A stretch of 59,311 bases of DNA from an uncultured Methanosarcinales archaeon (GTDB lineage Archaea; Nanobdellota; Nanobdellia; Woesearchaeales; JAGWAF01), in the NCBI GenBank assembly GCA_964597775.1, contig CAZQZJ010000003.1, positions 1 through 59,311 on the forward strand, in the 5' to 3' direction. The translations under genes were made by a program, and so were the position numbers. The notes under the pieces were generated by a model that did no database searches, was not told the DNA's origin, and worked only from the letters and a program-made list of their open reading frames with translations. Numbering within the stretch: the first letter of the stretch is position 1; every line of letters starts with the position of its first letter. Below, one piece after another: positions 1 through 59,311 of the stretch.

Positions 1-66
1 ATAACAGTATATGCTAGCGATGGAGCAGCAGGGGCTGTTATGTATGCGACGCTAGTGGTGTGCTAA
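1..66 (+). CDS. 3' end of an upstream gene (partial)
   Basis: Frame 1 is open from base 1 (ITVYASDGAAGAVMYATLVVC*) to TAA at 64-66; same strand as the following genes. Confidence 0.35.
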   Translation: MTVYASDGAAGAVMYATLVVC

Positions 67-159
67 GCAACCAGAACATGTTTTCTTTTTTTTCCTTTTT
101 ATATTTTCTCAACTTTTAACTGCAACAAGCTTTTATACCCTACTTCCTTATTATTTTAC

Positions 160-780
160 ATGCATAAGAAAGGATTTGAGATTGCAGTGACAATGCTTGT
201 CGTACTCATACTCTCAATAGTTATCTTTGCTGGCGGACTCTACTTGATTCGAGAATACTTTATCTTAGCAAAAGAGGTCCAAGCACAAGTAGATGCAGAT
301 ACTGCAAGACAAATCAATGCTAAACTTCTTGAAGGCATAGAAAAAGTTATTATCCCAATCCATAAAAAACGTGCAACTGGTGGACAGGTTGTTACCTTTG
401 GCATGGGGGTTCTTAATACATTAGGAAACGAAAACACATTTGGCATGGATGTTTCCTTTGTCAATGCCTATGATAAAGACACAGAACAACTTATTGAAGA
501 AGCAGGACAAGACTATATCAACAAAAATTGGATTATACAAGAATATCCGGATTTTCTATTAGAAGCCAATGCACGAAAGGTTATTCCAATTAGTGTTCGT
601 GTAGACAACAAGATGAGTGAAGAGGTGACTACTAGGAGAGGGGGGATTTATGTGTTTAATGTATGCGTATATAAAGATCCATTAAAGCAAATTAATTGTG
701 GCGCAGAAAGATTTATACAACCTGATTTGGATGTGCTTCACGGTAACAAAGTCATAAAAATGTATGTGCAAACAGACTAA
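160..780 (+). CDS. Pilin-like protein with class III (prepilin) signal peptide
   Basis: MHKKG|FEIAVTMLVVLILSIVIF: basic residues, Gly, then a hydrophobic helix, as in archaeal type IV pilin-like proteins; TATA-like TTTTATAC near 131. Confidence 0.7.
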   Translation: MHKKGFEIAVTMLVVLILSIVIFAGGLYLIREYFILAKEVQAQVDADTARQINAKLLEGIEKVIIPIHKKRATGGQVVTFGMGVLNTLGNENTFGMDVSFVNAYDKDTEQLIEEAGQDYINKNWIIQEYPDFLLEANARKVIPISVRVDNKMSEEVTTRRGGIYVFNVCVYKDPLKQINCGAERFIQPDLDVLHGNKVIKMYVQTD

Positions 781-837
781 AAATTGGTTAAAGAAAGATT
801 TATATAGCAAGATATTTGGAAATAAGAAGAGGTTGAT

Positions 838-1440
838 ATGATACTTGACAGGCATCTTGCAAAACGCGGATCACTACAGCTCTCAATTGAAGCTATTGTA
901 GTTCTTATCATTGCTATTACTGTATTAGGGCTTGGACTTTCATTTGTTAAATCACTATTTGGCGGCACATTTGAAAAACTGAAAGGAATTTCAGAACAGC
1001 TTTCTGAAGAAGATAGAAGATCGCTTGAGAATTCGCAATTTGAAATTACCCTTCTTACCTCAGAAATTACAGTTACTGGAAAGGATGTTGGATTAAACTT
1101 TGCTATTCGAAACAACCGTAGATCAACTGTCAAATTCCAACTGCAAGGCAAGGAAGCAGAGAAACGTGCATTTACATGTTTTGATGTGATTGCAGATGAT
1201 ACTATCCGTACACGAGTACGGGATACAGCTAATCCAATTATCAAATTTGATACATTCCCAGACATCAAAGTAGATGCAGGCAAATCAGCAGTGATTCCAC
1301 TTAAGATTAGTGTTGAGGCTACTGCACCACCAACAATCTATGCATGCAAACTTGAACTCAAGATTATTGAAGAGCCAGCAGGACAAGTAGTTCCTGCACA
1401 AATATATTCAACCAAAGAGTTTTCCATTATCAAACAATAA
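838..1440 (+). CDS. Pilin-like protein with class III signal peptide
   Basis: AKRG|SLQLSIEAIVVLIIAITVLGLGL N-terminus and beta-rich C-terminal domain; SD-like GAGGTTGA upstream. Confidence 0.7.
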   Translation: MILDRHLAKRGSLQLSIEAIVVLIIAITVLGLGLSFVKSLFGGTFEKLKGISEQLSEEDRRSLENSQFEITLLTSEITVTGKDVGLNFAIRNNRRSTVKFQLQGKEAEKRAFTCFDVIADDTIRTRVRDTANPIIKFDTFPDIKVDAGKSAVIPLKISVEATAPPTIYACKLELKIIEEPAGQVVPAQIYSTKEFSIIKQ

Positions 1441-1445
1441 AAAAA

Positions 1446-1697
1446 ATGGCAGCAAACAAAAAAGGATCAGTCACTAGAAAAACACTAAAGCGAAAGCTTA
1501 GTGGAACAGAAGAATTTGAGATTATGAAACTTGTGCTTGATAAGGTATTATGGATGGGATTTGGCACACTAACCTACGGACTCTACCTTGCACTTACCTA
1601 TACTCTTGATGAAGCTAGATACTGGTTTTTATCAGGCGCAGTTATTCTACTCCTCTTCTCATGGATTATTATTAAAGAATATGAATTCATCCGGTAA
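1446..1697 (+). CDS. Small two-TM membrane protein
   Basis: 83 aa with two hydrophobic segments; starts 5 nt after the previous stop. Confidence 0.7.
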   Translation: MAANKKGSVTRKTLKRKLSGTEEFEIMKLVLDKVLWMGFGTLTYGLYLALTYTLDEARYWFLSGAVILLLFSWIIIKEYEFIR

Positions 1698-1720
1698 AAA
1701 AAAACCTAGCGGTTTTTTTT
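1697..1720. terminator. Putative bidirectional terminator hairpin
   Basis: A-tract-CC-TAGC-GG-T-tract between convergent genes. Confidence 0.45.
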
Positions 1721-1743
1721 AAAACATAAAATATTAGATACTA

Positions 1744-2403
1744 TTATATTTTTGAGACCAGATTCAGCAATGCCTTTTTCTGATTCTTAGCTAGCACAAT
1801 TCCTGAAGATACTAACACACCACAAGCACCTAATTCAAACGCAACCTTAACATCACGAGCAGTGTGAATTCCAGCACCAACAACCAAACAATTCTTACCA
1901 ACAATCCCTACACAATTTTTTAAGAGATCTGGATTTGCCAAAGACACTGAAATCTTTCCACCAATAAGATCAGGAGGCTCTACTGCAATATAATCAGGTC
2001 TTAACAATGCCAGACCTCTCACTTCTTGATAATTTGATGCACAAACCACCATCTTAAACTTTAATGCTTTTGCATGCGCAAGCGTTTGCTTAATAACAGT
2101 ATAACTCACCTGCTTCTCTACATGATTAAGCAAACTTCCACACACACCTGCACTTTTTAAGCTCTCAATGACTTGAGCACCTGTACATGCGCCACTTGTA
2201 TCTGGATCAACATGCTGTGCAAAAATAGGAACATCAACAGACTCTACAATATGCCTTAAATCCACTGCTTGAGGAATAACAACTATCAAAACACCAGTTT
2301 TTTCAGCAACCCAAGCACAGTGTTTTGCTAATCTTAGTGCAGCATCGCTACTTACCTGCATATAGGTCTTAAAATTAACAAATATTACAGGTTTTTTTAA
2401 CAT
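1744..2403 (-). CDS. tpiA: Triosephosphate isomerase, archaeal type
   Basis: VNFKTY, AQHVD, LLNHVE, VEPPDLIGG and GAGI motifs; ATG at 2403 (MLKKPVIF) preferred to the longer ORF-track start. Confidence 0.95.
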   Translation of the reverse strand: MLKKPVIFVNFKTYMQVSSDAALRLAKHCAWVAEKTGVLIVVIPQAVDLRHIVESVDVPIFAQHVDPDTSGACTGAQVIESLKSAGVCGSLLNHVEKQVSYTVIKQTLAHAKALKFKMVVCASNYQEVRGLALLRPDYIAVEPPDLIGGKISVSLANPDLLKNCVGIVGKNCLVVGAGIHTARDVKVAFELGACGVLVSSGIVLAKNQKKALLNLVSKI

Positions 2404-2425
2404 AGACTCACCTGTGCTTTTTTCA

Positions 2426-3664
2426 TTACTCAAGATCACCTATTTTTACCACAGATTCCTTGCCAGTTCTCATATCTCTTATAGTAACAAGACCTTTTGA
2501 AAAATCTCTTGAACCTATCACAATAACCTGTTTTGCACCAATTCCTGATGCAAACGCAAGCTGCTTTCCTAAACTTCGCCCAGCCAATTCCATCTCAACA
2601 CGATGATGCCTTCGCAAACGCACACACAACTTCCATGCATCATTTTTTACTGAATCATCAACTGGGGCAATCACAAACTCAGGTGAAACATCAATTTGTG
2701 GCATAAGATTTTTCTCTTCTAACAAAAGCAAAAGCGTCGAATAGCCAATCGCCATACCTGTTGCTGGCACAGCATCACCTCCAAATACTTTTACCATTTG
2801 ATCATATCTTCCACCACCACAGACTGCTCTAAACTTTTTCTTTGTATCAAAAATCTCAAAAACAGTGCCTGTATAATATGCAAGCCCACGAACAGTTGAA
2901 AGCGAAATCTGTACAAACTCTGACTCCAACAAATCATAGACTGCCTTAAGTTCATTAAACCCTTCTTGCGCAAGCTTATTCTTCTTAATCTTCTCAAGAG
3001 TTTTCATATCCTTAATCTCAAGTAATTTTAATACTTGTTCAGGATTTTTAAGAAATGCAAGCATCTTCCCAAACTCATCTGTGTTGACCTTATCATATTT
3101 ATCAATAATATGAAACACGTCACCCACCTGATTTTTTGATACACAATCCTCTAATAAACCTTGCATTAACTTACGATTGTTGATAAGTACAACAACATCA
3201 CTTCTTTTAAGACCCAACTCTTTGAGTGTTTCAATAGCAACCCCAATAACCTCAGCATCTGCATAAACACTTGATGAACCAAAAACTTCTACACCCATCT
3301 GATAAAACTCTCTTTGCCTACCATGCTGTGGACGCTCATATCTCCACATATTTGTTGCATACGACCACTTTACTGGTTTTTGCAACTCCTTTTGCAACTG
3401 CACAAACATTCGTGTCAGTGGCACAGTAAGATCAAATCTAAGCCCAAAACGCTCATTACCACGCTGTTCTAAAGTAAAGACTTGCTGCTTAATCTCATCT
3501 CCTTCTTTTTCACAAAGAACAGACCATTCTTCAAATGCAGGAGATTCAACCTCACTAAAATTAAATAGTGAGGCAACCCTGCGAAATACAGAGAACACAT
3601 TATTCTTAACTGCTTGCTCACGCGGATAGTAATCAATAGTACCTTTAGGTCTTTGAAACTTCAT
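2426..3664 (-). CDS. hisS: Histidyl-tRNA synthetase
   Basis: RPKGTIDY, LRFDLTVP, WRYERPQHGRQREFYQ, RGLAYYTG and GGGRYD motifs plus the anticodon-binding domain. Confidence 0.97.
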   Translation of the reverse strand: MKFQRPKGTIDYYPREQAVKNNVFSVFRRVASLFNFSEVESPAFEEWSVLCEKEGDEIKQQVFTLEQRGNERFGLRFDLTVPLTRMFVQLQKELQKPVKWSYATNMWRYERPQHGRQREFYQMGVEVFGSSSVYADAEVIGVAIETLKELGLKRSDVVVLINNRKLMQGLLEDCVSKNQVGDVFHIIDKYDKVNTDEFGKMLAFLKNPEQVLKLLEIKDMKTLEKIKKNKLAQEGFNELKAVYDLLESEFVQISLSTVRGLAYYTGTVFEIFDTKKKFRAVCGGGRYDQMVKVFGGDAVPATGMAIGYSTLLLLLEEKNLMPQIDVSPEFVIAPVDDSVKNDAWKLCVRLRRHHRVEMELAGRSLGKQLAFASGIGAKQVIVIGSRDFSKGLVTIRDMRTGKESVVKIGDLE

Positions 3665-3756
3665 GCAACCAGAACACCTTGCACAGTATTTATAAGTTAC
3701 GGGAAAATTAAACTGTGATTACTTTGTCCAAAAAATGACATTATCCATTTTTTTGG

Positions 3757-3884
3757 GGGGTTGTGGTCTAGCTTGGTATGATTCACGGATGGGGTCCGCG
3801 AGATCGGGTGCACCCAAGGTCTTCTACCTTGTGGCACACAAACTCACGAAGTGAGTTTGTTGGGTTCAAATCCTCCCAACCCCA
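3757..3884 (+). tRNA. tRNA-Pro(GGG) with a 54-nt insertion in the T-stem (50/51 or 51/52)
   Basis: Acceptor GGGGTTG/CAACCCC+A73, D-arm GTCT-AGCTTGGTA-TGAT, anticodon arm CACGG-AT-GGG-GT-CCGCG, GGTTCAAATCC T-arm. Removing 3808-3861 gives a 74-nt cloverleaf. Confidence 0.85.
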
Positions 3885-4167
3885 TTTTGAAGGATTTGGA
3901 CCGTCTGGGCTTTGTGGAACGGTTTATAGTCGATAAAGTGAGAAAGAGCGTCATGATGATCGGATTTCAGATTGCGGCCAAATGAGTGTTCTGTCATGGT
4001 TGTTGACCGGACGCGACTTCTCCGCGCTGTTCGGTTGATTCTCTGTTGACTTTTATCGTCGTTGAACTACATACATGTTCCCCTGCCAAACAGGATTTGG
4101 ACCGTTTTCTAGAAGGTTGACATAACCGAAGGCAAATAGGGAAAATTCTCACCCATAAAAATCCAAA

Positions 4168-4593
4168 TCACTTTTTAAGCACGCCCTCAACTGCTTTGAT
4201 AAAATCTTCCGCAGTCTCAATTACATTCTTGGCCTCACCGTAATCTATCCTGATCGGATCAAGACCATAATTGATGGCATGCCTATCAAGGCGAAGTGTA
4301 TTGAGCTCATTCAAAAACCTCAATTCAAGGCGATCGGCATATTGCTCCTTGACATACACGAACAGCGCAAAATGGCTCTTCTCAACATAACCGTCCCGGA
4401 ACAACAAAGACCTCGCGGCATGAAACATGCTTGCGTAGGCATTTGCGACTGCTTCCTCAGGGACTATCTTCAGGACCTTTTTAGCCACCTCAATCTTATG
4501 CCATGCCCTCTCGATCGATTTTGCCGCCTTCTCATTATCCGGGACGTCCCGCCTGAGAAGACCCTTTGCAACACATTGTTTGATGTCCATCAT
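4168..4593 (-). CDS. HEPN domain protein (putative toxin)
   Basis: AYASMFHAARSLL...KSH and Rx4HxxxY-like LRLDRHAINY; overlaps the upstream MNT gene. Confidence 0.85.
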   Translation of the reverse strand: MMDIKQCVAKGLLRRDVPDNEKAAKSIERAWHKIEVAKKVLKIVPEEAVANAYASMFHAARSLLFRDGYVEKSHFALFVYVKEQYADRLELRFLNELNTLRLDRHAINYGLDPIRIDYGEAKNVIETAEDFIKAVEGVLKK

Positions 4594-5138
4594 CTCACCA
4601 CAGGAATCTCTCCATGAATCGCGATGCCTCCAATGACCACGTTATCATAGAACGCCTTGTCGTCACGGGCCTTGACCTTCCATTGCGAAGGCGTGAATTG
4701 CATCCATGACACCTCACGATCCAAGACTTTCTCCGATTTTAGCCCGTTGAAGGAAACATTTGACCGGGAGATAATCACGATATCCACATCGCTGTCGGGC
4801 ATATCTGTTCCGCGCGCCACCGAGCCGAACAAAATGACTGACAATATCGCCGGGTTCTTTTTGAGGAGCTCCTCGATCAAACCAACCTCATGGATTCGCC
4901 CAAGAGACAGGGACGCTTTAAGATGCCGAACCAGAACATTATCTCTGTCCAGTTCACACAGGATCATCCTTCCAAGGGGCGTTCGCTTCACCAACCGATA
5001 ATCAGCCAAATAGTCGACTACGCGCTTAGCCGACGTGAGCCCTACACCCGCTCGCTTAGCTATCACGGTCATCGATTCGGGATGCTTTGTTTGCGACATG
5101 CTTTCAAAAACACGGAAAAGGGCATAAGATCGGATCAT
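4590..5138 (-). CDS. wHTH plus minimal nucleotidyltransferase (MNT) antitoxin
   Basis: SVILFGSVARG...DSDVDIVII MNT motif and N-terminal HTH (IAKRAGVGLTSAKRVV); ATG at 5138 with an SD-like GGTGTGGG. Confidence 0.88.
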   Translation of the reverse strand: MIRSYALFRVFESMSQTKHPESMTVIAKRAGVGLTSAKRVVDYLADYRLVKRTPLGRMILCELDRDNVLVRHLKASLSLGRIHEVGLIEELLKKNPAILSVILFGSVARGTDMPDSDVDIVIISRSNVSFNGLKSEKVLDREVSWMQFTPSQWKVKARDDKAFYDNVVIGGIAIHGEIPVVR

Positions 5139-5183
5139 ACACCCACACCAATGATCCTTCCTTAAATGGTTTTCCATTATTCA

Positions 5184-5203
5184 ATATTCTTTAAAAAGAA
5201 TAT
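5184..5203. promoter_or_regulatory. Palindromic operator candidate upstream of MNT-HEPN
   Basis: ATATTCTTT-AA-AAAGAATAT (9-bp arms) overlaps a TATA-like TTTTTAAA on the minus strand. Confidence 0.45.
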
Positions 5204-5380
5204 ATCTTCTTTTAAAGGCAGATTACTTCCTTTAAAGGTGAATAAGATTACCAGCCTGGCAGATTCCAGACTGTAGGACAAATGCACTGCTCTCCTCCAA
5301 AAATCCATAGAAATGTAACCGAACAGTCCAGAGAACCCCATTTGCACCAAACATAAAAAGAAGTGCCTTATCCTTGATTT

Positions 5381-8047
5381 GTGGGGATGTTTATTGATTA
5401 TTGCGAGGTTAAGAAAAAGGCTGGCCGTTTCTATGCATATCTCTCTTTTCGTGATAAGAATCTCTCCTATGGCCCAGTATTTCTTGAATATCCATCAATA
5501 GTTAAGTGGGGTGCGTATCCTTACAAAAAAGAGTGCTTGTTAACTCATACCTTCTCTGCAATGCATCTTGATGATGATATGGTAAAAAAGGTAGTTGGTT
5601 ATATAAAAGAAGCATATCCAAGCTGGAATCTCGCAGAGAAGAAGAGGCCTTTTCATGTAGTGCAGGTTTCAAATGCACCAATCCATGATGTACTAGGTTT
5701 ACCAGATTGGATAAAATCATTATTTGAACCTGGCCATTATTCAGAGCAACTAAAATGGCAACTTGGTTGGCCAAATCGAAGAGTTGAGATAGATGAGATA
5801 TTACAGAATGCATTGGTGTTGCATCATAAAATTAATACAACATATGATGAGATTCATAAGAAATGTAGGGGCAGAGTAGATAAAATAAGACCTATTATAA
5901 AAGATAATCTTGCTGAGCTTAGTATTTTATTATCTGAGGTTGATATAAAGAATAAAGCTGTTATCGATACTAGAGATCATGTTGTTGATATATATTTAGA
6001 TTCTTGTTCAGGTTTTCGCCTGCTTTGGCAACAATTAACTGCTGATGAAGTAAAAAGATTGCCATGGTGTTTTCTTGACACTGAAAAAAAGTTTTATCAG
6101 TATAAGGAATTAGCAAGTAACTGTATTGTTTCATTGCTATTTAAACAATGCGATGGCTCTCTAATTGGTGAGATACATACAACTGAGAATCCTGCTAAGG
6201 ATGCATTTGCTGTTGCTGCAGGTGAGGTGTCTGCTGATTTTAGTATTCTACGATATGATAATGAGGCTGGTATGGTACAGGGTGTTAGACAGAAAATAAA
6301 AGAGATGAATCCTTATTTATTGATAGGACATAATATTGGATATGATATAAAGGAGTTAAATAATGATAAGAATTTTAGTGTTGGAATAAGAAATACCAAA
6401 CCTGCACGTCGTGGGTTTTTTAGATTTTTAGATAGATTCCTGTGCCAAGGCATGGAGATTGTAGATACGTATGCATTATTTAAATCACGTGATGTGGATT
6501 ATGCGCGTTATACATTAGAACAGGTTGCTGGATTTCAGAAGATTATCAATTATGAAAAACTAATGCAACTTATTGAAGAGGGAATGCAAGGAAGGCGTGA
6601 ATCACTAAATAATGTATTTTCTTATGCTGGCAAGGATGTGCTGGTTTTATACCATATGTTATGCCATGGCCAGGAGGCAAAACATGATATTCTTAGTGAC
6701 TTGGTTGTTGAGTGCAATACATTTGGCAACTCGCTTACTGAGGCTGCTCATAATGTGGCAAGTGTTTCTAAATTAAGAAAGAAAGTTTTTTATGAAGAAA
6801 CTGGTTTATATCGTGATTTATTAATGCCGCTTAATCTGCGTTTAGCCAGAATAGAGGCGGCAAGACATGGAATTGGAGAGTTAGTGCATGAGGGATTGGG
6901 TTTAGACGCTTATCAAGAACGAGGACTTATAAAAAATGTTCAGAAGTTCTATGTAAACATAGAATCTAGTATGCCTCCATTGCTTTACACAAAATGTGAT
7001 ATTATAAGTTATCTTGAGCATACCTGGGGTAAACACGATTCTCGCCGAAAGTTTCGCCTATCCCAAGTCTTGCGTGCCTTTGCTCAAGATGTTTGGATTG
7101 ATTGGTGGTTTTGTATACAAAAAAATAGAAATCTTGAGGATAAGATTAAGGAATGCCAGCCTGAGTTGATGCAGACTTCTCTTGAGAAATTTCGCCAGGA
7201 TAAAGAATGTTATGAATTGTTTAAGAAAAATAATAAAAATAATAAGCGTCAAAATCTTAGATTAGTTGAAGAATATATCAATAATAACCAGATTTGTGCT
7301 GACCCTTTTTTGCTCAAACACATCTTTGAGCTTGCTATAACATCTGATAGTGCAGATCATCGCTTTTTTGGCGAGCATGGCTTCTCAACAAAACAATGGC
7401 ATGAGCGCTTAAAGGGTTCATTGCGTTTTATTCATGAGTGGATTATGCAACATGAGGTTGTGTATTATGATAATCGAATCTTGTTTGTAAATGGCAACCC
7501 TGATATTCCCTGCTATGTTCATCTTATTCCTTTGGGAAATCGTGATGTGTTACGTGGAGAGTATGGCTTATTATATAAGGAACGTGGTTCATATCGTGGT
7601 TTGGAGATTAAGGAGCACCCAACAAAAAATAATTACTTATTTGATATGGAGCAGAATGCTGCCATTACTGATGCACTCTTAGAAAATGATTTTGAAAAGG
7701 CATGTGGGATCTTGTTTAGTGGTGCGCTTGCACTTAAGAATGGCACAATTGAAAAGAAGCTGTTGTTGTATAAAGAAAATGGAGAGGATTTTACCTTTTG
7801 TGGTGTTGATATAACTGGAACAAGGAGTATGTCTATAGAAGAGGTAGGTAATGGTCTTGAGGATTTTCTACCTAATCTAGAATGGTATGCTCATAAGTCG
7901 TTTGGTGTGAGTAAACAGGGTGCTGCCTTTAGCCAGGGACGCCAACTTGCGCCTTTTTTGTTTTGGAATCTTTCAGATAACCAACGGTTGCATATCAAAA
8001 AAAGATTATCACATATCTGGTTTTCGAATCAGCAGTTGCTTTTTTGA
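5381..8047 (+). CDS. Family B DNA polymerase-like protein; exonuclease motifs present, polymerase motifs degenerate
   Basis: ExoI FLDTE, ExoII IGHNIGYD, ExoIII YAGKD. Motif A-like FYVNIESSMPP and motif C-like VVYYDNRILFV lack the canonical DxxSLYP and YGDTDS. Confidence 0.7.
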   Translation: MGMFIDYCEVKKKAGRFYAYLSFRDKNLSYGPVFLEYPSIVKWGAYPYKKECLLTHTFSAMHLDDDMVKKVVGYIKEAYPSWNLAEKKRPFHVVQVSNAPIHDVLGLPDWIKSLFEPGHYSEQLKWQLGWPNRRVEIDEILQNALVLHHKINTTYDEIHKKCRGRVDKIRPIIKDNLAELSILLSEVDIKNKAVIDTRDHVVDIYLDSCSGFRLLWQQLTADEVKRLPWCFLDTEKKFYQYKELASNCIVSLLFKQCDGSLIGEIHTTENPAKDAFAVAAGEVSADFSILRYDNEAGMVQGVRQKIKEMNPYLLIGHNIGYDIKELNNDKNFSVGIRNTKPARRGFFRFLDRFLCQGMEIVDTYALFKSRDVDYARYTLEQVAGFQKIINYEKLMQLIEEGMQGRRESLNNVFSYAGKDVLVLYHMLCHGQEAKHDILSDLVVECNTFGNSLTEAAHNVASVSKLRKKVFYEETGLYRDLLMPLNLRLARIEAARHGIGELVHEGLGLDAYQERGLIKNVQKFYVNIESSMPPLLYTKCDIISYLEHTWGKHDSRRKFRLSQVLRAFAQDVWIDWWFCIQKNRNLEDKIKECQPELMQTSLEKFRQDKECYELFKKNNKNNKRQNLRLVEEYINNNQICADPFLLKHIFELAITSDSADHRFFGEHGFSTKQWHERLKGSLRFIHEWIMQHEVVYYDNRILFVNGNPDIPCYVHLIPLGNRDVLRGEYGLLYKERGSYRGLEIKEHPTKNNYLFDMEQNAAITDALLENDFEKACGILFSGALALKNGTIEKKLLLYKENGEDFTFCGVDITGTRSMSIEEVGNGLEDFLPNLEWYAHKSFGVSKQGAAFSQGRQLAPFLFWNLSDNQRLHIKKRLSHIWFSNQQLLF

Positions 8048-8132
8048 TTTTTCAAAATCTTTGGTGGTCAAGGAATCTTGGATAGAGTCCTAGTAGGATT
8101 AGCTTTAATAAGTTCTAGGAATTGGTAGGTGT

Positions 8133-8381
8133 GTGGCACAAGGTAATCAGAATAATAGGTATACAGCACAAGGTAATAATGATCCGTTGTATCGAAAGCG
8201 TTTTTATGCATCTCAGTTAAGGCTTTCATTGGCTGCCTTGGTTGGTGGTGTTGGTATTTCCTATGCAGCTATGAATGGGTATGTTCGTGATTCGTATAAA
8301 CCTTCTCTGGTTACTGATCTTGGTGTTGCTGTGGCTGCTGCTGGTTTGGCTGGTGTGTTGTATAATGTTAAGCGTGAGTAG
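8133..8381 (+). CDS. Small membrane protein
   Basis: 82 aa, GTG start, two hydrophobic segments, short N-terminal duplication AQGNQN/AQGNND. Confidence 0.55.
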   Translation: MAQGNQNNRYTAQGNNDPLYRKRFYASQLRLSLAALVGGVGISYAAMNGYVRDSYKPSLVTDLGVAVAAAGLAGVLYNVKRE

Positions 8382-8706
8382 TTGATGGTTGTTGGTGTTG
8401 TGTTTTAGCCCATTCCTGTACTTCTTGTGATCCATGAATATTTGCTTCTGACCCGAGGGAGTAGTAGGTTTTTTTGACAATTCCCCCCCAAGAAAATTCT
8501 CCTTGTTCTTGCCGTACTTCAGTGATAATAAATTCGCCAAGACTTACTCCTTTGTGCAAATGGTAATAAATAGATTCTCGCGTGCATGGTGTGAAGATAG
8601 TGATATAGATTTTATGAATTTCGTAGCCATATGCTTTGTGAACAACTGCTAGTATTTCTGCAATGCGTTGTCGAATCTCTGATCCTACTGGTCTGCCAGG
8701 TTTCAT
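8368..8706 (-). CDS. Winged-helix-like hypothetical protein
   Basis: EIRQRIAEIL...YGYEIHKIY...SIYYHL...KTYYSLG resembles PadR-like wHTH; ATG at 8706. Confidence 0.6.
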   Translation of the reverse strand: MKPGRPVGSEIRQRIAEILAVVHKAYGYEIHKIYITIFTPCTRESIYYHLHKGVSLGEFIITEVRQEQGEFSWGGIVKKTYYSLGSEANIHGSQEVQEWAKTQHQQPSTTHA

Positions 8707-8761
8707 GTGTTTCGCATGTGATCCTTTTATAGATAGCTTTTTATAACTTTGGTAATAGATT

Positions 8762-9487
8762 GTGACTATGAACAAGAAGTTTGGTTTGGTTGCACCAAGA
8801 TTTAAACATGTTATTCTGGCTATATCTATTGCAATTGTGTTGGCATTTTTTGTGAATTATACTCTTACAGTTTTGTATCATGAGCCAGAGTATGATGAAT
8901 TTTGTTCAAGTGAATATCATGAGTATACTGATCGTGCGTCATGCGAGGCTAGCGATGGCAAGTGGTATGACGCTGGGAAGAGTAGGCCTGTTGATTTTTC
9001 TGGTCATGTGAAACCTGGTGTTGAGGTAAGGGATTGTCCTGGTCTTTGCAAGGTTGTTCTTGAGCAGGATGTTTGTAATCAAGCAAATATAACATCTTGC
9101 ATATTTTCAAATGTTGTATTTGAGAATGAATGTATGCAATATGGAGGGATTTTTTTTCCTTCAAAACAATGTCCTACTTCAATAAGTATGTTTAGGGGTC
9201 ATTGTGATGCATATTATACATGCAATTTAAAATTGCAGCAGGCCACTAACTTGTATCGCAGAAATGTTTTTCTTACACAGATTATGATTGGTGGATTGCT
9301 TATGGTTGCAGGTATTGCATTAGCTCTTCCTGCAGTAAGTGGTGGTATAATGAGCGGGGCTGTGATTACTCTTTTTGTTGGATTGGTTGGGTATTGGGAT
9401 ATACTTGATAAGTGGGTGCGTATCAGCATTCTCGGGTTGATTTTAGTGGTGTTGATCTGGCTTGGATATAAGAAACTGCAAAAGTAA
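8762..9487 (+). CDS. Membrane protein with a Cys-rich extracellular loop
   Basis: N-terminal TM, loop with about 11 Cys, four C-terminal TM segments. Confidence 0.75.
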   Translation: MTMNKKFGLVAPRFKHVILAISIAIVLAFFVNYTLTVLYHEPEYDEFCSSEYHEYTDRASCEASDGKWYDAGKSRPVDFSGHVKPGVEVRDCPGLCKVVLEQDVCNQANITSCIFSNVVFENECMQYGGIFFPSKQCPTSISMFRGHCDAYYTCNLKLQQATNLYRRNVFLTQIMIGGLLMVAGIALALPAVSGGIMSGAVITLFVGLVGYWDILDKWVRISILGLILVVLIWLGYKKLQK

Positions 9488-9488
9488 G

Positions 9489-10448
9489 ATGCTATTATTT
9501 GAACTGCATAAGGATAATCTTGATCTTGCACAGACTGAGGTTCTTGCGTTATGTAATACAAAGAAAGGTGTTTTAATTGACAATTTATTTTTGGTAAGAA
9601 GTAGATATGATCCCATATTGCTTAGATTGGCATATACTAGACAAATATTTGAGGTATTAGGAGCAGCAAAAAGCCTGGATTGTTTAGAGAGTTTTCTCAA
9701 ACATGTTAAGATTGGAAGTTGTACTGGTTCATTTTGTGTTCGTGTGTATCCTGCTAATAAACCATTAGAATTATTGGTGGCAAAACAAATATTTCATAAG
9801 TGTAAAAATCCAAGAGTAGATTTGGATGATCCACATAACTTTTTTGCATTATTTTGCTATAAAAACAAGGCTATACTGGCAAAACGTGTCGCACTGATTA
9901 CAAATAATTTTGAATCAAGAAAGGCTCATTATAGAGCTTGTCTTAAACCTGTTAGTCTACATCCTAAATTAGCTGCTGCAATGGTGAACCTTTCTGGAGT
10001 AAGATCTGGTTGTGTATTGGATCCTTGTGCTGGAACAGGAGGGATTCTTCTTGAAGCAGGATTAATGAATCTTGAGATAACTGGTGTTGATGTTGATCCT
10101 GAGATGGTAAATGCCTGTACTAAGAATCTTGCCAAATTTGGTGTTGCAGCAAGGGTGTTACATCAGGACGCATTGCTGCTACAGGGTTCATTTCCTGTGG
10201 TTGTATCTGATCTTCCATATGGCAGAAATACCAAGGATCAAGATGTATCAGCTTTTTTTTATGCAATGTTAAAAATGTTAAGAAGATGGAAGACAAAGAT
10301 AGCTGTGTTTGGTCTTCCTAGTTTTGTGAATGTTAATCTAATTGCAAAAAAGGCTGGTGTAATAGTATCTAACGAGTTTGTAATCTATATACATAAAAGT
10401 TTGTCTAAAAAAATTGTTGTTATAAAAAAAGGGGAGCGCCACTTTTGA
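9489..10448 (+). CDS. trm11: tRNA (guanine-10-N2)-methyltransferase, THUMP plus Rossmann (Trm11/TrmG10)
   Basis: SLHPKLAAAMVNL, VLDPCAGTGGILLEAG and DLPYG motifs; ATG at 9489. Confidence 0.85.
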   Translation: MLLFELHKDNLDLAQTEVLALCNTKKGVLIDNLFLVRSRYDPILLRLAYTRQIFEVLGAAKSLDCLESFLKHVKIGSCTGSFCVRVYPANKPLELLVAKQIFHKCKNPRVDLDDPHNFFALFCYKNKAILAKRVALITNNFESRKAHYRACLKPVSLHPKLAAAMVNLSGVRSGCVLDPCAGTGGILLEAGLMNLEITGVDVDPEMVNACTKNLAKFGVAARVLHQDALLLQGSFPVVVSDLPYGRNTKDQDVSAFFYAMLKMLRRWKTKIAVFGLPSFVNVNLIAKKAGVIVSNEFVIYIHKSLSKKIVVIKKGERHF

Positions 10449-10554
10449 ACCCACTTTTTCGCCTAAACAAATTGAAGGCTGTAGGCGTGAGATGCGAAAT
10501 CTTTTTGTACAAAAACTTAAGTTGGCCAGAGGCCGATATTAAGCGTTTTTTATA
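10423..10554. repeat. Palindromic module array S-U-A
   Basis: S hairpin AAAAAAGGGGAGCGCCACTTTT, CGCCTA/TAGGCG inverted repeat, and module A (10507-10554), near-identical to 46548-46595; between convergent genes. Confidence 0.85.
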
Positions 10555-10567
10555 GAATCTTAATTTT

Positions 10568-11710
10568 TTAATTTCTTTTATTTTGTGTTTGTTTTGTTTT
10601 AGTGTTTTGTTGTTTGTCCTTGTGTATTTCTTTGACAATATAATCAGTACGTTCTTGTGGCACAAGTTTTAGGTTAAATGGCTCTGTTGATCTGTCAATT
10701 ACTTTGATCTTGTAGTCAGATGATTGGACTGGTTCATTGGCATGACTTGGAAGTTCTACTTTTTGTGCTGGAAAGATAGTAGGAACTGTTTCTAGTGCTG
10801 GGAGCTTTGTTGATAATGGTTTTTCTTTTATGCGTTTGAGTGCGATCTTAACTGCTTTGTCATAGCATGTGTCAAGCATGCTCCTCTGATTTTTGTTTGA
10901 CTGTGCAAAAAAGTTTGCTAGTTGAGCATCATTGAATGGTTCAATGTCGTGCCCTCCAAAGAATTCTATTCGTTTTTTAATCATTGCTCGAACACTTGGA
11001 TAGTTTAATGGTTTTAACTCAATGTGGAGGCTATCTTTTTGTTGAATATCGATGCGCTTGATTTGATCTACTGATCCTGTAATAATGATTTGTAGAGGAA
11101 TTTTTCTCTTGTAGAGTATGTCAAGACGTGTGAAACATTCTTTTGGCAGGGATGATGCATCATCAAGCAAGAGAATAAGGGGCTGTTTTTTGGTTTTCAT
11201 TATTATATATTCAAGAATAAGATTCTGATTTGAGAAGTCCCCTGCAGCAATGCGCTGGTAAAGTGAATCTGTTGCTTGATACTTTTTGTTGACTCTGGCT
11301 GCAATATAATCTGCAAGTTTGTTAATACCTGTTTTGTACCAGCTGTAAATAAGGACTTGCTCGTGGATGCCTAGGAGTGATTCAATAATATGTCTGGTAA
11401 ATTCTTTTTCTTTAATTTTTTCGCAAGGAATAAGCGCTATATGATAACGATTTCTATATTTTTGCAGTTCATATCCAAGCCAATTAAGGAGAAGTGATTT
11501 ACCCATTCCTAATGCACCTTTAATAGTTCCAAAGGAGTAGGCTTCAATAATAAAATAATTCAGCCGCTGCATTTCTGCTTCATAACCACTAATAAAATAG
11601 TCAACTGGTTCAAGATTTTCTGTTGTAAATGGATTTGAATTCCATCCTAACTCTTTGTACCAGTCAAGGGTGAATGCTTTTTTTATTTTATTGTTTTGTT
11701 TAGGCGACAT
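10568..11710 (-). CDS. AAA+ ATPase (ExeA/AAA_22-like)
   Basis: Walker A GALGMGKS, Walker B LILLLDDA, low-complexity C-terminal tail. Confidence 0.8.
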   Translation of the reverse strand: MSPKQNNKIKKAFTLDWYKELGWNSNPFTTENLEPVDYFISGYEAEMQRLNYFIIEAYSFGTIKGALGMGKSLLLNWLGYELQKYRNRYHIALIPCEKIKEKEFTRHIIESLLGIHEQVLIYSWYKTGINKLADYIAARVNKKYQATDSLYQRIAAGDFSNQNLILEYIIMKTKKQPLILLLDDASSLPKECFTRLDILYKRKIPLQIIITGSVDQIKRIDIQQKDSLHIELKPLNYPSVRAMIKKRIEFFGGHDIEPFNDAQLANFFAQSNKNQRSMLDTCYDKAVKIALKRIKEKPLSTKLPALETVPTIFPAQKVELPSHANEPVQSSDYKIKVIDRSTEPFNLKLVPQERTDYIVKEIHKDKQQNTKTKQTQNKRN

Positions 11711-11755
11711 AAAATAACAAACAACTGGTTTGTTTAAATAGATTTGGTTGTTATC

Positions 11756-11841
11756 GGCTTTGTCTGAATAGTGTCTTAAAAGCTTGACTTTTCGGACAGA
11801 ATTGGGCCTTTTCGGTCAGGAACCACTTATCGGACAAAGCC
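11756..11841. repeat. Imperfect 18-bp inverted repeat with internal TTTTCGG(A/T)CA direct repeats
   Basis: GGCTTTGTCTGAATAGTG (11756-11773) versus CACTTATCGGACAAAGCC (11824-11841), immediately after the ppsA stop. Confidence 0.6.
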
Positions 11842-11844
11842 TTG

Positions 11845-14325
11845 TTATCTCTGAATCTTTTCTTCGGTTTTGACTATTGTTTTCATAGTTTTAAGTACAG
11901 CATCAGGAGAGAGTGATATTGAATCAATGCCACATTGAACTAAGAATGCTGCGAATTCTGGATAGGTTGATGGCGCGTCTCCACAGATCCCGATTTTGCG
12001 TTTGTGTTTTTTTGCAACCTTAATCACTGTTTCGATAAGTTTTTTGACTGCTGGGTTTCTTTCATCAAAGAGAGGCGAAACAAGAGAGCTGTCCCTATCT
12101 ACTGCAAGAGTGAACTGAGTTAGATCATTGCTGCCAATAGAGAATCCGTCAAAGAGTTGGCAGAATTCCTCTGCAAGAATAACATTGGATGGCACTTCAC
12201 ACATGACATAGATTTGTAGTCCATCCTTCCCTTTTTTAAGCCCATTTTTTGCTAGTTCTGCAAGAACGCTGTGCCCTTCTTGAATAGTGCGGCACATGGG
12301 AATCATGATCTTAAGGTTTTTAAGCCCCATAACTTCTCGAACTCGCAAGAGTGCTTTACATTCAAGAGCAAATGCGTCACGATATTGTGATGAGTAAAAT
12401 CGTGATGCGCCTCTCCACCCAATCATCGGATTTGACTCTTTTGGCTCATAAGCCTCTCCTCCAATAAGGTTTGCGTATTCATTGGTCTTAAAGTCTGCAA
12501 GTCTGAGAATGACATCACGCGGATACATAGCTGCACAAAGTATTCCTACACCTTGCGCAAGTTTGTCAATGTAATATTCTTTTTTGTCGTGGTATCCATA
12601 TGTCATGTTATCTATTGTCATTTTAATATTAGATGGAAGATTTGGATAGTCAACAAGTGCTTTTGGATGGATCTGGATTGAGGAATTGATAATAAACTCT
12701 TCTCTTGCAAGCCCAATGCCATCAACTGGCATGAAACTTGTTTCAAATGCTTGATCTGGATTACCAAGATTGACCATGATCTTGGTTTTTGGTTTAGGCA
12801 GGTTTTTGAGATTTGTTTTCTGAATAGTATAATTGAGTTTTCCTGCAAGTACTCGCCCTGTTTCTCCTGATGAACAATCCAGAGTTATATCCTGGTTGTT
12901 TTTGATTAGGTGGGTGCCATTATTGGTTCCTACAATACATGGAATACCAAGTTCTCTTGAAATGATTGCTGCATGACAAACACGCCCGCCTTGATTTGTG
13001 ATGATGCCTGCTGCCATCTTCATGATTGGTTCCCAATCTGGATCTGTCATTTCAGTGACGAGAATCTGTCCATGTTTGAATGTGTTAATATCTTTAATAT
13101 CACTAATAATTTGTGCTTGACCTATTGAAATTTTTGATCCTACTGAACTTCCAGTAACGATGACTACCCCTTCTTCAAGAAGTTTATATTCTTCAAGTAT
13201 AGTATGATCTTTTTGGCTGTGCACTGTTTCTGCACGTGCTTGTACAATATAAATTTCTCCTGTTTTGCCATCTTTTGCCCATTCAATATCCATTGGAGTC
13301 CAGTGTTTGTTTTTGGCACAGTAATGATTTTCAATAGCGATGCCAAATTGTGCAAGAGAAATAAGTTCATCATCAGTAAGGACAAATCGCCTACGGTCTT
13401 CTAATCTAACACCAATATTCTTGGTTGCTTTGTTGCCTTCAACTGCATAGACCATCTTGATTTTTTTTTCACCAAGTTTTTTACGAATGATTGGGCGATA
13501 TCCTAACTGTAATGTTGGTTTAAAGACATAGAACTCATCTGGATTAACTGCTCCTTGAACAATATTTTCGCCAAGCCCCCATGACCCATTGATAAGAATA
13601 GCGTCGCGAAACCCAGTCTCTGTATCAAGAGTGAACATGACACCTGAAGAAGCGAGATCTGATCTCACCATTTTTTGTATGCCAATAGATAAATAAACTT
13701 TGAAATGATCAAATCCCTTATCTACCCTGTATGAGATTGCTCTATTAGTAAAAAGTGATGCAAAACATTTTTTACAGGCATCAAGCAAATCGTGAATTCC
13801 GTGAATATTAAGATAGGTTTCTTGCTGCCCAGCAAAACTTGCAGTGGGAAGATCTTCTGCTGTTGCTGAACTTCTAACTGCAACATCAGTATTTGATCCA
13901 TATTCATCACAGAGTTTGGAGTATGCTTTTGTGATGGCATTGATGAGTTCTGATGGAAAAATGAGACTTCTGATGATTTCGCGTACACGTGATCCACGTT
14001 TTGCAAGTTCTTCAACATCACGAGTGTTTAGGTTGTGGAGAGCTTCTCTAATTTTGGGTTCTGCATTGTTGTATTGAATAAGGTTTTTATATGCTAGTGC
14101 GCTGATTGCGAATCCGTTAGGTATCTTTACTCCTGCTTTAGTAAGATGTTGGTACATCTCTCCAAGATTTGCATTTTTTCCCCCTACCAAAGCAATATCT
14201 TCTGCACTGATTTGGTCAAACCAGAGAATGAGAGGGTTTGTTTTTTGAGATAAAGAATCTGATTTGTGCAGGATTTTACTAATCCTAACCCTTACTGTGG
14301 CATCTTTTTTTTTCACACTACTCAC
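11845..14325 (-). CDS. ppsA: Phosphoenolpyruvate synthase
   Basis: VGGKNANLGE, VAVRSSATAED, GGRVCHAAIISRELG (phospho-His), GIGLAREEF, NPMIGWRGASR and FSIGSNDL. Start uncertain. Confidence 0.97.
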   Translation of the reverse strand: MSSVKKKDATVRVRISKILHKSDSLSQKTNPLILWFDQISAEDIALVGGKNANLGEMYQHLTKAGVKIPNGFAISALAYKNLIQYNNAEPKIREALHNLNTRDVEELAKRGSRVREIIRSLIFPSELINAITKAYSKLCDEYGSNTDVAVRSSATAEDLPTASFAGQQETYLNIHGIHDLLDACKKCFASLFTNRAISYRVDKGFDHFKVYLSIGIQKMVRSDLASSGVMFTLDTETGFRDAILINGSWGLGENIVQGAVNPDEFYVFKPTLQLGYRPIIRKKLGEKKIKMVYAVEGNKATKNIGVRLEDRRRFVLTDDELISLAQFGIAIENHYCAKNKHWTPMDIEWAKDGKTGEIYIVQARAETVHSQKDHTILEEYKLLEEGVVIVTGSSVGSKISIGQAQIISDIKDINTFKHGQILVTEMTDPDWEPIMKMAAGIITNQGGRVCHAAIISRELGIPCIVGTNNGTHLIKNNQDITLDCSSGETGRVLAGKLNYTIQKTNLKNLPKPKTKIMVNLGNPDQAFETSFMPVDGIGLAREEFIINSSIQIHPKALVDYPNLPSNIKMTIDNMTYGYHDKKEYYIDKLAQGVGILCAAMYPRDVILRLADFKTNEYANLIGGEAYEPKESNPMIGWRGASRFYSSQYRDAFALECKALLRVREVMGLKNLKIMIPMCRTIQEGHSVLAELAKNGLKKGKDGLQIYVMCEVPSNVILAEEFCQLFDGFSIGSNDLTQFTLAVDRDSSLVSPLFDERNPAVKKLIETVIKVAKKHKRKIGICGDAPSTYPEFAAFLVQCGIDSISLSPDAVLKTMKTIVKTEEKIQR

Positions 14326-15329
14326 CTCAACGAACCTAACAACTTTGCAACCTCAACCATACGATTAGAAAAACCCCACTCATTATCATACCAACCAATT
14401 ACCTTAACCAGATTTCCATCCTCTACCTTAGTAAGCGCAGCATCAATAATCACAGAATGTGAATTACCAACAATATCTGAAGATACCAAAGGATCTTCAC
14501 TATACTCTAACACACCCTTAAGATCATATATTGAACAATTTCTTAACAACTCATTAACTTGCTCTCTTGTCACACTCTTATTTAACTCAACAGTCAGATC
14601 TGTAATCGAACCAGTAGCCACAGGCACACGCAACGCAATCCCAGTAATCTTATTCTTAAGCTGAGGAATAACCTCAATAATCGCAGACTCAGCACCAGAA
14701 GAGGTTGGAACAATATTAAGCCCAGCTGCACGACCCCTACGAAAATCATGATGCGAACCATCAACCAGATTCTGATCTGCAGTATAAGCATGAATAGTTG
14801 TATAATACGCACGCAACACACCATAATTATCATTTAACACCTTAACCATAGGAGTAAGACAATTTGTTGTACAAGAACCAATAGAAATAATCACATCATC
14901 CTTTGAAAGGATATGCTCATTAACACCCTTCACAATAGTCTTAACCTTATCAGAACCACTACACGGCGCTGAAATTATCACCTTTTTAGCACCAGCAACA
15001 AGATGCTTACCAGCTAATTCTTTTGTTGTAAAAACACCTGTTGATTCCAACACTACATCCACATCCAACTCCTTCCAAGGCAACTTAGTAGGATCACGCT
15101 GCTCAAAAAGAAAAATCTCTTTACCATTAATTACCAATGAAGAATCTTTTACTTTTATCTCGCCATTAAAACGCTTCTGAATCGAATCATACTTAAACAG
15201 ATACGCAAACATCCTTGGATCACCAGGATTATTCACACCCACAAACTCAAGATCCGAATGCTGCAACCCAGCACGAAGCATCATCCTACCAATACGACCG
15301 AATCCATTAATCCCAACACGAATTACCAT
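14322..15329 (-). CDS. gap: Glyceraldehyde-3-phosphate dehydrogenase, class I (bacterial type)
   Basis: GINGFGRIGR, SIGSCTTNC, ALRVPV and WYDNEWGFS. Confidence 0.97.
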   Translation of the reverse strand: MVIRVGINGFGRIGRMMLRAGLQHSDLEFVGVNNPGDPRMFAYLFKYDSIQKRFNGEIKVKDSSLVINGKEIFLFEQRDPTKLPWKELDVDVVLESTGVFTTKELAGKHLVAGAKKVIISAPCSGSDKVKTIVKGVNEHILSKDDVIISIGSCTTNCLTPMVKVLNDNYGVLRAYYTTIHAYTADQNLVDGSHHDFRRGRAAGLNIVPTSSGAESAIIEVIPQLKNKITGIALRVPVATGSITDLTVELNKSVTREQVNELLRNCSIYDLKGVLEYSEDPLVSSDIVGNSHSVIIDAALTKVEDGNLVKVIGWYDNEWGFSNRMVEVAKLLGSLR

Positions 15330-15433
15330 ATCTATTTCCTAAAAAAGAGGCTATATAAATTTTGGCAATAAAGAAAAATGGCTTTGCTATTTTTTTGAGT
15401 AATGATTAAATACCTTACTTTTACAAATAAATT

Positions 15434-16450
15434 ATGCAAATCACAAGCTTTGAACTAGAGGCATGGGAAGAACAATACCTAAAAACACGATTTCCAAAAC
15501 ACCAATTTGTTATCTCACGCAACAAAATAACGCCAAAAGATCTCAAAACCCTTTGCAACACCACAATTCTCACAATCTTTGTTTACTCACCAATCACTGC
15601 ACAACTACTTACCCAGATGCCAAAACTCAAACTCATATGCACCATGTCAACTGGATATGACCATATTGATCTTGCAGCCTGCGCTAAACTAGGCATCACT
15701 GTATGCAATGTACCATCATACGGAGAAAACACTGTTGCAGAACATGCCATGGCATTAATCCTTGCAATTTCAAGAAAGATCATACCAAGCATTGAACACA
15801 CAAGACGAGGCAACTTCTCACTTGAAGGACTTAGAGGATTTGACCTTAAAAACAAAACACTCGGAGTAGTCGGAGTTGGAAAGATTGGAACACACCTTAT
15901 CACCATGGCAAAAGGATTTGAGATGAAAATACTTGGCTACTCCCACCACCAAGACAAAAGATTAGCAAAAAAACTTGGCTTTTCCTACACTACATTTGAC
16001 AAACTAATCTCAAGATCAGATATTATCTCTTTCCATATTCCATACAACACCTCAACACACCACATGCTTAATGAAAAAAACATAACCCATATCAAAAAAG
16101 GAGCAATCATCATCAACACTGCACGAGGCAGCATCATTAACACAGAAGCACTACTTCACGCACTTGACAAAGGAATCGTATCCTATGCAGGACTTGATGT
16201 GCTTGAAGAAGAATGCCTTATCAAAGAAGACCGTGAATTGCTCTCCACACACTTTGCCAAAAAATGCGACCTTAAAACAGTATTACAAGACCACATCCTA
16301 CTTACAAGAGAAAACGCACTTATCACACCACACAATGCATTCAATTCGCAAGAAGCACTCACCAGAATCCTAGACACAACAGCAAAAAACATCGAAGCAT
16401 TCCTTAAAAAGAAACCAATTAATACTATAACAGAACAGAGGCATTTATGA
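15434..16450 (+). CDS. D-2-hydroxyacid (D-lactate-like) dehydrogenase
   Basis: MSTGYDHID, NVPSYG, VAEHA, GVVGVGKIG, INTARG, GLDVLEEE and ITPHNAF. Confidence 0.92.
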   Translation: MQITSFELEAWEEQYLKTRFPKHQFVISRNKITPKDLKTLCNTTILTIFVYSPITAQLLTQMPKLKLICTMSTGYDHIDLAACAKLGITVCNVPSYGENTVAEHAMALILAISRKIIPSIEHTRRGNFSLEGLRGFDLKNKTLGVVGVGKIGTHLITMAKGFEMKILGYSHHQDKRLAKKLGFSYTTFDKLISRSDIISFHIPYNTSTHHMLNEKNITHIKKGAIIINTARGSIINTEALLHALDKGIVSYAGLDVLEEECLIKEDRELLSTHFAKKCDLKTVLQDHILLTRENALITPHNAFNSQEALTRILDTTAKNIEAFLKKKPINTITEQRHL

Positions 16451-16686
16451 AACGCCAATCCTACACATGGCTTGGATTAAAAATTGGAGTAATCATAACA
16501 ATTACCCTTTTTTTACTACCACTCCTAATTGGACTCTACAACCTCTCAAGCTACCTTGGAGGACTAATCAGAGCATTATTTGGATTTAGCGGAGCAGATG
16601 AATTCTGGAGAATCATAAGCTATGCACTACTCATTGGAATCTGTACAGCAATTGGATACATACTTGATCGCATAAAAAACCATTAA
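16447..16686 (+). CDS. Small membrane protein
   Basis: 79 aa, hydrophobic, 4-nt overlap with the previous gene. Confidence 0.65.
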   Translation: MKRQSYTWLGLKIGVIITITLFLLPLLIGLYNLSSYLGGLIRALFGFSGADEFWRIISYALLIGICTAIGYILDRIKNH

Positions 16687-16709
16687 GTTTGATCAAACAG
16701 ACATCTGCT

Positions 16710-17732
16710 TTATTTTTGGTACGGATCAAACGGATAATCTCTCCTCCTATCTCTTAGAATGCGACGACTTTTTTGAATATCAACCCTGAACCTTTTAACA
16801 ATATTAGAAAAGGTCAAATCTTCTATCTGTCTAGCTGAGAAACCCTGCTGTTGCAAAAACCCCTCAAAAAAAGGCCACCAAGCAATTCCTGGAATGCCAG
16901 ACATATATGGCTCTTTTATTTTTTCCTGCAAAGAATGAGGTGCGTGATCTGTCTCAATCCAATCTATCTTTTTATCTCTTACATATTCAAATATTCTCTT
17001 TTTAGAATCTGGCTCTCGCAATGGAGGATTCATCTTCCAAAGAATACCGTCATCACCACACATCTGATCCCAATCATAGATAAAATGATGCGGACAAATA
17101 CTAGAAGACACATCAACACCCTGTTTTTTTGCTTCAACTACCAAATCAACTGCACTTGGAGAAGATATGTGCGTAATATGTAATTTACCCATAAACCTAG
17201 ATTCACTAACTAAACTTAATTGATCTTTTACAGATTCTACTTCAGCAATCTCCGGCCTTGCATAAGCATGTGTTATAGGCTGAGCTGGATTCCACTGTTT
17301 TGAATCCAGATAAGATTCTTTTTCACAATGAACAGCAAGAACACCATCATAACCTACTCTTACTAATGCTTCATACACTAATCGCTGATCTTCTTTAGTA
17401 ATTACTCCTAAATTTCCCACAGAATGCCCTGCATAGAGTTTCATTCCAACTATTTGGTGGAATTCCCTATATGCATCAACAGCTTGCTTAACTTGTTTGG
17501 GATTTGCAGTAATTCCCATATAAATCCCATAAAAGATATTATGAATGTTTGCATCTTTTGCAAGCTGTAATCTATCTACAACTACATCTCTTGTTATGAT
17601 AGGAGGATCAGTATTAGGCATATCAAATACTGCATCTAAACCAGAATCATACGCCACTTCTAATCCATGCTTTACTGTCTCTTTATGCTTCTGATTAAAA
17701 TCCCGAAAATGAACATGAGCATCTATATACAT
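16710..17732 (-). CDS. pyrC: Dihydroorotase
   Basis: IDAHVHFRD, FDMPNT, LHITHIS, KMNPPLR and TDHAPH; ATG at 17732. Confidence 0.9.
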   Translation of the reverse strand: MYIDAHVHFRDFNQKHKETVKHGLEVAYDSGLDAVFDMPNTDPPIITRDVVVDRLQLAKDANIHNIFYGIYMGITANPKQVKQAVDAYREFHQIVGMKLYAGHSVGNLGVITKEDQRLVYEALVRVGYDGVLAVHCEKESYLDSKQWNPAQPITHAYARPEIAEVESVKDQLSLVSESRFMGKLHITHISSPSAVDLVVEAKKQGVDVSSSICPHHFIYDWDQMCGDDGILWKMNPPLREPDSKKRIFEYVRDKKIDWIETDHAPHSLQEKIKEPYMSGIPGIAWWPFFEGFLQQQGFSARQIEDLTFSNIVKRFRVDIQKSRRILRDRRRDYPFDPYQK

Positions 17733-17740
17733 ATCCTCCC

Positions 17741-18667
17741 TCACCTCTTTTGGATCTTACACACAAAAAAACCCTCAGTATCATTATCCTGAGGCCATAA
17801 CCTTAACGCATCCTTGATTTGAGAATCATACACAGCACCACCAAACTCTAAGATTGGTTGTGAACGTCTTATTGGCAAATCAACTGACTTAACAACAGCA
17901 TCAGGATACTTTCTTAGTAGAACATTAAGTACAGCCTCATTTTCCTCAGGTTCACAAGAACAGGTTGAATACACCAAAGTACCACCCTGACGCAACACCC
18001 CAAACCCAGCCTCAAGCAACTGACACTGCACTGCAGCAAGACGCCTTACCATATTTGGATTCCAAATCCTTAATGTCTTAAGCGACTTACGAATCGTACC
18101 AGTACCAGAACAAGGAGCATCAACTAACACCTTATCAAATCGCTGCTTTATTTTTACAAACTGATTCCCCTGCATCTGCGTCACCACAACATTAGAAACC
18201 CCACACCTCTGCAGATTAATACCCAATGCAGCAATACGCTCACCCTTAACATCATTTGAAACAAGAACACCCTTGTTTTGCATGTACTGCGCAAGCTGAG
18301 ATGATTTAGAACCAGGAGCTGCACACATATCCAACACAATCTCACCAGGCTTTGGATCCAACACAACAGGAGGAATCATCGACGCAGCCTCCTGAACATA
18401 CACATACCCTAATGCATGCTGTACTAAATTACCAACATCCCTTCTGCCTTCCCTATGCTCAAGCCAAAAACCCTCATGACACCAAGGAACTTGAGTAAGC
18501 ACCCAATCATGACTTAACTGCTCCACAATCTGCTTAACAGAAACCTTAAGAGTATTCACACGAATCGACCTTTTTAAAAACCTTGCACACACCTGCTTAA
18601 ATACATCCCAATCTGTAAGTAATCTATAACGCTCCTCAAATAATGGCTTGAACACGAGATCATCCAT
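17741..18667 (-). CDS. RsmB/NOP2-family RNA m5C methyltransferase
   Basis: YVQEAASM, VLDMCAAPGSK, VLVDAPCSGTG, VYSTCSCEPEENE and GFF. Confidence 0.95.
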   Translation of the reverse strand: MDDLVFKPLFEERYRLLTDWDVFKQVCARFLKRSIRVNTLKVSVKQIVEQLSHDWVLTQVPWCHEGFWLEHREGRRDVGNLVQHALGYVYVQEAASMIPPVVLDPKPGEIVLDMCAAPGSKSSQLAQYMQNKGVLVSNDVKGERIAALGINLQRCGVSNVVVTQMQGNQFVKIKQRFDKVLVDAPCSGTGTIRKSLKTLRIWNPNMVRRLAAVQCQLLEAGFGVLRQGGTLVYSTCSCEPEENEAVLNVLLRKYPDAVVKSVDLPIRRSQPILEFGGAVYDSQIKDALRLWPQDNDTEGFFVCKIQKR

Positions 18668-18668
18668 C

Positions 18669-20429
18669 TTAGATCACACTCTTCTCCTGCTCTACACCTA
18701 ATCTTTTTACCATATATGGACCCTTATTTTCATAACCTAACTTATAATAATACCCACGTACACCAACACCTGAAATCACAACCATCTTTGACTTACCATA
18801 AGAGATTGCAATCTCCTCTGCCTTTTGCATCAACATACGACCAAAACCCCTATGCTGAATATGCTGATCATCACCCTTGCCAATCTGTAAAGCCTTACCA
18901 AACACATGCAACTCACGAATCAGAGCAGCATCAAGAGAAATCTCCTCACATAATGACTGCGAAGGAAAACGAAGCCTAACAAAACCAACAATCTTATCCT
19001 CAGACTCAATACTCACAAAAAACTCGCGACCACCAGATGCCTCATACTCCATAACCACACACTGCGGATTCTTTATCACACCAGACTTAATCTCCCTACA
19101 CCTAATACATTGACACACAATCCCACGCTCTTTTTGCAACTCCAACACATACTGACGCAGATTTGTCCTATCCACACCAGCCTTAGCCATATATGTTGGA
19201 ATATCACGCTGAATCCTCATCACCCTACAATACCTTGGAATATCACGCTTAAACTCAGCAATCAAACTCGCAGCTTCCCTTGTTGAAATTGGCTTGAATC
19301 TTCCATCAAGCCAATCACGATACAACCTAGACTCCTTTACCACCAAACACGGATACAACTTCAACATATCTGGACGATAATTAGGATTTGCAAACAACTC
19401 CTTCATACCCTCCAAATCCTGACTTGCATCCTTAACACCAGGAAGTCCAGGCATATAATGCACATTTATCTTAAATCCGAGATCCTTAAGCTCACGAATA
19501 GAACGAATTGTATCAGCAATTGTGTGACCACGATTAATTAGCGCAATCACATCCTCATACACAGACTGCACACCCAACTCCACACGCGTACAACCATACT
19601 TTAGCATCAACAACCCATGCTCAATAAAACCCCAATCAGGCTTAGTCTCAATAGTCAACCCGACACATTTAATATATGAATACTTATCATTATACTCTTG
19701 CGCAGCATCAAGAGTTGAATGTGATGCATATTTTACACCAAGCACCTTTTCTTGAATCCTTTGTGTCCTCTGAGGATTTCCAATATCACCTGGAAGCTCA
19801 AAAAAGATCTTGAACAACTCAAAATCAAATCTGTTTTCACTAACAAACATCCTTGAAAAATCATTAAGAGATTTATACACATGCAAAATATAATCATCCT
19901 GATACTCTTGAGGAAAACTCAGAAAAGTTCCACCTTGAATAATAATCTCAACCTTATCAAAAGAATGCCCAGTTACAACATATTGCTCTAATCGATTCCA
20001 AATCATCAAAAACGGATCAAAATTATTACGAATACCCCTTCTTGTTGAAGGCTCAACACCAGTATAAGACTGCGGAATACCCTGACTTGTCATTGAAGGA
20101 CACATTGTACACGCACCATGCTTACACTGATACGGCCAACTCATAATCGCAATAGGAGAAACCCCTGAAATAGAACGAACTGGCTTTGTAAGCAAAAACT
20201 GCTTAAAAAAATCTAAATCACCACTAGAAACATGCAACAACAGCTCAATATCAGTTGGAATCGACTTTAGATGATACTGCTGACCAAGACGATGCTTAAA
20301 AAGCTGCAACTCCTGCTTCGAAGGTTTATTATCCCTAACATACTCAAGAATCTGATTCACTACATCTGACTTACTTATTTGCTCAACCAACATACATAAC
20401 GTCATGAAGCTCAACCTTAAAAAGGTCAC
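18669..20429 (-). CDS. elp3: Elongator Elp3 (radical SAM plus GNAT) tRNA uridine-34 acetyltransferase
   Basis: CKHGACTMC, IETKPD, RVELGVQS, RIQRDIP, CQCIRCRE, RELHVFG and QHRGFG. True start may be ATG 20405 or 20393. Confidence 0.95.
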   Translation of the reverse strand: MTFLRLSFMTLCMLVEQISKSDVVNQILEYVRDNKPSKQELQLFKHRLGQQYHLKSIPTDIELLLHVSSGDLDFFKQFLLTKPVRSISGVSPIAIMSWPYQCKHGACTMCPSMTSQGIPQSYTGVEPSTRRGIRNNFDPFLMIWNRLEQYVVTGHSFDKVEIIIQGGTFLSFPQEYQDDYILHVYKSLNDFSRMFVSENRFDFELFKIFFELPGDIGNPQRTQRIQEKVLGVKYASHSTLDAAQEYNDKYSYIKCVGLTIETKPDWGFIEHGLLMLKYGCTRVELGVQSVYEDVIALINRGHTIADTIRSIRELKDLGFKINVHYMPGLPGVKDASQDLEGMKELFANPNYRPDMLKLYPCLVVKESRLYRDWLDGRFKPISTREAASLIAEFKRDIPRYCRVMRIQRDIPTYMAKAGVDRTNLRQYVLELQKERGIVCQCIRCREIKSGVIKNPQCVVMEYEASGGREFFVSIESEDKIVGFVRLRFPSQSLCEEISLDAALIRELHVFGKALQIGKGDDQHIQHRGFGRMLMQKAEEIAISYGKSKMVVISGVGVRGYYYKLGYENKGPYMVKRLGVEQEKSVI

Positions 20430-20438
20430 GAGGTTGAT

Positions 20439-21389
20439 TCATCCAATATACAATTCAAACAACATAAAAAGCACAAATATACCAACCAAAACCAAGCCAT
20501 GCTTCCAATTAATATTCTCACGCTCAATAATAAAAAAAGCAATCAAGAGACTTAGCAAGTACACAATAGAAGTCTGATAAATCATACTTGGCACTAAAGC
20601 AAATGGACTTACCAATGCAACAATCCCTAACACAAATAACGAATTTGCAACCATTGACCCTAAGATATTACCAAAAACAAATGCATTCTTCTTCTTTAAA
20701 ACAGTCCCAATCATCACTGCAATCTCAGGCATTGAAGAACCAATACCAATCACAACAAAACTCACAAAAAACAAATTCGCATTCGCCTGCGCTGATATCA
20801 TCACAACAGAAAACACCAACAACCTTGAAGCCAAGAGCATAGCAACCATGCAACCCAAAAACACAACCATACCAGACAACAACTGCTTTAGAGGCACATT
20901 CTTCTTCACCACACCCAACTCACCCTCACCAGCCCACAACAATGCAACATAATACACATAAGCACACAACAAAACAACACCATCAAAACGAGTCAACTCA
21001 CCATCCAAAACCAACAAAATAGGAAGCGCACATGCTAAAAATGTTGTTATAGGCGCATTACCAATAGAACTAAGATCCACCTTTACCCTACGAGCAATCA
21101 TAAAACCAAGACCTAATAAAAAAATCTTAAAAAAATTAGAACCTAAGATAGTACCAAAAATTACAGCACTCTCTCCAATCATAGCACCAACAAAAGAAGC
21201 AGCCATCTCAGGAAACGCAGTACCAATTGCAAGAATCAAAAAACCAACCACATACTCAGAAACGCCTATCTTTCTTGCATACACAGAAAGTGCATCAATC
21301 ATCAGATTAACAGACTTTGCAAGAATTACCAAACTCACCACACCAATCATAACATATGATACAATTGGATATGAAACATCAAAGCTCAT
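20439..21389 (-). CDS. Na+/Ca2+ (CaCA) antiporter family protein
   Basis: Alpha repeats GTAFPE...GSN and GSSMPE...GS; about 10 TM helices. Confidence 0.9.
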   Translation of the reverse strand: MSFDVSYPIVSYVMIGVVSLVILAKSVNLMIDALSVYARKIGVSEYVVGFLILAIGTAFPEMAASFVGAMIGESAVIFGTILGSNFFKIFLLGLGFMIARRVKVDLSSIGNAPITTFLACALPILLVLDGELTRFDGVVLLCAYVYYVALLWAGEGELGVVKKNVPLKQLLSGMVVFLGCMVAMLLASRLLVFSVVMISAQANANLFFVSFVVIGIGSSMPEIAVMIGTVLKKKNAFVFGNILGSMVANSLFVLGIVALVSPFALVPSMIYQTSIVYLLSLLIAFFIIERENINWKHGLVLVGIFVLFMLFELYIG

Positions 21390-21694
21390 TGGTTCTTAGA
21401 CTTCTTTTTCCCATCCACCAAAAACTTCAAACGCGCATTCTCATGAGCAATATCAAGCATCCTCTGATTAATCTGCGCAAACTTATCAGATAAATCAATA
21501 ATCTGATCAACCAACCTATCCTTTGATCGCTCAAAATTAGTTCTCACCTCTTTAAGCTCATTCTCCTTAGACATCACGTGATTACGCGTATCATCCACCT
21601 CCTTTTCCAAAGAAGCAATCCTACCTTTTTGTGAAACAATAATCTTCTCTTTTAACACATCAGACTGACTGCTAAACAGATCAAAAATTCCCAT
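21386..21694 (-). CDS. Coiled-coil hypothetical protein
   Basis: Heptad-rich; ATG at 21694 after AGGTGATG; overlaps the antiporter start. Confidence 0.7.
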   Translation of the reverse strand: MGIFDLFSSQSDVLKEKIIVSQKGRIASLEKEVDDTRNHVMSKENELKEVRTNFERSKDRLVDQIIDLSDKFAQINQRMLDIAHENARLKFLVDGKKKSKNQ

Positions 21695-21807
21695 CACATC
21701 ACCTTGAAAAAACCAGCTACGCTGATTTTTAATTATCACTGATACACCAGGCTACAGGATTTATAAACATTTCGCTCGAAATTATTAAATAGCACATTAA
21801 CAATTAG

Positions 21808-22587
21808 GTGGTTATGGTTTTAAAGAAACAACTTTTGTTTATTCTTCTCTGGCCAATAATCGCTGCATTACTATCTTTTTTGTTAAAAGCAAATACGTTG
21901 GCTTCAACATTGCTTTTCTTTGGAATTCCTGCAGTATATCTTTCTTTCCTAAAAAAAGACTGTGTGAGAATGGTGACAATATTTTCTGTAATATTTAGCA
22001 TTCCATTTGCTATTATTTTGGATTATGTGATGGAAATTACCGGCGGATGGTATATTCCGAAATCGGTTTTTGACCCTTTGCGGTTGTTTGGATACGTGTC
22101 TCTTGAACAGTTGATTTGGCTGTTCTTGTTCATGTACCTTGTTGGAATTTTTTACGAAGTGTTTTTTGACAAGAAGTGCACGCATAAATTGAATACGCCG
22201 AAACTCAAATATGCGATTTTTGGACTTGTGGTATTTTTTGGAATGTTCATAATTCTGCATATTACAAAACATGAGTTACTTAAAATTAACTTTTTCTACT
22301 TAAAATTCGGAATTATATTGGCACTTCTCCCATTTTTATTCGCACTTTTCCATTTTCCTGATCTTTACAGCGCCATGTTAATTATTGGTAGTTATTTCGC
22401 TTATTTATCATTTATTTACGAAATTACTGCGCTGTCATTGGGGCAGTGGACTTTTCCTGCAGTTGATCAGTTTATTGGATTTGTGAATGTTGGCGGCGTG
22501 ACTTTTCCTATTGAAGAGTTCTTGTTTTGGATTCTTTTAGGCTCACTTGCCACACTGACATATTACCGCTATTTTGGAGAGAAATAA
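21808..22587 (+). CDS. Tandem lycopene cyclase-domain membrane protein
   Basis: Two repeats of D/E-x4-G-x-W...G-x-P/S-x-E-E/Q (LDYVMEITGGWYIP...GYVSLEQ; YEITALSLGQWTFP...GVTFPIEE). Confidence 0.65.
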   Translation: MVMVLKKQLLFILLWPIIAALLSFLLKANTLASTLLFFGIPAVYLSFLKKDCVRMVTIFSVIFSIPFAIILDYVMEITGGWYIPKSVFDPLRLFGYVSLEQLIWLFLFMYLVGIFYEVFFDKKCTHKLNTPKLKYAIFGLVVFFGMFIILHITKHELLKINFFYLKFGIILALLPFLFALFHFPDLYSAMLIIGSYFAYLSFIYEITALSLGQWTFPAVDQFIGFVNVGGVTFPIEEFLFWILLGSLATLTYYRYFGEK

Positions 22588-22956
22588 AGAAATTGCCTGA
22601 AAACTGACTATCCCACCCTTCGCTTTGTTCACTCCGCAGCAAGCTGTGGTGTATTGGTCAGTTTTCTCGCTTCGCGACTGGCAATTTATATAGGAAATAA
22701 CCTTAATTTTAGGATATTTCACAAACGAAAGTAAGGTTATTTCCTAATAATCAAATCACTTTAATAATGGTAAAACATCTGATAATTAAAGTGATTTGAT
22801 ATAATTTCAGAATTGGGTTGTGCAACCGTAGCAGAGCTGTGTGGTATTGAACCCAATTCTGAAATAAAAAAAGTGCGCCTATTTTTGATTTGTCAAAGTC
22901 CACTAACATACTTGTTAAGCCCCAACCTATTGCAGAGGCACTGGCTTAACAAGTAC
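22583..22956. repeat. Palindromic module array Q-R1-R2-P-S-B
   Basis: Q 22583-22687, R1 22691-22746, R2 22750-22800, P 22804-22865, S-like 22866-22887 and B 22909-22956; each recurs elsewhere in the window. Confidence 0.92.
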
Positions 22957-23001
22957 CTACTAACGAAGAATTTAAATAACTCCTCATTACACTGTTAGAA
23001 C

Positions 23002-23715
23002 ATGAAGGTTCGAATAAAACGAGGAGAACAAGTACCACCAGCACCAACATACACACTACCACGAAACGAATCTAAAACCAAAACACAATCTATGATACAG
23101 CGCAAAACTATGGTACACAAACCAGAACCACCATATCTTACTATTGCATTTCTAATCCTAATCATCAGCAGCCTTTACTGGGCACAAACAAACCAGAACA
23201 CAGTAACACAACTCACATACACAGACCAAGAAATTCTACACAACCTTACCCAAACACACACTGACCTCACTGCAACAGACCTGAGTATTATCAACACTGA
23301 AAACCTACTTGTGACAAATGCATTATTCCACGTAACCCAATTCAACCCTGCAAAACGCATGGCACTTTACCGTGCACTAAGCAGCGGAAACAACAGCTAT
23401 GAATCCCGCATTCTTAAACACTGGCAAACAAACATATCAGACACTACACCAGTTACTGATGTACGCAATGACCTAATGACAAGCTTTTTATCAATCAGAC
23501 CAGAAGCAACACCAAAACAAGAAACCATTGCAAACCTTTTTGACTCACTTGATGACTTGCTACGCAAAAAAACCATGCTTTTAACCCTTACACAACAACT
23601 CCAAGAACAACATTATACCACCACAACAAAGATATTAGCATCTCAACGCATTGCAACCATTGCATGGATCATCTTTGCAATGATCACCTTACTCTTTCTT
23701 TTTCTAAAACGATAA
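23002..23715 (+). CDS. Two-TM membrane protein with a helical extracellular domain
   Basis: TM near aa 46-62, a C-terminal TM, and a Thr/Gln-rich helical middle. Confidence 0.7.
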   Translation: MKVRIKRGEQVPPAPTYTLPRNESKTKTQSMIQRKTMVHKPEPPYLTIAFLILIISSLYWAQTNQNTVTQLTYTDQEILHNLTQTHTDLTATDLSIINTENLLVTNALFHVTQFNPAKRMALYRALSSGNNSYESRILKHWQTNISDTTPVTDVRNDLMTSFLSIRPEATPKQETIANLFDSLDDLLRKKTMLLTLTQQLQEQHYTTTTKILASQRIATIAWIIFAMITLLFLFLKR

Positions 23716-23725
23716 CAAGGGATCT

Positions 23726-24493
23726 ATGAATTACCTAAGAGTTATCAGCCCTGGATTTGACACAGGAGCCAGACACATGGCATGGGACGAAGCCATACTT
23801 AACCATGTGAACACAAACCAAAGCCCACCAACACTTCGACTCTACTACTTCAACCCACCAGCAGTCACACTATCATCAGAATGCCACCTAGATATTATCA
23901 ATAAAACTACCTGCACACAACAACAAATTGATATTATCCGCAGACCAACTGGAGGATCAGCACTTTTTCACAACAGAAAAGATCTTGCTTATTCATTTAT
24001 CGCACCAATCTATTTATTTGAAGAACAAAAACCAGTAAAGATAATGCGCAATATCTGTAACCAAATTGCTAGTGCATTTACTACAATTGGAATCCCTGCA
24101 TATCTTAACCAAAAAAGCAATACCAATATCCTTATCGACGGGAAAAAAATAAGTGGAAGCGCAAGCATGATCAAAACCAACGCCATACTTGTCCACGGAA
24201 GCATCTTTCACAATATTGACACAATACTCATCAGTTCACTAATTAACATCCCACAACAAGATCTTGAAAACAGAATGATTGGAATTTCCACATACACCAA
24301 CAACCATGCTGAAATCCATAATGCCATTATCAACGCACTCTCATACAAACTTGAAATCAGAATTAATGAAACAGCAACTGAATCTGAACATCATGACATG
24401 CACAGAATACTCCAAGACAAATTCAGCACTACATCAGAATGGCTCACAGCAGGAAAGAAACACAAAAAATACTGTGGATCAAGCATCGAATGA
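23726..24493 (+). CDS. Lipoate-protein ligase A / LipM-like octanoyltransferase
   Basis: HMAWDEAIL, TLRLY, RRPTGGSALFH, GKKISGSA and VHGSI; adjacent to the dehydrogenase operon. Confidence 0.9.
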   Translation: MNYLRVISPGFDTGARHMAWDEAILNHVNTNQSPPTLRLYYFNPPAVTLSSECHLDIINKTTCTQQQIDIIRRPTGGSALFHNRKDLAYSFIAPIYLFEEQKPVKIMRNICNQIASAFTTIGIPAYLNQKSNTNILIDGKKISGSASMIKTNAILVHGSIFHNIDTILISSLINIPQQDLENRMIGISTYTNNHAEIHNAIINALSYKLEIRINETATESEHHDMHRILQDKFSTTSEWLTAGKKHKKYCGSSIE

Positions 24494-24528
24494 AAAAATG
24501 CTCGGCTGTGCCACAGCCTCGCATTTTT
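24494..24528. terminator. Putative bidirectional terminator
   Basis: AAAAATGC-TC-GGCTGT-GCC-ACAGCC-TC-GCATTTTT between convergent genes. Confidence 0.6.
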
Positions 24529-24549
24529 ATTAAGAGGTAATAAAGACTT

Positions 24550-25923
24550 CTAATCACGTTCAATTAACAACAAATCAGGATCCTCAAGATGCTCCTTTAC
24601 CACATTCATAAAACGCGCAGCCTGTGCACCATCAAGAATCCTATGATCAAATGTTAGTGACAAGGGAAGTACCAACCTAGACATTATCTGATGCTCAACT
24701 ATCCTTGGCAACTCCTGCATTCTTCCCACACCAAGAATTGCAGCCTCAGGAAAATTTACAATTGGAGTAAAATGCGTGCCTCCAATTGAACCAATATTTG
24801 TAATTGTAAAAACACCACCTTTTAGATCAGCAGGATCAAGCTTACGATCTTGCGCCTTTTTCACCAAATCTTGTAATTCTTTAGCAATCTCAAGCACAGA
24901 TTTTGCATCAACAGACTTAATCACTGGAACTAACAAACCATCATCTATATCAACAGCCACACCAATATTGAAATATTTCTTAACAACAACCTCTTCTTGC
25001 ACATCATCAAGCGAAGATGCCAGAATTGGAAACTGCCTTATCCCAGCAACAACAGCCTTAATAATAAACGGCATCAAAGTCAACTTTACTCCTTTTTTAT
25101 CAGCAACAAGCTTCTGCTTTTGACGAATCTCCCACAGATGCGTCACATCAACATCATCCATATGAGTCACTGGAACAACAGATGCAAGAGCTTGAACCAT
25201 ATGCTTTGCAGTTACCTTTCTAATACCAAGTAATTGAATATGATCAATATACCCATACAAATCATACTTACGCACCAATTTTGGAGATGGACTACTATCA
25301 ACTGGAGATAATGAACTATCAGAAACAGATTTAAAACCTGATTTTAGAGCTACAAGAACATCATCCTGAGTAACAACAGCACCTACACCTGAAGGTTTAA
25401 TATTCTTAATATCAACTCCAAGTGACAAAGCTAATTTCCTTACTGCAGGAAGAGCAAGAGGTGAACTTTGCATACCTATTTTCTGATCTGAAGAATTTGA
25501 AACAGAGGCATTTCCTGTTATCAAACCTTTAGTCAAATCACCATTATCCTCAGAAGCTTCTTCTAATTCACCTACAACACCTGACCAGTGTTTTATCTGC
25601 TGCATATCCTTATTCTTAGAAACCACCTGCTGCTTAGACATTAACTCTACCATCCGTCCTCCAGATATTGCAGTAGCAACTACCTCATCATCACTACCAA
25701 TTACCACAAGCACATCACCAACCCTGATTTTCTCACCCTCATTACCAAATCTATTGAGAATCCTACCTTTTTTTGGAGAAGGAATCTCAACAATAGCCTT
25801 ATCAGTCTCAACCTCAAGAAGAACTTGATCTGCATCAACCATATCACCTTGCTTCACATGCCACTTCACAATCTCACCCTCTACAATACCCTCACCAACA
25901 TCAGGAAAACGAAACTCTATCAC
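24550..25923 (-). CDS. pdhC: 2-oxoacid dehydrogenase E2 (dihydrolipoamide acyltransferase)
   Basis: One lipoyl domain (EVETDKA), PSBD (ALPAVRKLA...G...DDV) and catalytic DHRILDG. Substrate specificity not resolved. Confidence 0.93.
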   Translation of the reverse strand: MIEFRFPDVGEGIVEGEIVKWHVKQGDMVDADQVLLEVETDKAIVEIPSPKKGRILNRFGNEGEKIRVGDVLVVIGSDDEVVATAISGGRMVELMSKQQVVSKNKDMQQIKHWSGVVGELEEASEDNGDLTKGLITGNASVSNSSDQKIGMQSSPLALPAVRKLALSLGVDIKNIKPSGVGAVVTQDDVLVALKSGFKSVSDSSLSPVDSSPSPKLVRKYDLYGYIDHIQLLGIRKVTAKHMVQALASVVPVTHMDDVDVTHLWEIRQKQKLVADKKGVKLTLMPFIIKAVVAGIRQFPILASSLDDVQEEVVVKKYFNIGVAVDIDDGLLVPVIKSVDAKSVLEIAKELQDLVKKAQDRKLDPADLKGGVFTITNIGSIGGTHFTPIVNFPEAAILGVGRMQELPRIVEHQIMSRLVLPLSLTFDHRILDGAQAARFMNVVKEHLEDPDLLLIERD

Positions 25924-26894
25924 TGCACCATCACCTGCTTTATCGCACGAACAATCCGAAACATATCAGGAATATAATACTGCTCTAAACGCGCCAAAGG
26001 CATAACTGTATCAAAACCAGTAACACGAACTGGAGATGCCTGCAATGAATACAAACAATGCTCAACAACAACAGCCAAAAGCTCTGCAGCAAACCCACAC
26101 AACCTTGGAGCTTCATTCACAATCACAACCCTACCAGTTTTTTGCACAGATGAGATAATAGCACCCTTATCCAATGGAGAAAGCGTCTGCAGATCAATAA
26201 CCTCAACTGAATACCTATTTGAAACCTCTTGCGCAGCTTCTATACAAGTTCTCATCATCGCACCATAAGAAATCAATGTAAGATCAGAACCCTCCTTAAC
26301 CACACGTGCCTTACCTAATGGAATCACATACTCCTCCTCAGAAACCTCCTCTTTAATTGCACGATACACACGTTTAGGCTCTAAAAATAGCACAGGATCA
26401 GGATCACGAATCGCAGCAACCATCAAACCCTTAGCAGCAAAAGGAGTACTTGGAGTCACTACTTTTAACCCAGGGATATGTGCATAAAAGGCTTCAACAG
26501 ATTCAGAATGATGCTCTAATGCACGAATCCCACCAGTATACGGCGAACGAATCACCATCTGCGCATGAAACCTACCACGAGAACGATTCCTAATCCGCGC
26601 CACATTATTAATAATCTGATCAAAAGCAGGAGCAAGAAAACCCTCAAACTGAATCTCACACACAGGCTTAAGACCAAAACAAGACATACCAAAACACGAA
26701 CCAACAATACCAGACTCAGCAAGAGGCGTATCAAACACACGCTTTTCCCCAAATAAATCCAACAAACCCTGAGTCACACGAAACACACCACCATTTTTTG
26801 CAACATCCTCACCACACACAATAACAGCAGAATCTTTTAACATCTCCTGACGAAGCGCAAGATTAATTGCCTCCACCATATTCAAGCGAGGCAT
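25920..26894 (-). CDS. pdhB: 2-oxoacid dehydrogenase E1 beta
   Basis: GEDVAKNGGVFRVT, DTPLAESG, EHHSES, DPDPVLFLEPK and KTGRVVIV. Confidence 0.95.
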   Translation of the reverse strand: MPRLNMVEAINLALRQEMLKDSAVIVCGEDVAKNGGVFRVTQGLLDLFGEKRVFDTPLAESGIVGSCFGMSCFGLKPVCEIQFEGFLAPAFDQIINNVARIRNRSRGRFHAQMVIRSPYTGGIRALEHHSESVEAFYAHIPGLKVVTPSTPFAAKGLMVAAIRDPDPVLFLEPKRVYRAIKEEVSEEEYVIPLGKARVVKEGSDLTLISYGAMMRTCIEAAQEVSNRYSVEVIDLQTLSPLDKGAIISSVQKTGRVVIVNEAPRLCGFAAELLAVVVEHCLYSLQASPVRVTGFDTVMPLARLEQYYIPDMFRIVRAIKQVMVQ

Positions 26895-28018
26895 TACTTA
26901 CCACCTTCTTTTTTTTCATGCAGAATCTTTATGAGCTCCTGCTTTTGCTCAACCAAATCAGGAGTAGGATACTCATACATCCAATCAAAAAAATCAGTAG
27001 GATCAGGCACTGGAATCTTTTCAAATATCTGTACTTCATCTTCAACTTCCTTTGTCAAAGAAACCACCAGTTCCTTATCCTTTTGCTCTGACCACATCTT
27101 TTTCTGTATCAAAAATTTCTTCAAACGAAGAATTGGATCCTTTAACCTCCACTGCTCAACCTCTTTAGGATCACGATACCTTGATGCATCATCAGCAGTT
27201 GTATGATCTGAAAAACGATATGTTAAACACTCAATAACACTTGGCCCTTTTCCATTCCTTGCTTTTATCAATGCATCACCAACTACCTTAATCACAGCAA
27301 GCACATCCATTCCATCAACCTGAACACCACTAATACCTGCAGCAAACGCCTTCTGAGCAAGAGTCTGCGCCATACTCTGACACGAACAAGGAAACCTACC
27401 TTTACATATAGCACATGAACGAGAAACTGAGATTGCCCACTGATTATTCTCAATAACAAAAACCACTGGAGCCACAAATACACCTGCAAAATTCATTGCT
27501 TCACTTACATCACCAACAGAGGTTGCACCATCACCAAGAAACACTAACGAAGCCCAAGACTCACCCTTCAAACTCGCAGCCATTGCAGCACCAACTGCAT
27601 GCAAGGCCTGCGAACCAACACAGATCTGAATTGGAAACAGATTCACAGCCTTAGGCAGATTCATACTCCTCTCATCACCAGCACTATACTGATACAACTG
27701 ATGCAAAGGAGCACCTCTTGCAATAAACGCACCCCAATCACGATACAAAGGAAAAATCCAATCATCCTTACCCACTGCATACGCAGCACCAACCTGAGTC
27801 GCTTCCTGACCTTGACAAGAAGCAAGGGTTCCTACACGACCCTGACGCTGCAACAACAACCCCTTACTATCAAATAGTCTTGTACGCAACATTAACCTAT
27901 AAACCCCTAGCAACTCCTTATTTGATATATCAGGAAGAAACTTAGCATCTACTTTACCATTTTCATCAAGAACCTGAACATATTCAATTTTATACCTTGC
28001 CACTACCTTCTTAGACAT
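26894..28018 (-). CDS. pdhA: 2-oxoacid dehydrogenase E1 alpha with a Cys4 insertion
   Basis: RQGR...GQEA, TPP motif GDGATS...ENNQWAIS and YRFSDHTTADDASRYR; ATG at 28018 (MSKKVV). Confidence 0.95.
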   Translation of the reverse strand: MSKKVVARYKIEYVQVLDENGKVDAKFLPDISNKELLGVYRLMLRTRLFDSKGLLLQRQGRVGTLASCQGQEATQVGAAYAVGKDDWIFPLYRDWGAFIARGAPLHQLYQYSAGDERSMNLPKAVNLFPIQICVGSQALHAVGAAMAASLKGESWASLVFLGDGATSVGDVSEAMNFAGVFVAPVVFVIENNQWAISVSRSCAICKGRFPCSCQSMAQTLAQKAFAAGISGVQVDGMDVLAVIKVVGDALIKARNGKGPSVIECLTYRFSDHTTADDASRYRDPKEVEQWRLKDPILRLKKFLIQKKMWSEQKDKELVVSLTKEVEDEVQIFEKIPVPDPTDFFDWMYEYPTPDLVEQKQELIKILHEKKEGGK

Positions 28019-28955
28019 GATGCATATCCCCCAAAAACAACTCTGCAGCACGATAACTTGAACGCACCAGAGGACCAGCAGCCACATATCTAAAACCACA
28101 AGAGAGTGCCTCTTGCTTTAACACATCAAAATCCTGAGGCGAGACAAACTCCACAACAGGAATATGCCTAGGTGATGGCTGAAGATACTGACCAAAGGTC
28201 ACAACCTCAACACCAACTGCACGCAAATCAACACATGCAACAAGAACCTCACCTCTTGATTCACCAAGACCAAGCATCAAGGAAGACTTTGTAATAATAG
28301 AAGAATCCTTCTGCTTTACAAAATGTAGTACCTCAAGTGATTGTTCATACCCAGCACGAGGATCCCGCACCTTTCTTTGCAAGGACTGCACAGTCTCGAG
28401 ATTATGCGCAATCACATCAGGTTTGGCATCAATAATGATCTGCAAGAGTTCACGATTACCACAAAAATCAGGGATAAGAACCTCAATCTTAATAGTTGGA
28501 CACTGCTGCCTCACCTCCTTAATGCATGCTGCAATATGATATGCTCCTTGATCCTTAAGATCATCACGATCAACACTTGTAATCACAACATAAGACAAAC
28601 CAAGTTGTGCAATTGCAGATCCAATCCTTTGTGGCTCATGCGGATCAAGAGGTTTTGCAGGAAAACCAGTCTTGACATGACAGAATTTACACGCCCTTGT
28701 ACAGGTATCACCCATTACCATCACTGTCACAGTACCACCAGACCAACACTCACTAATATTCGGACACCTAGCTTCTTCACAAACAGTCACTAGATTTAAT
28801 GATCTTAACAATGATTTGATCTCTACATACTTTTTACCTGGAGGACGAATCTTAAACCAGGCAGGTAAGCTATGCTTAACTAACAACCTACTTTTTTCAT
28901 CAATACCTGACACTACCTGCAATACATTATTTGCACTCATCATCCTGTAGCCCAT
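28011..28955 (-). CDS. lipA: Lipoyl synthase
   Basis: CEEARCPNISEC auxiliary cluster, CTRACKFC radical SAM motif, HNLETV, GQYLQP and RSSY. Confidence 0.96.
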   Translation of the reverse strand: MGYRMMSANNVLQVVSGIDEKSRLLVKHSLPAWFKIRPPGKKYVEIKSLLRSLNLVTVCEEARCPNISECWSGGTVTVMVMGDTCTRACKFCHVKTGFPAKPLDPHEPQRIGSAIAQLGLSYVVITSVDRDDLKDQGAYHIAACIKEVRQQCPTIKIEVLIPDFCGNRELLQIIIDAKPDVIAHNLETVQSLQRKVRDPRAGYEQSLEVLHFVKQKDSSIITKSSLMLGLGESRGEVLVACVDLRAVGVEVVTFGQYLQPSPRHIPVVEFVSPQDFDVLKQEALSCGFRYVAAGPLVRSSYRAAELFLGDMHHV

Positions 28956-29206
28956 TTCTTAAGAACATCAATATTCACAGCACCACAAATCCACTTCCCA
29001 GTCTTTGTATTAAAAAAAAACGGAACACCACCACAAAAACCCTTATCATAACCAGCCAAAAGCTTTGCATTCTTCTCATCATGCCACACCTCCAAACGAT
29101 CCACATTTACCCCCAACTCCTTCTCTAATTGATCAACTAAAGGATCCATCTCATGACAGTGAGTACATTCCCTTCCAGTAAACATGATAAGATAGGACTG
29201 TGCCAT
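28940..29206 (-). CDS. Thioredoxin-like protein
   Basis: CTHC active site and GGVP cis-Pro motif; first gene of the lipA-E1-E2 operon. Confidence 0.85.
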   Translation of the reverse strand: MAQSYLIMFTGRECTHCHEMDPLVDQLEKELGVNVDRLEVWHDEKNAKLLAGYDKGFCGGVPFFFNTKTGKWICGAVNIDVLKKWATG

Positions 29207-29228
29207 AACCTTTTTTTGAAAAAGATTG

Positions 29229-29238
29229 TATATAAATA
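29229..29238 (-). promoter_or_regulatory. TATA box of the trx-lipA-pdhABC operon
   Basis: TATTTATATA on the minus strand about 25-30 nt upstream of the ATG at 29206. Confidence 0.55.
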
Positions 29239-29292
29239 GTGCGTTTCCTCTGATTTGTAATAGCTACTCTCCAACTGATTTGTCAAGGATCG

Positions 29293-29436
29293 ATGTTAGC
29301 TTTCCTTTCTAAATTTATTGAGTTTGAGTACGTATTAAGCAGGGGTCAGTAGTCTGGTCAGTTGGTAGAGGGCATTCTTGCAGGACTTATCACCATTGGA
29401 CTAATCCTTATCAAACTGATTCATCGTACTTGTTAA
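29293..29436 (+). pseudogene. Possible small membrane-protein pseudogene
   Basis: MLAFLSKFIEFEYVLSRGQ*SGQLVEGILAGLITIGLILIKLIHRTC*: one internal TAG (29350-29352), a TM-like C-terminus, and a stop supplied by the adjacent repeat. Confidence 0.35.
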
Positions 29437-29685
29437 GACCCTATCTGTTGCAGAGGCGCTGACTTGTGTTTGCATTCGCAAACACACAACGCCGCTCGCA
29501 CCTCACAGAACTATTCAAAGAAACCCTCCTATCTGGAACCTCCTCGGGTTTGCGTAGAACTTCATAATAGTGCTCGCATCCTGGCACAATCGAACCCTTC
29601 GGCTTTCGCTGTGCACAAGGTCGAAATGCGACCTTGTTGCGTTCCACGCCAGCGCCTCTGCATAACACCTGGCTTAACAAGTACG
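29425..29685. mobile_element. 261-bp non-autonomous REPIN/MITE-like element built from two inverted module-B ends
   Basis: 13-bp terminal IR CGTACTTGTTAAG/CTTAACAAGTACG, subterminal IR TGCAGAGGCGCTG/CAGCGCCTCTGCA, flanking direct repeat ATTCAT (29419-29424, 29686-29691), and a GC-rich multi-hairpin core. Confidence 0.8.
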
Positions 29686-29747
29686 ATTCATACCAATGTT
29701 TAAAAACTTGCAGAGACTCTAACTAAAAACCGCACAGCGGTTTTTCC

Positions 29748-29820
29748 AGGCCTGTGGTCTAGCGGCTATGACGCCACCTTCACATGGTGGAGGTCAAGGG
29801 TTCAAATCCCTTCAGGCCTA
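29748..29820 (+). tRNA. tRNA-Val(CAC)
   Basis: AGGCCTG/CAGGCCT+A73, anticodon arm CCACC-TT-CAC-AT-GGTGG, T-arm AAGGG-TTCAAAT-CCCTT. Confidence 0.95.
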
Positions 29821-29898
29821 TTAACCTTGTTCAGAGTTGGTGGTATGTGATTTTGGTAACAAACAAACCTTTTTATAATCCTGACTATCCTCAAGATT

Positions 29899-30150
29899 GT
29901 GGACCAAAACCCTGAACCAAATATTCCAGATCCAAATACTGAAGAACAACGATTTGCCGTACTTATCCTACGCAGAATAGATAAACAAACCAAACAAACA
30001 CACCTCTCAATGCAAACACGAGGAGAAGGAATCACACTTGCAGAAGCAGCAATCATTCTTGAAGGTTGGTCAAAAAAAGTCAAAACTGAACTCCAACGAC
30101 CATTCACTGACAACCTTATCTTTGGAGGAAACGAAGCTAAAACAACCTAA
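29899..30150 (+). CDS. Hypothetical protein
   Basis: 83-aa ORF, GTG start, host-like codon style, convergent with the next gene. Confidence 0.55.
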   Translation: MDQNPEPNIPDPNTEEQRFAVLILRRIDKQTKQTHLSMQTRGEGITLAEAAIILEGWSKKVKTELQRPFTDNLIFGGNEAKTT

Positions 30151-30653
30151 ACATTCACAAGAACATCTGCTCTTAACCCTGCAACCATACCTAAACTACC
30201 AATACCACTTACACCAATTATTGTAATCACATCTAAATTTTTTGTAACACGCAACACCTCTTCAATCACACTTGCAAACATAAAATGAAGATCATCTTTA
30301 TCTAACTCTTCTTTATAAAAAAGCCTATCAAAACCAGAAATAACTAACACCTTACTTTTATATTTTTGCAACACTTGCTCAATCCTTATTATAAGATCAC
30401 GAAACTCAACTGCAGAAAGAGGACGAGCAAGCATAATCTTATGCATATCACAAATCAAAGGCTTGTGATAATACTGCCCAACAAACACAGGATTAAAGGT
30501 AGCAGCAGCATCAATAAAAGTCACCATACCAGAGGATTGTAATCTTAATGCCAATGAAATCAAGAGTGTTGAGGTTATTGCCACATCACCTTGCAACACA
30601 ACCACTTTACCAGAATTGCACTCAAAATCCTCACACCACAAATCCTGTCTCAT
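30147..30653 (-). CDS. Degenerate RadA/RecA-like (ImuA-like) protein
   Basis: VTFIDAAATFNP, MLARPLS and VLVISGFDRLFY resemble RecA-fold strands; no Walker A (LQGDVAITS). Confidence 0.6.
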   Translation of the reverse strand: MRQDLWCEDFECNSGKVVVLQGDVAITSTLLISLALRLQSSGMVTFIDAAATFNPVFVGQYYHKPLICDMHKIMLARPLSAVEFRDLIIRIEQVLQKYKSKVLVISGFDRLFYKEELDKDDLHFMFASVIEEVLRVTKNLDVITIIGVSGIGSLGMVAGLRADVLVNV

Positions 30654-30793
30654 ACCACTTTACTTTATTTTACTATTTAAATCCCGATTGGATCCTTGTC
30701 TAGTGTGCCTAGTCCGATTTATTTATAAACAACAAGAACAATCTCTTCTTGTTTAATATAATGATTCATAATTGAGAATAATATCTCTTCAAG

Positions 30794-32101
30794 ATGACTA
30801 CTATAGAACAACCACAACGACTTCAAAAAATCCTTTCAGGAGCAGGGATTGCATCACGCAGAAAATCTGAAGAATATATCACATCTGGAAGAATTACAGT
30901 CAATGGACAACGCATTCTCCAACTCGGCACCAAGGCACTACCTACTGATGATATCAAAGTTGACGGAGAAAAAATAAATATCCAACCTAAGATCTATATT
31001 GCACTTCACAAACCAAGCGGCTACCTTGTCACTACACCACCTTCCAAACGACGCACTGTCTTTGACCTTGTCCGCATACCACACAGACTCTTTTATGTTG
31101 GAAGACTTGACTATGAAACAGAAGGACTGCTCCTGCTTACCAACGACGGCGCATTTGCACAACAGATGTCTCATCCACGATTTGAAAAAGAAAAGACCTA
31201 CCTCGTCACTATCCAAGGCAGACTCTCCAGAGAGGATATTGAAACACTGGGACGAGGAATCAAGATCAAAAGCATCGGCCTTGAAACACAAAGCTCACCT
31301 TTAGTGCACATCTGGCCAGTCACAGTACGCGTCATATCTGAAGGAAAATACTCTACCTACGAATTCTCCATCCACGAAGGACGCAAAAACATCATCCGCC
31401 GAGTCATAGCACACTTTGGCAAAGAAGTAGATAAACTCCGACGCATACGCATCGGAAACCTAGGCCTTGCAGGAATCTCACCAGGCAAATGGCGATACCT
31501 TAGACCAGAAGAAGTTGAGGCCATGCTCAAACCGACAAAAATTAACAAACCAACACCACGACCAATCACCACATTTGTAGATGAAAAAGAATTCCGCAAA
31601 ACAGGATTTAGCAGATTTGGAAGCAAAGAACAAAGACGAACAAAATTTACTGAAACAGACAAAAGAGGAACACTACAATTTGAACGCAAGCAACCACATT
31701 CCTACACAGAAAAACAAAAATACAGAACACCATCACGAAACTTCCAACGCGAGGAACGAAATGAAGCGCCCTTACAACGATTTGATCGTGACACCCTACA
31801 ACGCAATGATAGCGACCGACCTGCACGACAGTTTGATCGTGCACCACTACGAGGTCGAGACAAAGGAAGATCAGAACCTCTATTCAAGAGACACACACGA
31901 GAATACAATAAAGAACGACCATTCCAAGAAAAAAAACCATTCAAATTCCGAAAACAAACTAATCCACAAACATCACCTTCTGAAGCACCTAGTTCCACAC
32001 CCAAAACATGGGGAAGTCGTGAAGACTACGCTGCATTCAAAGAACGCAGAGCACAACGCCCAGCTAAAAATCGATATTCTCGAAGAAGAAGAAATGCCTA
32101 G
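30794..32101 (+). CDS. RsuA/RluB-family pseudouridine synthase with S4 domain and long basic tail
   Basis: RLQKILSGAGIASRRKSEE (S4), LHKPSG, VGRLDYETEGLLLLTNDG and EGRKNIIRR; about 185-aa R/K/E-rich tail. Confidence 0.93.
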   Translation: MTTIEQPQRLQKILSGAGIASRRKSEEYITSGRITVNGQRILQLGTKALPTDDIKVDGEKINIQPKIYIALHKPSGYLVTTPPSKRRTVFDLVRIPHRLFYVGRLDYETEGLLLLTNDGAFAQQMSHPRFEKEKTYLVTIQGRLSREDIETLGRGIKIKSIGLETQSSPLVHIWPVTVRVISEGKYSTYEFSIHEGRKNIIRRVIAHFGKEVDKLRRIRIGNLGLAGISPGKWRYLRPEEVEAMLKPTKINKPTPRPITTFVDEKEFRKTGFSRFGSKEQRRTKFTETDKRGTLQFERKQPHSYTEKQKYRTPSRNFQREERNEAPLQRFDRDTLQRNDSDRPARQFDRAPLRGRDKGRSEPLFKRHTREYNKERPFQEKKPFKFRKQTNPQTSPSEAPSSTPKTWGSREDYAAFKERRAQRPAKNRYSRRRRNA

Positions 32102-32161
32102 CAGTGTTTCTTTTATTTTCCTCTTACTTGATAGGATTCTTTGTATAAGTCTTAAGAACTA

Positions 32162-32271
32162 TAGGAAATAACCTTAATTTTAGGATATTTCAAAAATGAA
32201 AGTAAGGTTATTTCCTAATAATCAAATCACTTTAATCTGGGAAAAATATCCTATAATTAAAGTGATTTGAT
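32162..32271. repeat. Palindromic modules R1-R2
   Basis: Arms TAGGAAATAACCTTA/TAAGGTTATTTCCTA and ATCAAATCACTTTAAT/ATTAAAGTGATTTGAT are identical to 22691-22800; cores differ slightly; between convergent genes. Confidence 0.92.
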
Positions 32272-32296
32272 ATACCTAATCAGTTTTTCAAAACGC

Positions 32297-33370
32297 TTAT
32301 AGTTTACACAAACTAATTGGCTTTCTTGTATCATCATAAAAACCAGATCTGCATTTGAGTTCAGGCTTACAATCAAAATCAGTGTTGCAACCAATGTTCT
32401 CTGATCTTGCTCTTTTTGGAGAACAAACCTTTGATTTATACAAATCATGGTATAAACAATCTATTTGCAAAGATTCTTTTTTCCCACCCCTTCCTAATAT
32501 TTCTTGAGCACACTCATCCTTTTTTTTACAGGATTCATTTAATCCACTAAACTCTGGTAAACAAATCCAAATTGGCTTATTTGTCTCATCATAAAAACCA
32601 GGCTTACAAACTAAAGACACAGCACAATCACTATTGGAGTTACATATAACATTCTTAGGCCGAGATGTCATAACTTGGCATACCTTTGATTTATAATCCT
32701 CATGGTACAAACATTTCAAACTAGGATCACACTCCACATTTCCACCACATACCTCATTTAACAATGCAAACTCTGGTTTGCATAACCCAATGGGCTTATT
32801 GGTCTCATCATAAAAACCAGACTTGCAGACTAAAGACACAGTGCAATCACTATTAGAATTACAGATAACATTGTTTAGACGCTTATTTCCAAAGGTACAA
32901 ATCTTGGTCTTAAAATCATCATGATATAAACAATCTGAGGATACAATCTTATTATCCTTATCAAGAAGCCTACACTCACTGCTTTTTATACAGCTTTGAT
33001 TAAAACCCTTAAACTCTGGCTGACATAAACTAATTTTCTTACCTTGATTGTCTCTAAATCCTTTAATACACCCAAGTCCTAACTGACAGTCACTATTTAA
33101 CGAGCATTCTAGACCAGAAACCCTATTATGCTTTGGAATACAAACGTTTCCTTGCTTATCTGAACTATACCCACATTCTGTAGATTCACACTCACTATCA
33201 CTCTGACAAGGCACTTCTAATGCATTATAAGAAGCTCTTAGATCGACATCACTCACTTCAAAACCAGTAATAGAAGTATGATATTTGGAAACTGTAAACA
33301 TAGAAAAGATACTGACAACGAGTACAAAAAATAATATAATAAGCTCTGAATGACTATTCATTACAATCAC
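32297..33370 (-). CDS. Membrane-anchored or secreted Cys-rich repeat protein
   Basis: N-terminal TM plus ITG motif, about 9 C-x5-C-x5-C-type units, and a 219-nt internal tandem repeat (32583 versus 32802). Confidence 0.85.
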   Translation of the reverse strand: MIVMNSHSELIILFFVLVVSIFSMFTVSKYHTSITGFEVSDVDLRASYNALEVPCQSDSECESTECGYSSDKQGNVCIPKHNRVSGLECSLNSDCQLGLGCIKGFRDNQGKKISLCQPEFKGFNQSCIKSSECRLLDKDNKIVSSDCLYHDDFKTKICTFGNKRLNNVICNSNSDCTVSLVCKSGFYDETNKPIGLCKPEFALLNEVCGGNVECDPSLKCLYHEDYKSKVCQVMTSRPKNVICNSNSDCAVSLVCKPGFYDETNKPIWICLPEFSGLNESCKKKDECAQEILGRGGKKESLQIDCLYHDLYKSKVCSPKRARSENIGCNTDFDCKPELKCRSGFYDDTRKPISLCKL

Positions 33371-33801
33371 CTTTTTTTATACACTTAATATTATTTGTTT
33401 ATATATCTTTCTTGATAAGAGATGCTAAACAAAATTCAAGAAACAACATGAGACATATCTTTACTGGTACTTGTTTAGCTCCTCTTAGAAGACAGGAGCG
33501 CTGGCTTATAAAATTGTAGTACGAATACCCACAGATTCAACAAAAATTTAAGTTTACACCCTTGTATAACAATTGATTCTATTTCTGTTTTGTTATTAGG
33601 CAATTCATTCAATAAATTATTGGAGAAACCACAAATAAATATTTCGCATTCTATAACAATATCTAGTATTAAGCGCAATAAAACTACGCTTAATGCATGT
33701 TCTGCGTAATTGAGAATTCGGCGCACGCATACCTTTACTATATTGAATCCATCAGGTTTAAATCGCAAAACTTATTTAGTAGCTTCATTAACCTATTTAC
33801 T

Positions 33802-34566
33802 ATGACTGAATTTATTGGAATTAGATCGAAATTGTATAAAGAATGTTTGGAAGAATTTCCTCATGCAAGAGACGAAGAAATCAATGCAATAAAAAAATAC
33901 CTTAATCCCAAAAGCAATGAGACTATTCTTGAAGTTGGCGCAGGAAGCGGTCTTCTTTCTGAAGTTTTATCTGAAGTCTTAAAGAATGGAAAATTAATCG
34001 TATCAGATCCTTCAGCAGAGCAACTTCAAGCAATAAAGAACAAACCCAACATCCAAATCGTTAATGAAAGTGTCGATAATTTAAGTTTGGAAGATAAAAC
34101 CATTGATGCTGTTTGTTCTTTGGGAGCGATGCATCATTGCTTCAATAAAACAAAAGCTTTCCAGAATTTTGCTCGCATACTAAAGCCAGATGGTAGACTA
34201 GTTATCGCTGATGTTTTTAATGGTTCATCATTAGCCAAACATTTTGATGTTCAAGTCGCAAAATATTGCATTACTGGACACGAAGTTGCGTTTTGGACAG
34301 ATGAATTTGCTGAAAGCCTTTGTTTTTTGGCTGGATTTGAAAAACCCAAAATTTCCCAGTTAAACATTCGTTGGAAATTTAGTTCAAAAGAAGATGTCGG
34401 AATTTTTTTATATAAAATTCATGCAATGACAAAAACTACGCCAGCAGAGTGTTTGAGAGGTGCAGAAGAAATTCTTGGTATAATCAAAAAAGACAACCAG
34501 TATTATTTGGGCTGGCCATTAAAAGTTATTATAACTAAAAAGATTAATCCCAAACCTTCTTTATAG
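33802..34566 (+). CDS. Class I SAM-dependent methyltransferase
   Basis: ILEVGAGSG, DAVCSLGAMHH and RILKPDGRLVIAD; ATG at 33802. Confidence 0.9.
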   Translation: MTEFIGIRSKLYKECLEEFPHARDEEINAIKKYLNPKSNETILEVGAGSGLLSEVLSEVLKNGKLIVSDPSAEQLQAIKNKPNIQIVNESVDNLSLEDKTIDAVCSLGAMHHCFNKTKAFQNFARILKPDGRLVIADVFNGSSLAKHFDVQVAKYCITGHEVAFWTDEFAESLCFLAGFEKPKISQLNIRWKFSSKEDVGIFLYKIHAMTKTTPAECLRGAEEILGIIKKDNQYYLGWPLKVIITKKINPKPSL

Positions 34567-34614
34567 AGAAATAAACGAAACCTTTATAAATAGTGTTACT
34601 ACTAATAAGTTAAT

Positions 34615-35319
34615 ATGAAAGCATTAGTTATCGGCGGGACCAGAGGCTTTGGAAAAGAAATTTCAGACCAACTTTTGGATAAAGGATACAATTTAATTAC
34701 TGTCAGTCGTTCAACTTCTGGTTACAAAAACTACCCTCATTATTCATGTGATGTAGGAGATTTGGATTCTTGGCAGAAAACCCTACAACAAATAAAATCC
34801 GAGCATAAAAACTTAGATTTTTTAGCTTGTGTTGCTGGATTTACAAAAGCAAGATTTTCTAAAGATTTGACCATTGATGATTGGAATCAAACTCTTTCAA
34901 GAAATGTTATTTATGTCGCCTTAGCACTTCAAGAATTATCTGAGTTGCTTCATACTTCCAATCATCCAAGAGTATTAACAGTTGGTAGCCAATGGTCGTA
35001 TAAAATAGGTTGCGATGAACTTGTTCCATACACAGTCGCTAAACATGCCTTAAGAACACTAACAGAAGATTTCGCTCAAAGAAATTCAAGAATCCAAATC
35101 AATCATTATTGTGCGCCAACAATGGATACGCCAGGATATTGGGAAGTAAGAGAATCATTTCAAAATATCGGGCAAGAATCTACAATAAAGAGTTTTGTGC
35201 CTGATAGATTAACAGATCCAAAAGTTGTAGCAAAATCAATCATAGACAAAACATTGGAAACCGACGCCTCTGGTTCCACTTTTGTTATTAAACCTGATGG
35301 ATTGATTGAAAAACTATAA
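34615..35319 (+). CDS. Short-chain dehydrogenase/reductase
   Basis: ALVIGGTRGFGK, YTVAK (YxxxK) and CAPTMDT; TATA-like TTTATAAAT near 34583. Confidence 0.9.
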   Translation: MKALVIGGTRGFGKEISDQLLDKGYNLITVSRSTSGYKNYPHYSCDVGDLDSWQKTLQQIKSEHKNLDFLACVAGFTKARFSKDLTIDDWNQTLSRNVIYVALALQELSELLHTSNHPRVLTVGSQWSYKIGCDELVPYTVAKHALRTLTEDFAQRNSRIQINHYCAPTMDTPGYWEVRESFQNIGQESTIKSFVPDRLTDPKVVAKSIIDKTLETDASGSTFVIKPDGLIEKL

Positions 35320-35390
35320 GCGCCGAATTCTCAACTTGCTCCGCTTCGCTACGCACCCCGCTGCGCTCTCCTCCTTTCAGTCGTCGGGAC

Positions 35391-35486
35391 GCCTAACAAG
35401 GATTATGAGGAAAATGACTCGGTTCGCCATTTTCCCAAATTGCCTACGCTTCGCTTCGGCAACTTCTCTTAATCGCGATGTTATAT
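35391..35486 (+). other. Integron attC-like recombination site
   Basis: R'' GCCTAAC (RYYYAAC) to R' GTTATAT; L boxes GATTATGAG/CTCTTAATC; inner hairpins including GCTTCGC motifs. Confidence 0.7.
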
Positions 35487-35507
35487 TCAATTCGCAAGCT
35501 TGCCTTG

Positions 35508-35765
35508 TTAATAGACTCGTTCTCTAATATCAATTGCAAAGATGATAATGTGATGATTATCATTATCTACTCTGTATAGCACACGGTAATCTCCAATACG
35601 TATTCTGAACACACCATGCCTACCAACAATTGCCTTGGCATCATGAGGAACCGGTTGATCTTGGAGAAGTGTTTCTGTCTTGTCTACAATCCTTTGTGCA
35701 ATATGTTTATCTGCTTTCTTTAGAAATTTCTGAGGTTGAATATCATATTGAATTCCAAATTTCAT
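35508..35765 (-). CDS. relE: RelE/ParE-family toxin
   Basis: KFLKK...FRIRIGDYRVLYRVD...IDIRERVY. Confidence 0.9.
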   Translation of the reverse strand: MKFGIQYDIQPQKFLKKADKHIAQRIVDKTETLLQDQPVPHDAKAIVGRHGVFRIRIGDYRVLYRVDNDNHHIIIFAIDIRERVY

Positions 35766-35947
35766 ATCCCAAACTCATTCCTCAGTGATTCGCTGGAGAC
35801 AAGAAGATTTTCTTTTTCGTGTTTATAGCTTGCATCAAGTAATTCGCTTTCTTCTGCTGCCAAGAACATATCCCTGTCTGGTATCTCTTCTCTTATTGTT
35901 TTTAGTTCTCTTCTTATAAGTACTAATTCCTGTTTGATATCTTCCAT
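35762..35947 (-). CDS. Cognate antitoxin (acidic, about 61 aa)
   Basis: Small acidic ORF overlapping the toxin start by 4 nt; ATG at 35947 or 35959. Confidence 0.8.
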   Translation of the reverse strand: MEDIKQELVLIRRELKTIREEIPDRDMFLAAEESELLDASYKHEKENLLVSSESLRNEFGI

Positions 35948-36611
35948 TTCGGTGCCCATACAGTTTGTAACAACTCCAGCTTTAAAAACATATCGGCAAG
36001 CTTGTGAACTCTTCGCCAATTTTTGTTTCACAAAAACCATTGTACTTTGACTCGGTCACTTCGTGACGAATATAACCGGAGAAGCCGTCCCACAATTCTT
36101 CCCTAATAACCCCATTTCCAAAAAAAAAGATAATTTAGGGGAATTTAGCAGTATTTCGTCTGCATCATTCTCCGTAATACATGAGAATCCTTTTCCTATC
36201 TGTTCCTGAATATATCTTTTATGCCAAATTGTTAATTCTCATCTCTTGGCATTGCCCCTCAATAATTGATTTCAAAACTTCTTTAAATTAAATGGTTTGC
36301 GTGAGAAAATTGGAAACACAGCTTCCAAATTCTTGGAACAGAGTTCCAAGAAACCCAGATTTAGCTGGATTTATTTTAGGAGTATGTCATTCTTGCTTGT
36401 GCAAAAATGGGACGTCGCTCGCACTTATCTTTATTGTATTATCTTTTTCTTCAGACGATCTTGCAGTGTCATCTGACGCAATTTCAGATTATGCTCTAAA
36501 TGATTAATAATCACATTTGTATTTAGTGTACGAAGATCAAGCAGATCACCAGCAAGCCTAAACTCTGGCTTTAACCTTTGTTCTTGTGACTTCACTTTTA
36601 ATCTGTTCATT

Positions 36612-37133
36612 CTAATGACCCTCAAACTCAACTAATGTAAACACCTTGTATTTATCAAGCTTCTCTTTTCCTCTTAGATCTGGAAGACCTATTACAAATG
36701 CGCATTCATGAACAATCCCACCAACCTGCTCAACTAACTTTGTTGCTGCTAGTACTGTACCACCAGTAGCAATCAGATCATCAACCACCAGCACACGATC
36801 ACCAGACTTTAGTGCATCAACATGCATCTCTATCTTATCAAAACCATACTCAAGCGCATATTCCTGCTCAACAACCTTACCAGGCAGCTTGCCTTTCTTT
36901 CTTATTGGAACAAAGGGCTTATTCAAACGATCTGCTAATGCAGCACCAATAATAAAACCACGAGCCTCAATACCAGCAACTACATCTACATCTTGATGCT
37001 GATAACGCTGTGCAAGCTGATTAATAGTTTGCTGAAATGCCTCTTTATTACCAAGCAAAGTAGTAATGTCACGAAACATAATACCAGATTTTGGAAAGTT
37101 TGGAATTGTACGAATGGCTGATTTGAGATCCAT
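36612..37133 (-). CDS. apt: Adenine phosphoribosyltransferase
   Basis: IPNFPKSGIMFRDIT, GIEARGF, YALEYG and VDDLIATGGT. Confidence 0.97.
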   Translation of the reverse strand: MDLKSAIRTIPNFPKSGIMFRDITTLLGNKEAFQQTINQLAQRYQHQDVDVVAGIEARGFIIGAALADRLNKPFVPIRKKGKLPGKVVEQEYALEYGFDKIEMHVDALKSGDRVLVVDDLIATGGTVLAATKLVEQVGGIVHECAFVIGLPDLRGKEKLDKYKVFTLVEFEGH

Positions 37134-37290
37134 ATTCTTAGAATAAAGGGTTCATATAAATGACTTGCGAAAAGTCACAGCAACAAATATATAGTACAAA
37201 CAGGTGAAGAGTAAACGTGTTTGGTCGAGCTCAGATCACTTTGTTTATTAGTTACCACATAGTTGTACTTAATAATTGGTAATACAATGC

Positions 37291-38076
37291 TCACATCATC
37301 GACGTCTTGATTGCCTCACGACAAGCACAATTCTCAAACCCTATTCTGGGAATTACCTTAATAATGAGCTTCTTCACATTCTCAGCATTTCTCTTCATTT
37401 TTTCAAGAACCATATCTAAAGTAACAGGCTCCTCAGCTTCACGCCAACAATCATAATCTGTAGACATAGCAATAGGCTGATAACAAATACCAGCTTCCCT
37501 TGCAAGAACAGCCTCAGGAACTGTAGTCATATTAATCACATCAGCACCCCACATACGAAACATGTGAGACTCTGCTTTAGTTGAAAATCGTGGACCTTCA
37601 ATTGTGACCATAGTCCCTTTTTTGTGATGTTCAAGATTGAGCTCTACTGCTGTTTCTGATAAAAGAGATCTGAGCTGTGGACAAAATGGCTCTGCCATAG
37701 AAATGTGACAAACTTCTTGACCTTCATAGAATGTTTGATATCGTTTTGTAGTACGATCAATAAATTGATCAATAAAAACTAGATTGCCAGGCCGAATCTC
37801 CTCACGCAAAGAACCACAAGCTGTAGGAGCAAGAATATGAGTAACACCAAGATCCTTAAGAGCCCAGATATTTGCTCTTGAGTTGACATGTGTTGGATTG
37901 ATTTGATGCCTATTACCATGCCTTGGAATAATCACACAAGCAACACCATCTAAGCTACCAGTGGTAATAAGATCACTAGGAGTACCATATGGCGTGTGTT
38001 TTTTTATCTGTTGTATGTTACCTAGTATGTTAGGATTATCTATTCCAGAACCGCCAATAATACCAATCTTTACCAT
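37291..38076 (-). CDS. mtnP: 5'-methylthioadenosine phosphorylase
   Basis: [38 protein letters not shown] and TDYDCW. Confidence 0.95.
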
Positions 38077-38083
38077 ATTCCCA

Positions 38084-38596
38084 TTACCCCTTTGGAATCC
38101 TCATTGCAAAACGCTTTTCTAGACCAGTATGCAATCCATCCATAAGCGCCTGATACTCCAATGCACTTATATCCTTTTCCTTATCATACTCAGAAAATCT
38201 AGACTCCAACAATAAAACATGATACGCAGTCTTTCCAAGAAACTCAAACAAATCCTCTGGATGAGAACCATACTTTAGAAAATATGAAACAATATCATGC
38301 ACAAAATTAACCTGATACACCTCATTTTGATTACGATCCAATGTACGACTACGAAGTTCAACCAAACTATCTAAACCAGATTCATTCTTGGATTGACACA
38401 GCCTCCAAAGTTCTCTTAACAAACGAGATTTCTCCTTATTCCTAAACTCCTTGGTAAAACCACTTGCATAAACCTTCCTATTTTCATCATAATTTTCAAA
38501 AGTCGAATGAGCAATCACCACACCAACCTGAGTATCCTCTAATCCAATACTATTTGCCTGCTTAAAAATCTGATAAAAATTCTTCATTACATTCAC
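38084..38596 (-). CDS. Hypothetical protein
   Basis: 170-aa ORF tightly packed in the phoH-mtnP operon. Confidence 0.7.
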
Positions 38597-40413
38597 CTAT
38601 TAAGCACAGCTACTAACTCAGCAACTGGCGAACGCTTTATCTCTTTATCAGGAAAACTGTAATGCGCATACAACTTTTCTCCAGGAAGCTTATCAAGAAT
38701 CATGGAAAACCCATTGCTCTCATACGACAAGAGACGCATCTCATGAATCTGAGAAGGGTCACCTGCAATCACTAACTTTGAATTACGACCAATACGACCA
38801 ACAATAACCTTCATCTCCTGCTGCGTATAATCATGAGCCTCATCAACAAAGACAAAGGCATTCCGAATCGTACGACCACTCATAAATGTCAATGGCTCAA
38901 TCTTAAGAATCTTATACTTCTCAAGAAGACTCATCTGATTTTCAATAGCAGACTTTTGATCAAGAGAAGCACCATCATAATTAAAAATTTCATACACAGT
39001 ATCCTCAATAGGACCAACCCATGCACTCAACTTCTCATCTTTACTACCAGGCAAATATCCAATATCAGGCCCCTTTGTCACCAATGGCCTCATATAAATA
39101 ATCCGCTGATACTGCCCATCACGAACCTGCATCAAAGCGGCAAGCAATGAACAAAGAGTCTTACCAGTACCAGCCTTACCTAGAATCGAAACCACACTAA
39201 TATGAGGATTAAGCAAGAGTTCCATAACATTTTCCTGATGCCTTGTCAATTGATATGGGGGACACAAGCGCAGGTACACAGGATTTTTCACATTTTTTGA
39301 CCCAATCACATGCTCTAATGCAACAACAAAACCAAACATTCTCTTATATTTATCAGCATCATTCTCTGCCTGACCAATATTATTATACTCATTAAGCTTG
39401 GTTCTTTTTTGAAAAGGATCCTTTATACCAGCGATCAAATTTTTTGCTGTTTTGCTAAGCTGCTTAAATGAAGAAGACTTATTTATTACCACCTCAGATT
39501 CGCTAAATTGTGAAGATACACCTGAATCGCCTTTTTTCCCAGAAAAATTCTTTGACCGAAAAAACCTAAATCCATATATCCTTTTTTTGTCTGCATCAAC
39601 AAAACCAACTCGCGCTACATCTTGACCTGAAGCATACATATACACAACCTGATTTGGCTTAATCGAACTCAAATTACTCTCACCCAGAATATCCTCTATT
39701 GGCAATCTACGTTTTTTTACAAAATCCTTTAACACACCCCCACTCACCATCTTCTCTACCCAACCAATATAAAGCTGATTTGGATCCCTTACAGCATGAA
39801 ACCGATACTTCTGAGCCTCAACACCTAATTCCATTGCCTTTTTGCGTGCATGCATATCATCAGAAACAAAAAACACTTTCACAGGAGACAAACGCTGCTG
39901 CAACTGATTTATAGCACCAACAATCCTTGCATCTGGAGAAGGATTATACAAACCCTTTACAAAACTCTCATCCCCAGAATCAAACCTAAAATACAATGCC
40001 TTATTTTCCAACTCAATACCTGAATTAGCAAGCTCCCTAGAAGACTTATAAAAACCTAATTGGGTTATATATTCAAAAACGCTAATTGCCTTTGTAGCAG
40101 AAGCACGAACTGCCTCAGACTTATCCTTTCTTCCCTTAAGATGATCCAATTCATCATCAACTGTTGAAAGAAGAATCACACCATTTGGATCAGGAGAATA
40201 ACTCACTGCCTGATTTGCAAACAAATCACCAAGACGATCCTTGGTCAACTCCTCAGGAATCTTATTACCACTAAGCACAAAGGCAGCAAAACCACAACTG
40301 GCAATCAACACATTTGTATCAGGAACATAAACCTGCTTAATATTATTAGCCAGCAAACGATCCTTTGTATTCTCAATAAGCGCTTCTAAACCCTTGCTAG
40401 ATAATAACCCCAT
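38593..40413 (-). CDS. PIN-PhoH (PhoH2-like) protein
   Basis: PIN YVPDTNVLI...D...DD; ATPase GKAGTGKT, GYLPGSKDEK, GRTI, VFVDEA and GDPSQ. Confidence 0.9.
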   Translation of the reverse strand: MGLLSSKGLEALIENTKDRLLANNIKQVYVPDTNVLIASCGFAAFVLSGNKIPEELTKDRLGDLFANQAVSYSPDPNGVILLSTVDDELDHLKGRKDKSEAVRASATKAISVFEYITQLGFYKSSRELANSGIELENKALYFRFDSGDESFVKGLYNPSPDARIVGAINQLQQRLSPVKVFFVSDDMHARKKAMELGVEAQKYRFHAVRDPNQLYIGWVEKMVSGGVLKDFVKKRRLPIEDILGESNLSSIKPNQVVYMYASGQDVARVGFVDADKKRIYGFRFFRSKNFSGKKGDSGVSSQFSESEVVINKSSSFKQLSKTAKNLIAGIKDPFQKRTKLNEYNNIGQAENDADKYKRMFGFVVALEHVIGSKNVKNPVYLRLCPPYQLTRHQENVMELLLNPHISVVSILGKAGTGKTLCSLLAALMQVRDGQYQRIIYMRPLVTKGPDIGYLPGSKDEKLSAWVGPIEDTVYEIFNYDGASLDQKSAIENQMSLLEKYKILKIEPLTFMSGRTIRNAFVFVDEAHDYTQQEMKVIVGRIGRNSKLVIAGDPSQIHEMRLLSYESNGFSMILDKLPGEKLYAHYSFPDKEIKRSPVAELVAVLNR

Positions 40414-40477
40414 AATACAAACAGGAACACACCAGTATTTTTAAGCATGCATTGTCCCTAACAAGGAAATAAACTTT

Positions 40478-42316
40478 CTATGTAATTGTACTTCTTGTTT
40501 CTAACTCAACCCACTTTTGAATAATTTGAGGAGGAGTTCCTGCTTGACGAATCAAATTTCCATGAGTTGCAACCCAGGTATAATTACCTGGACGAATAGC
40601 AAGCAAATCAAATTGCGGCGCAACACTCGAGGCTGGATCAAGCCTGGCATGAACCTTGACAAAAGAAATCCCATTATCCCCCAAATAAGATGCATACTGC
40701 AGAGTGGTACGTAAACATGCAAAACTTGCATCACCACCACCTGTCTGATTCAGACGACCGAAATAGCTATCACAGAGTGCCTGCTGCTGATAAGAATAAA
40801 AATCCTCATACAAATACTGAACAGAATAATTCTGCAACAACCCAACCACAGTATTGCTATTATTACCATACAACATCACTGCTGTATCTGCAACACGCTT
40901 ATTTATATCAACAAAAGGAGAGGCATGTGTGCGACGCGCAAGAACCACCTTTTTACCAGTAAGAGCATTAAACGCAAACCCTGTTTCTTCATGCGTCACT
41001 AGAAATACAGCAGTATTTGGCACAGTATCAATAATCTCTGAAGCAAGCACAAACATAGGATTTTCTTGCCTACCAACACGAGTCCACTGATCTGAATCAT
41101 ACATCCCATAAATACCATATGCATGAGCAACAACAAGCAATGCTGCAACACAAAAACAAATGGATTTGAGATTTGCACTAGAAAGTGATCGATATATAAT
41201 ATAGATTGCCATAACAAAGAGAAGAGGCTGTGCAAGATCAAACACATACCCAAATGCATAATACCCAATCGATGTCTTAAAAAGGGGAAGGGTTAGAAGA
41301 GGATGAAAAAAACCAATTGCAGCTGTAACAAAAACAAGAAACGGAACATGAAACCTACGCATTCTAGTTAGAGAGAAAAAAAGACCTGCAAGAGCAAGCA
41401 ATGAAAAAGGAAGATTAACCCACATCCTTAGATTAAAAAACAAATACTCCACCATATCCCAAACAGCACCAAATGTAAGAGTATCACCTGCAGCAACATA
41501 ATCTGCCCAACGATTCGGCGTAACTCCATGATATACAAAAAAAGCAGGAGCCCAAAATAACATTCCAATAGGCAAACCAATCAAAAGAATCGGCAACACC
41601 CACAACACTTGCTGCTTTATACTATCAAAAACATCATTTATGCGGATCAACTGGAAACTGGAATTATCATATCTTACATGCTGCTCAATAACCCTCCACA
41701 CCATAAGAAGCCCGAGATAAATAAAAGCAGCAATCCACAATGCCACCTGAGACAAACCAGTAAGACCAAGAGCAATCCCTGCAAACACACGCTTTGGTAA
41801 AGATGGCAAGGATGTCGCAGTTGAAACTGCAAGAATAAAAAGAGGAAAAATCACAAGTTGACCAAATGGACTTGGAGCTGCATGCGGTATCTGCAAAGTA
41901 ACCCAATACATTGCAAAAAGCAAACCAAAGGTCTTACTCTCAAAGACATGCAACCCTAACAAATAGGAAATAATCCCTGAAAACAAAGTAGTAAAAAGTG
42001 GAGCATAGATATCAGCAGAAAGAGCAGATAATCCACTTATCTTTGCAAAAACAACCACCAAAAGATGAAAGATCCAAGGATAATGAGCATACTCACCTAA
42101 AAATTGTGAACTCATCAAAGGAGACCCACCATTATAAATATGATTAACAACACTAAAATGATAATACACATCCCCACCATACACAGGACTTGGAAGAGAA
42201 TAAAACTGAGAAAAAAGAAAAAACTCTATACCTAACCAGACAAGTAGAACACTACAAACTGCAATTGTTTGCCACGACAAAAAAAAATCACGAATACCCA
42301 TATTAAATTGTGGCAT
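40478..42316 (-). CDS. Multi-TM GT-C-fold glycosyltransferase-like protein
   Basis: GGDVYYH and HYPWIFH first-loop motifs, about 11 TM and a soluble C-terminal domain; overlaps the aglB stop. Confidence 0.6.
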   Translation of the reverse strand: MPQFNMGIRDFFLSWQTIAVCSVLLVWLGIEFFLFSQFYSLPSPVYGGDVYYHFSVVNHIYNGGSPLMSSQFLGEYAHYPWIFHLLVVVFAKISGLSALSADIYAPLFTTLFSGIISYLLGLHVFESKTFGLLFAMYWVTLQIPHAAPSPFGQLVIFPLFILAVSTATSLPSLPKRVFAGIALGLTGLSQVALWIAAFIYLGLLMVWRVIEQHVRYDNSSFQLIRINDVFDSIKQQVLWVLPILLIGLPIGMLFWAPAFFVYHGVTPNRWADYVAAGDTLTFGAVWDMVEYLFFNLRMWVNLPFSLLALAGLFFSLTRMRRFHVPFLVFVTAAIGFFHPLLTLPLFKTSIGYYAFGYVFDLAQPLLFVMAIYIIYRSLSSANLKSICFCVAALLVVAHAYGIYGMYDSDQWTRVGRQENPMFVLASEIIDTVPNTAVFLVTHEETGFAFNALTGKKVVLARRTHASPFVDINKRVADTAVMLYGNNSNTVVGLLQNYSVQYLYEDFYSYQQQALCDSYFGRLNQTGGGDASFACLRTTLQYASYLGDNGISFVKVHARLDPASSVAPQFDLLAIRPGNYTWVATHGNLIRQAGTPPQIIQKWVELETRSTIT

Positions 42317-45122
42317 TCTTAACCACAGACTTATTCTTAGACTTTAAAGAAACACCCTTAGATACCTGAGTAACATTAGTAGTAAAATTATATTGGCTAT
42401 ACGGATAATTCGTGCTATTCCCATCCCAATCAACACGATATGTAATAACACGCGCACCAGTCACACCACTCTGATCATAAAACTTATCAAAATACTGCAA
42501 ACCCAATCCCTCTAAGAAATACATTCGCGTAAAAAGCCCAGTACCTAATGGGTACTGAGAAAAAATCATCGTATAATCAGAAGTAGAGGAAGGCAACAAA
42601 AGCCCATCAAGCTCATTAACACTTTGATTAAATGATTTTATACGAAGCTCACCATTCTCAACATACACCAAACGCTTGACACTTGACACCCCATTATTCT
42701 GATTAGGACTCCAATTAGTCAGATTAACCTCAACACCATTCTGACACCTCACAATATCATCCTGCTTTTTACACCCAGAACCACCTGCATAACCAGGCCA
42801 AGGAGCAATCCAACTATTAATACTTCGATCATCATGCAAAGACCTTAACTCATCAACAAGTCGTGTTGCCTGAGCCTCATCAAGACCCAGACTTTGAACA
42901 TACTCAATAGATTGACGCCTTGAAGTATTCTTTGTATTAATATAGATATTTGCCCTTGTAAAATTCCAACTCCCAAAATGCGCCCAAACACCACCCTTAC
43001 CAATCATATCATCACTTGCAATCACAAAAGACTCAGGAGGATTACAATGCGTGTACTCAAGAATATGATCAGGATCAGAGACATTACTCTTAAGAAGCTC
43101 TACACGCGCAGCATCAAGATCCAACTTAAATATGCTATACAATAGGTCAACAGCTTTAACAGTATCATTACCAAACTCTTGCTCAAGCAAATCAGCTGCA
43201 CGATTACTACCACAATTAAGCATACGCAAAATACCAACAGCCTCTTTTTCATCAGAATCAAGCAGCATTTTACCAACCCAATGAGCAACTGGCGTATTCT
43301 GTGTTCCACCATCAAAGGTTGTTGGACGCTGAGCAACAGCCTTAAACCAATGCCCAAAATCCCACCAAGACGTAAGAATAGCATTAGGCTCTGCAACATC
43401 ACGAATATGCGTAAGCGAACTCCACCAAGCATCAGAAATAAGAGGAATATTCTGTTTACTCACAGCCTTTGCAGAAGGCCACTGATTACTAAAAATAAGC
43501 ATGATAAAAAGAATAACAGCAATAACATTTTTTGCTGATGGAACACCCATATGATCATACAGCCACTTTCCAATCACCTCACAAAGATTTCCAACAAAAC
43601 TTGCAAAACAAATCGTAATCGGAAGCGAAAGCAACATCAGAAAACGAACACCCTTAGTACTTGCATACACAGTAGATGCAATCCAAAACAACAAAATAAG
43701 ACCAAACTTAAAATCATAATGATTATGCTCATCTTTTTTTGTCATAGCAAAACCAATCCCTATTAATGCAATAATTGCATATGTCCAACCACCAATACTA
43801 CCAAGAATACCCTGCAAATCAACAGTATTAAGCTCAGCCACAGTTGTATACACATTTGGCCACAAAGTTTGTTTTGCAGCTGCCTGAATAGCTATAAAAA
43901 GAAAAGGTTGTTTTGCAGCCTCAATAAAAAAATTAAACTCACGAAAGATTGTTACAAAAAAACCTGAGCTGAAGATGTATACTACTAGAACTAGTGCAGT
44001 TGTCTTAAGAGATTTAAGGGTTGTTGCAGGCTCTCTGCGATACGAGATAGATGCACGCAGAATCATATAAGCAATAGTACCAGCAAGTGCAATCCAAAAC
44101 ACATGCCACCACCCACTCCATGCCCAAGCATACAACCCACTTAACAAACCAGCAAGCCCTGACCATACTAGCTTTGTACGAAGGGTTTTTCCATCATAGG
44201 CCTCAAGATACGCCCAAATCACCAACAAAGGAAAAACAATACTATACACATCAGTATCTGGCACACCAGCACTGGTACGCGCAAGTGTAGCTGGATTAAT
44301 AGCCATATACAATGCTGCAAAAAAACCACCAATAGGACCTGCAAACTTACGACCAATAAAAAATGCAGGAATAGGAGCAATAAGAGCTATAAGAAATGGA
44401 AGCCAAAACATCGTCTTAAACACAGTCACACTTGGATCAAAGAAATGCCAAAGCCCATACATCCAGGCTCCAAGATGAATATGCAAATTATCACCGGGAG
44501 GAATACCAAGAGGAGCAAGAACAAAGGTATCCCACAGAACAGTGCCATTAATAATCGCATTTCCCAAATGCCCATACTGAACCAGATTCCACGTCTCCCT
44601 AAAATATGCATATGAATCAATATCTAAAAGCATATGATCACCATCAGGCGTACGATACCTTGACTTAAAATACTCAGATTGCGACTTAACCTGCTCATCA
44701 AGCTGAGCCTTATTCTCCTGCAAAAAACGCTGCAAATCAACCTGAATCAACTCATTACGCTTATCAACAGGAAGATTCGGATACTGCCTCTGAATCTGCG
44801 CAGTTATTGATCCTCTTACATTATTTGTAAGCGTATCACGAGCCCACCCATCAGTAATAGGCATCTCCCATGGAGTCGCACGCAAATATGCTGAAAACCC
44901 AATTGCAATAAGAATAAAAATCGCTGCATGATGAACAACAAGAAAATGCCAAACAGCTTTAGGATTCCATGAAATAGCAACATCATCTGTATGCATATCT
45001 TCTCTATGTGTACCATCTTTATGGGATGACTTGTGTGTTTCATGCTCTTCACCACCTTTCTTAAAAATATTCTTTAACCAAGAAAGATTAAGCTCAACCT
45101 CATCATCTTTTTTATTTGTCAT
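42303..45122 (-). CDS. aglB: Oligosaccharyltransferase AglB (STT3)
   Basis: DIDSYAY, PDTD, VAELN, RF, WWDFGH and FDGGT motifs. Confidence 0.95.
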   Translation of the reverse strand: MTNKKDDEVELNLSWLKNIFKKGGEEHETHKSSHKDGTHREDMHTDDVAISWNPKAVWHFLVVHHAAIFILIAIGFSAYLRATPWEMPITDGWARDTLTNNVRGSITAQIQRQYPNLPVDKRNELIQVDLQRFLQENKAQLDEQVKSQSEYFKSRYRTPDGDHMLLDIDSYAYFRETWNLVQYGHLGNAIINGTVLWDTFVLAPLGIPPGDNLHIHLGAWMYGLWHFFDPSVTVFKTMFWLPFLIALIAPIPAFFIGRKFAGPIGGFFAALYMAINPATLARTSAGVPDTDVYSIVFPLLVIWAYLEAYDGKTLRTKLVWSGLAGLLSGLYAWAWSGWWHVFWIALAGTIAYMILRASISYRREPATTLKSLKTTALVLVVYIFSSGFFVTIFREFNFFIEAAKQPFLFIAIQAAAKQTLWPNVYTTVAELNTVDLQGILGSIGGWTYAIIALIGIGFAMTKKDEHNHYDFKFGLILLFWIASTVYASTKGVRFLMLLSLPITICFASFVGNLCEVIGKWLYDHMGVPSAKNVIAVILFIMLIFSNQWPSAKAVSKQNIPLISDAWWSSLTHIRDVAEPNAILTSWWDFGHWFKAVAQRPTTFDGGTQNTPVAHWVGKMLLDSDEKEAVGILRMLNCGSNRAADLLEQEFGNDTVKAVDLLYSIFKLDLDAARVELLKSNVSDPDHILEYTHCNPPESFVIASDDMIGKGGVWAHFGSWNFTRANIYINTKNTSRRQSIEYVQSLGLDEAQATRLVDELRSLHDDRSINSWIAPWPGYAGGSGCKKQDDIVRCQNGVEVNLTNWSPNQNNGVSSVKRLVYVENGELRIKSFNQSVNELDGLLLPSSTSDYTMIFSQYPLGTGLFTRMYFLEGLGLQYFDKFYDQSGVTGARVITYRVDWDGNSTNYPYSQYNFTTNVTQVSKGVSLKSKNKSVVKNATI

Positions 45123-45161
45123 CGTCCCTACTGGGCAACTCTGCCTGATTTTTAAATCTAT

Positions 45162-46244
45162 CTAGATTAAGAATTTTGCAAACCTCCATAACCTTGGCTC
45201 TTGAAGCAAGAGTTTAAAAAAGAATTTCTTTGGATGATCACGATCATGACACTCCAAAAGCTGCTTATTCTTATCTGACTTAAAAATATCAATAAGCATA
45301 TTCCAATTTGCATCAGTAAATTTATCCATTACTTGTCTCATCTTTAAATGCAACCACAAATCAAGACCCATACTTTTACGCCACTCTTTTTCATAACTCC
45401 GATTATTAATAATTGCATCTGCACATGCCTTAGCAGCTATCATTGACTGAATAATACCACCACCAGTCGTAGCTTTCACCTGAAGCGCAGCATCACCAAT
45501 AAGGTATATATTGCCTTTTTGAGTTACCACATTTGGATTATAAATAGGCACAAGACCACCTTGATATGAAATAAACTTAGTCACACCACGATTCTTACAC
45601 ATCAAATCAAAAATTGCCTTACCCTGACGATGAGCAAGCAAACCAATCCGAACAACATCACTATTCTCTGGAACAATCCATGAAAACGTACCTATATTTG
45701 TAAAAAATTCGATCTTATTATCATTAGGAAGATACGCCCTTGCTTGAACACCAAACCAGAACTTACGATCACACCACATACCATTATTCTTTGCAATCAT
45801 ACTTGTCGGACCATCAGCACCAATAAGATAATCATGCTTTACACTCTTAATATTCTGTTGTGCAATATCCTTAACCCTAGTTGTGGTTTTTGTGTTAGAT
45901 TGCACACGATGCTTTGTATAAAACATCGCACCAGCATCCTGCGCCTTCTTAGCAAGATGCCTATCAAATTCCTCACGATGAATAATCACATTATCCCTCT
46001 TCATACTCACATCAACATAGTTTGAACCACAGATAATACGCGCAACCTGCGAGGTATTCACGAGAACAGGCTTAATATCTAAAAATGAATAAAGCTGACT
46101 AGTAAGAATCCCAGTACATTGAAATGGTTCACCAATGGTTTCATGCTCTTCAAAAACAGACACCCTAAACCCAGCCTTTGCAAGCTGATAAGCTGCCCAA
46201 TTTCCTGCAGGACCTGCACCAACAATCGTAACACGCTTTGCCAT
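45162..46244 (-). CDS. Geranylgeranyl reductase-family flavoprotein
   Basis: IVGAGPAG, QCTG, IGADGPTS, SWIVP and IGDAALQVKATTGGGI. Confidence 0.9.
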   Translation of the reverse strand: MAKRVTIVGAGPAGNWAAYQLAKAGFRVSVFEEHETIGEPFQCTGILTSQLYSFLDIKPVLVNTSQVARIICGSNYVDVSMKRDNVIIHREEFDRHLAKKAQDAGAMFYTKHRVQSNTKTTTRVKDIAQQNIKSVKHDYLIGADGPTSMIAKNNGMWCDRKFWFGVQARAYLPNDNKIEFFTNIGTFSWIVPENSDVVRIGLLAHRQGKAIFDLMCKNRGVTKFISYQGGLVPIYNPNVVTQKGNIYLIGDAALQVKATTGGGIIQSMIAAKACADAIINNRSYEKEWRKSMGLDLWLHLKMRQVMDKFTDANWNMLIDIFKSDKNKQLLECHDRDHPKKFFFKLLLQEPRLWRFAKFLI

Positions 46245-46330
46245 AAAGACCTACACAATAAGAGTAGTTTATAATGATTAAGAAAGAAGAACTTTGAATA
46301 ACCCATTGATAAAAAAATACCCCACAATGA

Positions 46331-46595
46331 AAAAATGGGAGCGCCCCTTTTAAACCACCTTCTGCCTTGCTTTATTTCAGAATTGGGTTCAATACCCCAC
46401 AGCTCTGCTACTGTTGCACAATCCGATTCTGAAATTAGAAATTGTTGGTCGCGAAGCGAGAAAACTGACCAATATCCCACAGCTTGCTGCGGAGTGAGCG
46501 AAGCGAAGGGTGGGATGGTCAGTTTTCAGGCAATTTCTTTATTCTTGGTACAAAAACTTAAGTTGGCCAGAGGCCGACATTAAACGTTTTTTTAT
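46331..46595. repeat. Palindromic module array S-P-Q-A (P and Q inverted relative to the 22.6 kb array)
   Basis: By manual alignment P (46374-46435) differs from 22804-22865 at 4 of 62 positions and Q (46439-46543) from 22583-22687 at 8 of about 105; A at 46548-46595. Confidence 0.92.
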
Positions 46596-46670
46596 AAGTA
46601 ACTAAAACACCCAAGTTTAAAAATGATATATCATTATTAGTATTGGATCAATTTGGATTGATCATCTGCA

Positions 46671-48515
46671 ATGATATACCAACCACTACCAACCACACTT
46701 AGATCATTATACCAATCAACTGCAAAGGCTATTGTAGGTCTTACCCTTATTCAGTCCATTGCATTTGCTGGTAATATACCCCAAGCCAACCGCGTTGAGG
46801 TAGCTGATTACTGGAATAGCAACAAAGTCCAACAAATACTTATTGACACCTACAAAAAAAAGAACCCTAAAAACTATACAAGCATTGTAGAATCCATTAA
46901 CAATGCAGCAAACAGCCTACGAGTCAAGATACGAACAACCAATGGAAAAACTGTTGAATTCAAATTACCAAACGAAAATACCTACAGACCAATTCTTACA
47001 GATCAAGAGGTAGTAGGAGGTATTGATAATATTGTTCAAGAATCAGATTTTGAAGAAAAGAATCTCCTAGCTATTCCAACACCAGAGCCATCTCCTACAA
47101 AACCTAGTCTTGAAGAACCCAGACCAGAACAAACAAATGCCACCTATCCACAGATAACCCCAGAACAATTTACAAGCAGACTTGAAGAGATCAGCAAAGA
47201 ACTAATCAATTCCCAAAGACACAAAGCAAATGCTAGACCATACCAAGTGATTCTTACTGATGCTAAGACGTTATGGTACAGCTTTTTAAGAACAGCATAC
47301 CCCTATGTTGCAGAACAAGACATCCCCTTATTTTACCAATATATAATCAAGAGCCCTTATTTTGTCAATCGTGAAGAAAAGCTCCTTCCAACATATAATA
47401 AAGTGGTAGTTTCCGAGCTTGCAAAATTACTAAACCATACCCAAGTAATACAGCAGTATGCACCAAAATTCTCAGAAAAGATACGAGAACAGCTAACACT
47501 AGAAATAAAGATCCTTGAAGAACACAAAAAGAGAATCATACAAAAAGGAAACTGGGCAGAGAATGTCACTGACAAATTCATATTTACAGAGGAGATCAGA
47601 GATTCGCATGTAGAAAATATCAAAAAGGTCGTGATTCGGGCGGAAAGCTACCTACCACGAGATAGCGATGGCAACATCATACAAAAAGACAAACTGGACA
47701 GAAATGGATGGGTTTACTACCATGCCAACAGCGCAATCCGAACCAACAACCCATTTGAAAATGATTTTACACACGCAGAATTTGGCACTACCATGATCAT
47801 GCACGCATTCCAATACAGAAACGAATTTAGCATGGATGCGTGGATCAACCCAGACACATTTGCATGGTACATGGACATGCACCAACGCATAGGCCATGTA
47901 CTTGATGACATGTTTGACCATGTCCAAAAACACACTGACTTACGCGAATATCTCCAAACTTGCCTACAACCAGAACACCTCACTATAAACACTGACTATG
48001 ACGGCAAACCACACTACAAATTTGGATTTACCACTACCAAAGAATATGTTGATGGTTTTGCAGCTGCTCGCAAACATATGGATGATATCTACCAACAAAA
48101 CACATCACTAGCTGGATTTTTGGAAAGATCCTTTCTCAAACTCCCTATACATGTACTTGATCGTTCCTTTATTAATCTCGGAAAAATCGGTGAAGACATA
48201 GGAGAAGGAAAAATCGCACGACTTGCCTCAACAGATGTATGGAGACTACTTAGCAACTACTTTTTTTTTAAGAACTATGAAGCCATGCTACATGGAAACA
48301 CAGACGCCCTTGCATCACACATTCTTTTCGGAGCTGGAGAAACATCACCAAGAGATGCTGCAGAAGGATTATACAATAATTTGACATCATTTGCACGAGA
48401 CAGTGTTGACATGAAAGGACGGCTTGCAGCTGGACTTAGCACCTATTTTAACACAGACTATTTAATCAATGGAGTTCCTGCCTCATATCGGTTTTTACAT
48501 GATTCAATACGATAA
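46671..48515 (+). CDS. Secreted hypothetical protein: shared N-domain, Pro linker and a ~450-aa unknown domain
   Basis: Signal peptide-like N-terminus (...QSIAFA); N-domain near-identical to that of 49784..50557; His-rich helical C-domain. Confidence 0.85.
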   Translation: MIYQPLPTTLRSLYQSTAKAIVGLTLIQSIAFAGNIPQANRVEVADYWNSNKVQQILIDTYKKKNPKNYTSIVESINNAANSLRVKIRTTNGKTVEFKLPNENTYRPILTDQEVVGGIDNIVQESDFEEKNLLAIPTPEPSPTKPSLEEPRPEQTNATYPQITPEQFTSRLEEISKELINSQRHKANARPYQVILTDAKTLWYSFLRTAYPYVAEQDIPLFYQYIIKSPYFVNREEKLLPTYNKVVVSELAKLLNHTQVIQQYAPKFSEKIREQLTLEIKILEEHKKRIIQKGNWAENVTDKFIFTEEIRDSHVENIKKVVIRAESYLPRDSDGNIIQKDKLDRNGWVYYHANSAIRTNNPFENDFTHAEFGTTMIMHAFQYRNEFSMDAWINPDTFAWYMDMHQRIGHVLDDMFDHVQKHTDLREYLQTCLQPEHLTINTDYDGKPHYKFGFTTTKEYVDGFAAARKHMDDIYQQNTSLAGFLERSFLKLPIHVLDRSFINLGKIGEDIGEGKIARLASTDVWRLLSNYFFFKNYEAMLHGNTDALASHILFGAGETSPRDAAEGLYNNLTSFARDSVDMKGRLAAGLSTYFNTDYLINGVPASYRFLHDSIR

Positions 48516-48517
48516 AA

Positions 48518-48566
48518 GTACTTGTTAAGACCCTATCGGTTGCAGAGGCGCTGGCTTAACAAGTAC
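48518..48566. repeat. Stand-alone module B (49 bp)
   Basis: GTACTTGTTAAG-ACCCTATCGGTTGCAGAGGCGCTGG-CTTAACAAGTAC, 2 nt after a stop codon. Confidence 0.92.
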
Positions 48567-48601
48567 CAATAGAACTAATCTTTTTAAAGTTCGAAATCTT
48601 T

Positions 48602-49699
48602 ATGCTAATCATGACTTATTCCAACCTTTCCCCATTACGACCATACATACGACAAATAAGATTACACCTTAAACAAAGATATCTTGGTTTTATTGGAGGC
48701 TCGCTTGGAGAAGATAGCGAACGCAAGGTGCTAACAAATGGAATTATTCGTGATGCCATGATCTACCTAAAATCACAGAATACCCTTATCACAACAAATA
48801 ATTTACAAAAGATCTTATTTGACACACAATGTAGATTAAATTATGAATTTCTTGAAAGCCACAGCCCTACCTATATCTTATTTGATAAGTCGGCTCAACA
48901 CGATGCTATCAAAGCACGCAATATATTTATTAAACAGAATATACAGAATGATACTGCAATATTTACTGAGACATCTACACAAGAACAAGATCCTATTTAT
49001 CAAGTTGATAATAGCATCAACATAACACCAAACAAACAAGAAGCTCAGAAAACACAAACACAACAACAAGAAGGAATTAGTACAGACCATTCTTCACAAC
49101 CTAATAACACACAACAAGCAAGATATACACTAAACCTTTCCCCACCACCTAATGAAAACGAGAGATTTCACAAACTCTACAAAAAATTAGATTATTTGAT
49201 TCTTGGAGGCATCGTAGGTATTGCTGCTGGCGCAATAAGCGTATACACCCTATCCCAGCTAGGAAAGGTTACACATTACGACCTACGCAGCAGATTGCAT
49301 GAAGTGCGCAAAGAAATAGTAGGATCAAAAAATACACTAGATGCTAGTAAGCAAGTAGAACTTGTAAAAAAGATTGATACTATCACAAATCTTGTTCTGA
49401 AATCTGCAACAAAAACTACATCACTTGAAACACAATTAAGAAAAGTTGAAAAACAACTTGGAGATATTCAGCATGTTGTTACTCAAGACAAAACAACAAA
49501 AGAATTACAAACCCTACAACAACGTCTTAATAATATATATGCCCAATTATCTGACCTTAAAAAACAAAAGAATACTGAGAAAACACCAGTTTCTATAATA
49601 CATTCTTCTGAGACAAAAAAAAGACAAGATACTACAAACAAACCTGTTGACTCAACTCTTCTAAAATTACAGAAAGCACTCAAGACTGCAGGCTTCTAG
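48602..49699 (+). CDS. Single-TM coiled-coil protein
   Basis: Gln-rich linker, TM YLILGGIVGIAAGAISVY and C-terminal coiled coil. Confidence 0.75.
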   Translation: MLIMTYSNLSPLRPYIRQIRLHLKQRYLGFIGGSLGEDSERKVLTNGIIRDAMIYLKSQNTLITTNNLQKILFDTQCRLNYEFLESHSPTYILFDKSAQHDAIKARNIFIKQNIQNDTAIFTETSTQEQDPIYQVDNSINITPNKQEAQKTQTQQQEGISTDHSSQPNNTQQARYTLNLSPPPNENERFHKLYKKLDYLILGGIVGIAAGAISVYTLSQLGKVTHYDLRSRLHEVRKEIVGSKNTLDASKQVELVKKIDTITNLVLKSATKTTSLETQLRKVEKQLGDIQHVVTQDKTTKELQTLQQRLNNIYAQLSDLKKQKNTEKTPVSIIHSSETKKRQDTTNKPVDSTLLKLQKALKTAGF

Positions 49700-49783
49700 A
49701 TTTTTTAAATGATGATTTTCACCTCAACTTTATAAATATGTTACTACTTCTAAAAAGTAATTATTAGATTTGGGGGGGTTGCA

Positions 49784-50557
49784 ATGAAATATACAACATC
49801 AGCACAAGACTTGTTTACATCATTATACAAAACAACTGCTAAATGTATAGCAGGAATTACCCTACTCCAATCAATTGCATTTGCAGACACTATACCACAA
49901 ACATATCGAGTTGAAGTTGCTGATTATTGGAACAGCAACAAAGTCCAACAAATACTTATTGACACCTACAAAAAAAAGGATCCTAAAAACTATACTGACC
50001 TTGTAGAATCCATTAACAATGCAGCAAACAGCCTACGAGTCAAGATACGAACAACCAATGGAAAAACTGTTGAATTCAAATTACCAAACGAAAATACCTA
50101 CAGACCAATTCTTACAGATCAAGATGTAGTAGGAGGTATTGATAATATTGTTCAAGAATTAGATTCTGAAGAAGAAACCACAGGATTTGAATACAAACCA
50201 TTGCCACTTCCTTCTCCAGAACCTACGCCAAGCCCTGCACCACAGACTCCTCCTTCTTATTCTGATTCACGTCCTAAGATTCCTTTGGATGTTCCTGGTC
50301 CAGAATATGACAGCAGATTAAATAACACAGAAAAAAGTCCAGAAGAACACCGTACACGTATCAACAATGCAGTTCCTATTATTCTAGGAGGTACAATCTT
50401 ATACCTTATTTTGAGAGGAAGAGGTAGTAGCAGAAGCAACCAAGCTCCAGCAAGGGGCAGTATTGGAAGCGGTTCTGGAGGAGGCGGAGGAAGTGGTAGT
50501 GGAACAAGCCCTGGATTTAACCCAAATAATCACATTGGCCCTGGAGACACTAGATAG
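49784..50557 (+). CDS. Secreted or anchored protein: shared N-domain, Pro linker, TM and Gly-rich tail
   Basis: Same N-domain as 46671..48515; TM AVPIILGGTILYLIL; GSGGGGGSG tail. Confidence 0.85.
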   Translation: MKYTTSAQDLFTSLYKTTAKCIAGITLLQSIAFADTIPQTYRVEVADYWNSNKVQQILIDTYKKKDPKNYTDLVESINNAANSLRVKIRTTNGKTVEFKLPNENTYRPILTDQDVVGGIDNIVQELDSEEETTGFEYKPLPLPSPEPTPSPAPQTPPSYSDSRPKIPLDVPGPEYDSRLNNTEKSPEEHRTRINNAVPIILGGTILYLILRGRGSSRSNQAPARGSIGSGSGGGGGSGSGTSPGFNPNNHIGPGDTR

Positions 50558-50566
50558 GAAACACCT

Positions 50567-53539
50567 ATGAGATCAACTATATCAGGAATTGGACTACTGC
50601 TTATTATCACTACATTTACCTTAGTTTTAGCAACTCAAACACAAGGATTCTTAATGCGCACAGCTGGATTTGACTTTAACACAAATCTTTCAATCCCAAG
50701 CACCATCACTTTTGGCGGACAAAACTTTAACGCCAACCCAGTTGTAGACATTCCTAATGTTCAAGGAAACCTTGCACAAGAAATCACACATGCATCACCT
50801 GGATATATTACTGATACTGACGATATTTTCTTTGACAACCAACTCACAAACTGCACAACACAACCCCTTTGCCAGATGAGCGTGTTCTTACCACCAGGAG
50901 GATTGTTTAACACAACATGCAAAATTGACACCATATTTAATGATTATAACTGCATTATCACAAATAATGGACTTGAGAGCAGATTCTTCTGGAAACCAAC
51001 AGAAAACAGAGTAACAGTACACAACTTCTTAGTTAGCCAAACAGAATCACAAATCAATCCACCACCATCAATTGCTGCTATAGTAAACCCACTAAACGGC
51101 ACTGCACCACTAGCAGTCACATTCACAATCTCTATCACAGACAACAGCCGAGTTGAGAGTGCACAGATTATTTTTGGTGATGGAACTACGCAAGGCATTG
51201 GAACAACAGCGAGTGTAAATCACATCTACACTAATGGAGGAAGCTTTAAAGCAATCATTGTAGCGTTTGATGACAGAGGCTTATCAGCAACACGGAATTT
51301 TACCATTACAAGCACAGGACCACCTGCACCTGTATTTAACAACACCATTCTCTTTACACTCAATACGCAAAGCGTTGATTTTAACACCAACCAAACCATC
51401 TCACCAAGCACAATAATATTCAACAATTTTTTAACAACCACTACAAAAACTGCAAATCCACAAGCAATATTTAGTTTGTCAAGTAACACCATCGTAGAAA
51501 TAACACATACAGCTACAGGATATCTAAATGATACTGATGACCTTTACCTTGATTTCCAACTACCTACATGCTCAGACACAGTGTGCAATATATCATCACT
51601 AAATACCAACGGACAACTCTTCACCACCAACTGCTTACTCAACACAACACCAAACCAATACCTGTGCACTGTAAAAAACCAAGGACTCACAAGCAACTTT
51701 ATCTACAACAATGGCACAACCACAGCAACCTACACCAACTTTCTTGTAGCACAAAACACAACACAAAATGGTACACAAAACCAAGCACCAAATATCACAG
51801 TAGCCTCAATAAATCCAACAACAGGAAATGCACCACTCACACCATTCTTTATACACAATGTAACTGACGATGGACAAGTAAACTCAGTACTCTGGATATT
51901 TGGAGACGGCACAACTCAAAACTTTGGCTCAAACGCAGCATTTACACATATATATAATACACCAGGAACATACACAGCAACAATAGCTGCATTTGATAAT
52001 CAAGGACTTAGCACATCTAGAAATTTCCAGATTATTGTTAATGGCACAAGCACAAACACACCACCCACAATCATCTTAGCAAGCGTAAACCCACTTAACG
52101 GAACCATACCACTCACTGTAAACTTTTCTGCAAATGTAACAGATGACACTGGAATCTCAAATGTGATCTGGATATTTGGAGATGGCCAACAACAAGCTGT
52201 ATCAGCAAACAGCCAAATTACACACCTCTACCCTTTTGCTGGAACGTTTCAAGCAACCTTACTAGCTACTGACAATCAAGGTGCACAAACAACAAGAATA
52301 TTCACCATCACAACCACAAATGCAACTACACCTGGAAATCAAACAAACCAAGCACCAAACATTACTGCAAGTGTTATTCCTAATGTTGGAAACGTTCCAT
52401 TAACTGCACTATTTAATGCAAATGTAACAGATGATGGAAGTGTTGCAAGAGTAACCTGGTTTTTTGGCGATGGTCAAACACAAAACGTTTCAGCACACAG
52501 CACCATCTTCCATACTTATACAAATCAAGGAAGCTTTATTCCAGTTATCCTAGCAACAGATAACCAAGGAGTATCAAGTTCACGATCATTTAGCATCACT
52601 ATTAACCCACCAAATCCAAACAACACAGCGCCCCACATATTTGCAACAGTAACACCACTTCGAGGCAATCTTCTTTTAACTACAACATTTTTTGTTAATG
52701 CTACAGATCCAGATGGATTTTCCTCAGTTGCATGGTTTTTTGGCGATGGAACAAGCCAGATTGTAAATCCGCTTAGTGCTATTAACCATATCTACACAAC
52801 TGTGGGAAGATTTATTGCACAACTTGTTGCCATAGACACTTTTGGCCTTGCATCATTTCTAAATTTCACCATTGATGTGGCAGCAAGCGGAGTGAATCAA
52901 ACACCATTACTTGGACCAAACATTGCTGCAAGCGCAGAACCATTATCTGGCACAGCACCACTCATAGTCACCTTTACTACAAATATTACACCAAACAATG
53001 CCTCTATTGTAAGCGTTGTGTGGCTGTTTGGAGATGGATCATTTCAAGGAGTAGGAAATAATAGCCAAATCACACACACTTATACACAACCTGGATTGTT
53101 TACTGCACAGATTATAGCAACAGATGCACAGAACAAAACAACTGCTAAACAATTTGTCATTTCTGTAAATGCAGACAATGCCAAGACTACTGAGGAAGAA
53201 CCTCTTGTAAAACTTTTTGTAAACAGCATCTTTTTACCAAATGCCTATGATCTTAAACCAGGAGAAGACCTTGAAGGTGCTATCACATTTAAGAGTACTG
53301 GAGATTTACGACTCAATAAGATGCACGTTACTATGATGATCCCTGAACTAGGTATCTACACACGAAAAGGCCCTGTTGATCTAGGAGGCAAGGGACGATC
53401 TATTAACATCCCTATCAGACTCCCTATCCCAGATGATACACAACCTGGTGAATATACTATCCGAGTAAGTATAAGCAATGATGATACACGACGAACCATT
53501 CACAGAGAAACTGTGATTCGCGTGAGCAATGGTGATTAA
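50567..53539 (+). CDS. Surface protein with six PKD domains and two Cys4 repeats
   Basis: Signal peptide, six P-x-G-x-x-PL...(W)xFGDG...H-x-Y units and a C-terminal Ig/CARDB-like domain. Confidence 0.9.
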   Translation: MRSTISGIGLLLIITTFTLVLATQTQGFLMRTAGFDFNTNLSIPSTITFGGQNFNANPVVDIPNVQGNLAQEITHASPGYITDTDDIFFDNQLTNCTTQPLCQMSVFLPPGGLFNTTCKIDTIFNDYNCIITNNGLESRFFWKPTENRVTVHNFLVSQTESQINPPPSIAAIVNPLNGTAPLAVTFTISITDNSRVESAQIIFGDGTTQGIGTTASVNHIYTNGGSFKAIIVAFDDRGLSATRNFTITSTGPPAPVFNNTILFTLNTQSVDFNTNQTISPSTIIFNNFLTTTTKTANPQAIFSLSSNTIVEITHTATGYLNDTDDLYLDFQLPTCSDTVCNISSLNTNGQLFTTNCLLNTTPNQYLCTVKNQGLTSNFIYNNGTTTATYTNFLVAQNTTQNGTQNQAPNITVASINPTTGNAPLTPFFIHNVTDDGQVNSVLWIFGDGTTQNFGSNAAFTHIYNTPGTYTATIAAFDNQGLSTSRNFQIIVNGTSTNTPPTIILASVNPLNGTIPLTVNFSANVTDDTGISNVIWIFGDGQQQAVSANSQITHLYPFAGTFQATLLATDNQGAQTTRIFTITTTNATTPGNQTNQAPNITASVIPNVGNVPLTALFNANVTDDGSVARVTWFFGDGQTQNVSAHSTIFHTYTNQGSFIPVILATDNQGVSSSRSFSITINPPNPNNTAPHIFATVTPLRGNLLLTTTFFVNATDPDGFSSVAWFFGDGTSQIVNPLSAINHIYTTVGRFIAQLVAIDTFGLASFLNFTIDVAASGVNQTPLLGPNIAASAEPLSGTAPLIVTFTTNITPNNASIVSVVWLFGDGSFQGVGNNSQITHTYTQPGLFTAQIIATDAQNKTTAKQFVISVNADNAKTTEEEPLVKLFVNSIFLPNAYDLKPGEDLEGAITFKSTGDLRLNKMHVTMMIPELGIYTRKGPVDLGGKGRSINIPIRLPIPDDTQPGEYTIRVSISNDDTRRTIHRETVIRVSNGD

Positions 53540-53661
53540 GTAAATGAAGACGCTATTAAATACACTATTAAGTAGGTATTACTGTTCACTACTACAAAAT
53601 AAGAATAATGAAAACCTTTAAATAGAAGTAGGCTTTCCAGCCTGCATTGAGGGGTATTATC

Positions 53662-54960
53662 ATGAACCAAAAAAGATATTCATTAGGCATTTTATTGGTG
53701 ATGGTCATATCACTTTTTGCAATATCTTTAGTACACGCAGCACCTATTGCGATTCGCATTGATGAGGTTAGAGTAGACGACTTTGTTCTATTGCCTAATG
53801 AAGTAAATAGACTGGATATTCAACGCGGACAAGAAATCCCTGTTGACATTAAACTTACTGCTCTTAATGACACGAAAAATGTTGAGGTTGAAGCATTTAT
53901 CTCAGGCTTTGAATTCAATGACATTGAACCTATACAAGACTCAACTAGACTTTTTGATGCAGACACCAATGTATCCTATATCAAACGCCTTCGATTACGC
54001 ATCTCAGATGATGTAGACGAGGACGACTACAAACTTCGAATCATTATATCTGATAGAAACGGCGACCAACTTATTCAAACATACAGCCTTAAACTTGACG
54101 TACCAAGACACAGCCTACGGCTTGAAGATGTTATTTTCACACCACAAGACAACGTGATTGCTGGCAAGGCATTACTAACTACAGTTCGATTAGAAAACAA
54201 AGGAGAAAAACGCGAAGATGACGTACGCGTTACTGTTTCAATTCCAGAATTAGGAGTACAAGCAACAGATTACATTGATGAATTACGTGTCAATGACGAA
54301 GAAGAAACAGAAGAACTCTTCCTAAAAATCCCTGCAAATGCCAAATCAGGAAAATACCTTATCCGAGTAGATGTTGAATTCCAACAACGCCATAACAAAC
54401 TCTCAGCAACCAAAACAATCAATATCATTGGAACTGAAGACGGCGCTACAACAGGAATTGATGGCACTAAAGAAACACCAAAAGCAATAATTAGTGTAAA
54501 CTCACAACTTGAAAGCACCCAGGCAGGAAAATCAGCCATATTCCCTATCACTGTACAAAACAATGCAGCAGGAAGCAAAATTGTTGTAGTTACTGTCTCT
54601 GGCACTGATGAGTTTGCTGATATACAAATCAACCCAACAGGAACAATGATTATTGACAGCAAGGAACTAAAACTCTTCACAATCCAGATTACACCATATG
54701 AAGATGCACTATTAGGAACAAAAGTATTCAAAGCTACAATTAAAGTTGGGGACTCAATATCTAAAGAGATTCCACTTACAATCAATATTACAGAACCAGT
54801 GGCATCAAGTATGCAAACTGTAAAAAAAATTCTTGAAGGTGCATTAGTCTTTTTTGTAATCCTCCTTGTTGTCATAGGTCTTGCAATAGCATCAAGAAAA
54901 CAACGAGAACAAAAAGAAGGTTCATCGTCATCTATCACCCAGATGCAGACCTATTATTGA
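53662..54960 (+). CDS. S-layer-like Ig/CARDB-domain protein with a C-terminal anchor
   Basis: Signal peptide, beta-rich domains (VRLENKGEKREDDVRV) and C-terminal TM; ATG at 53662. Confidence 0.8.
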   Translation: MNQKRYSLGILLVMVISLFAISLVHAAPIAIRIDEVRVDDFVLLPNEVNRLDIQRGQEIPVDIKLTALNDTKNVEVEAFISGFEFNDIEPIQDSTRLFDADTNVSYIKRLRLRISDDVDEDDYKLRIIISDRNGDQLIQTYSLKLDVPRHSLRLEDVIFTPQDNVIAGKALLTTVRLENKGEKREDDVRVTVSIPELGVQATDYIDELRVNDEEETEELFLKIPANAKSGKYLIRVDVEFQQRHNKLSATKTINIIGTEDGATTGIDGTKETPKAIISVNSQLESTQAGKSAIFPITVQNNAAGSKIVVVTVSGTDEFADIQINPTGTMIIDSKELKLFTIQITPYEDALLGTKVFKATIKVGDSISKEIPLTINITEPVASSMQTVKKILEGALVFFVILLVVIGLAIASRKQREQKEGSSSSITQMQTYY

Positions 54961-55059
54961 GTTCTTACAAGGTCATACAGAAGATAAATAGGAGGATGCT
55001 TTGTTGGGAATGGAAAGAACCCTACCACACATGAGCACCTATGGGGAAATATTGCAACG

Positions 55060-57702
55060 ATGAAAAAGCTAACCTATTATGGACTAATCATCCTCATCAT
55101 ATTCTTATCAGTAAAGGCTGCACTAGCACAAGGAATTGATATAGAAATCACCACATCACAATTACCATCTCCCCCATGCACGCCACAAATCTTTGATCTG
55201 AACATTATCAATCTCGAAACTGAATTTATTGATGAATACACCTTTAATTTAGACCAACTCAATGATTTCGCCACCTTTTCTAAACCCTCTCTAACACTTG
55301 CACCAGAACAAATTGGAACAACACGATTAAGTATTATCCTACCATGCGACCAATACGGACGATTTGACATACAACTTCAAACCAAAAACCAAGGCAGCAA
55401 CGAGATATTTCTAACACCACTTATTTTTGAAATCTTACCAACAGGCATTCCAAAGATAGCACCAGATGTTGATATTATTATCATCCCAGAAAATAAAAGT
55501 CAAGCCAAGATTAGAGTAAAAAACCTTGGCAATGAAGATACTACCTACAAGGTGAGTGTAGAGGATGCTGATTTTGTCAATGCATCAGTTACCCAAATCA
55601 GCATACCAGGCGGTGAAGAATCATCTTTTAAACTTATTATTGACCCACCAAAAGAACTCAGATTTCAAGACTACCCAATAACCATTGTATTACAGACCAC
55701 ATCCACTGGAATTGAGTATGCACGCCAGATCATTCTTAGACACCAAAAAGAATCCAAACTTAAAACACTCTTCACACAACAAATCATTTCAATCCTTGCT
55801 AGCATATGCTTAATAGGACTAGCAATATTTGGAACCACCAGACTCAAACACCACCTTAACAACACAAAAGATGAACGATTACAACGAAGATTAGAACGCA
55901 AAGCACAAAAAGAAGCTGCAAAAGAAGAAAGACGCCAAACAAAGAAGCAGAAAAGACTTGAAAACATAAGACAACAACAAGCAAAGGAATTAGCTAAACT
56001 TACTCTCAAGGAAGAAAGACAATTAGCACGAACCAAAGCCAAACACGAACAATGGCACACAGCACTTATTCCTATCTTAGAAAAAGAGATTAAACAAGAA
56101 AATCTAGTAATACCAAAAACTTCACAGGATAGACCAGGAAGAAAATTATTTTGGCTAATCACTACAATTATTGTTATCTTATTAGGAATAGGAGGATACA
56201 CTATTCGTGATGTCCTACCTGAATACCTTATCTTTATTACCAGCGGATTTTTAATGGGAATTACATGCCTTTTACTCTACAAATTCATAACTAAAAGACG
56301 AACTGAATGGCTAAAAATAAAACTCTTTAATGAGGTTCACACACTTAAACAACAACTGCGTGAAAACCTCACAAGAGAAAATATTGTTGTAAAAAAAACA
56401 GATATTAAATTATTACGCGGATCTCACACCAAACAATGGCTTGTACTTGGCATATTTATTATTATCCTATTTGGAATAAGTTTAACATCCTGGCTTTTTA
56501 GAGAAACCATAGCAAACCAGGCATTGATGCTAACTCTAGCAACAGCAGGTTCTGCAACACTTCTTTTTATCTTAGGATGCATTAGCACTTATCAGCAACA
56601 CAAAAATACAACCATCACCCCATTAGGAGACATTCCTACAAATAGACTTGTAAACCTTAACACACACCACAACAGTGGCCTAACAAACTGCACTATCAAA
56701 ATAAAATCAAGCACTGAAGGACTTATTATTGGCACATATATACACCACTCACAACCCACATTCACTGACCCAGACGGAATTCCATACAAATTCATAGAAC
56801 TACGATCAAATGCAGACAGAAACATTGAAAGAATACAATTAACATTTTCCATACCAAAATCCTGGCTAAAACACAACACCATAACAAAAGAAGCAGTCAT
56901 ACTACAACGCTACAGCGGAGGACGATGGAAACCGCTTACTACACAAGAAATAAACGAAGACCTAACAAAAATTATATACAACGCTGAATCTGAGGGCATT
57001 GGCTTTTTTGCTATTAGCGGCAAATCAGAACCCAAACCAAAACCAACAAACAAGCAACCTCCTACTGAACCTGAAATAAAGATTCGACGAAAGATTCTAG
57101 CACCTGAAAAGGTTGACGCACTTTTTGAAACCAGAACATCAAAAAGAATGCTACCAACAAAAAAAATAGCCATTATACTCGGAATCTTACTTATCCTCCT
57201 TAGCCTGGTAGCAGGTTCATACTATCTTCTCCTCCAACAGATACAGATTCAACCAAAACAAACAACAATTGATACAACACTAGAAAATCTAAGCAACGAA
57301 ATTTCTCAAACCACTAGAGAGATTGCTGGTATTACAAATTTATCAGGCGGCATACCAAACCAGCTTATTAATGGATCTGCAACCCTAATTAACCTTAACC
57401 AATACTTCCAAGACCCTGAACAAGAATCACTAATCTTTTCAAACACACCTGCAGAAAACCTTACTATTTCCTATGAAAACGGTATTGCAACTATTAACTC
57501 AAAACCAGGATTTAGTGGAGATGAAATCATCTTATTTACAGCAACTGACCCTTATAACAACAGTGTATCATCAAACCCAGTAATTATATCAATAATCCAG
57601 CAACCCACACAAAAAGTTATTTCTTCAAACCTGCTAATTATTATTGCCTTTGGATTAGTCTTCATTACCCTAATTATTGCACTCTTATTCCTTCGACGCT
57701 GA
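55060..57702 (+). CDS. Multi-pass surface protein with a PGF-pre-PGF-like domain
   Basis: Signal peptide, two Ig-like domains, TM, charged coil, two TM hairpins, IPKSWL...LQRYSGGRWKPL...GFFAIS, cadherin-like domain and C-terminal TM. Confidence 0.8.
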   Translation: MKKLTYYGLIILIIFLSVKAALAQGIDIEITTSQLPSPPCTPQIFDLNIINLETEFIDEYTFNLDQLNDFATFSKPSLTLAPEQIGTTRLSIILPCDQYGRFDIQLQTKNQGSNEIFLTPLIFEILPTGIPKIAPDVDIIIIPENKSQAKIRVKNLGNEDTTYKVSVEDADFVNASVTQISIPGGEESSFKLIIDPPKELRFQDYPITIVLQTTSTGIEYARQIILRHQKESKLKTLFTQQIISILASICLIGLAIFGTTRLKHHLNNTKDERLQRRLERKAQKEAAKEERRQTKKQKRLENIRQQQAKELAKLTLKEERQLARTKAKHEQWHTALIPILEKEIKQENLVIPKTSQDRPGRKLFWLITTIIVILLGIGGYTIRDVLPEYLIFITSGFLMGITCLLLYKFITKRRTEWLKIKLFNEVHTLKQQLRENLTRENIVVKKTDIKLLRGSHTKQWLVLGIFIIILFGISLTSWLFRETIANQALMLTLATAGSATLLFILGCISTYQQHKNTTITPLGDIPTNRLVNLNTHHNSGLTNCTIKIKSSTEGLIIGTYIHHSQPTFTDPDGIPYKFIELRSNADRNIERIQLTFSIPKSWLKHNTITKEAVILQRYSGGRWKPLTTQEINEDLTKIIYNAESEGIGFFAISGKSEPKPKPTNKQPPTEPEIKIRRKILAPEKVDALFETRTSKRMLPTKKIAIILGILLILLSLVAGSYYLLLQQIQIQPKQTTIDTTLENLSNEISQTTREIAGITNLSGGIPNQLINGSATLINLNQYFQDPEQESLIFSNTPAENLTISYENGIATINSKPGFSGDEIILFTATDPYNNSVSSNPVIISIIQQPTQKVISSNLLIIIAFGLVFITLIIALLFLRR

Positions 57703-57776
57703 AAAGAATTCTTAGATGAAAAATGATGACTCACATATCAAGATTTATAAACCAAACACAGATTCAGAGCATAGCC

Positions 57777-57932
57777 GGGGCTGTAGTATAACTTGGCTAG
57801 AATAGGTGGCTCCAGTCATGGAGCGATGAGCTGCAGTAATCTGTAGCAATGAAATAAACCTATGGTCTGTTGAAGCCTTTGCTTCAAGGAAGAGACCACC
57901 GGATCAGGGTTCAAATCCCTGCAGCCCCACCA
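57777..57932 (+). tRNA. tRNA-Trp(CCA) with a canonical 37/38 intron (57816-57894) and encoded CCA
   Basis: GGGGCTG/CAGCCCC-A-CCA; anticodon stem GGTGG/CCACC; BHB with central helix CTCC/GAAG (one mismatch) and intron stem CATGGAGC/GCTTCAAG; TTTATAAA about 30 nt upstream. Confidence 0.95.
57816..57894 (+). ncRNA. Intron-encoded box C/D-like guide RNA (putative Cm34/Cm39)
   Basis: TGGAGC-g-ATGA and TGGTCT-g-TTGA: antisense elements place C34 and C39 opposite the fifth nt upstream of D-like boxes. Confidence 0.55.
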
Positions 57933-57965
57933 TTTCTTTAACCACAATTTAATTTATGATTTAAT

Positions 57966-58553
57966 TTATGCATACGGTGCCTTTCGCTGTTCTTCCCTAC
58001 GATTACGCTGCATTGTAGCCATAAGCCGCTCAAGCGTATCAATCTTAGCAAGCAATTCACGCTTGTTCTTATCCTCAGCAAGCAACATCTTATGATGCTG
58101 CGTAAGCTCAAAATCCTCTTTTTTAATTACACCAACAACCTCAACAAGACGAGATATATGCGTGTTAAGTTGGACAAGATTTTTTCCAACAGATTCAATA
58201 TCAGCCTTAAGATTTATTACATGTGTTTTTTCTACCTCAAGATTTTTACCATACTTTAGAAATTCATCAGTTAACTCCTTTTCAAACCTCTCAAGCATGA
58301 TCTTCTGCACTCCTTTATTAATAACCCTAAACTCATCAAGTTCTCTAAGAAGATCTGATTTAAACTTCACAAGATTCTCATGATAACTTGTAAAAACCTC
58401 TTCTTGATCTTTATTCTTCTTTGCAAGCACACTAATCTCTTTTTTGTACTGAATAGACAATTCAACAACAAGCTTTTTTTGCTCAACTAACTCCTTGCTA
58501 AGAGAATCAATACCCTCCTTAAGATCAAGGATCTCTTTTATTTTGCCAAACAT
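57966..58553 (-). CDS. Coiled-coil hypothetical protein
   Basis: 195 aa, continuous heptads, ATG start. Confidence 0.8.
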   Translation of the reverse strand: MFGKIKEILDLKEGIDSLSKELVEQKKLVVELSIQYKKEISVLAKKNKDQEEVFTSYHENLVKFKSDLLRELDEFRVINKGVQKIMLERFEKELTDEFLKYGKNLEVEKTHVINLKADIESVGKNLVQLNTHISRLVEVVGVIKKEDFELTQHHKMLLAEDKNKRELLAKIDTLERLMATMQRNRREEQRKAPYA

Positions 58554-58573
58554 AACTAAAGAATAAATAGCTC

Positions 58574-58945
58574 CTATTTATTAGTTGATGATAGTAACCC
58601 TTGCTCTTTTCCGCTGTTAATGATTTCTTCAAGTTGCCCTTGCTTTTTCTTAAGATCTTCAAGTTCTCGCTGCATCCTAATCATATAATGCTGTGCCTGT
58701 TCCTGATGATTCTGGGGATCAGATGAGTAGAATCTTGTGCAGGTTGGACACTCGTACCAAGAGATATCTTCAATTAAATCAGTTGCATATGCAAGCATGG
58801 TTTTATCAATGGGACAAGATGGGGATTTTTTGTTTATGTGAGCATATTGAAACTTTGTTGGATAAACAAGATGTTTATCATCTTGTGAGTTATTCTGATT
58901 AGTCATAATCCCATGAAAAAATATGAAGTATTTATTTCTTTGCAA
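58574..58945 (-). CDS. Zinc-ribbon plus coiled-coil small protein
   Basis: CPID...CPTC followed by a coiled coil; true start probably MTNQNN. Confidence 0.7.
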   Translation of the reverse strand: MQRNKYFIFFHGIMTNQNNSQDDKHLVYPTKFQYAHINKKSPSCPIDKTMLAYATDLIEDISWYECPTCTRFYSSDPQNHQEQAQHYMIRMQRELEDLKKKQGQLEEIINSGKEQGLLSSTNK

Positions 58946-58987
58946 AATTTCCGTAAGAATTATATACTTGCCTGATCATGCTTTATC

Positions 58988-59224
58988 ATGGCAAACTTTA
59001 TTGAAAAGATCCAAAAAATAAATGAACTTGCAACTATTCTACTTAAGTCTGGCAAAGCAAAAGACTCTGTTGAAGCACACCAAATGGCTGAAGCTACTAT
59101 TGATGGCGGCACTGACATGGCTGACTTTAACAAAAACGCCAAAAAAACTGTTGATGAATTTCAGAGATACGGCGATGCAGTCAGAAAAAATGATATGAAA
59201 CAACCACGTGACTGGAAATCCTAA
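58988..59224 (+). CDS. Small helical hypothetical protein
   Basis: 78-aa ATG ORF, divergent from the previous gene, with an AT-rich promoter-like region upstream. Confidence 0.65.
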   Translation: MANFIEKIQKINELATILLKSGKAKDSVEAHQMAEATIDGGTDMADFNKNAKKTVDEFQRYGDAVRKNDMKQPRDWKS

Positions 59225-59226
59225 AT

Positions 59227-59311
59227 TATAAAAAATGCTTAAGTAGGCCAGAGACCGACATTAAGCGTTTTTGTACCAAGAATAAAGAAATTGCCTAAAA
59301 ACTTACCATCC
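59227..59311. repeat. Palindromic module array A-Q (truncated by the window end)
   Basis: TATAAAAAATGCTTAA-GTAGGCCAGAGACCGACA-TTAAGCGTTTTTGTAC followed by CAAGAATAAAGAAATTGCC..., the Q start as in the reverse complement of 46519-46547. Confidence 0.9.

Follow-up and report, generated by a model that had tools for sequence, protein, structure and literature searches.

The window, the whole 59,311-nt stretch of DNA analysed here, carries a tRNA-Pro(GGG) gene at 3757-3884 (+) that, as read directly off the sequence, is split by a 54-nt insertion. Its divergent neighbor is hisS (2426..3664, -), encoding a histidyl-tRNA synthetase recognized by its Pfam domains and Woesearchaeota-named homologues, which served as synteny anchor. 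The best named homologues of this HisS belong to Candidatus Woesearchaeota, the closest non-self protein is 55% identical, and the same protein is encoded on contigs from Hainich groundwater well H51 (ERZ1292641, ERZ1292639 and Logan contigs of ERR3858132). The G+C content of the window is ~38%, and the other genes scanned in it are ordinary chromosomal ones, among them those for PPDK, GAPDH, a 2-oxoacid dehydrogenase complex, RsmB and Elp3. These features identify the host as a DPANN archaeon (Woesearchaeota) without a close sequenced relative. The only tRNA genes within the window are those for tRNA-Pro(GGG), tRNA-Val and tRNA-Trp.

Exon 1 of the tRNA-Pro gene (3757..3807, or ..3808 in the alternative register, +; tRNA positions 1-50) was delimited with ARAGORN on the spliced sequence and with the relatives described below. 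It comprises the 5' strand of the acceptor stem, the D arm, the anticodon arm with the anticodon GGG at 3791..3793 (+) in the cloverleaf, the variable loop AGAUC and the first GG of the T stem. Exon 2 (3862..3884, +; tRNA positions 51-73), whose T arm recurs in the relatives, contributes the T-stem GGG, the T loop UUCAAAU, CCUCC, the acceptor 3' strand CAACCCC and the discriminator A; no CCA is encoded at the 3' end. The insertion between them occupies 3808..3861 (+; between tRNA positions 50 and 51, pre-tRNA 52-105) or 3809-3862 (between 51 and 52, pre-tRNA 53-106), and thus falls after position 50 or 51, within the T stem's 5' strand. With GGG at both junctions the two registers cannot be told apart, and removal of the 54 nt in either one leaves the same 74-nt product. 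ARAGORN calls this product tRNA-Pro(ggg) with a full cloverleaf and the T arm TCGGGGGTTCAAATCCTCC. Its only blemishes are the conserved G.U in the T stem and an A.C mismatch at anticodon-stem pair 28:42 (A at 3785, C at 3799, +). An initial annotation had recognized an archaeal tRNA-Pro(GGG), placed a 54-nt insertion after position 50 or 51 and proposed the junction GATCGG|GGGTTC; the ARAGORN call bears out the identity, exact deletion yields the 74-nt cloverleaf, and the junction equals the T arm of uninterrupted relatives. An A/T-rich box, CCAAAAAATGAC (3728..3739, +), was read from the sequence 18-29 nt upstream of the gene. It aligns with TTTAAATGAC, located at a like distance upstream of the L127 orthologue, and is a possible archaeal promoter.

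The interrupted gene is easily overlooked. ARAGORN misses it under default settings and, with introns allowed, miscalls it as 'tRNA-Pyl'. Against the Rfam tRNA model the unspliced gene scores 21.7 bits, under the 29-bit gathering score, and the alignment is wrong, the anticodon arm being swallowed by it. Woesearchaeota orthologues without an interruption reach 51-55 bits. The interrupted T stem, the A28.C42 mismatch and a model score below that of the orthologues are what a pseudogene would be expected to display.

Almost the entire insertion is taken up by two hairpins that are unrelated to each other in sequence, U3861 being the sole base outside both. Hairpin 1 (HP1; 3808..3837, +; pair probabilities 0.90-0.98 in the predicted folds) has a 4-bp GUGC/GCAC base, a bulged A, a C-G pair, a C.U mismatch and a 6-bp top, CAAGGU-CUUCU-ACCUUG, and so includes 11 Watson-Crick pairs and a CUUCU loop. 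Hairpin 2 (HP2; 3838..3860, +; pair probabilities 0.87-1.0) is a perfect 10-bp stem with a GAA triloop, ACAAACUCAC-GAA-GUGAGUUUGU, closed in the context C(GAA)G. Folded alone, the insertion reaches -25 kcal/mol versus -11.3 +/- 2.7 in shuffled sequences (z -5.2), a value matched by 0 of 200 shuffles, and in the ensemble of the full precursor the stems of both hairpins keep probabilities of 0.87-1.0. All 21 stem pairs are Watson-Crick and none is G-U, so the complementary DNA strand folds equally well, as was also computed. Such stems, together with the C(GAA)G loop, would fit a palindrome that arose at the DNA level. When the hairpins are drawn together with the cloverleaf, the bottom of the T stem, HP1, HP2 and the top of the T stem form a four-way junction, with the splice junctions at the points of strand exchange. 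This structure has -40.6 kcal/mol, compared with -50.7 kcal/mol for the minimum free energy (MFE) fold of the full precursor, and the split T stem barely forms in the ensemble (pair probabilities 0.001-0.15).

Splicing signals were scored against the bulge-helix-bulge (BHB) geometry, in which helix H pairs exon p-5..p-2 with intron q-5..q-2, the bulges are p-1, p | p+1 and q-1, q | q+1, and h and h' are the outer helices, giving a 12-pair score over H, h and h'. A Thermoproteales variable-loop intron (L041; p=45, q=83), used as positive control, scored 11/12. The 79-nt intron of tRNA-Trp on the same contig (p=39, q=118) scored 10/12, all pairs being Watson-Crick with one C.A mismatch in H. The tRNA-Pro junctions reached 5/12 in register 51/105 (H 1/4, no outer helix h) and 8/12 in register 52/106, which has only four Watson-Crick pairs, an H of 3/4 that includes two G-U pairs, and no outer helix h. 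This better register is equalled by 3.4% of shuffled insertions; forcing its pairing costs 30 kcal/mol (-20.7 versus -50.7), and its pairs have an ensemble probability of 0.0 in the precursor.

Nor did wider searches of the tRNA-Pro precursor recover a usable motif. No product-compatible one-step register fits the strict hBHBh' form with 3-nt bulges and a 4-bp helix. The relaxed forms HBh', hBH and BHL, with bulges of 1-4 nt and variable helix lengths, gave only mostly G-U helices of 3-4 bp. Two-step excision of adjacent or nested introns, considered on account of the tRNA-Pro(GGG) of ARMAN-2, gave no acceptable pair of motifs. The sole complete BHB in the region (p=64, q=105) was rejected, as it leaves 13 nt behind and breaks the T stem of the product; from pair frequencies we estimate that about one such candidate is expected by chance. 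Opening of the terminal A-U pair of HP2 would leave a 4-bp Watson-Crick helix (C83-A86/U100-G103) ending 2 nt before the 3' junction, U3861|G3862. Only this site can be drawn in such a position, and the strand opposite its helix is a junction and not a continuous helix. Among the ORFs scanned with Pfam in the window, itself only 59 kb long, there was no EndA and no RtcB-type ligase.

Five Woesearchaeota tRNA-Pro(GGG) genes were recovered for comparison, three (L075, L105 and L111) from a broad scan of genome contigs that was otherwise flooded by bacterial tRNA-Pro, and two (L125 and L127) by fetching the contigs of hisS homologues. All five are uninterrupted. Their D and T arms are identical or near-identical to those of the window gene, and their T arm, TCGGGGGTTC(A/G)AATCCTCC, is the junction predicted for it. 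The gene adjoins hisS in two of the nine hisS-homologue contigs, in both cases as an uninterrupted copy. In L127, whose hisS is 53% identical to that of the window, the tRNA gene (1965-2038, -) is divergent from hisS, as in the window, with a 272-nt spacer; in L125 (55% identical) the tRNA gene (1-70, +) and hisS are in tandem, so that linkage is kept and orientation is not. Five further hisS contigs (L126, L128-L131) have no tRNA nearby. The shared hisS neighborhood and T arm identify the window gene as the syntenic orthologue, and the insertion is, judging from these sequence comparisons, a lineage-specific gain. A metagenome scan with the same D-arm and T-arm anchors and 16-76 extra nt between them returned one unrelated match and no true case. 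When the precursor was aligned to these genes in MAFFT, the gap fell in the wrong place, and that alignment was discarded.

The relatives also bear on the anticodon stem. Pair 28:42 is G-C in the hisS-linked orthologues L127 and L125, A-U in L075, L105 and L111, and A.C in the window gene. The A28.C42 combination (3785/3799) is an unpaired intermediate between the G-C and A-U states of the relatives.

These results partly support the initial annotation. Folding confirmed both of the hairpins it had drawn, CAAGGT-CTTCT-ACCTTG and one with a GAA loop. It had reported that no convincing BHB could be built, and the same outcome was reached here with a test that does recover the tRNA-Trp and L041 introns. 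It had named a standard BHB along with the same intron in relatives as grounds for a different view; no such BHB was found, and the relatives recovered lack the insertion.

The reading that we favor, tentatively, is that a recent, lineage-specific insertion of palindromic DNA has disabled or crippled a dispensable tRNA-Pro(GGG) isoacceptor, and that the inserted sequence is not a BHB intron. A 54-bp double palindrome would have entered the T stem of the chromosomal gene at the DNA level. In the transcript, both hairpins would fold at once and very stably, splitting the T stem into 2 + 3 bp around a four-way junction. As neither junction lies in a bulge beside a 4-bp helix, EndA would have nothing to hold. 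Most likely no normal 74-nt tRNA would result, and the gene would be disabled or badly impaired, a young pseudogene. The failed motif tests, the hairpin-dominated fold, the Watson-Crick stems, the second lesion and the five uninterrupted relatives together give weight to a disabled gene. The initial annotation had placed a relaxed-motif intron, a retained insertion and a knock-out side by side; all three are still considered here, with the evidence shifting weight toward a knock-out caused by a DNA-level palindrome.

Loss of the isoacceptor could be tolerable since the four CCN codons can all be read by tRNA-Pro(UGG), as they are by a single UGG tRNA in Salmonella, Mycoplasma and organelles. 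The median number of tRNAs detected in complete Nanobdellota genomes is only 35 (bioRxiv 10.64898/2026.05.13.725050), which indicates that reduced isoacceptor sets are common in this phylum. Against such compensation, an Elp3 homologue is encoded on the contig and could limit wobble if it modifies U34 of tRNA-Pro(UGG).

Several observations count against a disabled gene. Beyond the insertion and a single mismatch the gene is intact: it has all conserved tRNA elements, clean flanks and its upstream A/T-rich box. A tRNA with G34 would also be useful: proline codons in ORFs of at least 250 aa number 296 CCA, 248 CCT, 32 CCG and 31 CCC, so CCU and CCC, which G34 tRNA reads under standard decoding, account for 46%. 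Disrupted tRNA genes and endonucleases of broad specificity are, furthermore, a known feature of DPANN archaea (PMC5829648). The insertion also appears fixed in every assembly examined.

The same observations lend themselves to a second reading, which we regard as a serious though somewhat less likely rival: the insertion would be a genuine, recently gained non-canonical intron at 50/51 that is excised and ligated to give a normal tRNA-Pro(GGG). Excision would fall to the EndA of the lineage with very relaxed or junction-type recognition, or to another nuclease, and RtcB would join the ends. As expected of an intron, deletion of the 54 nt restores a canonical tRNA with a T arm identical to that of the five relatives. 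The remaining gene is intact and the codons that call for a G34 reader are frequent. The BHB intron of tRNA-Trp on the same contig implies that the host has splicing machinery. In DPANN lineages, alpha4 EndAs with an additional L3 loop occur together with numerous disrupted tRNA genes, and further such genes are expected to have escaped detection (PMC5829648). The locus shares with archaeal BHB introns an intervening sequence in the T arm of a DPANN tRNA-Pro(GGG) whose removal restores the cloverleaf; in ARMAN-2, this tRNA has two T-loop introns with strict BHBs (PMC3239211). The T-arm introns of the Guillardia theta nucleomorph, which are removed without a known motif, likewise lie in otherwise normal tRNAs and lack an evident BHB (PMC4090602). 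However, those are eukaryotic introns of 3-24 nt whose excision was shown by RT-PCR, whereas the window insertion is 54 nt long, strongly structured and known from its sequence. The position of the 3' junction 2 nt after a 4-bp helix, if the end of HP2 opens, and the 8/12 score of register 52/106 are the nearest approach to a signal.

Weighing against an intron, the insertion has neither the 3-4-3 motif of archaeal BHB introns nor a relaxed half-motif: hBHBh', HBh', hBH and BHL fit no register in one or two steps, and the only full BHB candidate is at chance level with its 13-nt remainder. Relaxed EndA substrates keep at least one bulge beside a 4-bp helix (PMC3239211; PMC12397907), whereas here the splice points sit where the helices of a four-way junction end. 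Against the perfect 10-bp hairpin, the candidate central helix has an ensemble probability of 0.0, and exon-intron pairing is out-competed by the hairpins of the insertion itself. A published list of archaeal intron sites gives 20/21, 22/23, 25/26, 29/30, 30/31, 45/46, 53/54, 56/57, 59/60 'etc.' and does not name 50/51 (PMC4090602). An intron, moreover, is shared with none of the recovered relatives and leaves the A28.C42 mismatch without explanation.

A more specific form of the intron reading, which we consider improbable, dispenses with the BHB altogether. An endonuclease, either a DPANN enzyme or another one, would read the four-way junction and cut at G3807|G3808 and U3861|G3862. Recognition of a junction in place of a BHB would be a new mode in archaeal tRNA splicing. 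Splicing of this insertion by whatever route would make it an archaeal tRNA intron without a bulge-helix-bulge, break the rule behind tRNAscan-SE, SPLITS and all EndA structural models, and help to explain the apparent missing tRNAs in many DPANN genomes. If instead the insertion is unspliced, a perfect cloverleaf after removal would be insufficient for calling an intron, and the disabled gene would be a snapshot of isoacceptor loss in a streamlined symbiont genome via a small palindromic insertion.

Slightly less probable still is a working tRNA that keeps the insertion, its T stem closing around the four-way junction and the stacked hairpins projecting as an extra arm of a molecule that is charged and used. 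In its favor, the insertion leaves only one base unpaired and starts and ends exactly at helix ends, and the four-way junction with a continuous T stem can be drawn at -40.6 kcal/mol. The long variable arms of class II tRNAs (Leu, Ser) are a comparable structured arm off the tRNA core; they emerge near positions 44-48, two nucleotides from the exit point of the insertion. Unlike them, the insertion lies inside the T stem (after position 50) and has two hairpins, not one, and the relatives have a 5-nt variable loop. The required fold is 10 kcal/mol above the MFE, with the very low split T-stem pair probabilities given above, and the relatives do without any such arm. Elongation factor, RNase P and the ribosome, moreover, all make contact with the T stem, and no cellular tRNA that has an arm within this stem is known to us.

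An assembly artefact, be it a hairpin chimera, adapter-derived sequence or a larger element collapsed between the hairpins, is very unlikely, since exactly the same 128 nt are found in the 59-kb window contig and in contigs that metaSPAdes built from two replicate samples, and both halves of the locus are present with unchanged sequence in Logan contigs of a third run (ERR3858132). The suspicion arises because both of these Logan contigs, L003 (1-180) and L133 (2100-2262), stop inside the insertion. They overlap by 9 nt only (TGGCACACA), at the joint of HP1 and HP2, and k-mers spanning the joint are absent in ERR3858132; a coverage dip at the hairpins or heterogeneity may be the cause. The 5' junction, in addition, includes AGATCGG, the 7 nt with which Illumina adapters begin. 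We regard this stretch as native because the tRNAs of relatives have GATCGG or GGTCGG here. Compared with adapter sequences, the insertion is similar at chance level only, and an adapter chimera was rejected.

Turning to the origin of the insertion, it resembles REP/PATE-type hairpins or MITE-like disruptions in being made of perfect palindromes on both strands, inserted cleanly and specific to one lineage, next to a second stem lesion. It differs from them in lacking another copy in 59 kb and terminal inverted repeats and in consisting of two unrelated hairpins. A search of the 59-kb window with up to three mismatches found no second copy of either hairpin. The ends of the insertion (GTGCACCC... 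and ...GTTTGTT) do not form an inverted repeat, and a target-site duplication would amount to a single G at most. Given no second copy, no terminal repeats and no target duplication, the insertion is not classified as a mobile hairpin element. The hairpins have no match in viral contigs or in phage and plasmid collections, and the six neighboring ORFs scanned have no integrase or PHROG matches. An integrated element that had duplicated the 3' end of the tRNA as an att site was rejected, as the window holds no second copy of exon 2 or the tRNA 3' end. Rfam returned only the tRNA and two chance-level matches (E > 4) for 3700-3950, with no ribozyme or sRNA family, and neither C/D boxes nor an H/ACA pocket were seen by eye.

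The region 3' of the tRNA-Pro gene has features of its own. An exact 14-nt direct repeat, AGGATTTGGACCGT, lies just 3' of the gene at 3891-3904 and again at 4092-4105, 201 nt apart. Its minus-strand reading, GGTCCAAATCC, is one mismatch off a T-loop motif; no tRNA model matches it, and recombination at tRNA-like sites might have left it behind. A HEPN/minimal nucleotidyltransferase (MNT) pair is encoded directly downstream of the tRNA gene (4168-5177, -). It is followed by an 888-aa ORF (5381-8047, +) with a sub-threshold match to a family-B polymerase (PolB) exonuclease and no PHROG or NCBIfam match; the other ORFs scanned within 4168-9487 have no family match. The G+C content is 0.43 at 4-6 kb and ~0.37 around it. 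At 8126-8177, a 22-nt direct repeat spaced by 30 nt (TAGGTGTGTGGCACAAGGTAAT / TAGGTATACAGCACAAGGTAAT) extends over the start of a small ORF, and the shared GCACAAGGTAAT encodes a recurring AQGN motif. A 15/16 inverted match between 3825-3840 and 8130-8145 lies within this coding AQGN repeat and was rejected as chance level (7 of 100 shuffles).

The tRNA-Trp(CCA) gene at the other end of the window (57777-57932, +) has an encoded CCA and a near-canonical BHB around its 79-nt intron at 37/38 (57816-57894). Default ARAGORN misses this gene too. According to a preprint, tRNA-Trp is 'missing' in 30 of 123 complete Woesearchaeales genomes, and long introns like this one may lie behind such reports. 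The intron shows C/D-box-like spacing, with GAUGAG, 12 nt, CUGU, AAUGAAA, 12 nt and CUGU.

Follow-up and report, generated by a model that had tools for sequence, protein, structure and literature searches.

Genomic context

The window analysed here is a whole contig of 59,311 nt from a DPANN archaeon (Woesearchaeota) of Hainich groundwater. Its genes are of the housekeeping kind (glycolysis, a 2-oxoacid dehydrogenase complex, tRNA and rRNA modification, Orc1/Cdc6 and STT3), with toxin-antitoxin pairs also among them, and the intergenic DNA amounts to only ~5.5 kb (9%) in a genome of 38% GC. A geranylgeranyl-reductase-like gene of the window is also found on the Hain_H51 contigs (ENA ERZ1292627-41), in a Logan assembly and in the NCBI MAG GCA_038044785.1; its nearest homologues are annotated as Candidatus Woesearchaeota, the closest being only 68% identical. 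Short-read assemblies of the same population, made independently, are identical to the window base for base. A further contig of this population (L008) was recovered with the translated array as a protein query, meant to catch spurious ORFs called over further module copies, and an exhaustive HMMER search with the array translation again returned P0121 alone.

Palindromic modules and their arrays

The window holds ~12 copies of palindromic modules 45-267 nt long, and the ORFs that overlap them are all spurious. By BLAST and repeat search of the window, five palindromic families (Q, R1R2, P, B and A) recur in seven intergenic sites with 87-97% identity over 45-115 nt; when each module was compared by BLAST with the window, the repeat matches had E values from 1e-9 to 1e-39, far beyond chance. 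The recurring arrays of palindromic modules reported in the initial annotation are therefore real, and the module orders that it gave are correct by the same searches. There are three copies of Q, two of R1R2, two of P, three of B (one a long form) and three of A:

Q: 22583-22690 (+), 46436-46543 (-), 59281-59311 (+, cut by the contig end)
R1R2: 22689-22803, 32160-32274
P: 22802-22873 (+), 46366-46437 (-)
B: 22908-22956, 48518-48566; long form 29426-29684
A: 10504-10551, 46545-46592, 59226-59273

Together with some looser or single-copy hairpins, they are arranged along the window as follows:

10418-10556 (+), array S-U-A between convergent genes: S 10425-10451, U (a single-copy hairpin) 10455-10500, A 10504-10556
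11756-11841 (no strand assigned), 86-nt single-copy hairpin with fragments matching the P arm (CAGAATTGGG) and the B terminal repeat; probably a decayed relative
22583-22690 (+), Q module: nested hairpin of ~100 nt, outer arms AAATTGCC/GGCAATTT, inner arms TGAAAACTGAC/GTCAGTTTTC
22689-22803 (+), R element: R1 hairpin 22691-22746 and R2 hairpin 22750-22800, with TA at 22689-90 and 22802-03
22802-22873 (+), P module: 16-bp arms ATTTCAGAATTGGGTT/AACCCAATTCTGAAAT, core of ~30-33 nt homologous to the Q core
22866-22890 (no strand assigned), S-like stretch: A-run, GCGCC, T-run; terminator-like, its family assignment weak and a mere resemblance
22900-22964 (+), short B element (22908-22956) with 8-bp direct repeats CCACTAAC (22900-07) and CTACTAAC (22957-64)
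24494-24528 (no strand assigned), hairpin of A-type architecture (AAAAATGC-hairpin-GCATTTTT) between convergent genes, with the look of a bidirectional terminator
29418-29692 (+), long B element (29426-29684): 36-nt B-type terminal inverted repeats, 190-nt core, 8-bp repeats GATTCATC/GATTCATA; adjoins tRNA-Val
32160-32274 (+), solo R element between convergent genes, with TA...TA flanks
33416-33487 (no strand assigned), single-copy hairpin with an arm, TACTTGTTTAGCTCC, similar to that of B; probably a B relative that has decayed
46325-46597 (-), array: S 46325-46356, P (-) 46366-46437, Q (-) 46436-46543, 13-nt linker, A 46545-46597
48510-48574 (+), short B element (48518-48566), 2 bases past the stop of ORF 46671-48515, with degenerate 8-bp repeats CGATAAAA/CAATAGAA
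59226-59311 (+), A, 13-nt linker (the same as at 46.5 kb) and the start of Q; the contig ends within Q

The ends of the elements read TATAG for R, GTAC for B, AAATTGCC for Q and ATTTCAG for P. P, Q and A are palindromes from end to end, and GAAATAAAG repeats bracket Q-P. The four copies of Q (22.6 kb, 46.4 kb, 59.3 kb and L008) share sharp boundaries; L008 carries R1-Q at its contig end, as well as a solo R adjoining a HEPN/nucleotidyltransferase pair. Of the seven or more distinct modules initially proposed, Q, R, P, B and A do recur. R1 and R2, on the other hand, are a single element (see below), U is single-copy, and S is a loose A-run/GC/T-run resemblance, its 10.4-kb and 46.3-kb copies having 27 nt at 89% identity in common and nothing more. 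The first bases of Q supply the stop codon of ORF 21808-22587, and ORF 9462-10448 runs through S; two genes get their stop codons and C-termini from inserted elements, which in this way shape coding sequence.

For the 22.6-kb array, the folding energy is -128 kcal/mol (z = -8.3 against shuffled sequence). Structure among the intergenic regions of the window is strongest in the gaps that hold modules (z from -4.5 to -7.7), most of the other gaps being unstructured; a relative at 50% identity (L012) has none of these hairpins. Taken together, this argues for a lineage-specific expansion and not for a general punctuation of genes.

Five independent Hainich/NCBI assemblies end inside modules, namely in R2 (22787), the long B (29526), S (46343 and 46355), P (46412) and Q (46529 and 59311), and one short-read contig spans exactly from Q at 46529 to Q at 59.3 kb, where the window ends. 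Such endings, that of the window in Q included, might suggest that the arrays are chimeric joins or collapsed repeats, yet they are what is expected of multicopy repeats. Moreover, independent assemblies of different samples agree base for base over the solo R (32.2 kb) and over B (48.5 kb), and R is found in other metagenomes too (see below), so an assembly artefact is hardly credible. That short-read assemblies break at these repeats partly explains why MAGs of such organisms are fragmented.

The B element and its 8-bp duplications

What had been taken for a B doublet at 29.4 kb is one element of 267 nt, in which 36-nt terminal inverted repeats starting GTACTTGTTAAG surround a GC-rich core of 190 nt. 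The short B (49 nt) is composed of the left terminus and the last 13 nt of the right one, and hence is a deletion derivative. With the boundaries of B set as GTAC...GTAC, the eight bases on each side were compared, and chance rates were taken from random window positions (0.0015 for 7/8 and 0.011 for 6/8):

B at 22.9 kb: left CCACTAAC, right CTACTAAC, 7/8 match, chance 0.0015
B at 29.4 kb: left GATTCATC, right GATTCATA, 7/8 match, chance 0.0015
B at 48.5 kb: left CGATAAAA, right CAATAGAA, 6/8 match, chance 0.011

The joint chance for all three is ~3e-8. These three differing 8-bp duplications are the direct scars of DNA insertion at staggered cuts, and we infer that the enzyme responsible belongs to a family making 8-bp staggered cuts and is encoded elsewhere in the genome.

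Some units, above all the long B, could instead be genes for small non-coding RNAs of a new type, of which the short forms would be decayed copies. The fold of the long B is strong (-108 kcal/mol, z = -7.7), its core is GC-rich in a genome of low GC, and it lies next to a tRNA gene. Nevertheless, no Rfam family matches it even at E <= 10 (and Rfam at E <= 1 finds only two tRNAs in the window and matches no module), no second copy or homologue of its core was found, and this core resembles further small nested hairpins. Since 36-nt inverted repeats and an 8-bp duplication are the anatomy of a transposed element, we consider an RNA gene very improbable. A scan of a genome-contig collection that does not include the window's species, using the B-arm pattern, gave one chance match, in a Firmicute.

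The R element, a single unit with a TA footprint

R1 never occurs apart from an R2-type hairpin (34/34 copies), and the two are therefore one element of ~112 nt. Its insertion can be followed within the window itself. Once the 46.3-kb array is reverse-complemented, it runs collinear with the 22.6-kb array as Q-P-S, and the sole large difference between them is a clean indel of 113 nt, which is R1R2; this bears out the original remark that Q and P are adjacent at 46 kb and have R1-R2 between them at 22 kb. The 46.3-kb array thus shows the Q-P junction in its R-less state. A site assembled artificially from the left flank at 22.6 kb, a single TA and the flank on the right aligns with 46.4 kb over 77 nt, gap-free. 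This comparison with and without R is of one site pair, within an array of the same genome.

The metagenome scan yielded 32 loci with two R1 arms, only two pairs of which overlap. They come from JGI data sets (Ga0209541 (3300025317), Ga0209211, Ga0209542, Ga0209212, Ga0208375, Ga0105164 and Ga0080064), from ORMF/ORJL records and from contig Hain-H43, so that R is present in at least eight other metagenomes and at ~30 distinct loci. The flanks of the copies are unrelated (35% identity) and their ends are invariant, TATAG...CTATA. A TA is found on 25/25 R copies; a pyrimidine precedes the left TA in 22 of the 25 and a purine follows the right TA in 24. The terminal inverted repeats, formed by the outer arms, are 13 nt long, TATAG[G/C]AAAT[A/C]AC (TAGGAAATAACC-type), and in the window read TATAGGAAATAAC and TATAGCAAATCAC. 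Insertion of the IS630/Tc1-mariner type has just this signature: symmetric termini, a TA at either end and one TA at the empty site. For R, this signature would point to an IS630/Tc1-mariner-like enzyme, again encoded elsewhere in the genome. No presence/absence polymorphism of R was seen between populations, all the Hainich contigs being identical to the window, and the search for empty sites around other copies found R in 10/10 contigs at the L025 copy and in 3/3 at the L013 copy.

The hairpins of R are also maintained. Among 25 distinct copies, the R2 stem and an apical 5-bp helix keep their pairing by compensatory changes (five pairs changed on both sides, 23 cells), a covariation score reached by 0/500 shuffles. 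Mismatches in the R stems are balanced (8 G.T versus 13 A.C), which implies a symmetric constraint on the palindrome and not on one transcribed strand. The R2 arms have 88% pairwise identity against 65% for the loop. The expectation that arms are better conserved than cores thus held within families; between families it failed, since P and Q have unrelated arms and a common core of ~30-33 nt (p < 0.003).

Between the window and hosts with a GAPDH of 50% identity, R is still ~87% identical, which points to either horizontal spread or strong constraint. The GAPDH cluster of one such R-bearing contig (L017) includes a protein annotated as Candidatus Woesearchaeota. The R family, present in samples that bear the names of different studies and wells and in hosts that diverge by 50% in GAPDH, is a ready marker for the horizontal flow of DNA among groundwater Woesearchaeota.

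Might the hairpins be primarily functional?

A quite different explanation would give the hairpins a primary function as RNA or DNA structures (terminators, insulators or stabilisers of mRNA 3' ends) that have been multiplied by need, their mobility being incidental. Several modules start at or overlap stop codons, arms covary, and A, S and the 24494 hairpin, with their A-run, stem and T-run at gene ends, look like bidirectional terminators and may act as such. L007 (GCA_016211165.1) retains A and its linker, though not Q and P, in the orthologous gap between divergent genes, whose flanking proteins have only 68% identity; furthermore, L007 carries an unrelated hairpin behind the orthologue of a stop codon that is followed by B in the window. 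The placement of the arrays at stop codons and convergent junctions, proposed at the outset, is confirmed for some (10.4 kb and 32.2 kb are convergent, 22.6 kb and 48.5 kb at stops), but the arrays at 29.4 kb and 46.3 kb lie between divergent starts, and many convergent or tandem junctions have no hairpin. T-runs are missing from P, Q, R and B, the window copies fold with similar energy on both strands, and the balance of G.T and A.C mismatches in R gives no sign of selection on one strand. Given also that the target-site duplications reveal insertion events and that the 50%-identity relative mentioned above does without such hairpins, a primarily functional origin seems improbable. A scan for sigma-70 promoters and terminators, whose loop limit is too short, gave counts equal to the shuffled expectation.

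How the arrays may have been assembled

The modules are shorter than 500 bp, non-coding and bounded by terminal inverted repeats, and their dispersed copies have unrelated flanks, all of which are the hallmarks of MITEs; the duplications moreover differ between copies, with three distinct 8-bp sequences for B and TA for R. For Q, P and A, no target-site duplication could be read unambiguously. It seems quite probable that the arrays are pile-ups of several small non-autonomous MITE-like families in the scarce intergenic DNA of a compact Woesearchaeota genome. This is a known kind of genome parasite, and it requires no new biological principle. About a quarter of the intergenic DNA of the window would then consist of selfish palindromic repeats, despite the tiny and gene-dense genomes of the DPANN.

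The mobility of each family, whether cut-and-paste or copy-and-paste, would depend on a DDE-type transposase with its gene elsewhere in the genome. The 59-kb window, L008 and the 32 metagenome loci yielded no transposase, nor did 30 individually screened ORFs beside R copies, and no element combining matching terminal repeats with its own transposase was seen in the ~250 kb examined. (The 112 ORFs from R-bearing loci are archaeal in the family summary, which is too crowded to reveal transposases.) As neither the modules nor the window encode an enzyme, mobilisation in trans, as originally suggested, is supported. The accompanying suggestion that cargo genes are moved found no evidence, the neighbours being ordinary chromosomal genes.

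The notion of discrete non-coding units that insert independently, beside or inside one another, is likewise supported, and the arrays are best read as nested and adjacent insertions together with re-copied composites. The junctions within arrays read palindrome-(A/C)-TA-palindrome (Q|R, R1|R2, R|P and Q|P), as would result if a TA-duplicating element landed on a TA beside an earlier element. New copies may thus prefer either the TA that borders an earlier element or the loop of that element. Nesting is seen elsewhere: in L024 an R lies within the loop of a P/Q-like hairpin and adjoins a Q-like one, in L040 a 39-nt insert occupies the R1|R2 junction, and in L044 another palindrome interrupts R2. 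Beside the R of L028 stand four short A/T-run hairpins. Unlike the abutting modules, B stands ~35 nt off with its own duplication. Two combinations occur twice in the window: A, the 13-nt linker and Q form a fixed unit (46.5 and 59.2 kb), and Q-P is found at 22.6 and 46.4 kb. Such composites could have been re-copied as units, which would give the arrays their mix-and-match appearance. R itself looks like a fusion of two related mini-palindromes that are no longer found apart, and the arrays show how two small elements (R1 and R2) can fuse into one new composite. A and S, with their A-run/T-run hairpins, could secondarily act on transcripts. The recurrence of the modules is neither that of fixed-order fragments of one IS nor that of plain terminators, the two outcomes against which the initial annotation had set its proposal.

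Scans of viral contigs with the R1, Q and B patterns gave no matches, and hence no viral link was found; a metagenome scan with the A core pattern likewise gave none. A literature search found no paper on these particular families.

Comparison with known systems

Transposition by HUH enzymes (IS200/IS605, RAYT) does not duplicate the target, the element going in on the 3' side of a fixed sequence of four or five nucleotides. The initial annotation favoured a single ssDNA-hairpin system of this kind, in which all the modules would be substrates of one HUH-type enzyme (an IS200/IS605 TnpA or a RAYT-like protein) and stackable like REP/REPIN or PATE. There is a certain resemblance: like REP/REPIN units and PATEs, the modules are extragenic palindromes, each nearly perfect, that could fold as single strands; compensatory changes maintain the pairing of the hairpins; and mismatches without strand asymmetry fit hairpins at the DNA level. 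R has a hairpin near each end (R1 and R2), as do the ends of IS200/IS605 elements and as the subterminal hairpins of PATEs require, though this is a resemblance only. In archaea, moreover, no insertion-sequence family is more widespread than IS200/IS605 (PMC13343696). The modules nevertheless differ in having duplications (8 bp in B, TA in R) and, in R, symmetric terminal repeats. The conserved GTAG/CGTC-type tetranucleotide at one palindrome end, by which REPs are defined (PMC3733652), is absent. Q and P occur in both orientations where the GC skew keeps the same sign, and no strand bias is seen. No Y1_Tnp/HUH match, and therefore no RAYT gene flanked by repeats, was found among the ORFs of the 59-kb window, nor was there a HUH or tyrosine recombinase flanked by modules. 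Finally, two duplication lengths (TA and 8 bp) imply at least two enzymes and at least two transposition chemistries, which argues against any single HUH/ssDNA-hairpin system. We regard such a system as very unlikely.

Integron attC sites, too, are imperfect palindromes and are recombined as folded single strands. Here, in contrast, duplications are present, there are no cassette ORFs between the sites and no conserved R/L boxes, and no tyrosine recombinase was found in the window, where the neighbouring genes are housekeeping. The attC reading was dropped for want of an integrase. Two other readings were also dropped: CRISPR, as the spacing is irregular, and tRNA introns (BHB), as there is no bulge-helix-bulge geometry.

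The TA-duplicating (Stowaway-like) MITEs linked to IS630/Tc1-mariner include the pneumococcal RUP, the Correia elements of Neisseria and the SM1 of Sulfolobus. These are the closest mechanistic relatives of R. Like R, they are ~100 nt long, non-coding, intergenic, hairpin-forming and multicopy, with terminal inverted repeats, a TA next to each end, one TA at the empty site and no transposase of their own. R differs in consisting of two related tandem hairpins, in which each terminal inverted repeat pairs with an adjacent internal copy, instead of one long foldback, as well as in its covarying arms and its DPANN hosts. IS630 does occur in archaea (PMC13343696).

For the arrays as a whole, other analogues have to be considered. 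The BIMEs of E. coli and the NIMEs of Neisseria are mosaic clusters of small interspersed repeats, and the REP units of BIMEs are thought to depend on RAYT. Pneumococcal BOX, RUP and SPRITE elements cluster and insert into each other (PMC10969869). The BOX/RUP/SPRITE clusters and the BIMEs are the closest analogues of the arrays, since here also short families unrelated to each other occupy common intergenic sites, in an order that varies and with insertions of one into another; SPRITE, like A and S, even provides terminator-like members. The differences lie in the unrelated sequences, in the archaeal host and in the presence of two families with explicit duplications of differing length.

Constraint on the fold and its possible meaning

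Some features go beyond those of simple selfish MITEs. Neither the covariation of the R2 arms and apical helix nor the sharing of a core by P and Q is required by the simple binding of a transposase to terminal repeats, and the conservation of A and its linker in L007 suggests a constraint beyond selfish spread. An apical GC hairpin, CCGCAGC-AA-GCTGTGG-GTATT, is common to P, Q and elements of L024 and L042. Perhaps, then, it is the hairpin fold itself that is recognised and not the terminal sequence. Such structure-directed mobilisation, or hairpin-templated amplification, would in DPANN archaea build composites in arrays and spread horizontally, and some units, such as A, would have been domesticated. 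The arm covariation, the common apical hairpin, the insertions at TA beside or inside palindromes and the ~87% identity of R across distant hosts are the grounds for this possibility, which we nonetheless hold to be rather unlikely. Were it true, fold recognition would be a DPANN mechanism that makes new composite elements and moves them between lineages.

The abundance of the elements has a parallel in the part of a published census that we consulted, where DPANN genomes, one of them from a Woesearchaea, have the highest MITE densities among archaea, at 105-146 per Mb (PMC11602168). That part of the census deals with numbers and not with the anatomy, families or array structure described here.

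Palindromic modules and coding sequence

At two places in the window the short palindromic modules reach into genes: ORF 21808-22587 takes its stop codon from the first bases of a Q module (22583-22587), and the reading frame of an RNA methyltransferase gene (ORF 9462-10448) crosses an S module to its stop (10425-10448). The coding sequence at both of these positions is supplied by inserted elements. Between the copies of module A at 46545-46592 and 59226-59273, the orientation of the inner hairpin is reversed with respect to its outer flanks and to the linker that leads to Q; the loop, by contrast, has the + strand sequence CCAGAG in each of the three A copies of the window. The combination suggests that the core of A has been flipped through recombination between its arms.

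Gene ends were also compared in the relative L007 (GCA_016211165.1), which has 68% identity to the window. There, a terminator-like unit (AAAAGGGGGCTTTGCCCCCTTTTT) occurs in two tandem copies directly 3' of a reductase stop (11102-11168). A 64-nt hairpin of unrelated sequence (8128-8191) comes after the stop of another gene; in the window, the orthologue of that gene has module B behind it.

Neighbours of R elements on other contigs

Arrays of 20-30-nt hairpins are present on two R-bearing metagenome contigs, L028 (6980-7160) and L021 (Ga0209541_10009057; 8220-8310), with the types CAGAAATCGC-TTT-GCGATTTCTG and AAAAAATCC-TAC-GGATTTTTT. These constitute another short palindromic repeat family in R-bearing loci, where they often adjoin R. 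The L021 region 789-8055 carries genes for Rnf-complex subunits and ApbE, together with isopropylmalate/isocitrate dehydrogenase and homocitrate synthase-like proteins. Such a metabolism is richer than that usually associated with DPANN archaea, and the Woesearchaeota label was taken from L017, a separate contig of the same metagenome (Ga0209541), not from L021 itself, so that the loci may come from more than one organism. Gene pairs for HEPN and minimal nucleotidyltransferase proteins lie in the window (4168-5177) and on L008, a further contig of the window's own population (6683-7350); one pair on L008 directly adjoins a solo R element.

Repeated coding segments

A 360-nt segment (46699-47057 and 49815-50173; 89% identity) recurs in the 5' parts of two genes that neighbour each other and encode products of 614 and 257 aa, both of unknown function. 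This suggests that part of one gene was recently duplicated or that gene conversion took place. ORF 32297-33370 (357 aa), which has no Pfam match, contains three internal repeats of ~219-255 nt that are 76-79% identical.

tRNA genes and non-coding stretches

Two tRNA loci concern us here:

within 3757-4167: likely intron-containing tRNA; acceptor GGGGTTG...CAACCCCA, T-arm GGGTTCAAATCC at 3862-3873
57777-57929: tRNA gene of 153 nt; Rfam score 38.8

The length of the second implies an intron of ~80 nt; ARAGORN did not call it. Neither ARAGORN nor Rfam called the first. Shortly 3' of this candidate, positions 3886-3902 are complementary to its T-arm, and beyond them extends a 280-nt non-coding region (44% GC) bracketed by a direct repeat, AGGATTTGGACCGT, at 3891-3904 and 4094-4107. 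This region could be the scar of an integration event, or it could encode an RNA that has escaped recognition. Finally, two unusually long non-coding gaps (35320-35507 and 36041-36611), neither with an Rfam match, enclose a ParE-like toxin pair (35508-36040); the first has a GC content of 52%, against 38% for the genome.

Follow-up and report, generated by a model that had tools for sequence, protein, structure and literature searches.

A four-cysteine thioredoxin-fold gene in place of the E3 gene in a pyruvate-dehydrogenase-type operon of a groundwater archaeon

Gene organization of the operon

The window analyzed here is a stretch of 59,311 nucleotides (contig CAZQZJ010000003.1) from a tiny groundwater archaeon with a complete pyruvate-dehydrogenase-type operon. 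Pfam and NCBIfam searches identified its genes, which are translationally coupled on the minus strand in the order trx-like gene, lipA, E1alpha, E1beta and E2. The first gene (28940..29206, minus strand) encodes the trx-like protein, which is 88 aa in length and has a thioredoxin fold. The lipA gene (28011..28955, minus strand; probable start, as read from the sequence, ATG 28943) encodes a lipoyl synthase with Radical_SAM and LIAS_N domains and scores 372 bits on TIGR00510 against a cut-off of 310. E1alpha (26894..28018, minus strand; true start probably ATG 28018) is TPP-binding and belongs to the PDH 'x' subgroup, with 265 bits on PF00676 and 427 bits on TIGR03181 (cut-off 411). E1beta (25920..26894, minus strand) possesses Transket_pyr (PF02779) and Transketolase_C (PF02780) domains and scores 300 bits on NF006667. 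The last gene encodes the E2 dihydrolipoyl acyltransferase (24550..25923, minus strand), with lipoyl (PF00364), PSBD (PF02817) and catalytic (PF00198) domains, and its translation contains the lipoyl lysine motif ETDKA and the catalytic motif FDHRILDG (DHRxxDG). If lipA starts at 28943, its junction with the trx-like gene is an ATGA overlap; lipA and E1alpha overlap by 8 nt, E1alpha and E1beta by 1 nt, and E1beta and E2 at GTGA.

A gene for an LplA/LipM-like lipoate/octanoate protein ligase (23726..24493, plus strand) is convergent on E2. It scores 101.9 bits on PF21948 (LplA-B_cat) and stays below every NCBIfam equivalog cut-off, including that of TIGR00545 (81.9 bits against 280). The gap between the facing stop codons of lplA and E2 holds a hairpin with T-runs on both sides (24504..24518), which looks like a bidirectional terminator; the hairpin search gave 3 sites, while 0.2 were expected in shuffles. 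The coordinates and family identities of the six genes confirm the layout given in a preliminary description of this DNA, namely trx-lipA-E1a-E1b-E2 with overlapping stops and starts and a convergent LplA/LipM gene, and dihydrolipoamide dehydrogenase (E3) is indeed missing from the window. By their domains, E1alpha, E1beta and E2 are assigned to a pyruvate/2-oxoacid dehydrogenase complex of the E1alpha-beta/E2 type, and the genes for its lipoylation lie with them. The domain architecture of the three subunits is the same as in the canonical Gram-positive/archaeal-type E1alpha-E1beta-E2-E3 operon (Thermoplasma, Bacillus); unlike that operon, the present cluster lacks E3, is led by the trx-like gene and has lipoylation genes inside or beside it.

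The thioredoxin-fold leader protein

The active site of the trx-like protein reads E-C-T-H-C (C14, C17). In an alignment of 120 sequences, C14-x-x-C17 and V61-P62 are conserved and two further cysteines, C58 in C-G-G-x-cisPro62 and C74 in C74-G75, occupy invariant columns. The PF00085 score of 20.5 bits is lower than the cut-off of 23.5 and the WCGPC motif is absent, so the protein is not a classical TrxA. Its AlphaFold2 model (pLDDT 89.6) has the fold beta-alpha-beta-alpha-beta-beta-alpha, and the top Foldseek matches are archaeal thioredoxins with TM about 0.7, archaeal and bacterial thioredoxins together ranging over 0.6–0.74. The modelled fold, with the CxxC at the N-terminus of helix 1 and the cis-Pro loop, places the protein in the thioredoxin superfamily, and no family assignment past "thioredoxin" was found in Pfam, PDB or Atlas. 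A housekeeping classical Trx (104 bits) is encoded on contig C19, which makes the trx-like protein the second thioredoxin of the genome, and a TrxR gene is present elsewhere in the same genome.

Relatives of the trx-like protein include fusions to MsrB. Eukaryotic homologues, with about 50% identity, come from Galdieria, the apicomplexan Cardiosporidium and an MMETSP marine-eukaryote transcriptome; all four cysteines are kept in them and the active site is CDHC or CEHC. A search from the Cardiosporidium homologue returned only one further protein.

The only class-I reductase of the genome

The sole class-I flavoprotein disulfide reductase of the whole genome is encoded on contig C7, off the window. 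It has retained the CxxxxC disulfide as well as FAD/NAD domains, and it scores 431 bits on TIGR01350 (lipoamide dehydrogenase), just above the cut-off of 408.8; having passed this cut-off, the Tyr-type enzyme might still oxidise dihydrolipoamide. Its score on NF004991, a FAD-oxidoreductase family, is higher (533.6 bits), that on MerA is 409, and its best PDB match is mercuric reductase. The dyad site reads H-V-Y-P-T-L-S-G (His to Tyr, Glu to Gly), as against H-x-H-P-T-x-x-E in all operon E3s. The gene adjoins a VTT/DedA membrane gene, and genes of the same type adjoin or are fused with VTT/DedA genes. NF004991-type, Tyr-bearing reductases also occur in two relatives (G038 and G042) that are at least 99% complete and have no E2.

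A canonical E3, with CxxxxC and the C-terminal His-Glu dyad, was not found in the whole genome, the C7 reductase being the only candidate. Because this enzyme lacks the dyad, fits NF004991 better and is of a type that occurs in relatives without E2, we dropped the idea of a canonical lpdA elsewhere. The suggestion that E3 is encoded outside the window, to be settled by a whole-genome lpdA search, therefore stands only in that one off-contig candidate exceeds the TIGR01350 cut-off. The E2 of the window carries the only lipoyl domain of the genome (one PF00364 site genome-wide, no GcvH).

Conservation of the trx-like gene next to E1

We surveyed the trx-like gene at species level, in 80 loci of DPANN archaea (Woesearchaeota, Aenigmatarchaeota), Patescibacteria and Desulfobacterota. 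E1alpha is near it in 53 of the 80 loci, in 42 of them on the same strand and within 2.5 kb downstream, and of the loci with 4 kb or more on either side only 5 lack E1alpha. The trx-like gene leads E1alpha-E1beta(-E2) clusters, which contain LplA-type and often LipA genes, and three other gene orders were seen on metagenome contigs, E3 being in none. As to the trx-lipA-pdh synteny of the preliminary description, the trx-E1 part is conserved in DPANN, with Woesearchaeota as the nearest named relatives, but just 15 of the 53 loci with E1alpha also have lipA; the linkage is to E1/E2 and not to lipA specifically.

Clusters of the Desulfobacca type consist of trx-E1a-E1b only. Each of these genomes has one E2 elsewhere, which rules out that the trx-like protein replaces the lipoyl/E2 step there. 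Some members of the family lie away from PDH genes, for example next to CcdA. Recurrent neighbours of the clusters are genes for peroxiredoxin (7 loci), CcdA/DsbD_TM (6) and TrxR (6, a count from neighbour clustering over 88 loci), together with ADP-forming acetyl-CoA synthetase, amino-acid dehydrogenase and aminotransferase genes. A general linkage to TrxR was rejected: just 4 of the 80 species-level loci have its gene within 10 kb, and the two genes adjoin in a single closed genome (G061).

Distribution of E3 among relatives

The order survey covered 70 genomes of the same order that have E1alpha and are at least 85% complete. Of the 24 genomes that have the trx-like gene, 4 possess a strong or operon-type E3; of the 46 that lack the gene, 32 do. 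No class-I reductase at all was found in 10/24 and 4/46, respectively; the Fisher p-values overstate these differences because related genomes are not independent, and the absences are uncertain because most of the genomes are MAGs. Where sister clusters in same-order relatives lack the trx-like gene, the last gene is a dyad-bearing lpdA and the operon is the canonical E1alpha-E1beta-E2-E3. In the present cluster the place of the customary E3 gene is taken by one for a dedicated four-cysteine thioredoxin-fold protein. A quick tree puts the E3-linked E1alpha within the trx-led ones, and the idea that the two kinds of cluster are separate deep clades was dropped.

Several genomes are informative individually. 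The closed 737-kb chromosome of G061, accession CP066683.1, has trx-E1a-lpl-E1b-E2, with a TrxR gene divergently adjacent to the trx-like gene, and no Pyr_redox_dim domain anywhere. All the E3-less genomes that were tested have a low-molecular-weight TrxR. One genome (G005) has lipA-lpl-E1-E2 and neither the trx-like gene nor E3. In three trx-led genomes (G025, G036 and G062) dyad-bearing E3s are encoded elsewhere, and another (G035) has a dyad-bearing E3-like reductase whose score is below the model cut-off. Since 4 of the 24 also have a strong operon-type E3, and in view of the G035 reductase, the trx-like protein cannot be only an E3 substitute. In a genome of the same genus as the present one (G002), the flanking genes are kept and the lplA-E2-E1-lipA block is absent, and its trx-like gene reads C-E-H-S, the second active-site Cys having been lost. 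Judged by this comparison, the locus is a natural deletion of the PDH block, with a relict trx left behind.

Role of the trx-like protein

Many archaea and bacteria share this layout, and because of this the trx-like protein probably takes the electrons that are normally E3's. Our main reading, to which we give a probability of about 0.5, is that it reoxidises the lipoyl arm, as an E3 surrogate or as an electron outlet. The transfer of electrons from the complex to thioredoxin, raised in the preliminary description, has gained comparative backing from trx-E1 synteny across domains, the anticorrelation with E3, the genomes without any class-I reductase and the relict trx. The fusions to MsrB and the recurrent peroxiredoxin, CcdA/DsbD_TM and TrxR neighbours point to the family acting as a reductant in other settings. 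Against the main reading speak the trx-led genomes that also have a strong operon-type E3, the genome (G005) with neither gene, the TIGR01350 score of the C7 reductase, the Desulfobacca-type genomes in which only E1 is linked, and the family members away from PDH genes.

Of the other explanations, an ordinary four-component PDH, in which the C7 reductase is an unlinked E3 and the trx-like protein is only accessory, for example as an AhpD-like drain of reducing power to antioxidant enzymes, seems unlikely to us. The TIGR01350 score and the retained CxxxxC and FAD/NAD domains of the C7 reductase speak for it, as do the unlinked dyad-bearing E3s of three trx-led genomes and the recurrence of peroxiredoxin beside the clusters, and E2 is the only lipoyl protein that the reductase could serve. 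However, the enzyme has other residues in place of both the catalytic His and the Glu that pairs with it, its best family and best PDB match lie elsewhere, its type is tied to VTT/DedA genes and persists in nearly complete relatives devoid of E2, and this explanation leaves the genomes without any class-I reductase unaccounted for. It is improbable, too, that the trx-like protein serves the assembly or upkeep of the lipoyl cofactor (sulfur or cluster chemistry of LipA, or the redox state of the arm) and not catalytic electron flux. The translational coupling to lipA in the window and the lipoylation genes carried by the clusters agree with such a role, and a metal or an iron-sulfur cluster could be held by the four invariant Cys together with the two His that are conserved; yet lipA is missing from most E1alpha loci, where E1alpha mostly follows the trx-like gene directly, the Desulfobacca-type clusters are trx-E1a-E1b alone, and the E3-linked clusters of relatives also need lipoylation and do without the trx-like gene.

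A thiol switch that acts on E1 or E2 according to oxygen or redox state, comparable with the phosphorylation control of eukaryotic E1alpha, is likewise improbable, although the tightest linkage is to E1alpha and the E1alpha of this genome has a four-Cys insertion (C-x-x-C-x5-C-x-C; 27371..27427, minus strand) of about 11 residues in the loop after the TPP motif, behind NNQWAIS. None of the 13 further E1alpha in the comparison, other trx-led ones included, has the insertion; as it occurs in 1 of 14, a tie between it and the trx-like protein was rejected. Neither E1alpha nor E1beta has a conserved Cys pair specific to trx-led clusters, and none was seen in E2, for which trx-led copies alone and no E3-linked ones were compared; nor did the comparison give a regulatory disulfide shared by the E1 or E2 proteins of trx-led clusters. 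A switch would also leave the anticorrelation with E3 unexplained. With no such Cys pair seen in E1 or in the trx-led E2, the lipoyl dithiol remains as the common thiol substrate, in agreement with the main reading.

In reoxidation of the lipoyl arm by the trx-like protein, E1 and E2 would turn a 2-oxoacid into acyl-CoA, with the lipoyl arm of E2 left as a dithiol, and the oxidised C-x-H-C disulfide would accept the two electrons of the arm and regenerate lipoyl-E2. The reduced protein could be reoxidised by the low-molecular-weight TrxR running towards NAD(P)+, in which case Trx and TrxR together would amount to a dihydrolipoamide dehydrogenase, or peroxiredoxin, methionine sulfoxide reductase, CcdA or another thiol-dependent acceptor could receive its electrons. 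We infer the direction and the partners of this electron flow. With a His in its CxxC the protein would be expected to have a rather oxidising potential, and reverse flow through TrxR to NADP+ would then be unfavourable.

Comparison with known systems

Some parts of this arrangement have known counterparts. In the AhpD-DlaT-Lpd-AhpC system of Mycobacterium tuberculosis, reportedly described by Bryk et al. in 2002, the dihydrolipoyl arm of the PDH E2 is said to reduce the CxxC adaptor AhpD, and this in turn the peroxiredoxin. The present clusters likewise have a candidate CxxC adaptor and recurrent peroxiredoxin genes beside them; however, AhpD is all-helical and its system needs Lpd (E3) and NADH, whereas here the fold is that of thioredoxin and E3 is often absent.

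Eubacterium acidaminophilum is described in PMC4056300 as lacking dihydrolipoamide dehydrogenase, with a small CxxU selenoprotein and the thioredoxin system proposed as electron carriers of glycine decarboxylase. The title of Meyer 1991, cited there, reports dihydrolipoamide dehydrogenase activity elicited by thioredoxin, in E. acidaminophilum and Clostridium litorale. Both cases join a lipoyl-protein complex, in a genome without dihydrolipoamide dehydrogenase, to a thioredoxin system as the proposed electron carrier. They differ in that E. acidaminophilum has a Firmicutes glycine decarboxylase and an ordinary thioredoxin, while here we have a PDH-type E1/E2 and an operon leader of a distinct four-Cys C-x-H-C family. 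Searches of the literature turned up no relevant description of a PDH in DPANN or CPR that is trx-led or lacks E3.

ATrx2, the apicoplast thioredoxin-like protein 2 of Toxoplasma and Plasmodium, has the active site CDHC/CEYC, a size of about 50 kDa with extensions and a role in apicoplast gene expression and protein sorting (PMC5823475). A possible kinship with the window protein would rest on the eukaryote homologues, one of them apicomplexan, which have the C-[DE]-[HY]-C form of ATrx2; the window protein itself reads CTHC and, unlike ATrx2, is tied to PDH genes.

Significance

To our knowledge, E3 is treated as obligatory in every 2-oxoacid dehydrogenase complex. We tentatively propose, with somewhat less than even confidence, a widespread E3-free class of PDH-type complexes in DPANN, Patescibacteria and anaerobic Desulfobacterota, in which a four-Cys thioredoxin-fold protein, perhaps of the ATrx2 family, would reoxidise the lipoyl arm with a low-molecular-weight TrxR or thiol peroxidases, so that 2-oxoacid oxidation would be wired to the thiol network and not to the NADH pool. 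If a thioredoxin-fold protein does replace E3, metabolic reconstructions of DPANN, CPR and some sulfate reducers would change, because an "incomplete PDH" would be functional, and there would be a link between the formation of acyl-CoA and ATP and antioxidant or reductive pathways that run on thiols. It might also offer a first biochemical hint of what ATrx2, an essential protein of the apicoplast, did ancestrally.

Organization of the operon

The operon lies on the minus strand and opens with the gene for an 88-aa protein of thioredoxin fold (29206..28940; here referred to as "trx-like"), followed by lipA (28955..28011; TIGR00510, 372 bits with a cut-off of 310), E1alpha (28018..26894; TIGR03181, 427 bits with a cut-off of 411), E1beta (26894..25920; Transket_pyr and Transketolase_C) and E2 (25923..24550; lipoyl, PSBD and catalytic domains). 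A gene with an LplA-B_cat domain (23726..24493, plus strand; PF21948, 101.9 bits) converges on it. The ORF listing and profile searches from which these identities were taken confirmed the trx-lipA-E1-E2 cluster and the convergent LplA-type gene, six genes in all, that the preliminary description had reported, and, in agreement with it, no E3 (dihydrolipoamide dehydrogenase, lpdA) was found in the window. The overlapping stops and starts are also present: the successive junctions are ATGA, 8 nt, 1 nt and GTGA, and this overlapping or abutting arrangement indicates one translationally coupled transcript from the trx-like to the E2 gene. A TATA-like A/T-rich box lies about 25 nt 5' of the first ATG, and the 56-bp gap separating the convergent stops of E2 and the lplA-type gene contains a hairpin flanked on either side by T-runs.

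E1 and E2 belong to the PDH/OADH family and are unremarkable within it; E2 has the motifs ETDKA (lipoyl lysine) and DHRxxDG (catalytic). Directly after its NNQWAIS motif, E1alpha has about 11 inserted residues with the pattern C-x-x-C-x5-C-x-C (27371-27427, minus strand), which are absent from all 13 other E1alpha compared and unique to this genome among them; this loop is the counterpart of the regulatory/active-site loop in other E1alpha. Two further features were observed in the window. An ORF of 237 aa (23002-23715, plus strand), lying 11 bp before the lplA-like gene, has no Pfam or NCBIfam match; it is kept in the same-genus genome G002 and was not found in 80 other loci. Moreover, a tRNA match of 153 nt (57777-57929, plus strand), far above plain tRNA length, fits an archaeal intron-containing tRNA gene. 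Together with the names that close homologues bear, it assigns the organism to DPANN archaea of the Woesearchaeota type.

The thioredoxin-like protein

The predicted structure of trx-like (pLDDT 89.6) is a minimal thioredoxin/glutaredoxin fold, and Foldseek matched it to ordinary thioredoxins (TM about 0.7); its sequence scores under the Pfam threshold, and no close solved or curated family was found. In 120 homologues, E13, C14, P22, W41, H42, N46, C58, G59, P62, F63, C74 and G75 are invariant and H16 and C17 nearly so, which points to a C-x-H-C site resembling that of PDI/DsbA and to two additional cysteines. If E. coli thioredoxin is a guide, the latter should belong to the surface patch around the active site. 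Trx-like is a member of the thioredoxin superfamily, not a classical Trx, and is distinct from the housekeeping thioredoxin of the genome. Genes for a classical Trx (104 bits) and a low-molecular-weight TrxR lie elsewhere in the genome, and the closed genome G061 likewise has both separately. Some longer relatives (P0124, P0126, P0123 and P0129) are natural fusions of the trx-like domain with either MsrB or a dual-specificity phosphatase domain. All four cysteines are kept in eukaryotic homologues from Galdieria, Cardiosporidium and one MMETSP marine-eukaryote transcriptome, and these homologues fit the CDHC/CEYC motif and red-plastid distribution that PMC5823475 gives for ATrx2, an apicoplast thioredoxin-like protein.

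Conservation of the gene neighbourhood

The order trx-lipA-E1alpha-E1beta-E2 was found again in three other families of the same order (G054, G036 and G035). In G058, E1alpha-E1beta-E2 follow trx on its contig at a distance of about 3 kb, an interval that contains no lipA, and in G025 trx-lipA is followed by the contig end. Metagenome contigs show the orders trx-E1alpha-lplA-E1beta-PNPOx-E2 and trx-E1alpha-lplA-lipA-E1beta-E2 and one looser form, none of them with an E3. The PNPOx-like gene, of the FMN-binding split-barrel type and placed between E1beta and E2 on one of these contigs (L030:12156-12656), could be another electron outlet.

We further searched for relatives using one genome per species and obtained at least 544. 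The best 80 of these come from Woesearchaeota, Aenigmatarchaeota, Nanoarchaeia, several Patescibacteria lineages, Desulfobacca, Desulfarculaceae and Syntrophobacterales. E1alpha is within reach of the trx-like gene in 53 of these 80 loci (42 on the same strand and at most 2.5 kb downstream), and five loci have none although 4 kb or more of sequence is available on either side. E2 is present in 39 of the 53 loci, lipA in 15 and an LpdA-like gene in one; the trx-like gene is linked to E1/E2, not to lipA in particular. Desulfobacca-type clusters consist of trx-E1alpha-E1beta only, with a single stand-alone E2 encoded elsewhere in the genome.

Among 88 loci, the recurrent neighbours of the trx-like gene are ADP-forming acetyl-CoA synthetase alpha and beta (13 and 11 loci), extra LplA-type genes (11), Glu/Leu/Phe/Val dehydrogenase (9), peroxiredoxin (7), and aminotransferase, CcdA/DsbD_TM and TrxR (6 each). 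The CcdA/DsbD_TM membrane thiol-transfer gene lies directly 3' of trx-like at L125:10001-11023 and five other loci, where trx-like stands away from E1 genes; several are from Patescibacteria.

A natural deletion was seen in G002, whose locus (L028, G002:C11:1-5000, compared with window 23000-30700) retains the flanks in unchanged order, with the 237-aa ORF, the trx-like gene, the tRNA and the two ORFs that follow. What is missing is the 5.2-kb block lplA-E2-E1beta-E1alpha-lipA; no E1alpha was found elsewhere in that genome, and the trx-like active site has become C-E-H-S, with the second cysteine lost. Such a combined loss fits a protein whose job would depend on the PDH-type complex.

Relation between the trx-like gene and E3

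Two cluster types were distinguished in 61 relatives, E1alpha-E1beta-E2-lpdA without trx-like and trx-led without lpdA; two genomes of the order, G058 (contigs C43 and C59) and G164 (C24 and C52), have both as separate operons. Of 401 genomes of the order at least 85% complete, 73 have E1alpha and 70 were used, leaving out the unpublished genomes G334 and G247 and also G186 (weak match). A strong or operon-type E3 is present in 4/24 genomes with trx-like vs 32/46 without (Fisher p 3.5e-5), and no class-I reductase at E <= 1e-60 in 10/24 vs 4/46 (p 0.003), p-values that overstate the significance because related genomes are not independent. Two of these 10 trx-bearing genomes are estimated to be 100% complete.

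Among ten further genomes with trx-like loci, six (G061, G063, G064, G068, G069 and G070) have no E3-like match at E <= 1e-20, and the five of them examined have no Pyr_redox_dim at E <= 0.01. One of the six is the closed Woesearchaeota chromosome CP066683.1 (G061), in which TrxR is the divergent neighbour of trx-like. In 42 further genomes with trx and E1alpha, 20 have no match at E <= 1e-60 and 13 have sub-cut-off matches only; several of the latter are MerA (G065, 515 bits on TIGR02053) or Tyr/Phe-type reductases, and others, as in G035, are E3-like proteins bearing the catalytic His-Glu dyad and matching NF004946/7. Taken together, the trx-like gene is strongly anticorrelated with operon E3, yet the two do not strictly exclude each other, since an E3 can be present as well. 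A quick tree places E3-linked E1alpha within the trx-led ones, so the two layouts interconvert.

Candidate routes for the electrons of the complex

In the whole genome (1.19 Mb, estimated 100% complete), a single gene codes for a class-I flavoprotein disulfide reductase; it lies at C7:12455-13780, outside the window. An ordinary PDH with this C7 reductase as its E3 would agree with its score on the E3 model TIGR01350 (431 bits, cut-off 408.8) and its retained CxxxxC disulfide; moreover, E2 holds the sole lipoyl/biotinyl domain found genome-wide and there is no GcvH, so that E2 would be its only client should it act on lipoamide. However, the enzyme reads H-V-Y-P-T-L-S-G where every operon-encoded E3 of relatives has H-x-H-P-T-x-x-E, the catalytic His being replaced by Tyr and its partner Glu by Gly, and its TIGR01350 score is exceeded by that on NF004991 ("FAD-containing oxidoreductase"; 533.6 bits) and about matched by that on MerA (409 bits), with mercuric reductase as best solved relative. 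The gene downstream encodes a VTT/DedA-domain membrane protein (pair at L001:730-2838), and Tyr-type reductases are fused or adjacent to this domain in other genomes as well, including fused ORFs of 783-796 aa in Desulfobacca-type genomes. NF004991-type Tyr-bearing reductases also occur in G038 and G042 (each at least 99% complete), both without any E2. The C7 reductase was accordingly dropped as a canonical unlinked lpdA; of the earlier supposition that E3 lies elsewhere, only the existence of a reductase passing TIGR01350 held up, and its service to this complex is unlikely.

Neither E1alpha nor E1beta has a conserved Cys pair specific to trx-led clusters, nor was one seen in E2 when trx-led E2 were compared among themselves; the lipoyl arm is the one dithiol that all these complexes share. 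These comparisons favour oxidised trx-like as acceptor of electrons from dihydrolipoyl-E2, with a probability of roughly 0.5, over a part for trx-like in lipoyl assembly or upkeep, which we regard as distinctly improbable, and over a redox switch on E1/E2, the least credible reading.

The literature searched yielded no published account, for these groups, of a PDH led by trx or lacking E3. In M. tuberculosis the E2 lipoyl arm reduces the CxxC adaptor AhpD, which is one precedent. Another is Eubacterium acidaminophilum, which according to PMC4056300 has no dihydrolipoamide dehydrogenase and for which a small CxxU selenoprotein and the thioredoxin system were proposed to carry the electrons of glycine decarboxylase; Meyer 1991, cited there, refers in its title to dihydrolipoamide dehydrogenase activity elicited by thioredoxin. 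If dihydrolipoyl-E2 passes its electrons to oxidised trx-like, TrxR would recycle the reduced protein, running towards NAD(P)+; alternatively, the protein may supply thiol-dependent acceptors such as peroxiredoxin, MsrB and CcdA, all of which occur next to the trx-like gene or fused to it.

Follow-up and report, generated by a model that had tools for sequence, protein, structure and literature searches.

The best solved relative of the enzyme discussed here is the E1p component of the G. stearothermophilus pyruvate dehydrogenase (PDH). According to Pei et al., the inner active-site loop of its E1-alpha subunit comprises residues 203-212, which touch the diphosphate of thiamine diphosphate (ThDP) and coordinate Mg2+ (PMC2663715). 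This loop passes from a disordered to an ordered state on cofactor activation and, together with the outer loop, aids engagement of the lipoyl domain (PMC2663715). In the human enzyme, phosphorylation loop B (195-205) directly coordinates Mg, contains regulatory site 3 at Ser203 and is a proven site of regulation (PMC6168537). We take loop B to be the probable counterpart of the inner loop, i.e. the same Mg2+-coordinating segment after the NN motif, on the grounds of that common motif. Control of the human protein is exerted by a kinase and a phosphatase acting on Ser, and loop B has neither an insert nor a Cys cluster, whereas the E1-alpha encoded in our window (the whole analysed stretch of DNA, 59,311 nucleotides) has both.

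Compared with the G. stearothermophilus alpha subunit (1w85, 3duf, 3dva), the window protein shares the fold, the GDG...NN motif and the outer-loop His, and its partners likewise include an E1-beta and an E2 with a peripheral-subunit-binding domain. The two differ in that the inner loop of the window protein is longer by 11 residues with four Cys, and in that Cys133 takes the place of a near-invariant Pro. We know of no prokaryotic E1 with a Cys or metal element built into the inner loop.

Parallels can be drawn with unrelated enzymes. The regulatory loop of chloroplast FBPase and the insert in the gamma subunit of ATP synthase are lineage-specific Cys inserts that make activity redox-dependent via thioredoxin; these enzymes belong to an unrelated family, and the window insert, unlike theirs, shows no co-variation with a thioredoxin gene. 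Gram-positive adenylate kinases carry a structural Zn(Cys)4 site in the lid, which is absent from working orthologues. This is a lineage-specific four-Cys staple in a mobile catalytic segment and thereby comparable to the putative staple of the window protein, although the two CxxC pairs of the lid lie far apart, unlike the window spacing, and the enzymes are again unrelated.

The E1-alpha gene and its inner-loop insert

Table 1. Coordinates of the PDH gene cluster and of E1-alpha features, as positions in the window.
Feature	Position	Strand	Remarks
Thioredoxin-fold-like protein, 88 aa, CTHC motif	28940..29206	-	first gene of the cluster; overlaps the lipA start
Lipoyl synthase LipA	28011..28955	-	
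E1-alpha gene (P0001, 374 aa), PDH-type	26897..28018	-	ATG at 28018 overlaps the lipA end; stop codon 26894-26896
Cys133	27620..27622	-	stands in place of a Pro that 94% of homologues keep
ThDP/Mg motif G162-D-G ... N191-N192	27443..27535	-	canonical, GDG-x(26)-NN
Ile189	27452..27454	-	Cys ('CQNN') here in 63/70 insert-less homologues
Four-Cys motif C202-A-I-C205-K-G-R-F-P-C211-S-C213 (CAICKGRFPCSC)	27380..27415	-	all Cys encoded by TGT
E1-beta	25920..26894	-	
E2 acyltransferase	24550..25923	-	lipoyl, E3-binding and catalytic domains; DHRILDG present
Lipoate-protein ligase (LplA/LipM-like)	23726..24493	+	convergent with the PDH operon

The product of the E1-alpha gene matches Pfam E1_dh (PF00676) at 7e-79, with 265 bits against a cut-off of 22, and NCBIfam TIGR03181 with 427.7 bits against a cut-off of 411.35. 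By HMMER, the best solved relative is the G. stearothermophilus E1p (1w85, 1.4e-78), and the AlphaFold2 model (mean pLDDT 91) matches the fold of 1w85 with a TM score of 0.85. With a PDH E1p as its best solved relative, the window enzyme is predicted to be a PDH acting on pyruvate. The outer-loop His272, which takes part in reductive acylation, and the GDG...NN motif are kept, both in alignment columns that are invariant or nearly so, and the strand containing Cys133 aligns with I142-I144 of the G. stearothermophilus protein. Five of the 101 near-invariant columns are off consensus in the window protein (homologues: median 3, maximum 12), and this normal constraint rules out decay of the gene. 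In the E2, the lipoyl Lys motif is present along with the catalytic motif DHRxxDG, and a candidate E3 is located on another contig (Pyr_redox_dim, 120.7 bits, in a 488-aa frame; G000:C7:12464-12769). Taken together, the gene product looks like an intact and canonical lipoyl-dependent PDH-type E1-alpha, in an operon that otherwise looks intact as well. The host genome is metagenome-assembled, 1.19 Mb in 79 contigs and 100% complete. Since the closest named E1-alpha homologues come from Woese-, Parv-, Nano- and Aenigmarchaeota, the source of the window, a groundwater organism, is a DPANN-type archaeon.

The minus strand encodes the peptide ENNQWAISVSRSCAICKGRFPCSCQSMAQTLAQKA, in which the Cys are spaced as C202-x2-C205-x5-C211-x-C213. 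The Cys peptide that the original prediction had placed at 27380-27415 is encoded exactly there, from C202 to C213. Aligned to 1w85 with HMMER, the protein has a single 11-residue gap, between T208 and P209, and no other gap in the core; the inserted residues are S201-C211 or C202-S212, according to the alignment. The extra length anticipated by the prediction is therefore real, but amounts to 11 residues rather than about 12. Because the gap falls within 203-212 and the numbering of our 1w85 alignment matches the published one (Q200, N202, I206), the insert lies in the middle of the inner loop, and lengthens it from 10 to 21 residues, i.e. about twofold. The Cys had been expected beside the active-site loop, which agrees with the insert falling inside it. 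Their supposed position directly after the ThDP motif is near the mark but not exact, as C202 is located about 9-10 residues past the NN, the first Cys being 10 residues after N192. On both sides the insert is flanked by S-C codon pairs (TCA TGT / TCG TGT). AlphaFold2 models the loop with low confidence, at pLDDT 51-72 for the window protein and 58-60 for a member of the 8-residue-insert subfamily described below.

Cys accounts for 1.33% of the residues of the proteome, and at least four Cys within 12 residues are found in 10 of the 860 long ORFs, several of these 10 being ferredoxin-type or otherwise having Cys-rich motifs. No second ORF matches the pattern C..C-x(3-8)-C.C. By our own arithmetic, the binomial expectation for four Cys in 12 residues at 1.33% is ~1.5e-5 per 12-residue window, and the estimate for random DNA of 38% GC is ~5e-4. 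The Cys content of the insert is far above chance.

Occurrence of Cys-bearing inserts in related E1-alpha proteins

From a search of 5.8 billion proteins, the 120 best homologues were aligned with MAFFT. Apart from P0002, a record of the same protein, the best homologue is only 54% identical to the window E1-alpha. At the site of the insert, 118 of the 120 have no additional residues, in line with the 11-residue gap against 1w85, so that the indel foreseen for an alignment of homologues is confirmed; P0061, also among the 120, carries an insert of 8 residues there. P0002 is encoded on a separate 6.4-kb contig and is identical to the window protein, insert included, except for G38E. A word search of residues 190-232 in the 5.8 billion proteins returned the same cluster alone. 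In the JGI metagenomes, a degenerate back-translated pattern for the exact peptide gave 0 matches, and a pattern for inserts of 9-13 residues gave spurious matches only. Within the same order, five E1-alphas were compared, two of which come from members of the same family, and all five lack the insert. In the two same-genus genomes, no match to E1-alpha was obtained at all. The four-Cys insert is real and species-specific, being present in one species-level lineage among the sequences searched. All four Cys are kept in this lineage only; the clade with the 8-residue insert retains just the outer pair.

This clade was delineated by searching prokaryote genomes, one for each species, for W-A-I-S ... 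T-x-A-Q-K-A separated by a spacer of more than the normal length. Thirteen archaeal GTDB species genomes, labelled Woesearchaeota, Nanoarchaeota/Nanoarchaeia, "uncultured archaeon" and, for some of the MAGs, "Methanosarcinales", encode an E1-alpha whose loop contains an 8-residue insert in this position, which reads AISVPR-[VTA]-C-x4-W-G-[GC]-C-Q. A loop-restricted protein search yielded 28 cluster representatives (90% identity) with PR-x-C-x4-WG-x-C-Q, a set that overlaps partly with the 13 genomes; the members of the subfamily are the loci L023-L073 and the proteins P0061 and P0122-P0148. Both Cys and the W-G are invariant in every copy read, and the four residues between the Cys are variable. 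Across the 13 genomes, TGT and TGC are used 7 and 6 times for the first Cys, and 6 and 7 times for the second. Since the Cys are kept while being encoded by TGT and TGC alike, the pair is evidently under purifying selection, and its invariance in a DPANN subfamily implies that Cys chemistry in this loop has been selected in at least one lineage.

Full support is obtained for the monophyly of the clade with the 8-residue insert. The two Cys of this clade fall in the same alignment columns as C202 and C213 of the window protein; in either lineage, the conserved Arg is followed, one residue on, by the first Cys, and the last one is located immediately before the invariant Gln. At the "CQNN" position, the clade has Ile instead of Cys (13 of 13), as does the window protein (Ile189). 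It also contains an additional invariant Cys, two residues N-terminal to the position of the window's Cys133, in the strand that aligns with residues 141-143 of the G. stearothermophilus protein. The two forms differ, however, in the length of the insert (8 versus 11 residues), in the number of Cys (2 versus 4) and in the W-G, which is invariant in the clade and absent from the window. Furthermore, the clade has GDA for GDG as well as Q71E, Q75H, Y111H and D115S, whereas the window protein is canonical at all five positions.

Trees were calculated with the insert columns taken out in all cases, and the branch of the window protein has a length of 0.66-0.69. In a quick 84-row tree, the window protein fell on a long branch without a resolved position, and constraining it to group with the 8-residue-insert clade gave a likelihood 26.5 log units above that of the under-searched quick free tree (p-AU 0.80). 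In a careful 54-row tree, it was placed as sister to the insert-less P0015 (98/82), and the forced union was 9.9 units worse (p-AU 0.33). The window shares 3 of the 34 clade-diagnostic residues. A common origin of the two inserts is neither supported nor excluded by the trees. The pairing with P0015 and the small share of diagnostic residues suggest that the parallel is maybe convergence, or partly an effect of aligning Cys on Cys. If the origins were separate, the same bracket positions and the common loss of Cys189 would be convergence.

With at least 28 protein clusters, the 8-residue-insert subfamily offers the better entry for experiments, and the four-Cys form of the window serves as a natural variant for comparison. 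We regard this conserved subfamily as the more useful product of the analysis, as it gives the hypothesis a replicated and testable basis.

Possible roles of the cysteines

The interpretation offered in the original prediction finds partial support, in that the Cys chemistry in the window's loop is plausibly functional. Our preferred reading, to which we give a little less than an even chance, is that the insert may be an extension of the inner loop stapled by its Cys, through either a metal or disulfides. We infer the staple itself, the ligand or disulfide chemistry and the effect on activity. In ordinary E1-alphas, the equivalents of Arg200 and Gln214 are two residues apart, and the insert must therefore exit and rejoin the loop at nearly one point. 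The outer pair, C202 one residue past Arg200 and C213 right before Gln214, would clamp the base of the extension, and such a base clamp, by a common metal or a disulfide, would leave the loop ends on their native course and maintain the Mg2+-binding geometry. A short step inward from these bracket Cys, the inner pair C205 and C211 would complete a CxxC...CxC tetrad that might bind a single Zn2+ or a different metal, or else form two disulfides. The five-residue basic and aromatic tip, KGRFP, would then jut out at the active-site mouth, to which the lipoyl domain docks. As a probable consequence, the loop would be stiffened or pre-ordered and this mouth altered, and sensitivity to redox state or metal might arise as a by-product.

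Consistent with a staple, each of the two insert lineages has Ile in place of the usual Cys189 and a gained Cys in the neighbouring strand. Against it, the inner Cys pair is known in one species-level lineage and has no record of conservation, and the pLDDT of the loop is low in both AlphaFold models. In comparison with a zinc knuckle, the CxxC and CxC pairs do lie within 12 residues, but the second half of a knuckle is usually CxxC, so that the unusual CxC counts against such an assignment. Most mesophilic archaea, for their part, are not expected to maintain stable disulfides in the cytoplasm, which counts against a staple of the disulfide type.

The original prediction spoke of an operon headed by a thioredoxin. 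This is loosely true: the gene with the CTHC motif does come first in the cluster, but its 88-aa product scores 20.5 bits against Pfam Thioredoxin, below the cut-off of 23.5, and is also below the threshold for the MJ0307-type thioredoxin family. Homologues of this gene accompany insert-less E1-alphas, in G036 with 61% identity immediately upstream of lipA-E1a-E1b-E2 and in G035 with 46% identity ~1.2 kb upstream of lipA. At the 8-residue-insert loci with sequence beyond lipA (L034, L043), no thioredoxin-like homologue was found beside lipA. The expected co-occurrence of insert and thioredoxin is thus not borne out, and since the thioredoxin-like gene fails to track the insert, a link between them is unsupported. 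The gene would be tied more simply to LipA or to lipoyl-thiol chemistry; the action of thioredoxin on the thiols of 2-oxoacid dehydrogenases has been discussed (PMC11021975).

Several other explanations have to be weighed against a stapled loop. The insert could be a neutral, tolerated expansion, i.e. a recent 33-nt insertion in a length-tolerant surface loop with Cys that have no function, which we consider somewhat unlikely. Such an event would agree with the four-Cys insert being a singleton at the species level, with the long branch of the window protein and with the patchy occurrence of the PDH operon in the order, where two genomes of the same genus are without an E1-alpha match. The flanking S-C codon pairs suggest an event of the microhomology type, and solved E1 structures show the loop to be flexible (PMC2663715). 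Four Cys in 12 residues are, however, very improbable from the proteome composition, and the bracket Cys coincide exactly with the selected Cys pair of the 8-residue-insert clade. Eleven random residues in a Mg2+-binding cofactor loop should also be costly, and the remaining protein is under normal constraint. An artefact of assembly or sequencing is extremely improbable, even though the sequence derives from a metagenome-assembled genome of 79 contigs. A one-off assembly error is ruled out by P0002, because its second contig encodes the insert-bearing protein with one residue different (G38E). A double frameshift or mis-translation is ruled out likewise, since the canonical loop sequence is absent from the other reading frames, and the insert is in frame and stop-free, with flanks that align cleanly.

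One explanation proposed originally, a thiol/disulfide switch, supposes that oxidation of the Cys would lock or distort the inner loop and stop decarboxylation, and that the thioredoxin-fold protein would re-reduce them. It would resemble the thioredoxin-regulated chloroplast enzymes with Cys-bearing inserts. The Cys are absent from insert-less homologues, the CTHC thioredoxin-fold gene is first in the operon, and both insert lineages have lost Cys189, as would be expected if stray thiols need avoiding; moreover, the loop that received this lineage-specific Cys insert is a regulated one in mammals (phosphorylation site 3, loop B; PMC6168537). Nevertheless, the thioredoxin-like gene and the insert do not co-vary (G036 and G035 versus L034 and L043), and the four-Cys spacing would equally fit a metal site, so that we judge a switch to be quite improbable. 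Four Cys in 12 residues would also be able to ligate an Fe-S cluster, and with the insert near the cofactor loop and the unique Cys133 in a cofactor-lining strand, a cluster beside ThDP might be imagined to offer an electron-transfer route, loosely like that of pyruvate:ferredoxin oxidoreductase. This is highly improbable in our view. The order of the motif is unlike that of any cluster motif known to us, the operon has no ferredoxin partner, and E2, LipA, LplA and the E3 candidate are all retained, which favours the ordinary lipoyl route. A SoxR-type [2Fe-2S] site in particular was rejected because of its order: the SoxR cluster motif is CX2CXCX5C, and the window's CX2CX5CXC is the reverse.

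Extended to the DPANN archaea in general, the stapled loop leads to a bolder proposal, which we hold to be distinctly unlikely: once or twice in this group, a Cys-based clamp sensitive to metal or redox state would have arisen in the E1-alpha loop and would gate pyruvate oxidation by redox state or metal supply, the window being its most elaborate form. If the Cys bracket acted as a clamp or switch, this would represent a new and simple control of a 2-oxoacid dehydrogenase, and would give a clue to how genome-reduced DPANN archaea in low-oxygen groundwater handle an oxygen-era complex. If the insert were only a tolerated expansion, it would still indicate how much additional length is acceptable to this catalytic loop.

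As to the source of the inserted DNA, a peptide search of the host genome found no related Cys module elsewhere. Regarding an origin from a repeat or MITE, blastn-short against the own genome gave no more than an exact match of 18 nt (AAGGTAGGTTTCCTTGTT), located at G000:C7:9091-9108. The match sits in the frame of an unrelated membrane protein, on the opposite coding strand and with unrelated flanks, and we treat it as a chance occurrence, a curiosity at most.

Subfamily with an 8-residue insert

An inner-loop insert of 8 residues, C-x4-WG-x-C, marks a monophyletic DPANN E1-alpha subfamily (loci L023, L024, L028, L030, L032, L034, L039, L043, L052, L055, L057, L070 and L073; proteins P0061 and P0122-P0148). 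Active-site residues that are near-invariant elsewhere are altered in this subfamily (GDG to GDA, GQEA to GEEA, Q75H, Y111H and D115S), and it looks like a distinct E1 whose function has diverged.

The Cys of 'CQNN', at the end of the thiamine motif, is absent from both insert-bearing lineages, while it is present in 90% of the other sequences. Both lineages also carry an extra Cys, at position 133 in the window protein and 131 in the 8-residue-insert clade, in the same strand (Table). The loss and the gain form a correlated swap.

Five of the subfamily loci (L024, L028, L032, L043 and L057) come from MAGs labelled Methanosarcinales, although they cluster tightly with Woese- and Nanoarchaeota sequences; mis-binning or gene transfer may account for the mismatch. 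At L024 (1933-2550), the E1-beta match is restricted to residues 1-114 and 264-322; the missing middle part may reflect a deletion within the gene or a gap in the assembly.

Possible DNA-level traces at the insert

The core of the window's insert (27389-27406) is identical over 18 nt, AAGGTAGGTTTCCTTGTT, to G000:C7:9091-9108 on another contig of the same genome (blastn-short, E about 0.001). The latter falls in an unrelated membrane-protein frame and the flanks of the match are unrelated; the match is either chance or possibly the trace of a templated insertion. The Ser-Cys codon pairs bordering the insert (TCA TGT ... TCG TGT, 27380-27418) form a 5/6 direct repeat, which could be the mark of a microhomology-mediated insertion.

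Associated genes and spread of the operon

The small thioredoxin-fold gene is conserved upstream of lipA in at least two further genomes of the order, suggesting that its function is connected with lipoyl synthase or with the lipoyl arm rather than with E1. The frame at L017, located apart from the E1/E2 operon, is likely the dihydrolipoamide dehydrogenase (E3). No E1-alpha match was found in either same-genus genome (G001 and G002, 87-88% complete), and the PDH operon appears to be patchy even inside one genus.

Table. Positions of residues and genes discussed
Feature	Location	Remark
CTHC thioredoxin-fold gene	window 28940-29206	upstream of lipA
CTHC gene homologue	L012 (G036) 9389-9637	61% identity
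CTHC gene homologue	L015 (G035) 13325-13579	46% identity
488-aa frame	G000:C7:12464-12769 (L017)	Pyr_redox_dim domain
Ile189	window 27452-27454	at 'CQNN' Cys position
Cys133	window 27620-27622	strand aligned with G. stearothermophilus 141-143

Follow-up and report, generated by a model that had tools for sequence, protein, structure and literature searches.

A hairpin-forming element upstream of a tRNA-Val gene in an uncultured groundwater archaeon is probably a long member of a small MITE-like family found at a constant distance from predicted promoters

What is the 261-bp structured sequence that lies 62 nt upstream of the tRNA-Val(CAC) gene at 29748-29820 in a contig of an uncultured groundwater archaeon? 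An initial annotation of this DNA described it as REPIN-like, with two inverted modules around a structured core that could be cargo or a non-coding RNA. We analysed the whole stretch of 59,311 nucleotides that surrounds it (contig CAZQZJ010000003.1, hereafter the window), in which two intron-bearing tRNAs and archaeal marker genes identify the host as an archaeon. Every item listed in that annotation was found at its position and the 261-bp feature is confirmed as real: this non-coding sequence is repeated, forms hairpins and carries both terminal and subterminal inverted repeats along with a target duplication. The whole element is spanned at 100 % identity by an independent assembly contig (L017, ERZ1292641) and is therefore not an assembly artefact. 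We place its ends at 29426-29684, a length of 259 bp (261 bp by the earlier boundaries), and call this long element D. Its parts and its downstream neighbour are as follows.

29418-29425, no strand: left 8-bp target duplication, GATTCATC, which contains ATTCAT and matches the right copy at 7 of 8 positions
29426-29437, plus strand: left terminal inverted repeat T, GTACTTGTTAAG, an exact 12-mer that recurs at the ends of the short copies
29438-29448, plus strand: spacer a, ACCCTATCTGT, in which the left arm varies
29449-29461, plus strand: left subterminal repeat U, TGCAGAGGCGCTG, of which each short element has a single copy
29462-29671, plus strand: segment R, 210 bp, present in D and missing from the short copies, holding the core, U' and most of spacer b
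29650-29662, plus strand: right subterminal repeat U', CAGCGCCTCTGCA, complementary to U at every position
29673-29684, plus strand: right terminal inverted repeat T', CTTAACAAGTAC, which pairs with T
29685-29692, no strand: right 8-bp target duplication, GATTCATA, matching the left copy at 7 of 8 positions
29748-29820, plus strand: tRNA-Val(CAC), outside the element (ARAGORN; 65.5 bits with the Rfam tRNA model)

Both pairs of 13-bp repeats reported earlier are perfect. The terminal pair, CGTACTTGTTAAG (29425-29437) against CTTAACAAGTACG (29673-29685), grows to 15 perfect base pairs once the flanking AT is counted (inverted-repeat pair I17), and the subterminal pair consists of U and U'. The spacers between them, a in the left arm and b in the right, are unrelated in sequence. 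T is itself nearly palindromic (CTTGTTAAG). Within the window the 12-mer occurs five times exactly and once with a single mismatch, all at the six ends of three elements, and allowing up to two mismatches gives 19 matches where 6.4 are expected. D contains only chance ORFs, none longer than 79 aa. We looked up 13 ORFs by exact match, some overlapping D or next to it and others overlapping one of the short copies (22908-22956), and found none of them; those over D are absent from a collection of 15 billion proteins. A protein search with the six translated frames of D, joined, gave no relative among the candidates listed, which were capped at 8000.

Two 49-bp palindromes that share the ends of D exist elsewhere in the window, as had been noted. 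We call these short copies S. They had been taken as singlets corresponding to one module of D, a view of which one part holds, namely that short relatives with the same ends exist. The other part does not, since each S is not a half-element but a complete hairpin with both termini: it aligns to 37 nt of the left arm of D and 16 nt of its right end, and equals D minus 210 internal bp (29462-29671). A profile search added a degenerate fourth copy, so that three intact copies and one degenerate copy are present within about 66 kb (the window and adjoining sequence).

22900-22964, plus strand: short copy S (22908-22956) with 8-bp duplications CCACTAAC and CTACTAAC, which match at 7 of 8 positions
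48510-48574, plus strand: short copy S (48518-48566) with 8-bp duplications CGATAAAA and CAATAGAA, which match at 6 of 8 positions
33467-33522, plus strand: degenerate fourth S-like copy (nhmmer E = 0.019)

In the copy at 48518-48566 the terminal repeats are perfect over 12-13 bp, as in D. The copy at 22908-22956 has lost the outermost pair and still keeps a perfect stem of 13 bp (TACTTGTTAAGCC/GGCTTAACAAGTA). The two S copies differ at 8 positions, 6 of which fall within spacer a, and U is identical to that of D in one copy and matches at 12 of 13 positions in the other. This pattern of constraint, with T and U conserved and the spacers free to vary, speaks for a transposon.

The ATTCAT flanks of D had been read as a 6-bp target duplication. 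They are present (29419-29424 and 29686-29691), and the duplication itself is better read as 8 bp because the same geometry is seen in all three intact copies, where 8-bp direct repeats directly abut GTAC...GTAC with matches of 7/8, 7/8 and 6/8. Empirically, a flank match of at least 7/8 arises by chance with a probability of about 1e-3 and one of at least 6/8 with about 1e-2, for a joint probability of about 1e-8. Because these repeats match within each site and differ from one site to the next, they bear the signature of insertion and not that of a binding site that has evolved. The 8-bp duplications mark cut-and-paste insertion and point to a staggered-cut (DDE-type) reaction rather than to single-strand transposition of the RAYT/HUH type.

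Is the element a conserved feature of this locus? The 168-aa neighbour gene has only two homologues, with 49 % and 35 % amino-acid identity. The genome with the 49 % homologue shares the neighbourhood, with tRNA-Val and homologues of the 83-aa and 168-aa genes, and has only about 62 bp upstream of its tRNA-Val and no element there; it is too distant for a base-by-base comparison of the empty site. The element is thus not conserved at the locus, at least in this distant relative.

We conclude that D and S probably constitute a small family of non-autonomous DNA transposons of the MITE-like kind, with D as the long member and S as the short ones. Four observations lead to this: the elements have their ends in common, 8-bp duplications flank them at three independent sites, they lack coding capacity, and the relative's tRNA-Val locus is without the element. 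MITEs as defined in PMC11602168 and PMC10969869 are about 50-800 bp long, with terminal inverted repeats no shorter than about 10-15 bp, target duplications of 2-10 bp and no coding capacity. D (259 bp) and S (49 bp) have terminal inverted repeats of 12-13 bp and duplications of 8 bp at three sites, and D is non-coding. Each end would be bipartite, with 10-11 nt of free spacer between the 12-bp T (GTACTTGTTAAG) and the 13-bp U. These bipartite ends would be recognised and bound by a transposase whose gene lies outside the element, in another part of the genome; the enzyme would cut the target with an 8-bp stagger, whose repair would leave the 8-bp duplication. We infer a DDE transposase working in trans, with T and U as its putative binding sites.

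Other hairpin modules of this genome are insertional as well, since the E+F hairpin unit (22691-22800) splits a junction of modules A and G that is intact at two other loci. MITE-dense DPANN genomes have already been documented (PMC11602168). Like the prokaryotic MITEs of Sulfolobus (SM), Neisseria (Correia) and Coxiella (QMITE2), which are 50-800 bp long with terminal inverted repeats of at least 10 bp, the D and S elements are non-coding and intergenic, have short target duplications and a very stable predicted hairpin, come in long and short variants and cluster or nest with other small repeats. They differ from them in having no sequence relative in the collections searched and no identified partner insertion sequence, in their bipartite ends (T, spacer and U), and in the identical position and orientation of the three intact copies relative to a predicted archaeal TATA box. 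Base composition also speaks against a MITE: D is G+C-rich (51 % against 38 %), while prokaryotic MITEs are typically A+T-rich (PMC10969869). Other points on that side are the several well-formed hairpins predicted in the core, for which a purely selfish spacer would have no need, and the degenerate fourth copy, which has neither duplication (its flanks match at 3 of 8 positions) nor a TATA-like octamer 14 nt downstream. To these we add that Pfam annotation and scans found no transposase, integrase or Y1/RAYT gene in the window or the 7 kb beyond it, nor did the same sequence hold an autonomous partner with the termini of D. A new MITE family, of the ordinary selfish kind save for its spacing to promoters, is nevertheless the most likely explanation, and it would add to the small parasitic DNA recorded from uncultured groundwater archaea, whose genomes are tiny and poorly known.

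How, within such a family, are D and S related? Segment R is bounded by a 7-bp direct repeat, CTGACTT (29459-29465) and CTGGCTT (29669-29675), matching at 6 of 7 positions, and S carries a single uninterrupted CTGGCTT. On the transposon explanation, D and S are related by one event between these 7-bp repeats. Either the segment 29462-29671 was deleted from D to give S, or R, as a second element, was inserted into the loop of an S copy to give D. In the latter case D would be a composite of a 49-bp S and a nested mobile element (about 29466-29668) placed at CTGGCTT in the loop, and not the ancestral full-length form. This is a possibility within the transposon explanation, and one that in our judgement falls only a little short of an even chance. 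Besides the direct repeat that abuts R, it draws on the ends of R itself, GTGTTTGCA (29466-29474) and TGCATAACAC (29659-29668), which form a 9/10 inverted repeat with one gap; on the size of 49-62 bp, which is usual for hairpin modules in this genome; and on the fact that such modules do insert beside one another here. In addition, Logan contigs end at the edges of R, two stopping at 29492 and one at 29640, exactly 30 nt inside its boundaries, which fits k = 31 if R has a second context and suggests that the core also occurs elsewhere. The same ends may instead reflect another copy of D with point differences at 29462 and 29670, or low coverage (3-7x). A nested R would moreover carry a perfect 13-15-nt complement of U by coincidence or shared ancestry, whereas this complement is expected by design if D is ancestral and S arose by deletion between short repeats at the hairpin base. 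Neither the window nor the additional 7 kb contains a second copy of R, and no second doublet was retrieved from them or from the collections searched.

The family is unusual in where its copies lie. Each of the three intact elements, all in the same orientation, is followed by the right duplication, then 6 nt, then a TATA-like octamer; the TATA boxes given here are sequence predictions.

22971-22978, plus strand: TATA-like octamer TTTAAATA, 14 nt after the S copy at 22908-22956 and ending 23 nt before the ATG at 23002
29693-29706, plus strand: BRE-like hexamer CCAATG with TATA-like octamer TTTAAAAA, the predicted promoter of tRNA-Val
48581-48588, plus strand: TATA-like octamer TTTTTAAA, 14 nt after the S copy at 48518-48566 and ending 22 nt before the ATG at 48611

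In all three cases a TTTW5 octamer begins precisely 14 nt beyond the element, against a background of 0.85 % per intergenic position, and in both protein-coding cases it ends 22-23 nt before the start codon. The same arrangement of TATA box and start codon is found at about 17 promoters in the window. The spacing statistics are weakened because the gap between stop codon and promoter at 48518-48566 was so short that selection by itself would restrict an insertion to about a dozen positions. A promoter carried by the element itself was considered and rejected: the 14 nt between element and TATA box differ among the copies, and the relative without the element has the conserved tRNA-Val motif as well, as GCCAACATTTAAAAAC ending 25 nt before the tRNA gene.

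Given the fixed orientation and the right duplication, which in three of three copies ends 6 nt before the predicted TATA box and just short of the BRE position, we propose that insertion takes place at the upstream edge of promoters. It is possible, judging from three sequences, that insertion is directed to the upstream edge of archaeal promoters or is tolerated only there. That the family was inserted by a mechanism that reads archaeal promoter architecture is a more specific idea, which we put forward tentatively and regard as rather doubtful. Such a mechanism would make an 8-bp staggered cut in fixed orientation, directly on the upstream side of the BRE and at 6 nt from the TATA box, with targeting perhaps through TBP/TFB-bound or bent DNA or through an extended asymmetric target; the left flanks of D and of the S copy at 22908-22956 also agree at 8 of 10 positions. 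Yeast Ty3/Ty1 insert at Pol III genes, and Correia elements immediately upstream of genes. By analogy, D and S may share with these a fixed short distance upstream of the transcription start, beside a binding site for the TBP/TFIIB family, and one of the three targets of D and S is a tRNA gene. The systems compared are eukaryotic retrotransposons or bacterial MITEs, while D and S amount to three copies at predicted promoters. If the mechanism were true, it would be an archaeal DNA-transposon counterpart of the integration of yeast Ty3/Ty1 guided by Pol III factors, and the promoters entered would acquire a stable hairpin at about -45 that could insulate them from upstream transcription. Should the spacing hold genome-wide, the family would be a natural and simple case in which to study how archaeal promoters are located at their upstream edge by a transposase, and it could show the effects of inserted hairpins on leaderless transcription units that lie a few bases apart.

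Constant spacing to a promoter is also what a host site would show. The palindromes could be cis-acting sites rather than mobile DNA, kept by selection at the promoters of a small regulon, either as an upstream site for a transcription factor or as a hairpin insulator or terminator just upstream of BRE/TATA. That all three intact copies lie at the same distance from the predicted TATA box and point the same way would suit such a site, as would a conserved T and U around a variable spacer and the near-palindromic form of T. So would the S copy at 48518-48566, which begins 3 nt after a stop codon (its left duplication holds the stop of the ORF at 46671-48515) and whose hairpin could end the upstream transcript. 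On the other side are the 8-bp repeats that match within a site and differ between sites, as left by insertion, the half-sites that in D stand 235 bp apart, and the relative's tRNA-Val promoter, which has no such site. The downstream genes, tRNA-Val and two genes for proteins without a Pfam domain, have no evident functional link either. We consider a host origin of this kind unlikely. A mobile origin does not preclude a regulatory effect acquired later.

The structured core raises the question of whether D is an RNA gene. A GC-rich core of about 190 nt with at least four hairpins had been described; we find 188 nt (29462-29649) with 51 % G+C against 38 % for the window, and a predicted fold in which two or three weaker hairpins accompany two perfect ones of 9 bp.

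29465-29486, plus strand: perfect 9-bp hairpin, TGTGTTTGC-ATTC-GCAAACACA, in the minimum-free-energy folds
29545-29614, plus strand: two imperfect predicted hairpins (29545-29583 and 29584-29614) of the whole-element fold, weakly supported
29615-29637, plus strand: perfect 9-bp hairpin, ACAAGGTCG-AAATG-CGACCTTGT, in the predicted folds

The two perfect hairpins are unrelated to each other in sequence, and the imperfect pair is kept only partly in the centroid structure of the core folded alone. Folding of the whole element gives z = -9.6 on the plus strand and -8.3 on the minus strand, compared with only -3.6 and -2.75 for the core alone; most of the fold signal therefore comes from the two terminal helices. 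Rfam 15 at gathering thresholds, run on the whole window, placed nothing over 29419-29691 and thus no known housekeeping RNA at D. At E <= 10 the regions 29100-30000 and 22450-23050 gave only tRNAs and sub-threshold hairpin noise, the one match over D being a 14-bit, microRNA-like chance match to a single hairpin. Inspection by eye of both strands found no convincing match to conserved regions I and V of RNase P or to the motifs of SRP helix 8. In an archaeal bulge-helix-bulge motif, a helix of 4 bp at the foot of the stem lies between two bulges of 3 nt each. The predicted fold joins its two 13-bp helices differently, through a bulge of 1 nt, 2 bp and an internal loop of 8 x 8, and on inspection of that geometry we rejected an rRNA-type processing stem or an intron of this type.

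If the core of D were the gene of a structured non-coding RNA, belonging to the host or carried as cargo, the S copies would be by-products, and the helices T:T' and U:U' would act as a processing or stabilising stem. In A+T-rich archaea, RNA genes are marked by G+C-rich islands, and the 51 % of the core in a 38 % genome approaches the 56 % of the tRNA. The two perfect hairpins and the significant fold (core and whole element alike) are in keeping with such a gene, and a small hairpin followed by T5 (29730-29745), 45 nt downstream, could terminate a plus-strand transcript. Yet D lies between two divergent promoters and has no TATA-like box 25-30 nt upstream of either end on the plus strand, the helices are joined by a loop that in the predicted fold forms no bulge-helix-bulge motif, and Rfam gives no match even at E <= 10. 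The relative's tRNA-Val locus does without the element, and the flanking 8-bp duplication indicates that the whole unit arrived by insertion. An RNA gene is, on balance, improbable. A G+C-rich, strongly folding island beside a tRNA gene does not warrant annotation as an RNA gene without expression data.

Least of all do we expect D to belong to a REP/REPIN system, in which the singlets would be decayed halves of a doublet moved as a single-stranded hairpin by a RAYT (Y1/HUH) enzyme; this now seems highly improbable. There is a likeness to the short extragenic palindromes and longer two-armed hairpins of bacterial REP/REPIN-RAYT systems, in that two inverted arms surround a spacer and the short palindromes share the arm sequence, and many other short palindromic modules form mosaics of several families in this genome, reminiscent of bacterial BIMEs. 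The singlet-doublet analogy of the initial annotation nonetheless fails, with both termini in each singlet and 8-bp duplications at all three sites. A REPIN doublet has two inverted singlets around a short spacer; the arms of D are 188 nt apart and its length of 259 bp exceeds that of typical REPINs. No Y1_Tnp/RAYT gene is among the genes of the window, the host is archaeal, and our literature search found no report of REPINs in archaea. The termini read GTAC and the flanks share no conserved tetranucleotide, so that the GTAG or CGTC tag given for REP/REPIN in PMC3733652 is absent. The PATEs derived from IS200/IS605 are likewise small and non-coding with hairpins near both ends, but they lack terminal inverted repeats and target duplications and insert by a fixed tetra- or pentanucleotide, and ends of this type were rejected for D, where repeats and duplications are present and the perfect hairpins are unrelated in sequence.

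The public genome, metagenome, virus, plasmid and phage collections searched yielded no copy of the element. The pattern ACTTGTTAAG-N9-12-TGCAGAGGC gave only chance matches in unrelated bacteria when run against GTDB representative genomes, JGI metagenomes and IMG/VR, a T...T' pattern had no match with the structure of the element in IMG/VR, and blastn against plasmid and phage collections found no match. A 614-aa protein has no database homologue but itself. Replicate assemblies of the same population extend the window by 7 kb on the left and 174 bp on the right with no further copy. Contigs of other assemblies break at the hairpin modules, and five of them end inside D, which suggests that further copies exist; the D and S family explains why the assemblies of this organism fragment at these points.

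The element at 29426-29684 (D) and its two 49-bp short copies (S: s22909 and s48518) most likely represent a new family within a known class, the small non-autonomous DNA transposons or MITEs: their size and terminal inverted repeats agree with those of MITEs, they are flanked by a target duplication and they have no coding capacity. Atypical for a MITE, however, are the G+C richness, the well-structured core and the constant promoter-proximal position. D is not a mis-assembly, because a contig of the independent assembly ERZ1292641, from another replicate, covers 29144-31148 at 100 % identity.

Members of the family, and parts and neighbour of D
29425-29437: left terminal repeat of D (T), CGTACTTGTTAAG
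29449-29461: left subterminal repeat of D (U), TGCAGAGGCGCTG
29465-29486: perfect 9-bp hairpin in the core of D (predicted fold)
29615-29637: perfect 9-bp hairpin in the core of D (predicted fold)
29650-29662: right subterminal repeat of D (U'), CAGCGCCTCTGCA
29673-29685: right terminal repeat of D (T'), CTTAACAAGTACG
29748-29820: tRNA-Val(CAC)
22908-22956: short copy s22909
48518-48566: short copy s48518
33467-33522: degenerate fourth copy (nhmmer, E = 0.019)

The anatomy proposed in the initial annotation holds: the terminal inverted repeat is perfect (15 bp if the flanking AT, which also pairs, is counted), a second, subterminal pair lies inside it, and tRNA-Val is the neighbour. The core (29462-29649), described as G+C-rich and structured, is 188 nt long with 51 % G+C against 38 % for the window, and several hairpins are predicted, the weaker ones lying between the two perfect 9-bp hairpins. 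The whole unit folds at -103.9 kcal/mol on the + strand (z = -9.6) and -117 kcal/mol on the - strand (z = -8.3), whereas for the core by itself z is -3.6 and -2.75; most of the folding signal is supplied by the two 13-bp terminal helices. On inspection, the predicted fold of D shows no bulge-helix-bulge stem, and the element matches no Rfam family. Expression of the core is possible. A 24-codon hydrophobic ORF (MVEGILAGLITIGLILIKLIHRTC, 29362-29436, +) enters the left end of D and has its stop codon within the terminal repeat; if the element were absent, its translation would close with ...IKLIHTNV. This ORF is unlikely to be a gene.

With boundaries set at GTAC...GTAC, each of the three intact copies is flanked by 8-nt direct repeats.

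Flanking 8-mers and downstream TATA-like octamers of the intact copies
D: left GATTCATC, right GATTCATA, match 7/8; octamer TTTAAAAA at 29699
s22909: left CCACTAAC, right CTACTAAC, match 7/8; octamer TTTAAATA at 22971
s48518: left CGATAAAA, right CAATAGAA, match 6/8; octamer TTTTTAAA at 48581

ATTCAT does stand on both sides of D as first reported, but the 6-bp duplication is better read as 8 bp with a 7/8 match. Elsewhere in the window, equally spaced 8-mers match in at least 7/8 at 0.03-0.15 % and in at least 6/8 at 0.4-1.2 % of positions, and the joint chance of the three matches is about 1e-8. The repeats agree within each site and vary from site to site, which is what a staggered cut followed by repair would leave behind. 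It is mainly because of these duplications that we file the family as a transposon. Single-strand mobilisation (RAYT or IS200-type) is rejected because it leaves no duplication, and the presence of duplications likewise excludes an IS200/IS605-like element for the D/S family. The degenerate copy has no flanking repeat, its 8-mers matching at 3/8.

The 12-mer GTACTTGTTAAG occurs five times exactly and once with one mismatch, and all six occurrences are ends of D, s22909 and s48518. The end sequence of D had correctly been placed in the 49-bp copies near 22909 and 48518. Alignment, blastn and nhmmer give these copies the layout T, spacer a (the left T-U gap), U and T'. They had been taken for singlets, parallel to REP/REPIN; since S carries both the first 36-37 nt and the last 16 nt of D, it is D minus 29462-29671 and not a single arm. 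The REPIN identity itself fails at every point examined. Among the 49 positions of the two short copies there are 8 differences, and the 11-nt spacer a accounts for six of these; spacers a and b (left and right) of D are unrelated. As the spacers vary while T and U are kept, each end is bipartite, with T and U conserved and the 10-11 nt between them free.

The 210-bp segment found in D and missing from S (R, 29462-29671) has CTGACTT (29459-29465) at its left boundary and CTGGCTT (29669-29675) at its right; S shows a single unbroken CTGGCTT at the corresponding point. In other assemblies of this population five contigs terminate within D, two of them at 29492 and the others at 29526, 29557 and 29640. 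Logan contigs are built with k = 31, all 31-mers being distinct within an accession (PMC12424806), so a contig that enters a repeat from unique sequence is expected to end 30 nt beyond the edge of the repeat. On the left side two Logan contigs, each from a different run, end at 29492 (29462 + 30), and on the right side one ends at 29640 (29670 - 30); the boundaries obtained, 29462 and 29670, are the edges of the segment without counterpart in S. Most simply, both ends of R have an identical counterpart elsewhere in these metagenomes, whose context departs from that of D at 29462 and 29670; this evidence is suggestive and short of proof because coverage is low (3-7x). This second context could be a free-standing R or another doublet with slightly different arms. 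Contigs break at other repeat modules too (46529 and 22787), which fits repeat-driven fragmentation.

Two accounts of the origin of D are about equally probable. D may be the full-length form and S the product of a single deletion, between the 7-bp repeats that lie at the foot of the long hairpin, which later multiplied; on this account the perfect complementarity of U and U' is explained. Alternatively S, which at 49 bp resembles the other 51-62-bp hairpin modules of this genome, may be the basic unit and D a copy of S with a nested insertion. Nested insertion accounts for the 7-bp direct repeat as a duplication, for the 9/10 inverted-repeat ends of R itself (GTGTTTGCA/TGCATAACAC) and for the Logan contig ends, but must assume that R inherited its U motif from a common ancestor.

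About 17 genes have a TATA-like octamer whose end lies 20-26 nt (mostly 20-24) ahead of their start codon (for example 29229-29236 (-), 22971-22978, 48581-48588 and 30674-30681 (-)). Because this gap has no space for a leader, the architecture indicates predominantly leaderless transcripts. The fixed spacing between element and promoter is a new observation, made on n = 3 copies and predicted promoters: in each intact element the last base is followed by the 8-bp duplication, 6 nt and the octamer, in identical orientation relative to the downstream gene. TTTW5 octamers begin at only 0.85 % of intergenic positions. Those of s22909 and s48518 end 23 and 22 nt before the ATG at 23002 and 48611, in agreement with the general promoter architecture of the window. 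D and s22909 also resemble each other in their left flanks (TTATCAAACT vs TTGTCAAAGT, 8/10). The degenerate copy breaks the spacing rule.

A promoter carried by the element is rejected, as the intervening 14 nt differ among copies and a relative without the element has GCCAACATTTAAAAAC, corresponding to the tRNA-Val motif ACCAATGTTTAAAAAC, 25 nt upstream of its own tRNA-Val. At s48518 the original gap between stop codon and TATA extends only about 9 nt beyond the duplicated 8-mer, so short that selection alone would confine a viable insertion. With this constraint allowed for, the chance estimate for the spacing is about 1e-3. Promoter-directed insertion would raise the interest of the element if the rest of the genome confirms it.

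The 168-aa neighbour gene has only two homologues among 5.8 billion proteins searched. Around the closer homologue (49 % identity, GCA_964359785.1) the genes stand in the same order (168-aa gene, 83-aa-gene homologue, tRNA-Val(CAC)), with no element in the about 62 bp upstream of tRNA-Val and no hairpin of at least 11 pairs and a loop of at most 60 nt in 12.6 kb. Pattern scans of GTDB representative genomes, JGI metagenomes and IMG/VR returned chance matches only, and plasmid and phage collections no match. Given this absence from the relative and the collections, D is not a conserved housekeeping RNA of the tRNA-Val locus, and the family is, as far as can be seen, lineage-specific.

Two further observations concern the tRNA-Val upstream region. 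A small hairpin (AAAAA-CCGC-ACA-GCGG-TTTTT, 29725-29745) between the predicted TATA box and the tRNA lengthens the leader by about 16 nt compared with the relative (L019), and looks like a bidirectional terminator inside the leader. A contig of another assembly (L016, Logan ERR3858132) is identical to the window from 32186 down to 29743, diverges at 29742 and continues with 25 unrelated bases (AACTTCTTTCATTAGATCATAACTC) beginning 5 nt upstream of tRNA-Val, which suggests a strain or structural variant of this region in the same community.

Anticodon-loop insertions in two tRNA genes mark the host as an archaeon, and so do genes of the window, among them an STT3/AglB-type oligosaccharyltransferase, an ELP3 homologue and a geranylgeranyl-reductase-like flavoprotein. 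The sample was 0.2-um-filtered groundwater from the Hainich wells, and we infer an affiliation with DPANN. The tRNA gene at 57777-57929 (+; Rfam tRNA 38.8 bits, missed by ARAGORN) has an 83-nt anticodon-loop insertion; with CTCCAGT in its anticodon region, the gene may encode tRNA-Trp(CCA). Motifs GATGAG and AATGAAA within the insertion are reminiscent of the box C/D RNA of euryarchaeal tRNA-Trp introns. A candidate second intron-bearing tRNA (3757-3884, +) has ~57 extra nt in the anticodon arm and scores 21.7 bits, under the Rfam gathering score of 29; no tool annotates it. Neither precomputed Pfam nor our own scans identified a transposase, an integrase or a Y1 gene anywhere in the window.

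Short palindromic modules of at least five more families form intergenic mosaics reminiscent of bacterial BIMEs (22588-22907; 46374-46592; 59226-59311 and the tail of contig L022; 32162-32271; 10504-10551). High MITE densities are on record for DPANN archaea (PMC11602168). Five hairpin modules, A, E, F, G and S, follow one another in the intergenic region 22588-23001.

Palindromic modules other than S
A: 22590-22687, about 98 bp
E: 22691-22746, 56 bp
F: 22750-22800, 51 bp
G: 22804-22865, 62 bp
C: terminator-like, with A-run and T-run flanks

Modules A, G and C recur together at 46374-46592 and at 59226-59311, running on into L022, and E+F recurs at 32162-32271. The loops of A, G, S and C have in common a GCAGAG..CTG-like or CCAGAGGCC-like motif. 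The A-G junction is CTA alone at two loci (46435-46440 and the L022 tail); at 22688-22803 a 113-bp E+F unit flanked by ATA...ATA lies between A and G. Read as filled and empty sites, these junctions show that such modules insert, and they suggest a TA or NTA duplication for the E+F family.

The window also holds two ORFs of 614 and 257 aa without Pfam domain, whose N-terminal 300 nt (46699-46998 and 49815-50114) are 88 % identical; a search of 5.8 billion proteins gave no homologue of the 614-aa protein. In a cysteine-rich 357-aa ORF (32297-33370, -) a unit of about 73-85 aa is present three times in tandem (repeat families D2, D7 and D9). Candidate toxin-antitoxin modules are a HEPN/nucleotidyltransferase pair (4168-5177, -) and a ParE-toxin-family gene around 35762-36040 (4614-5146 of contig L015).
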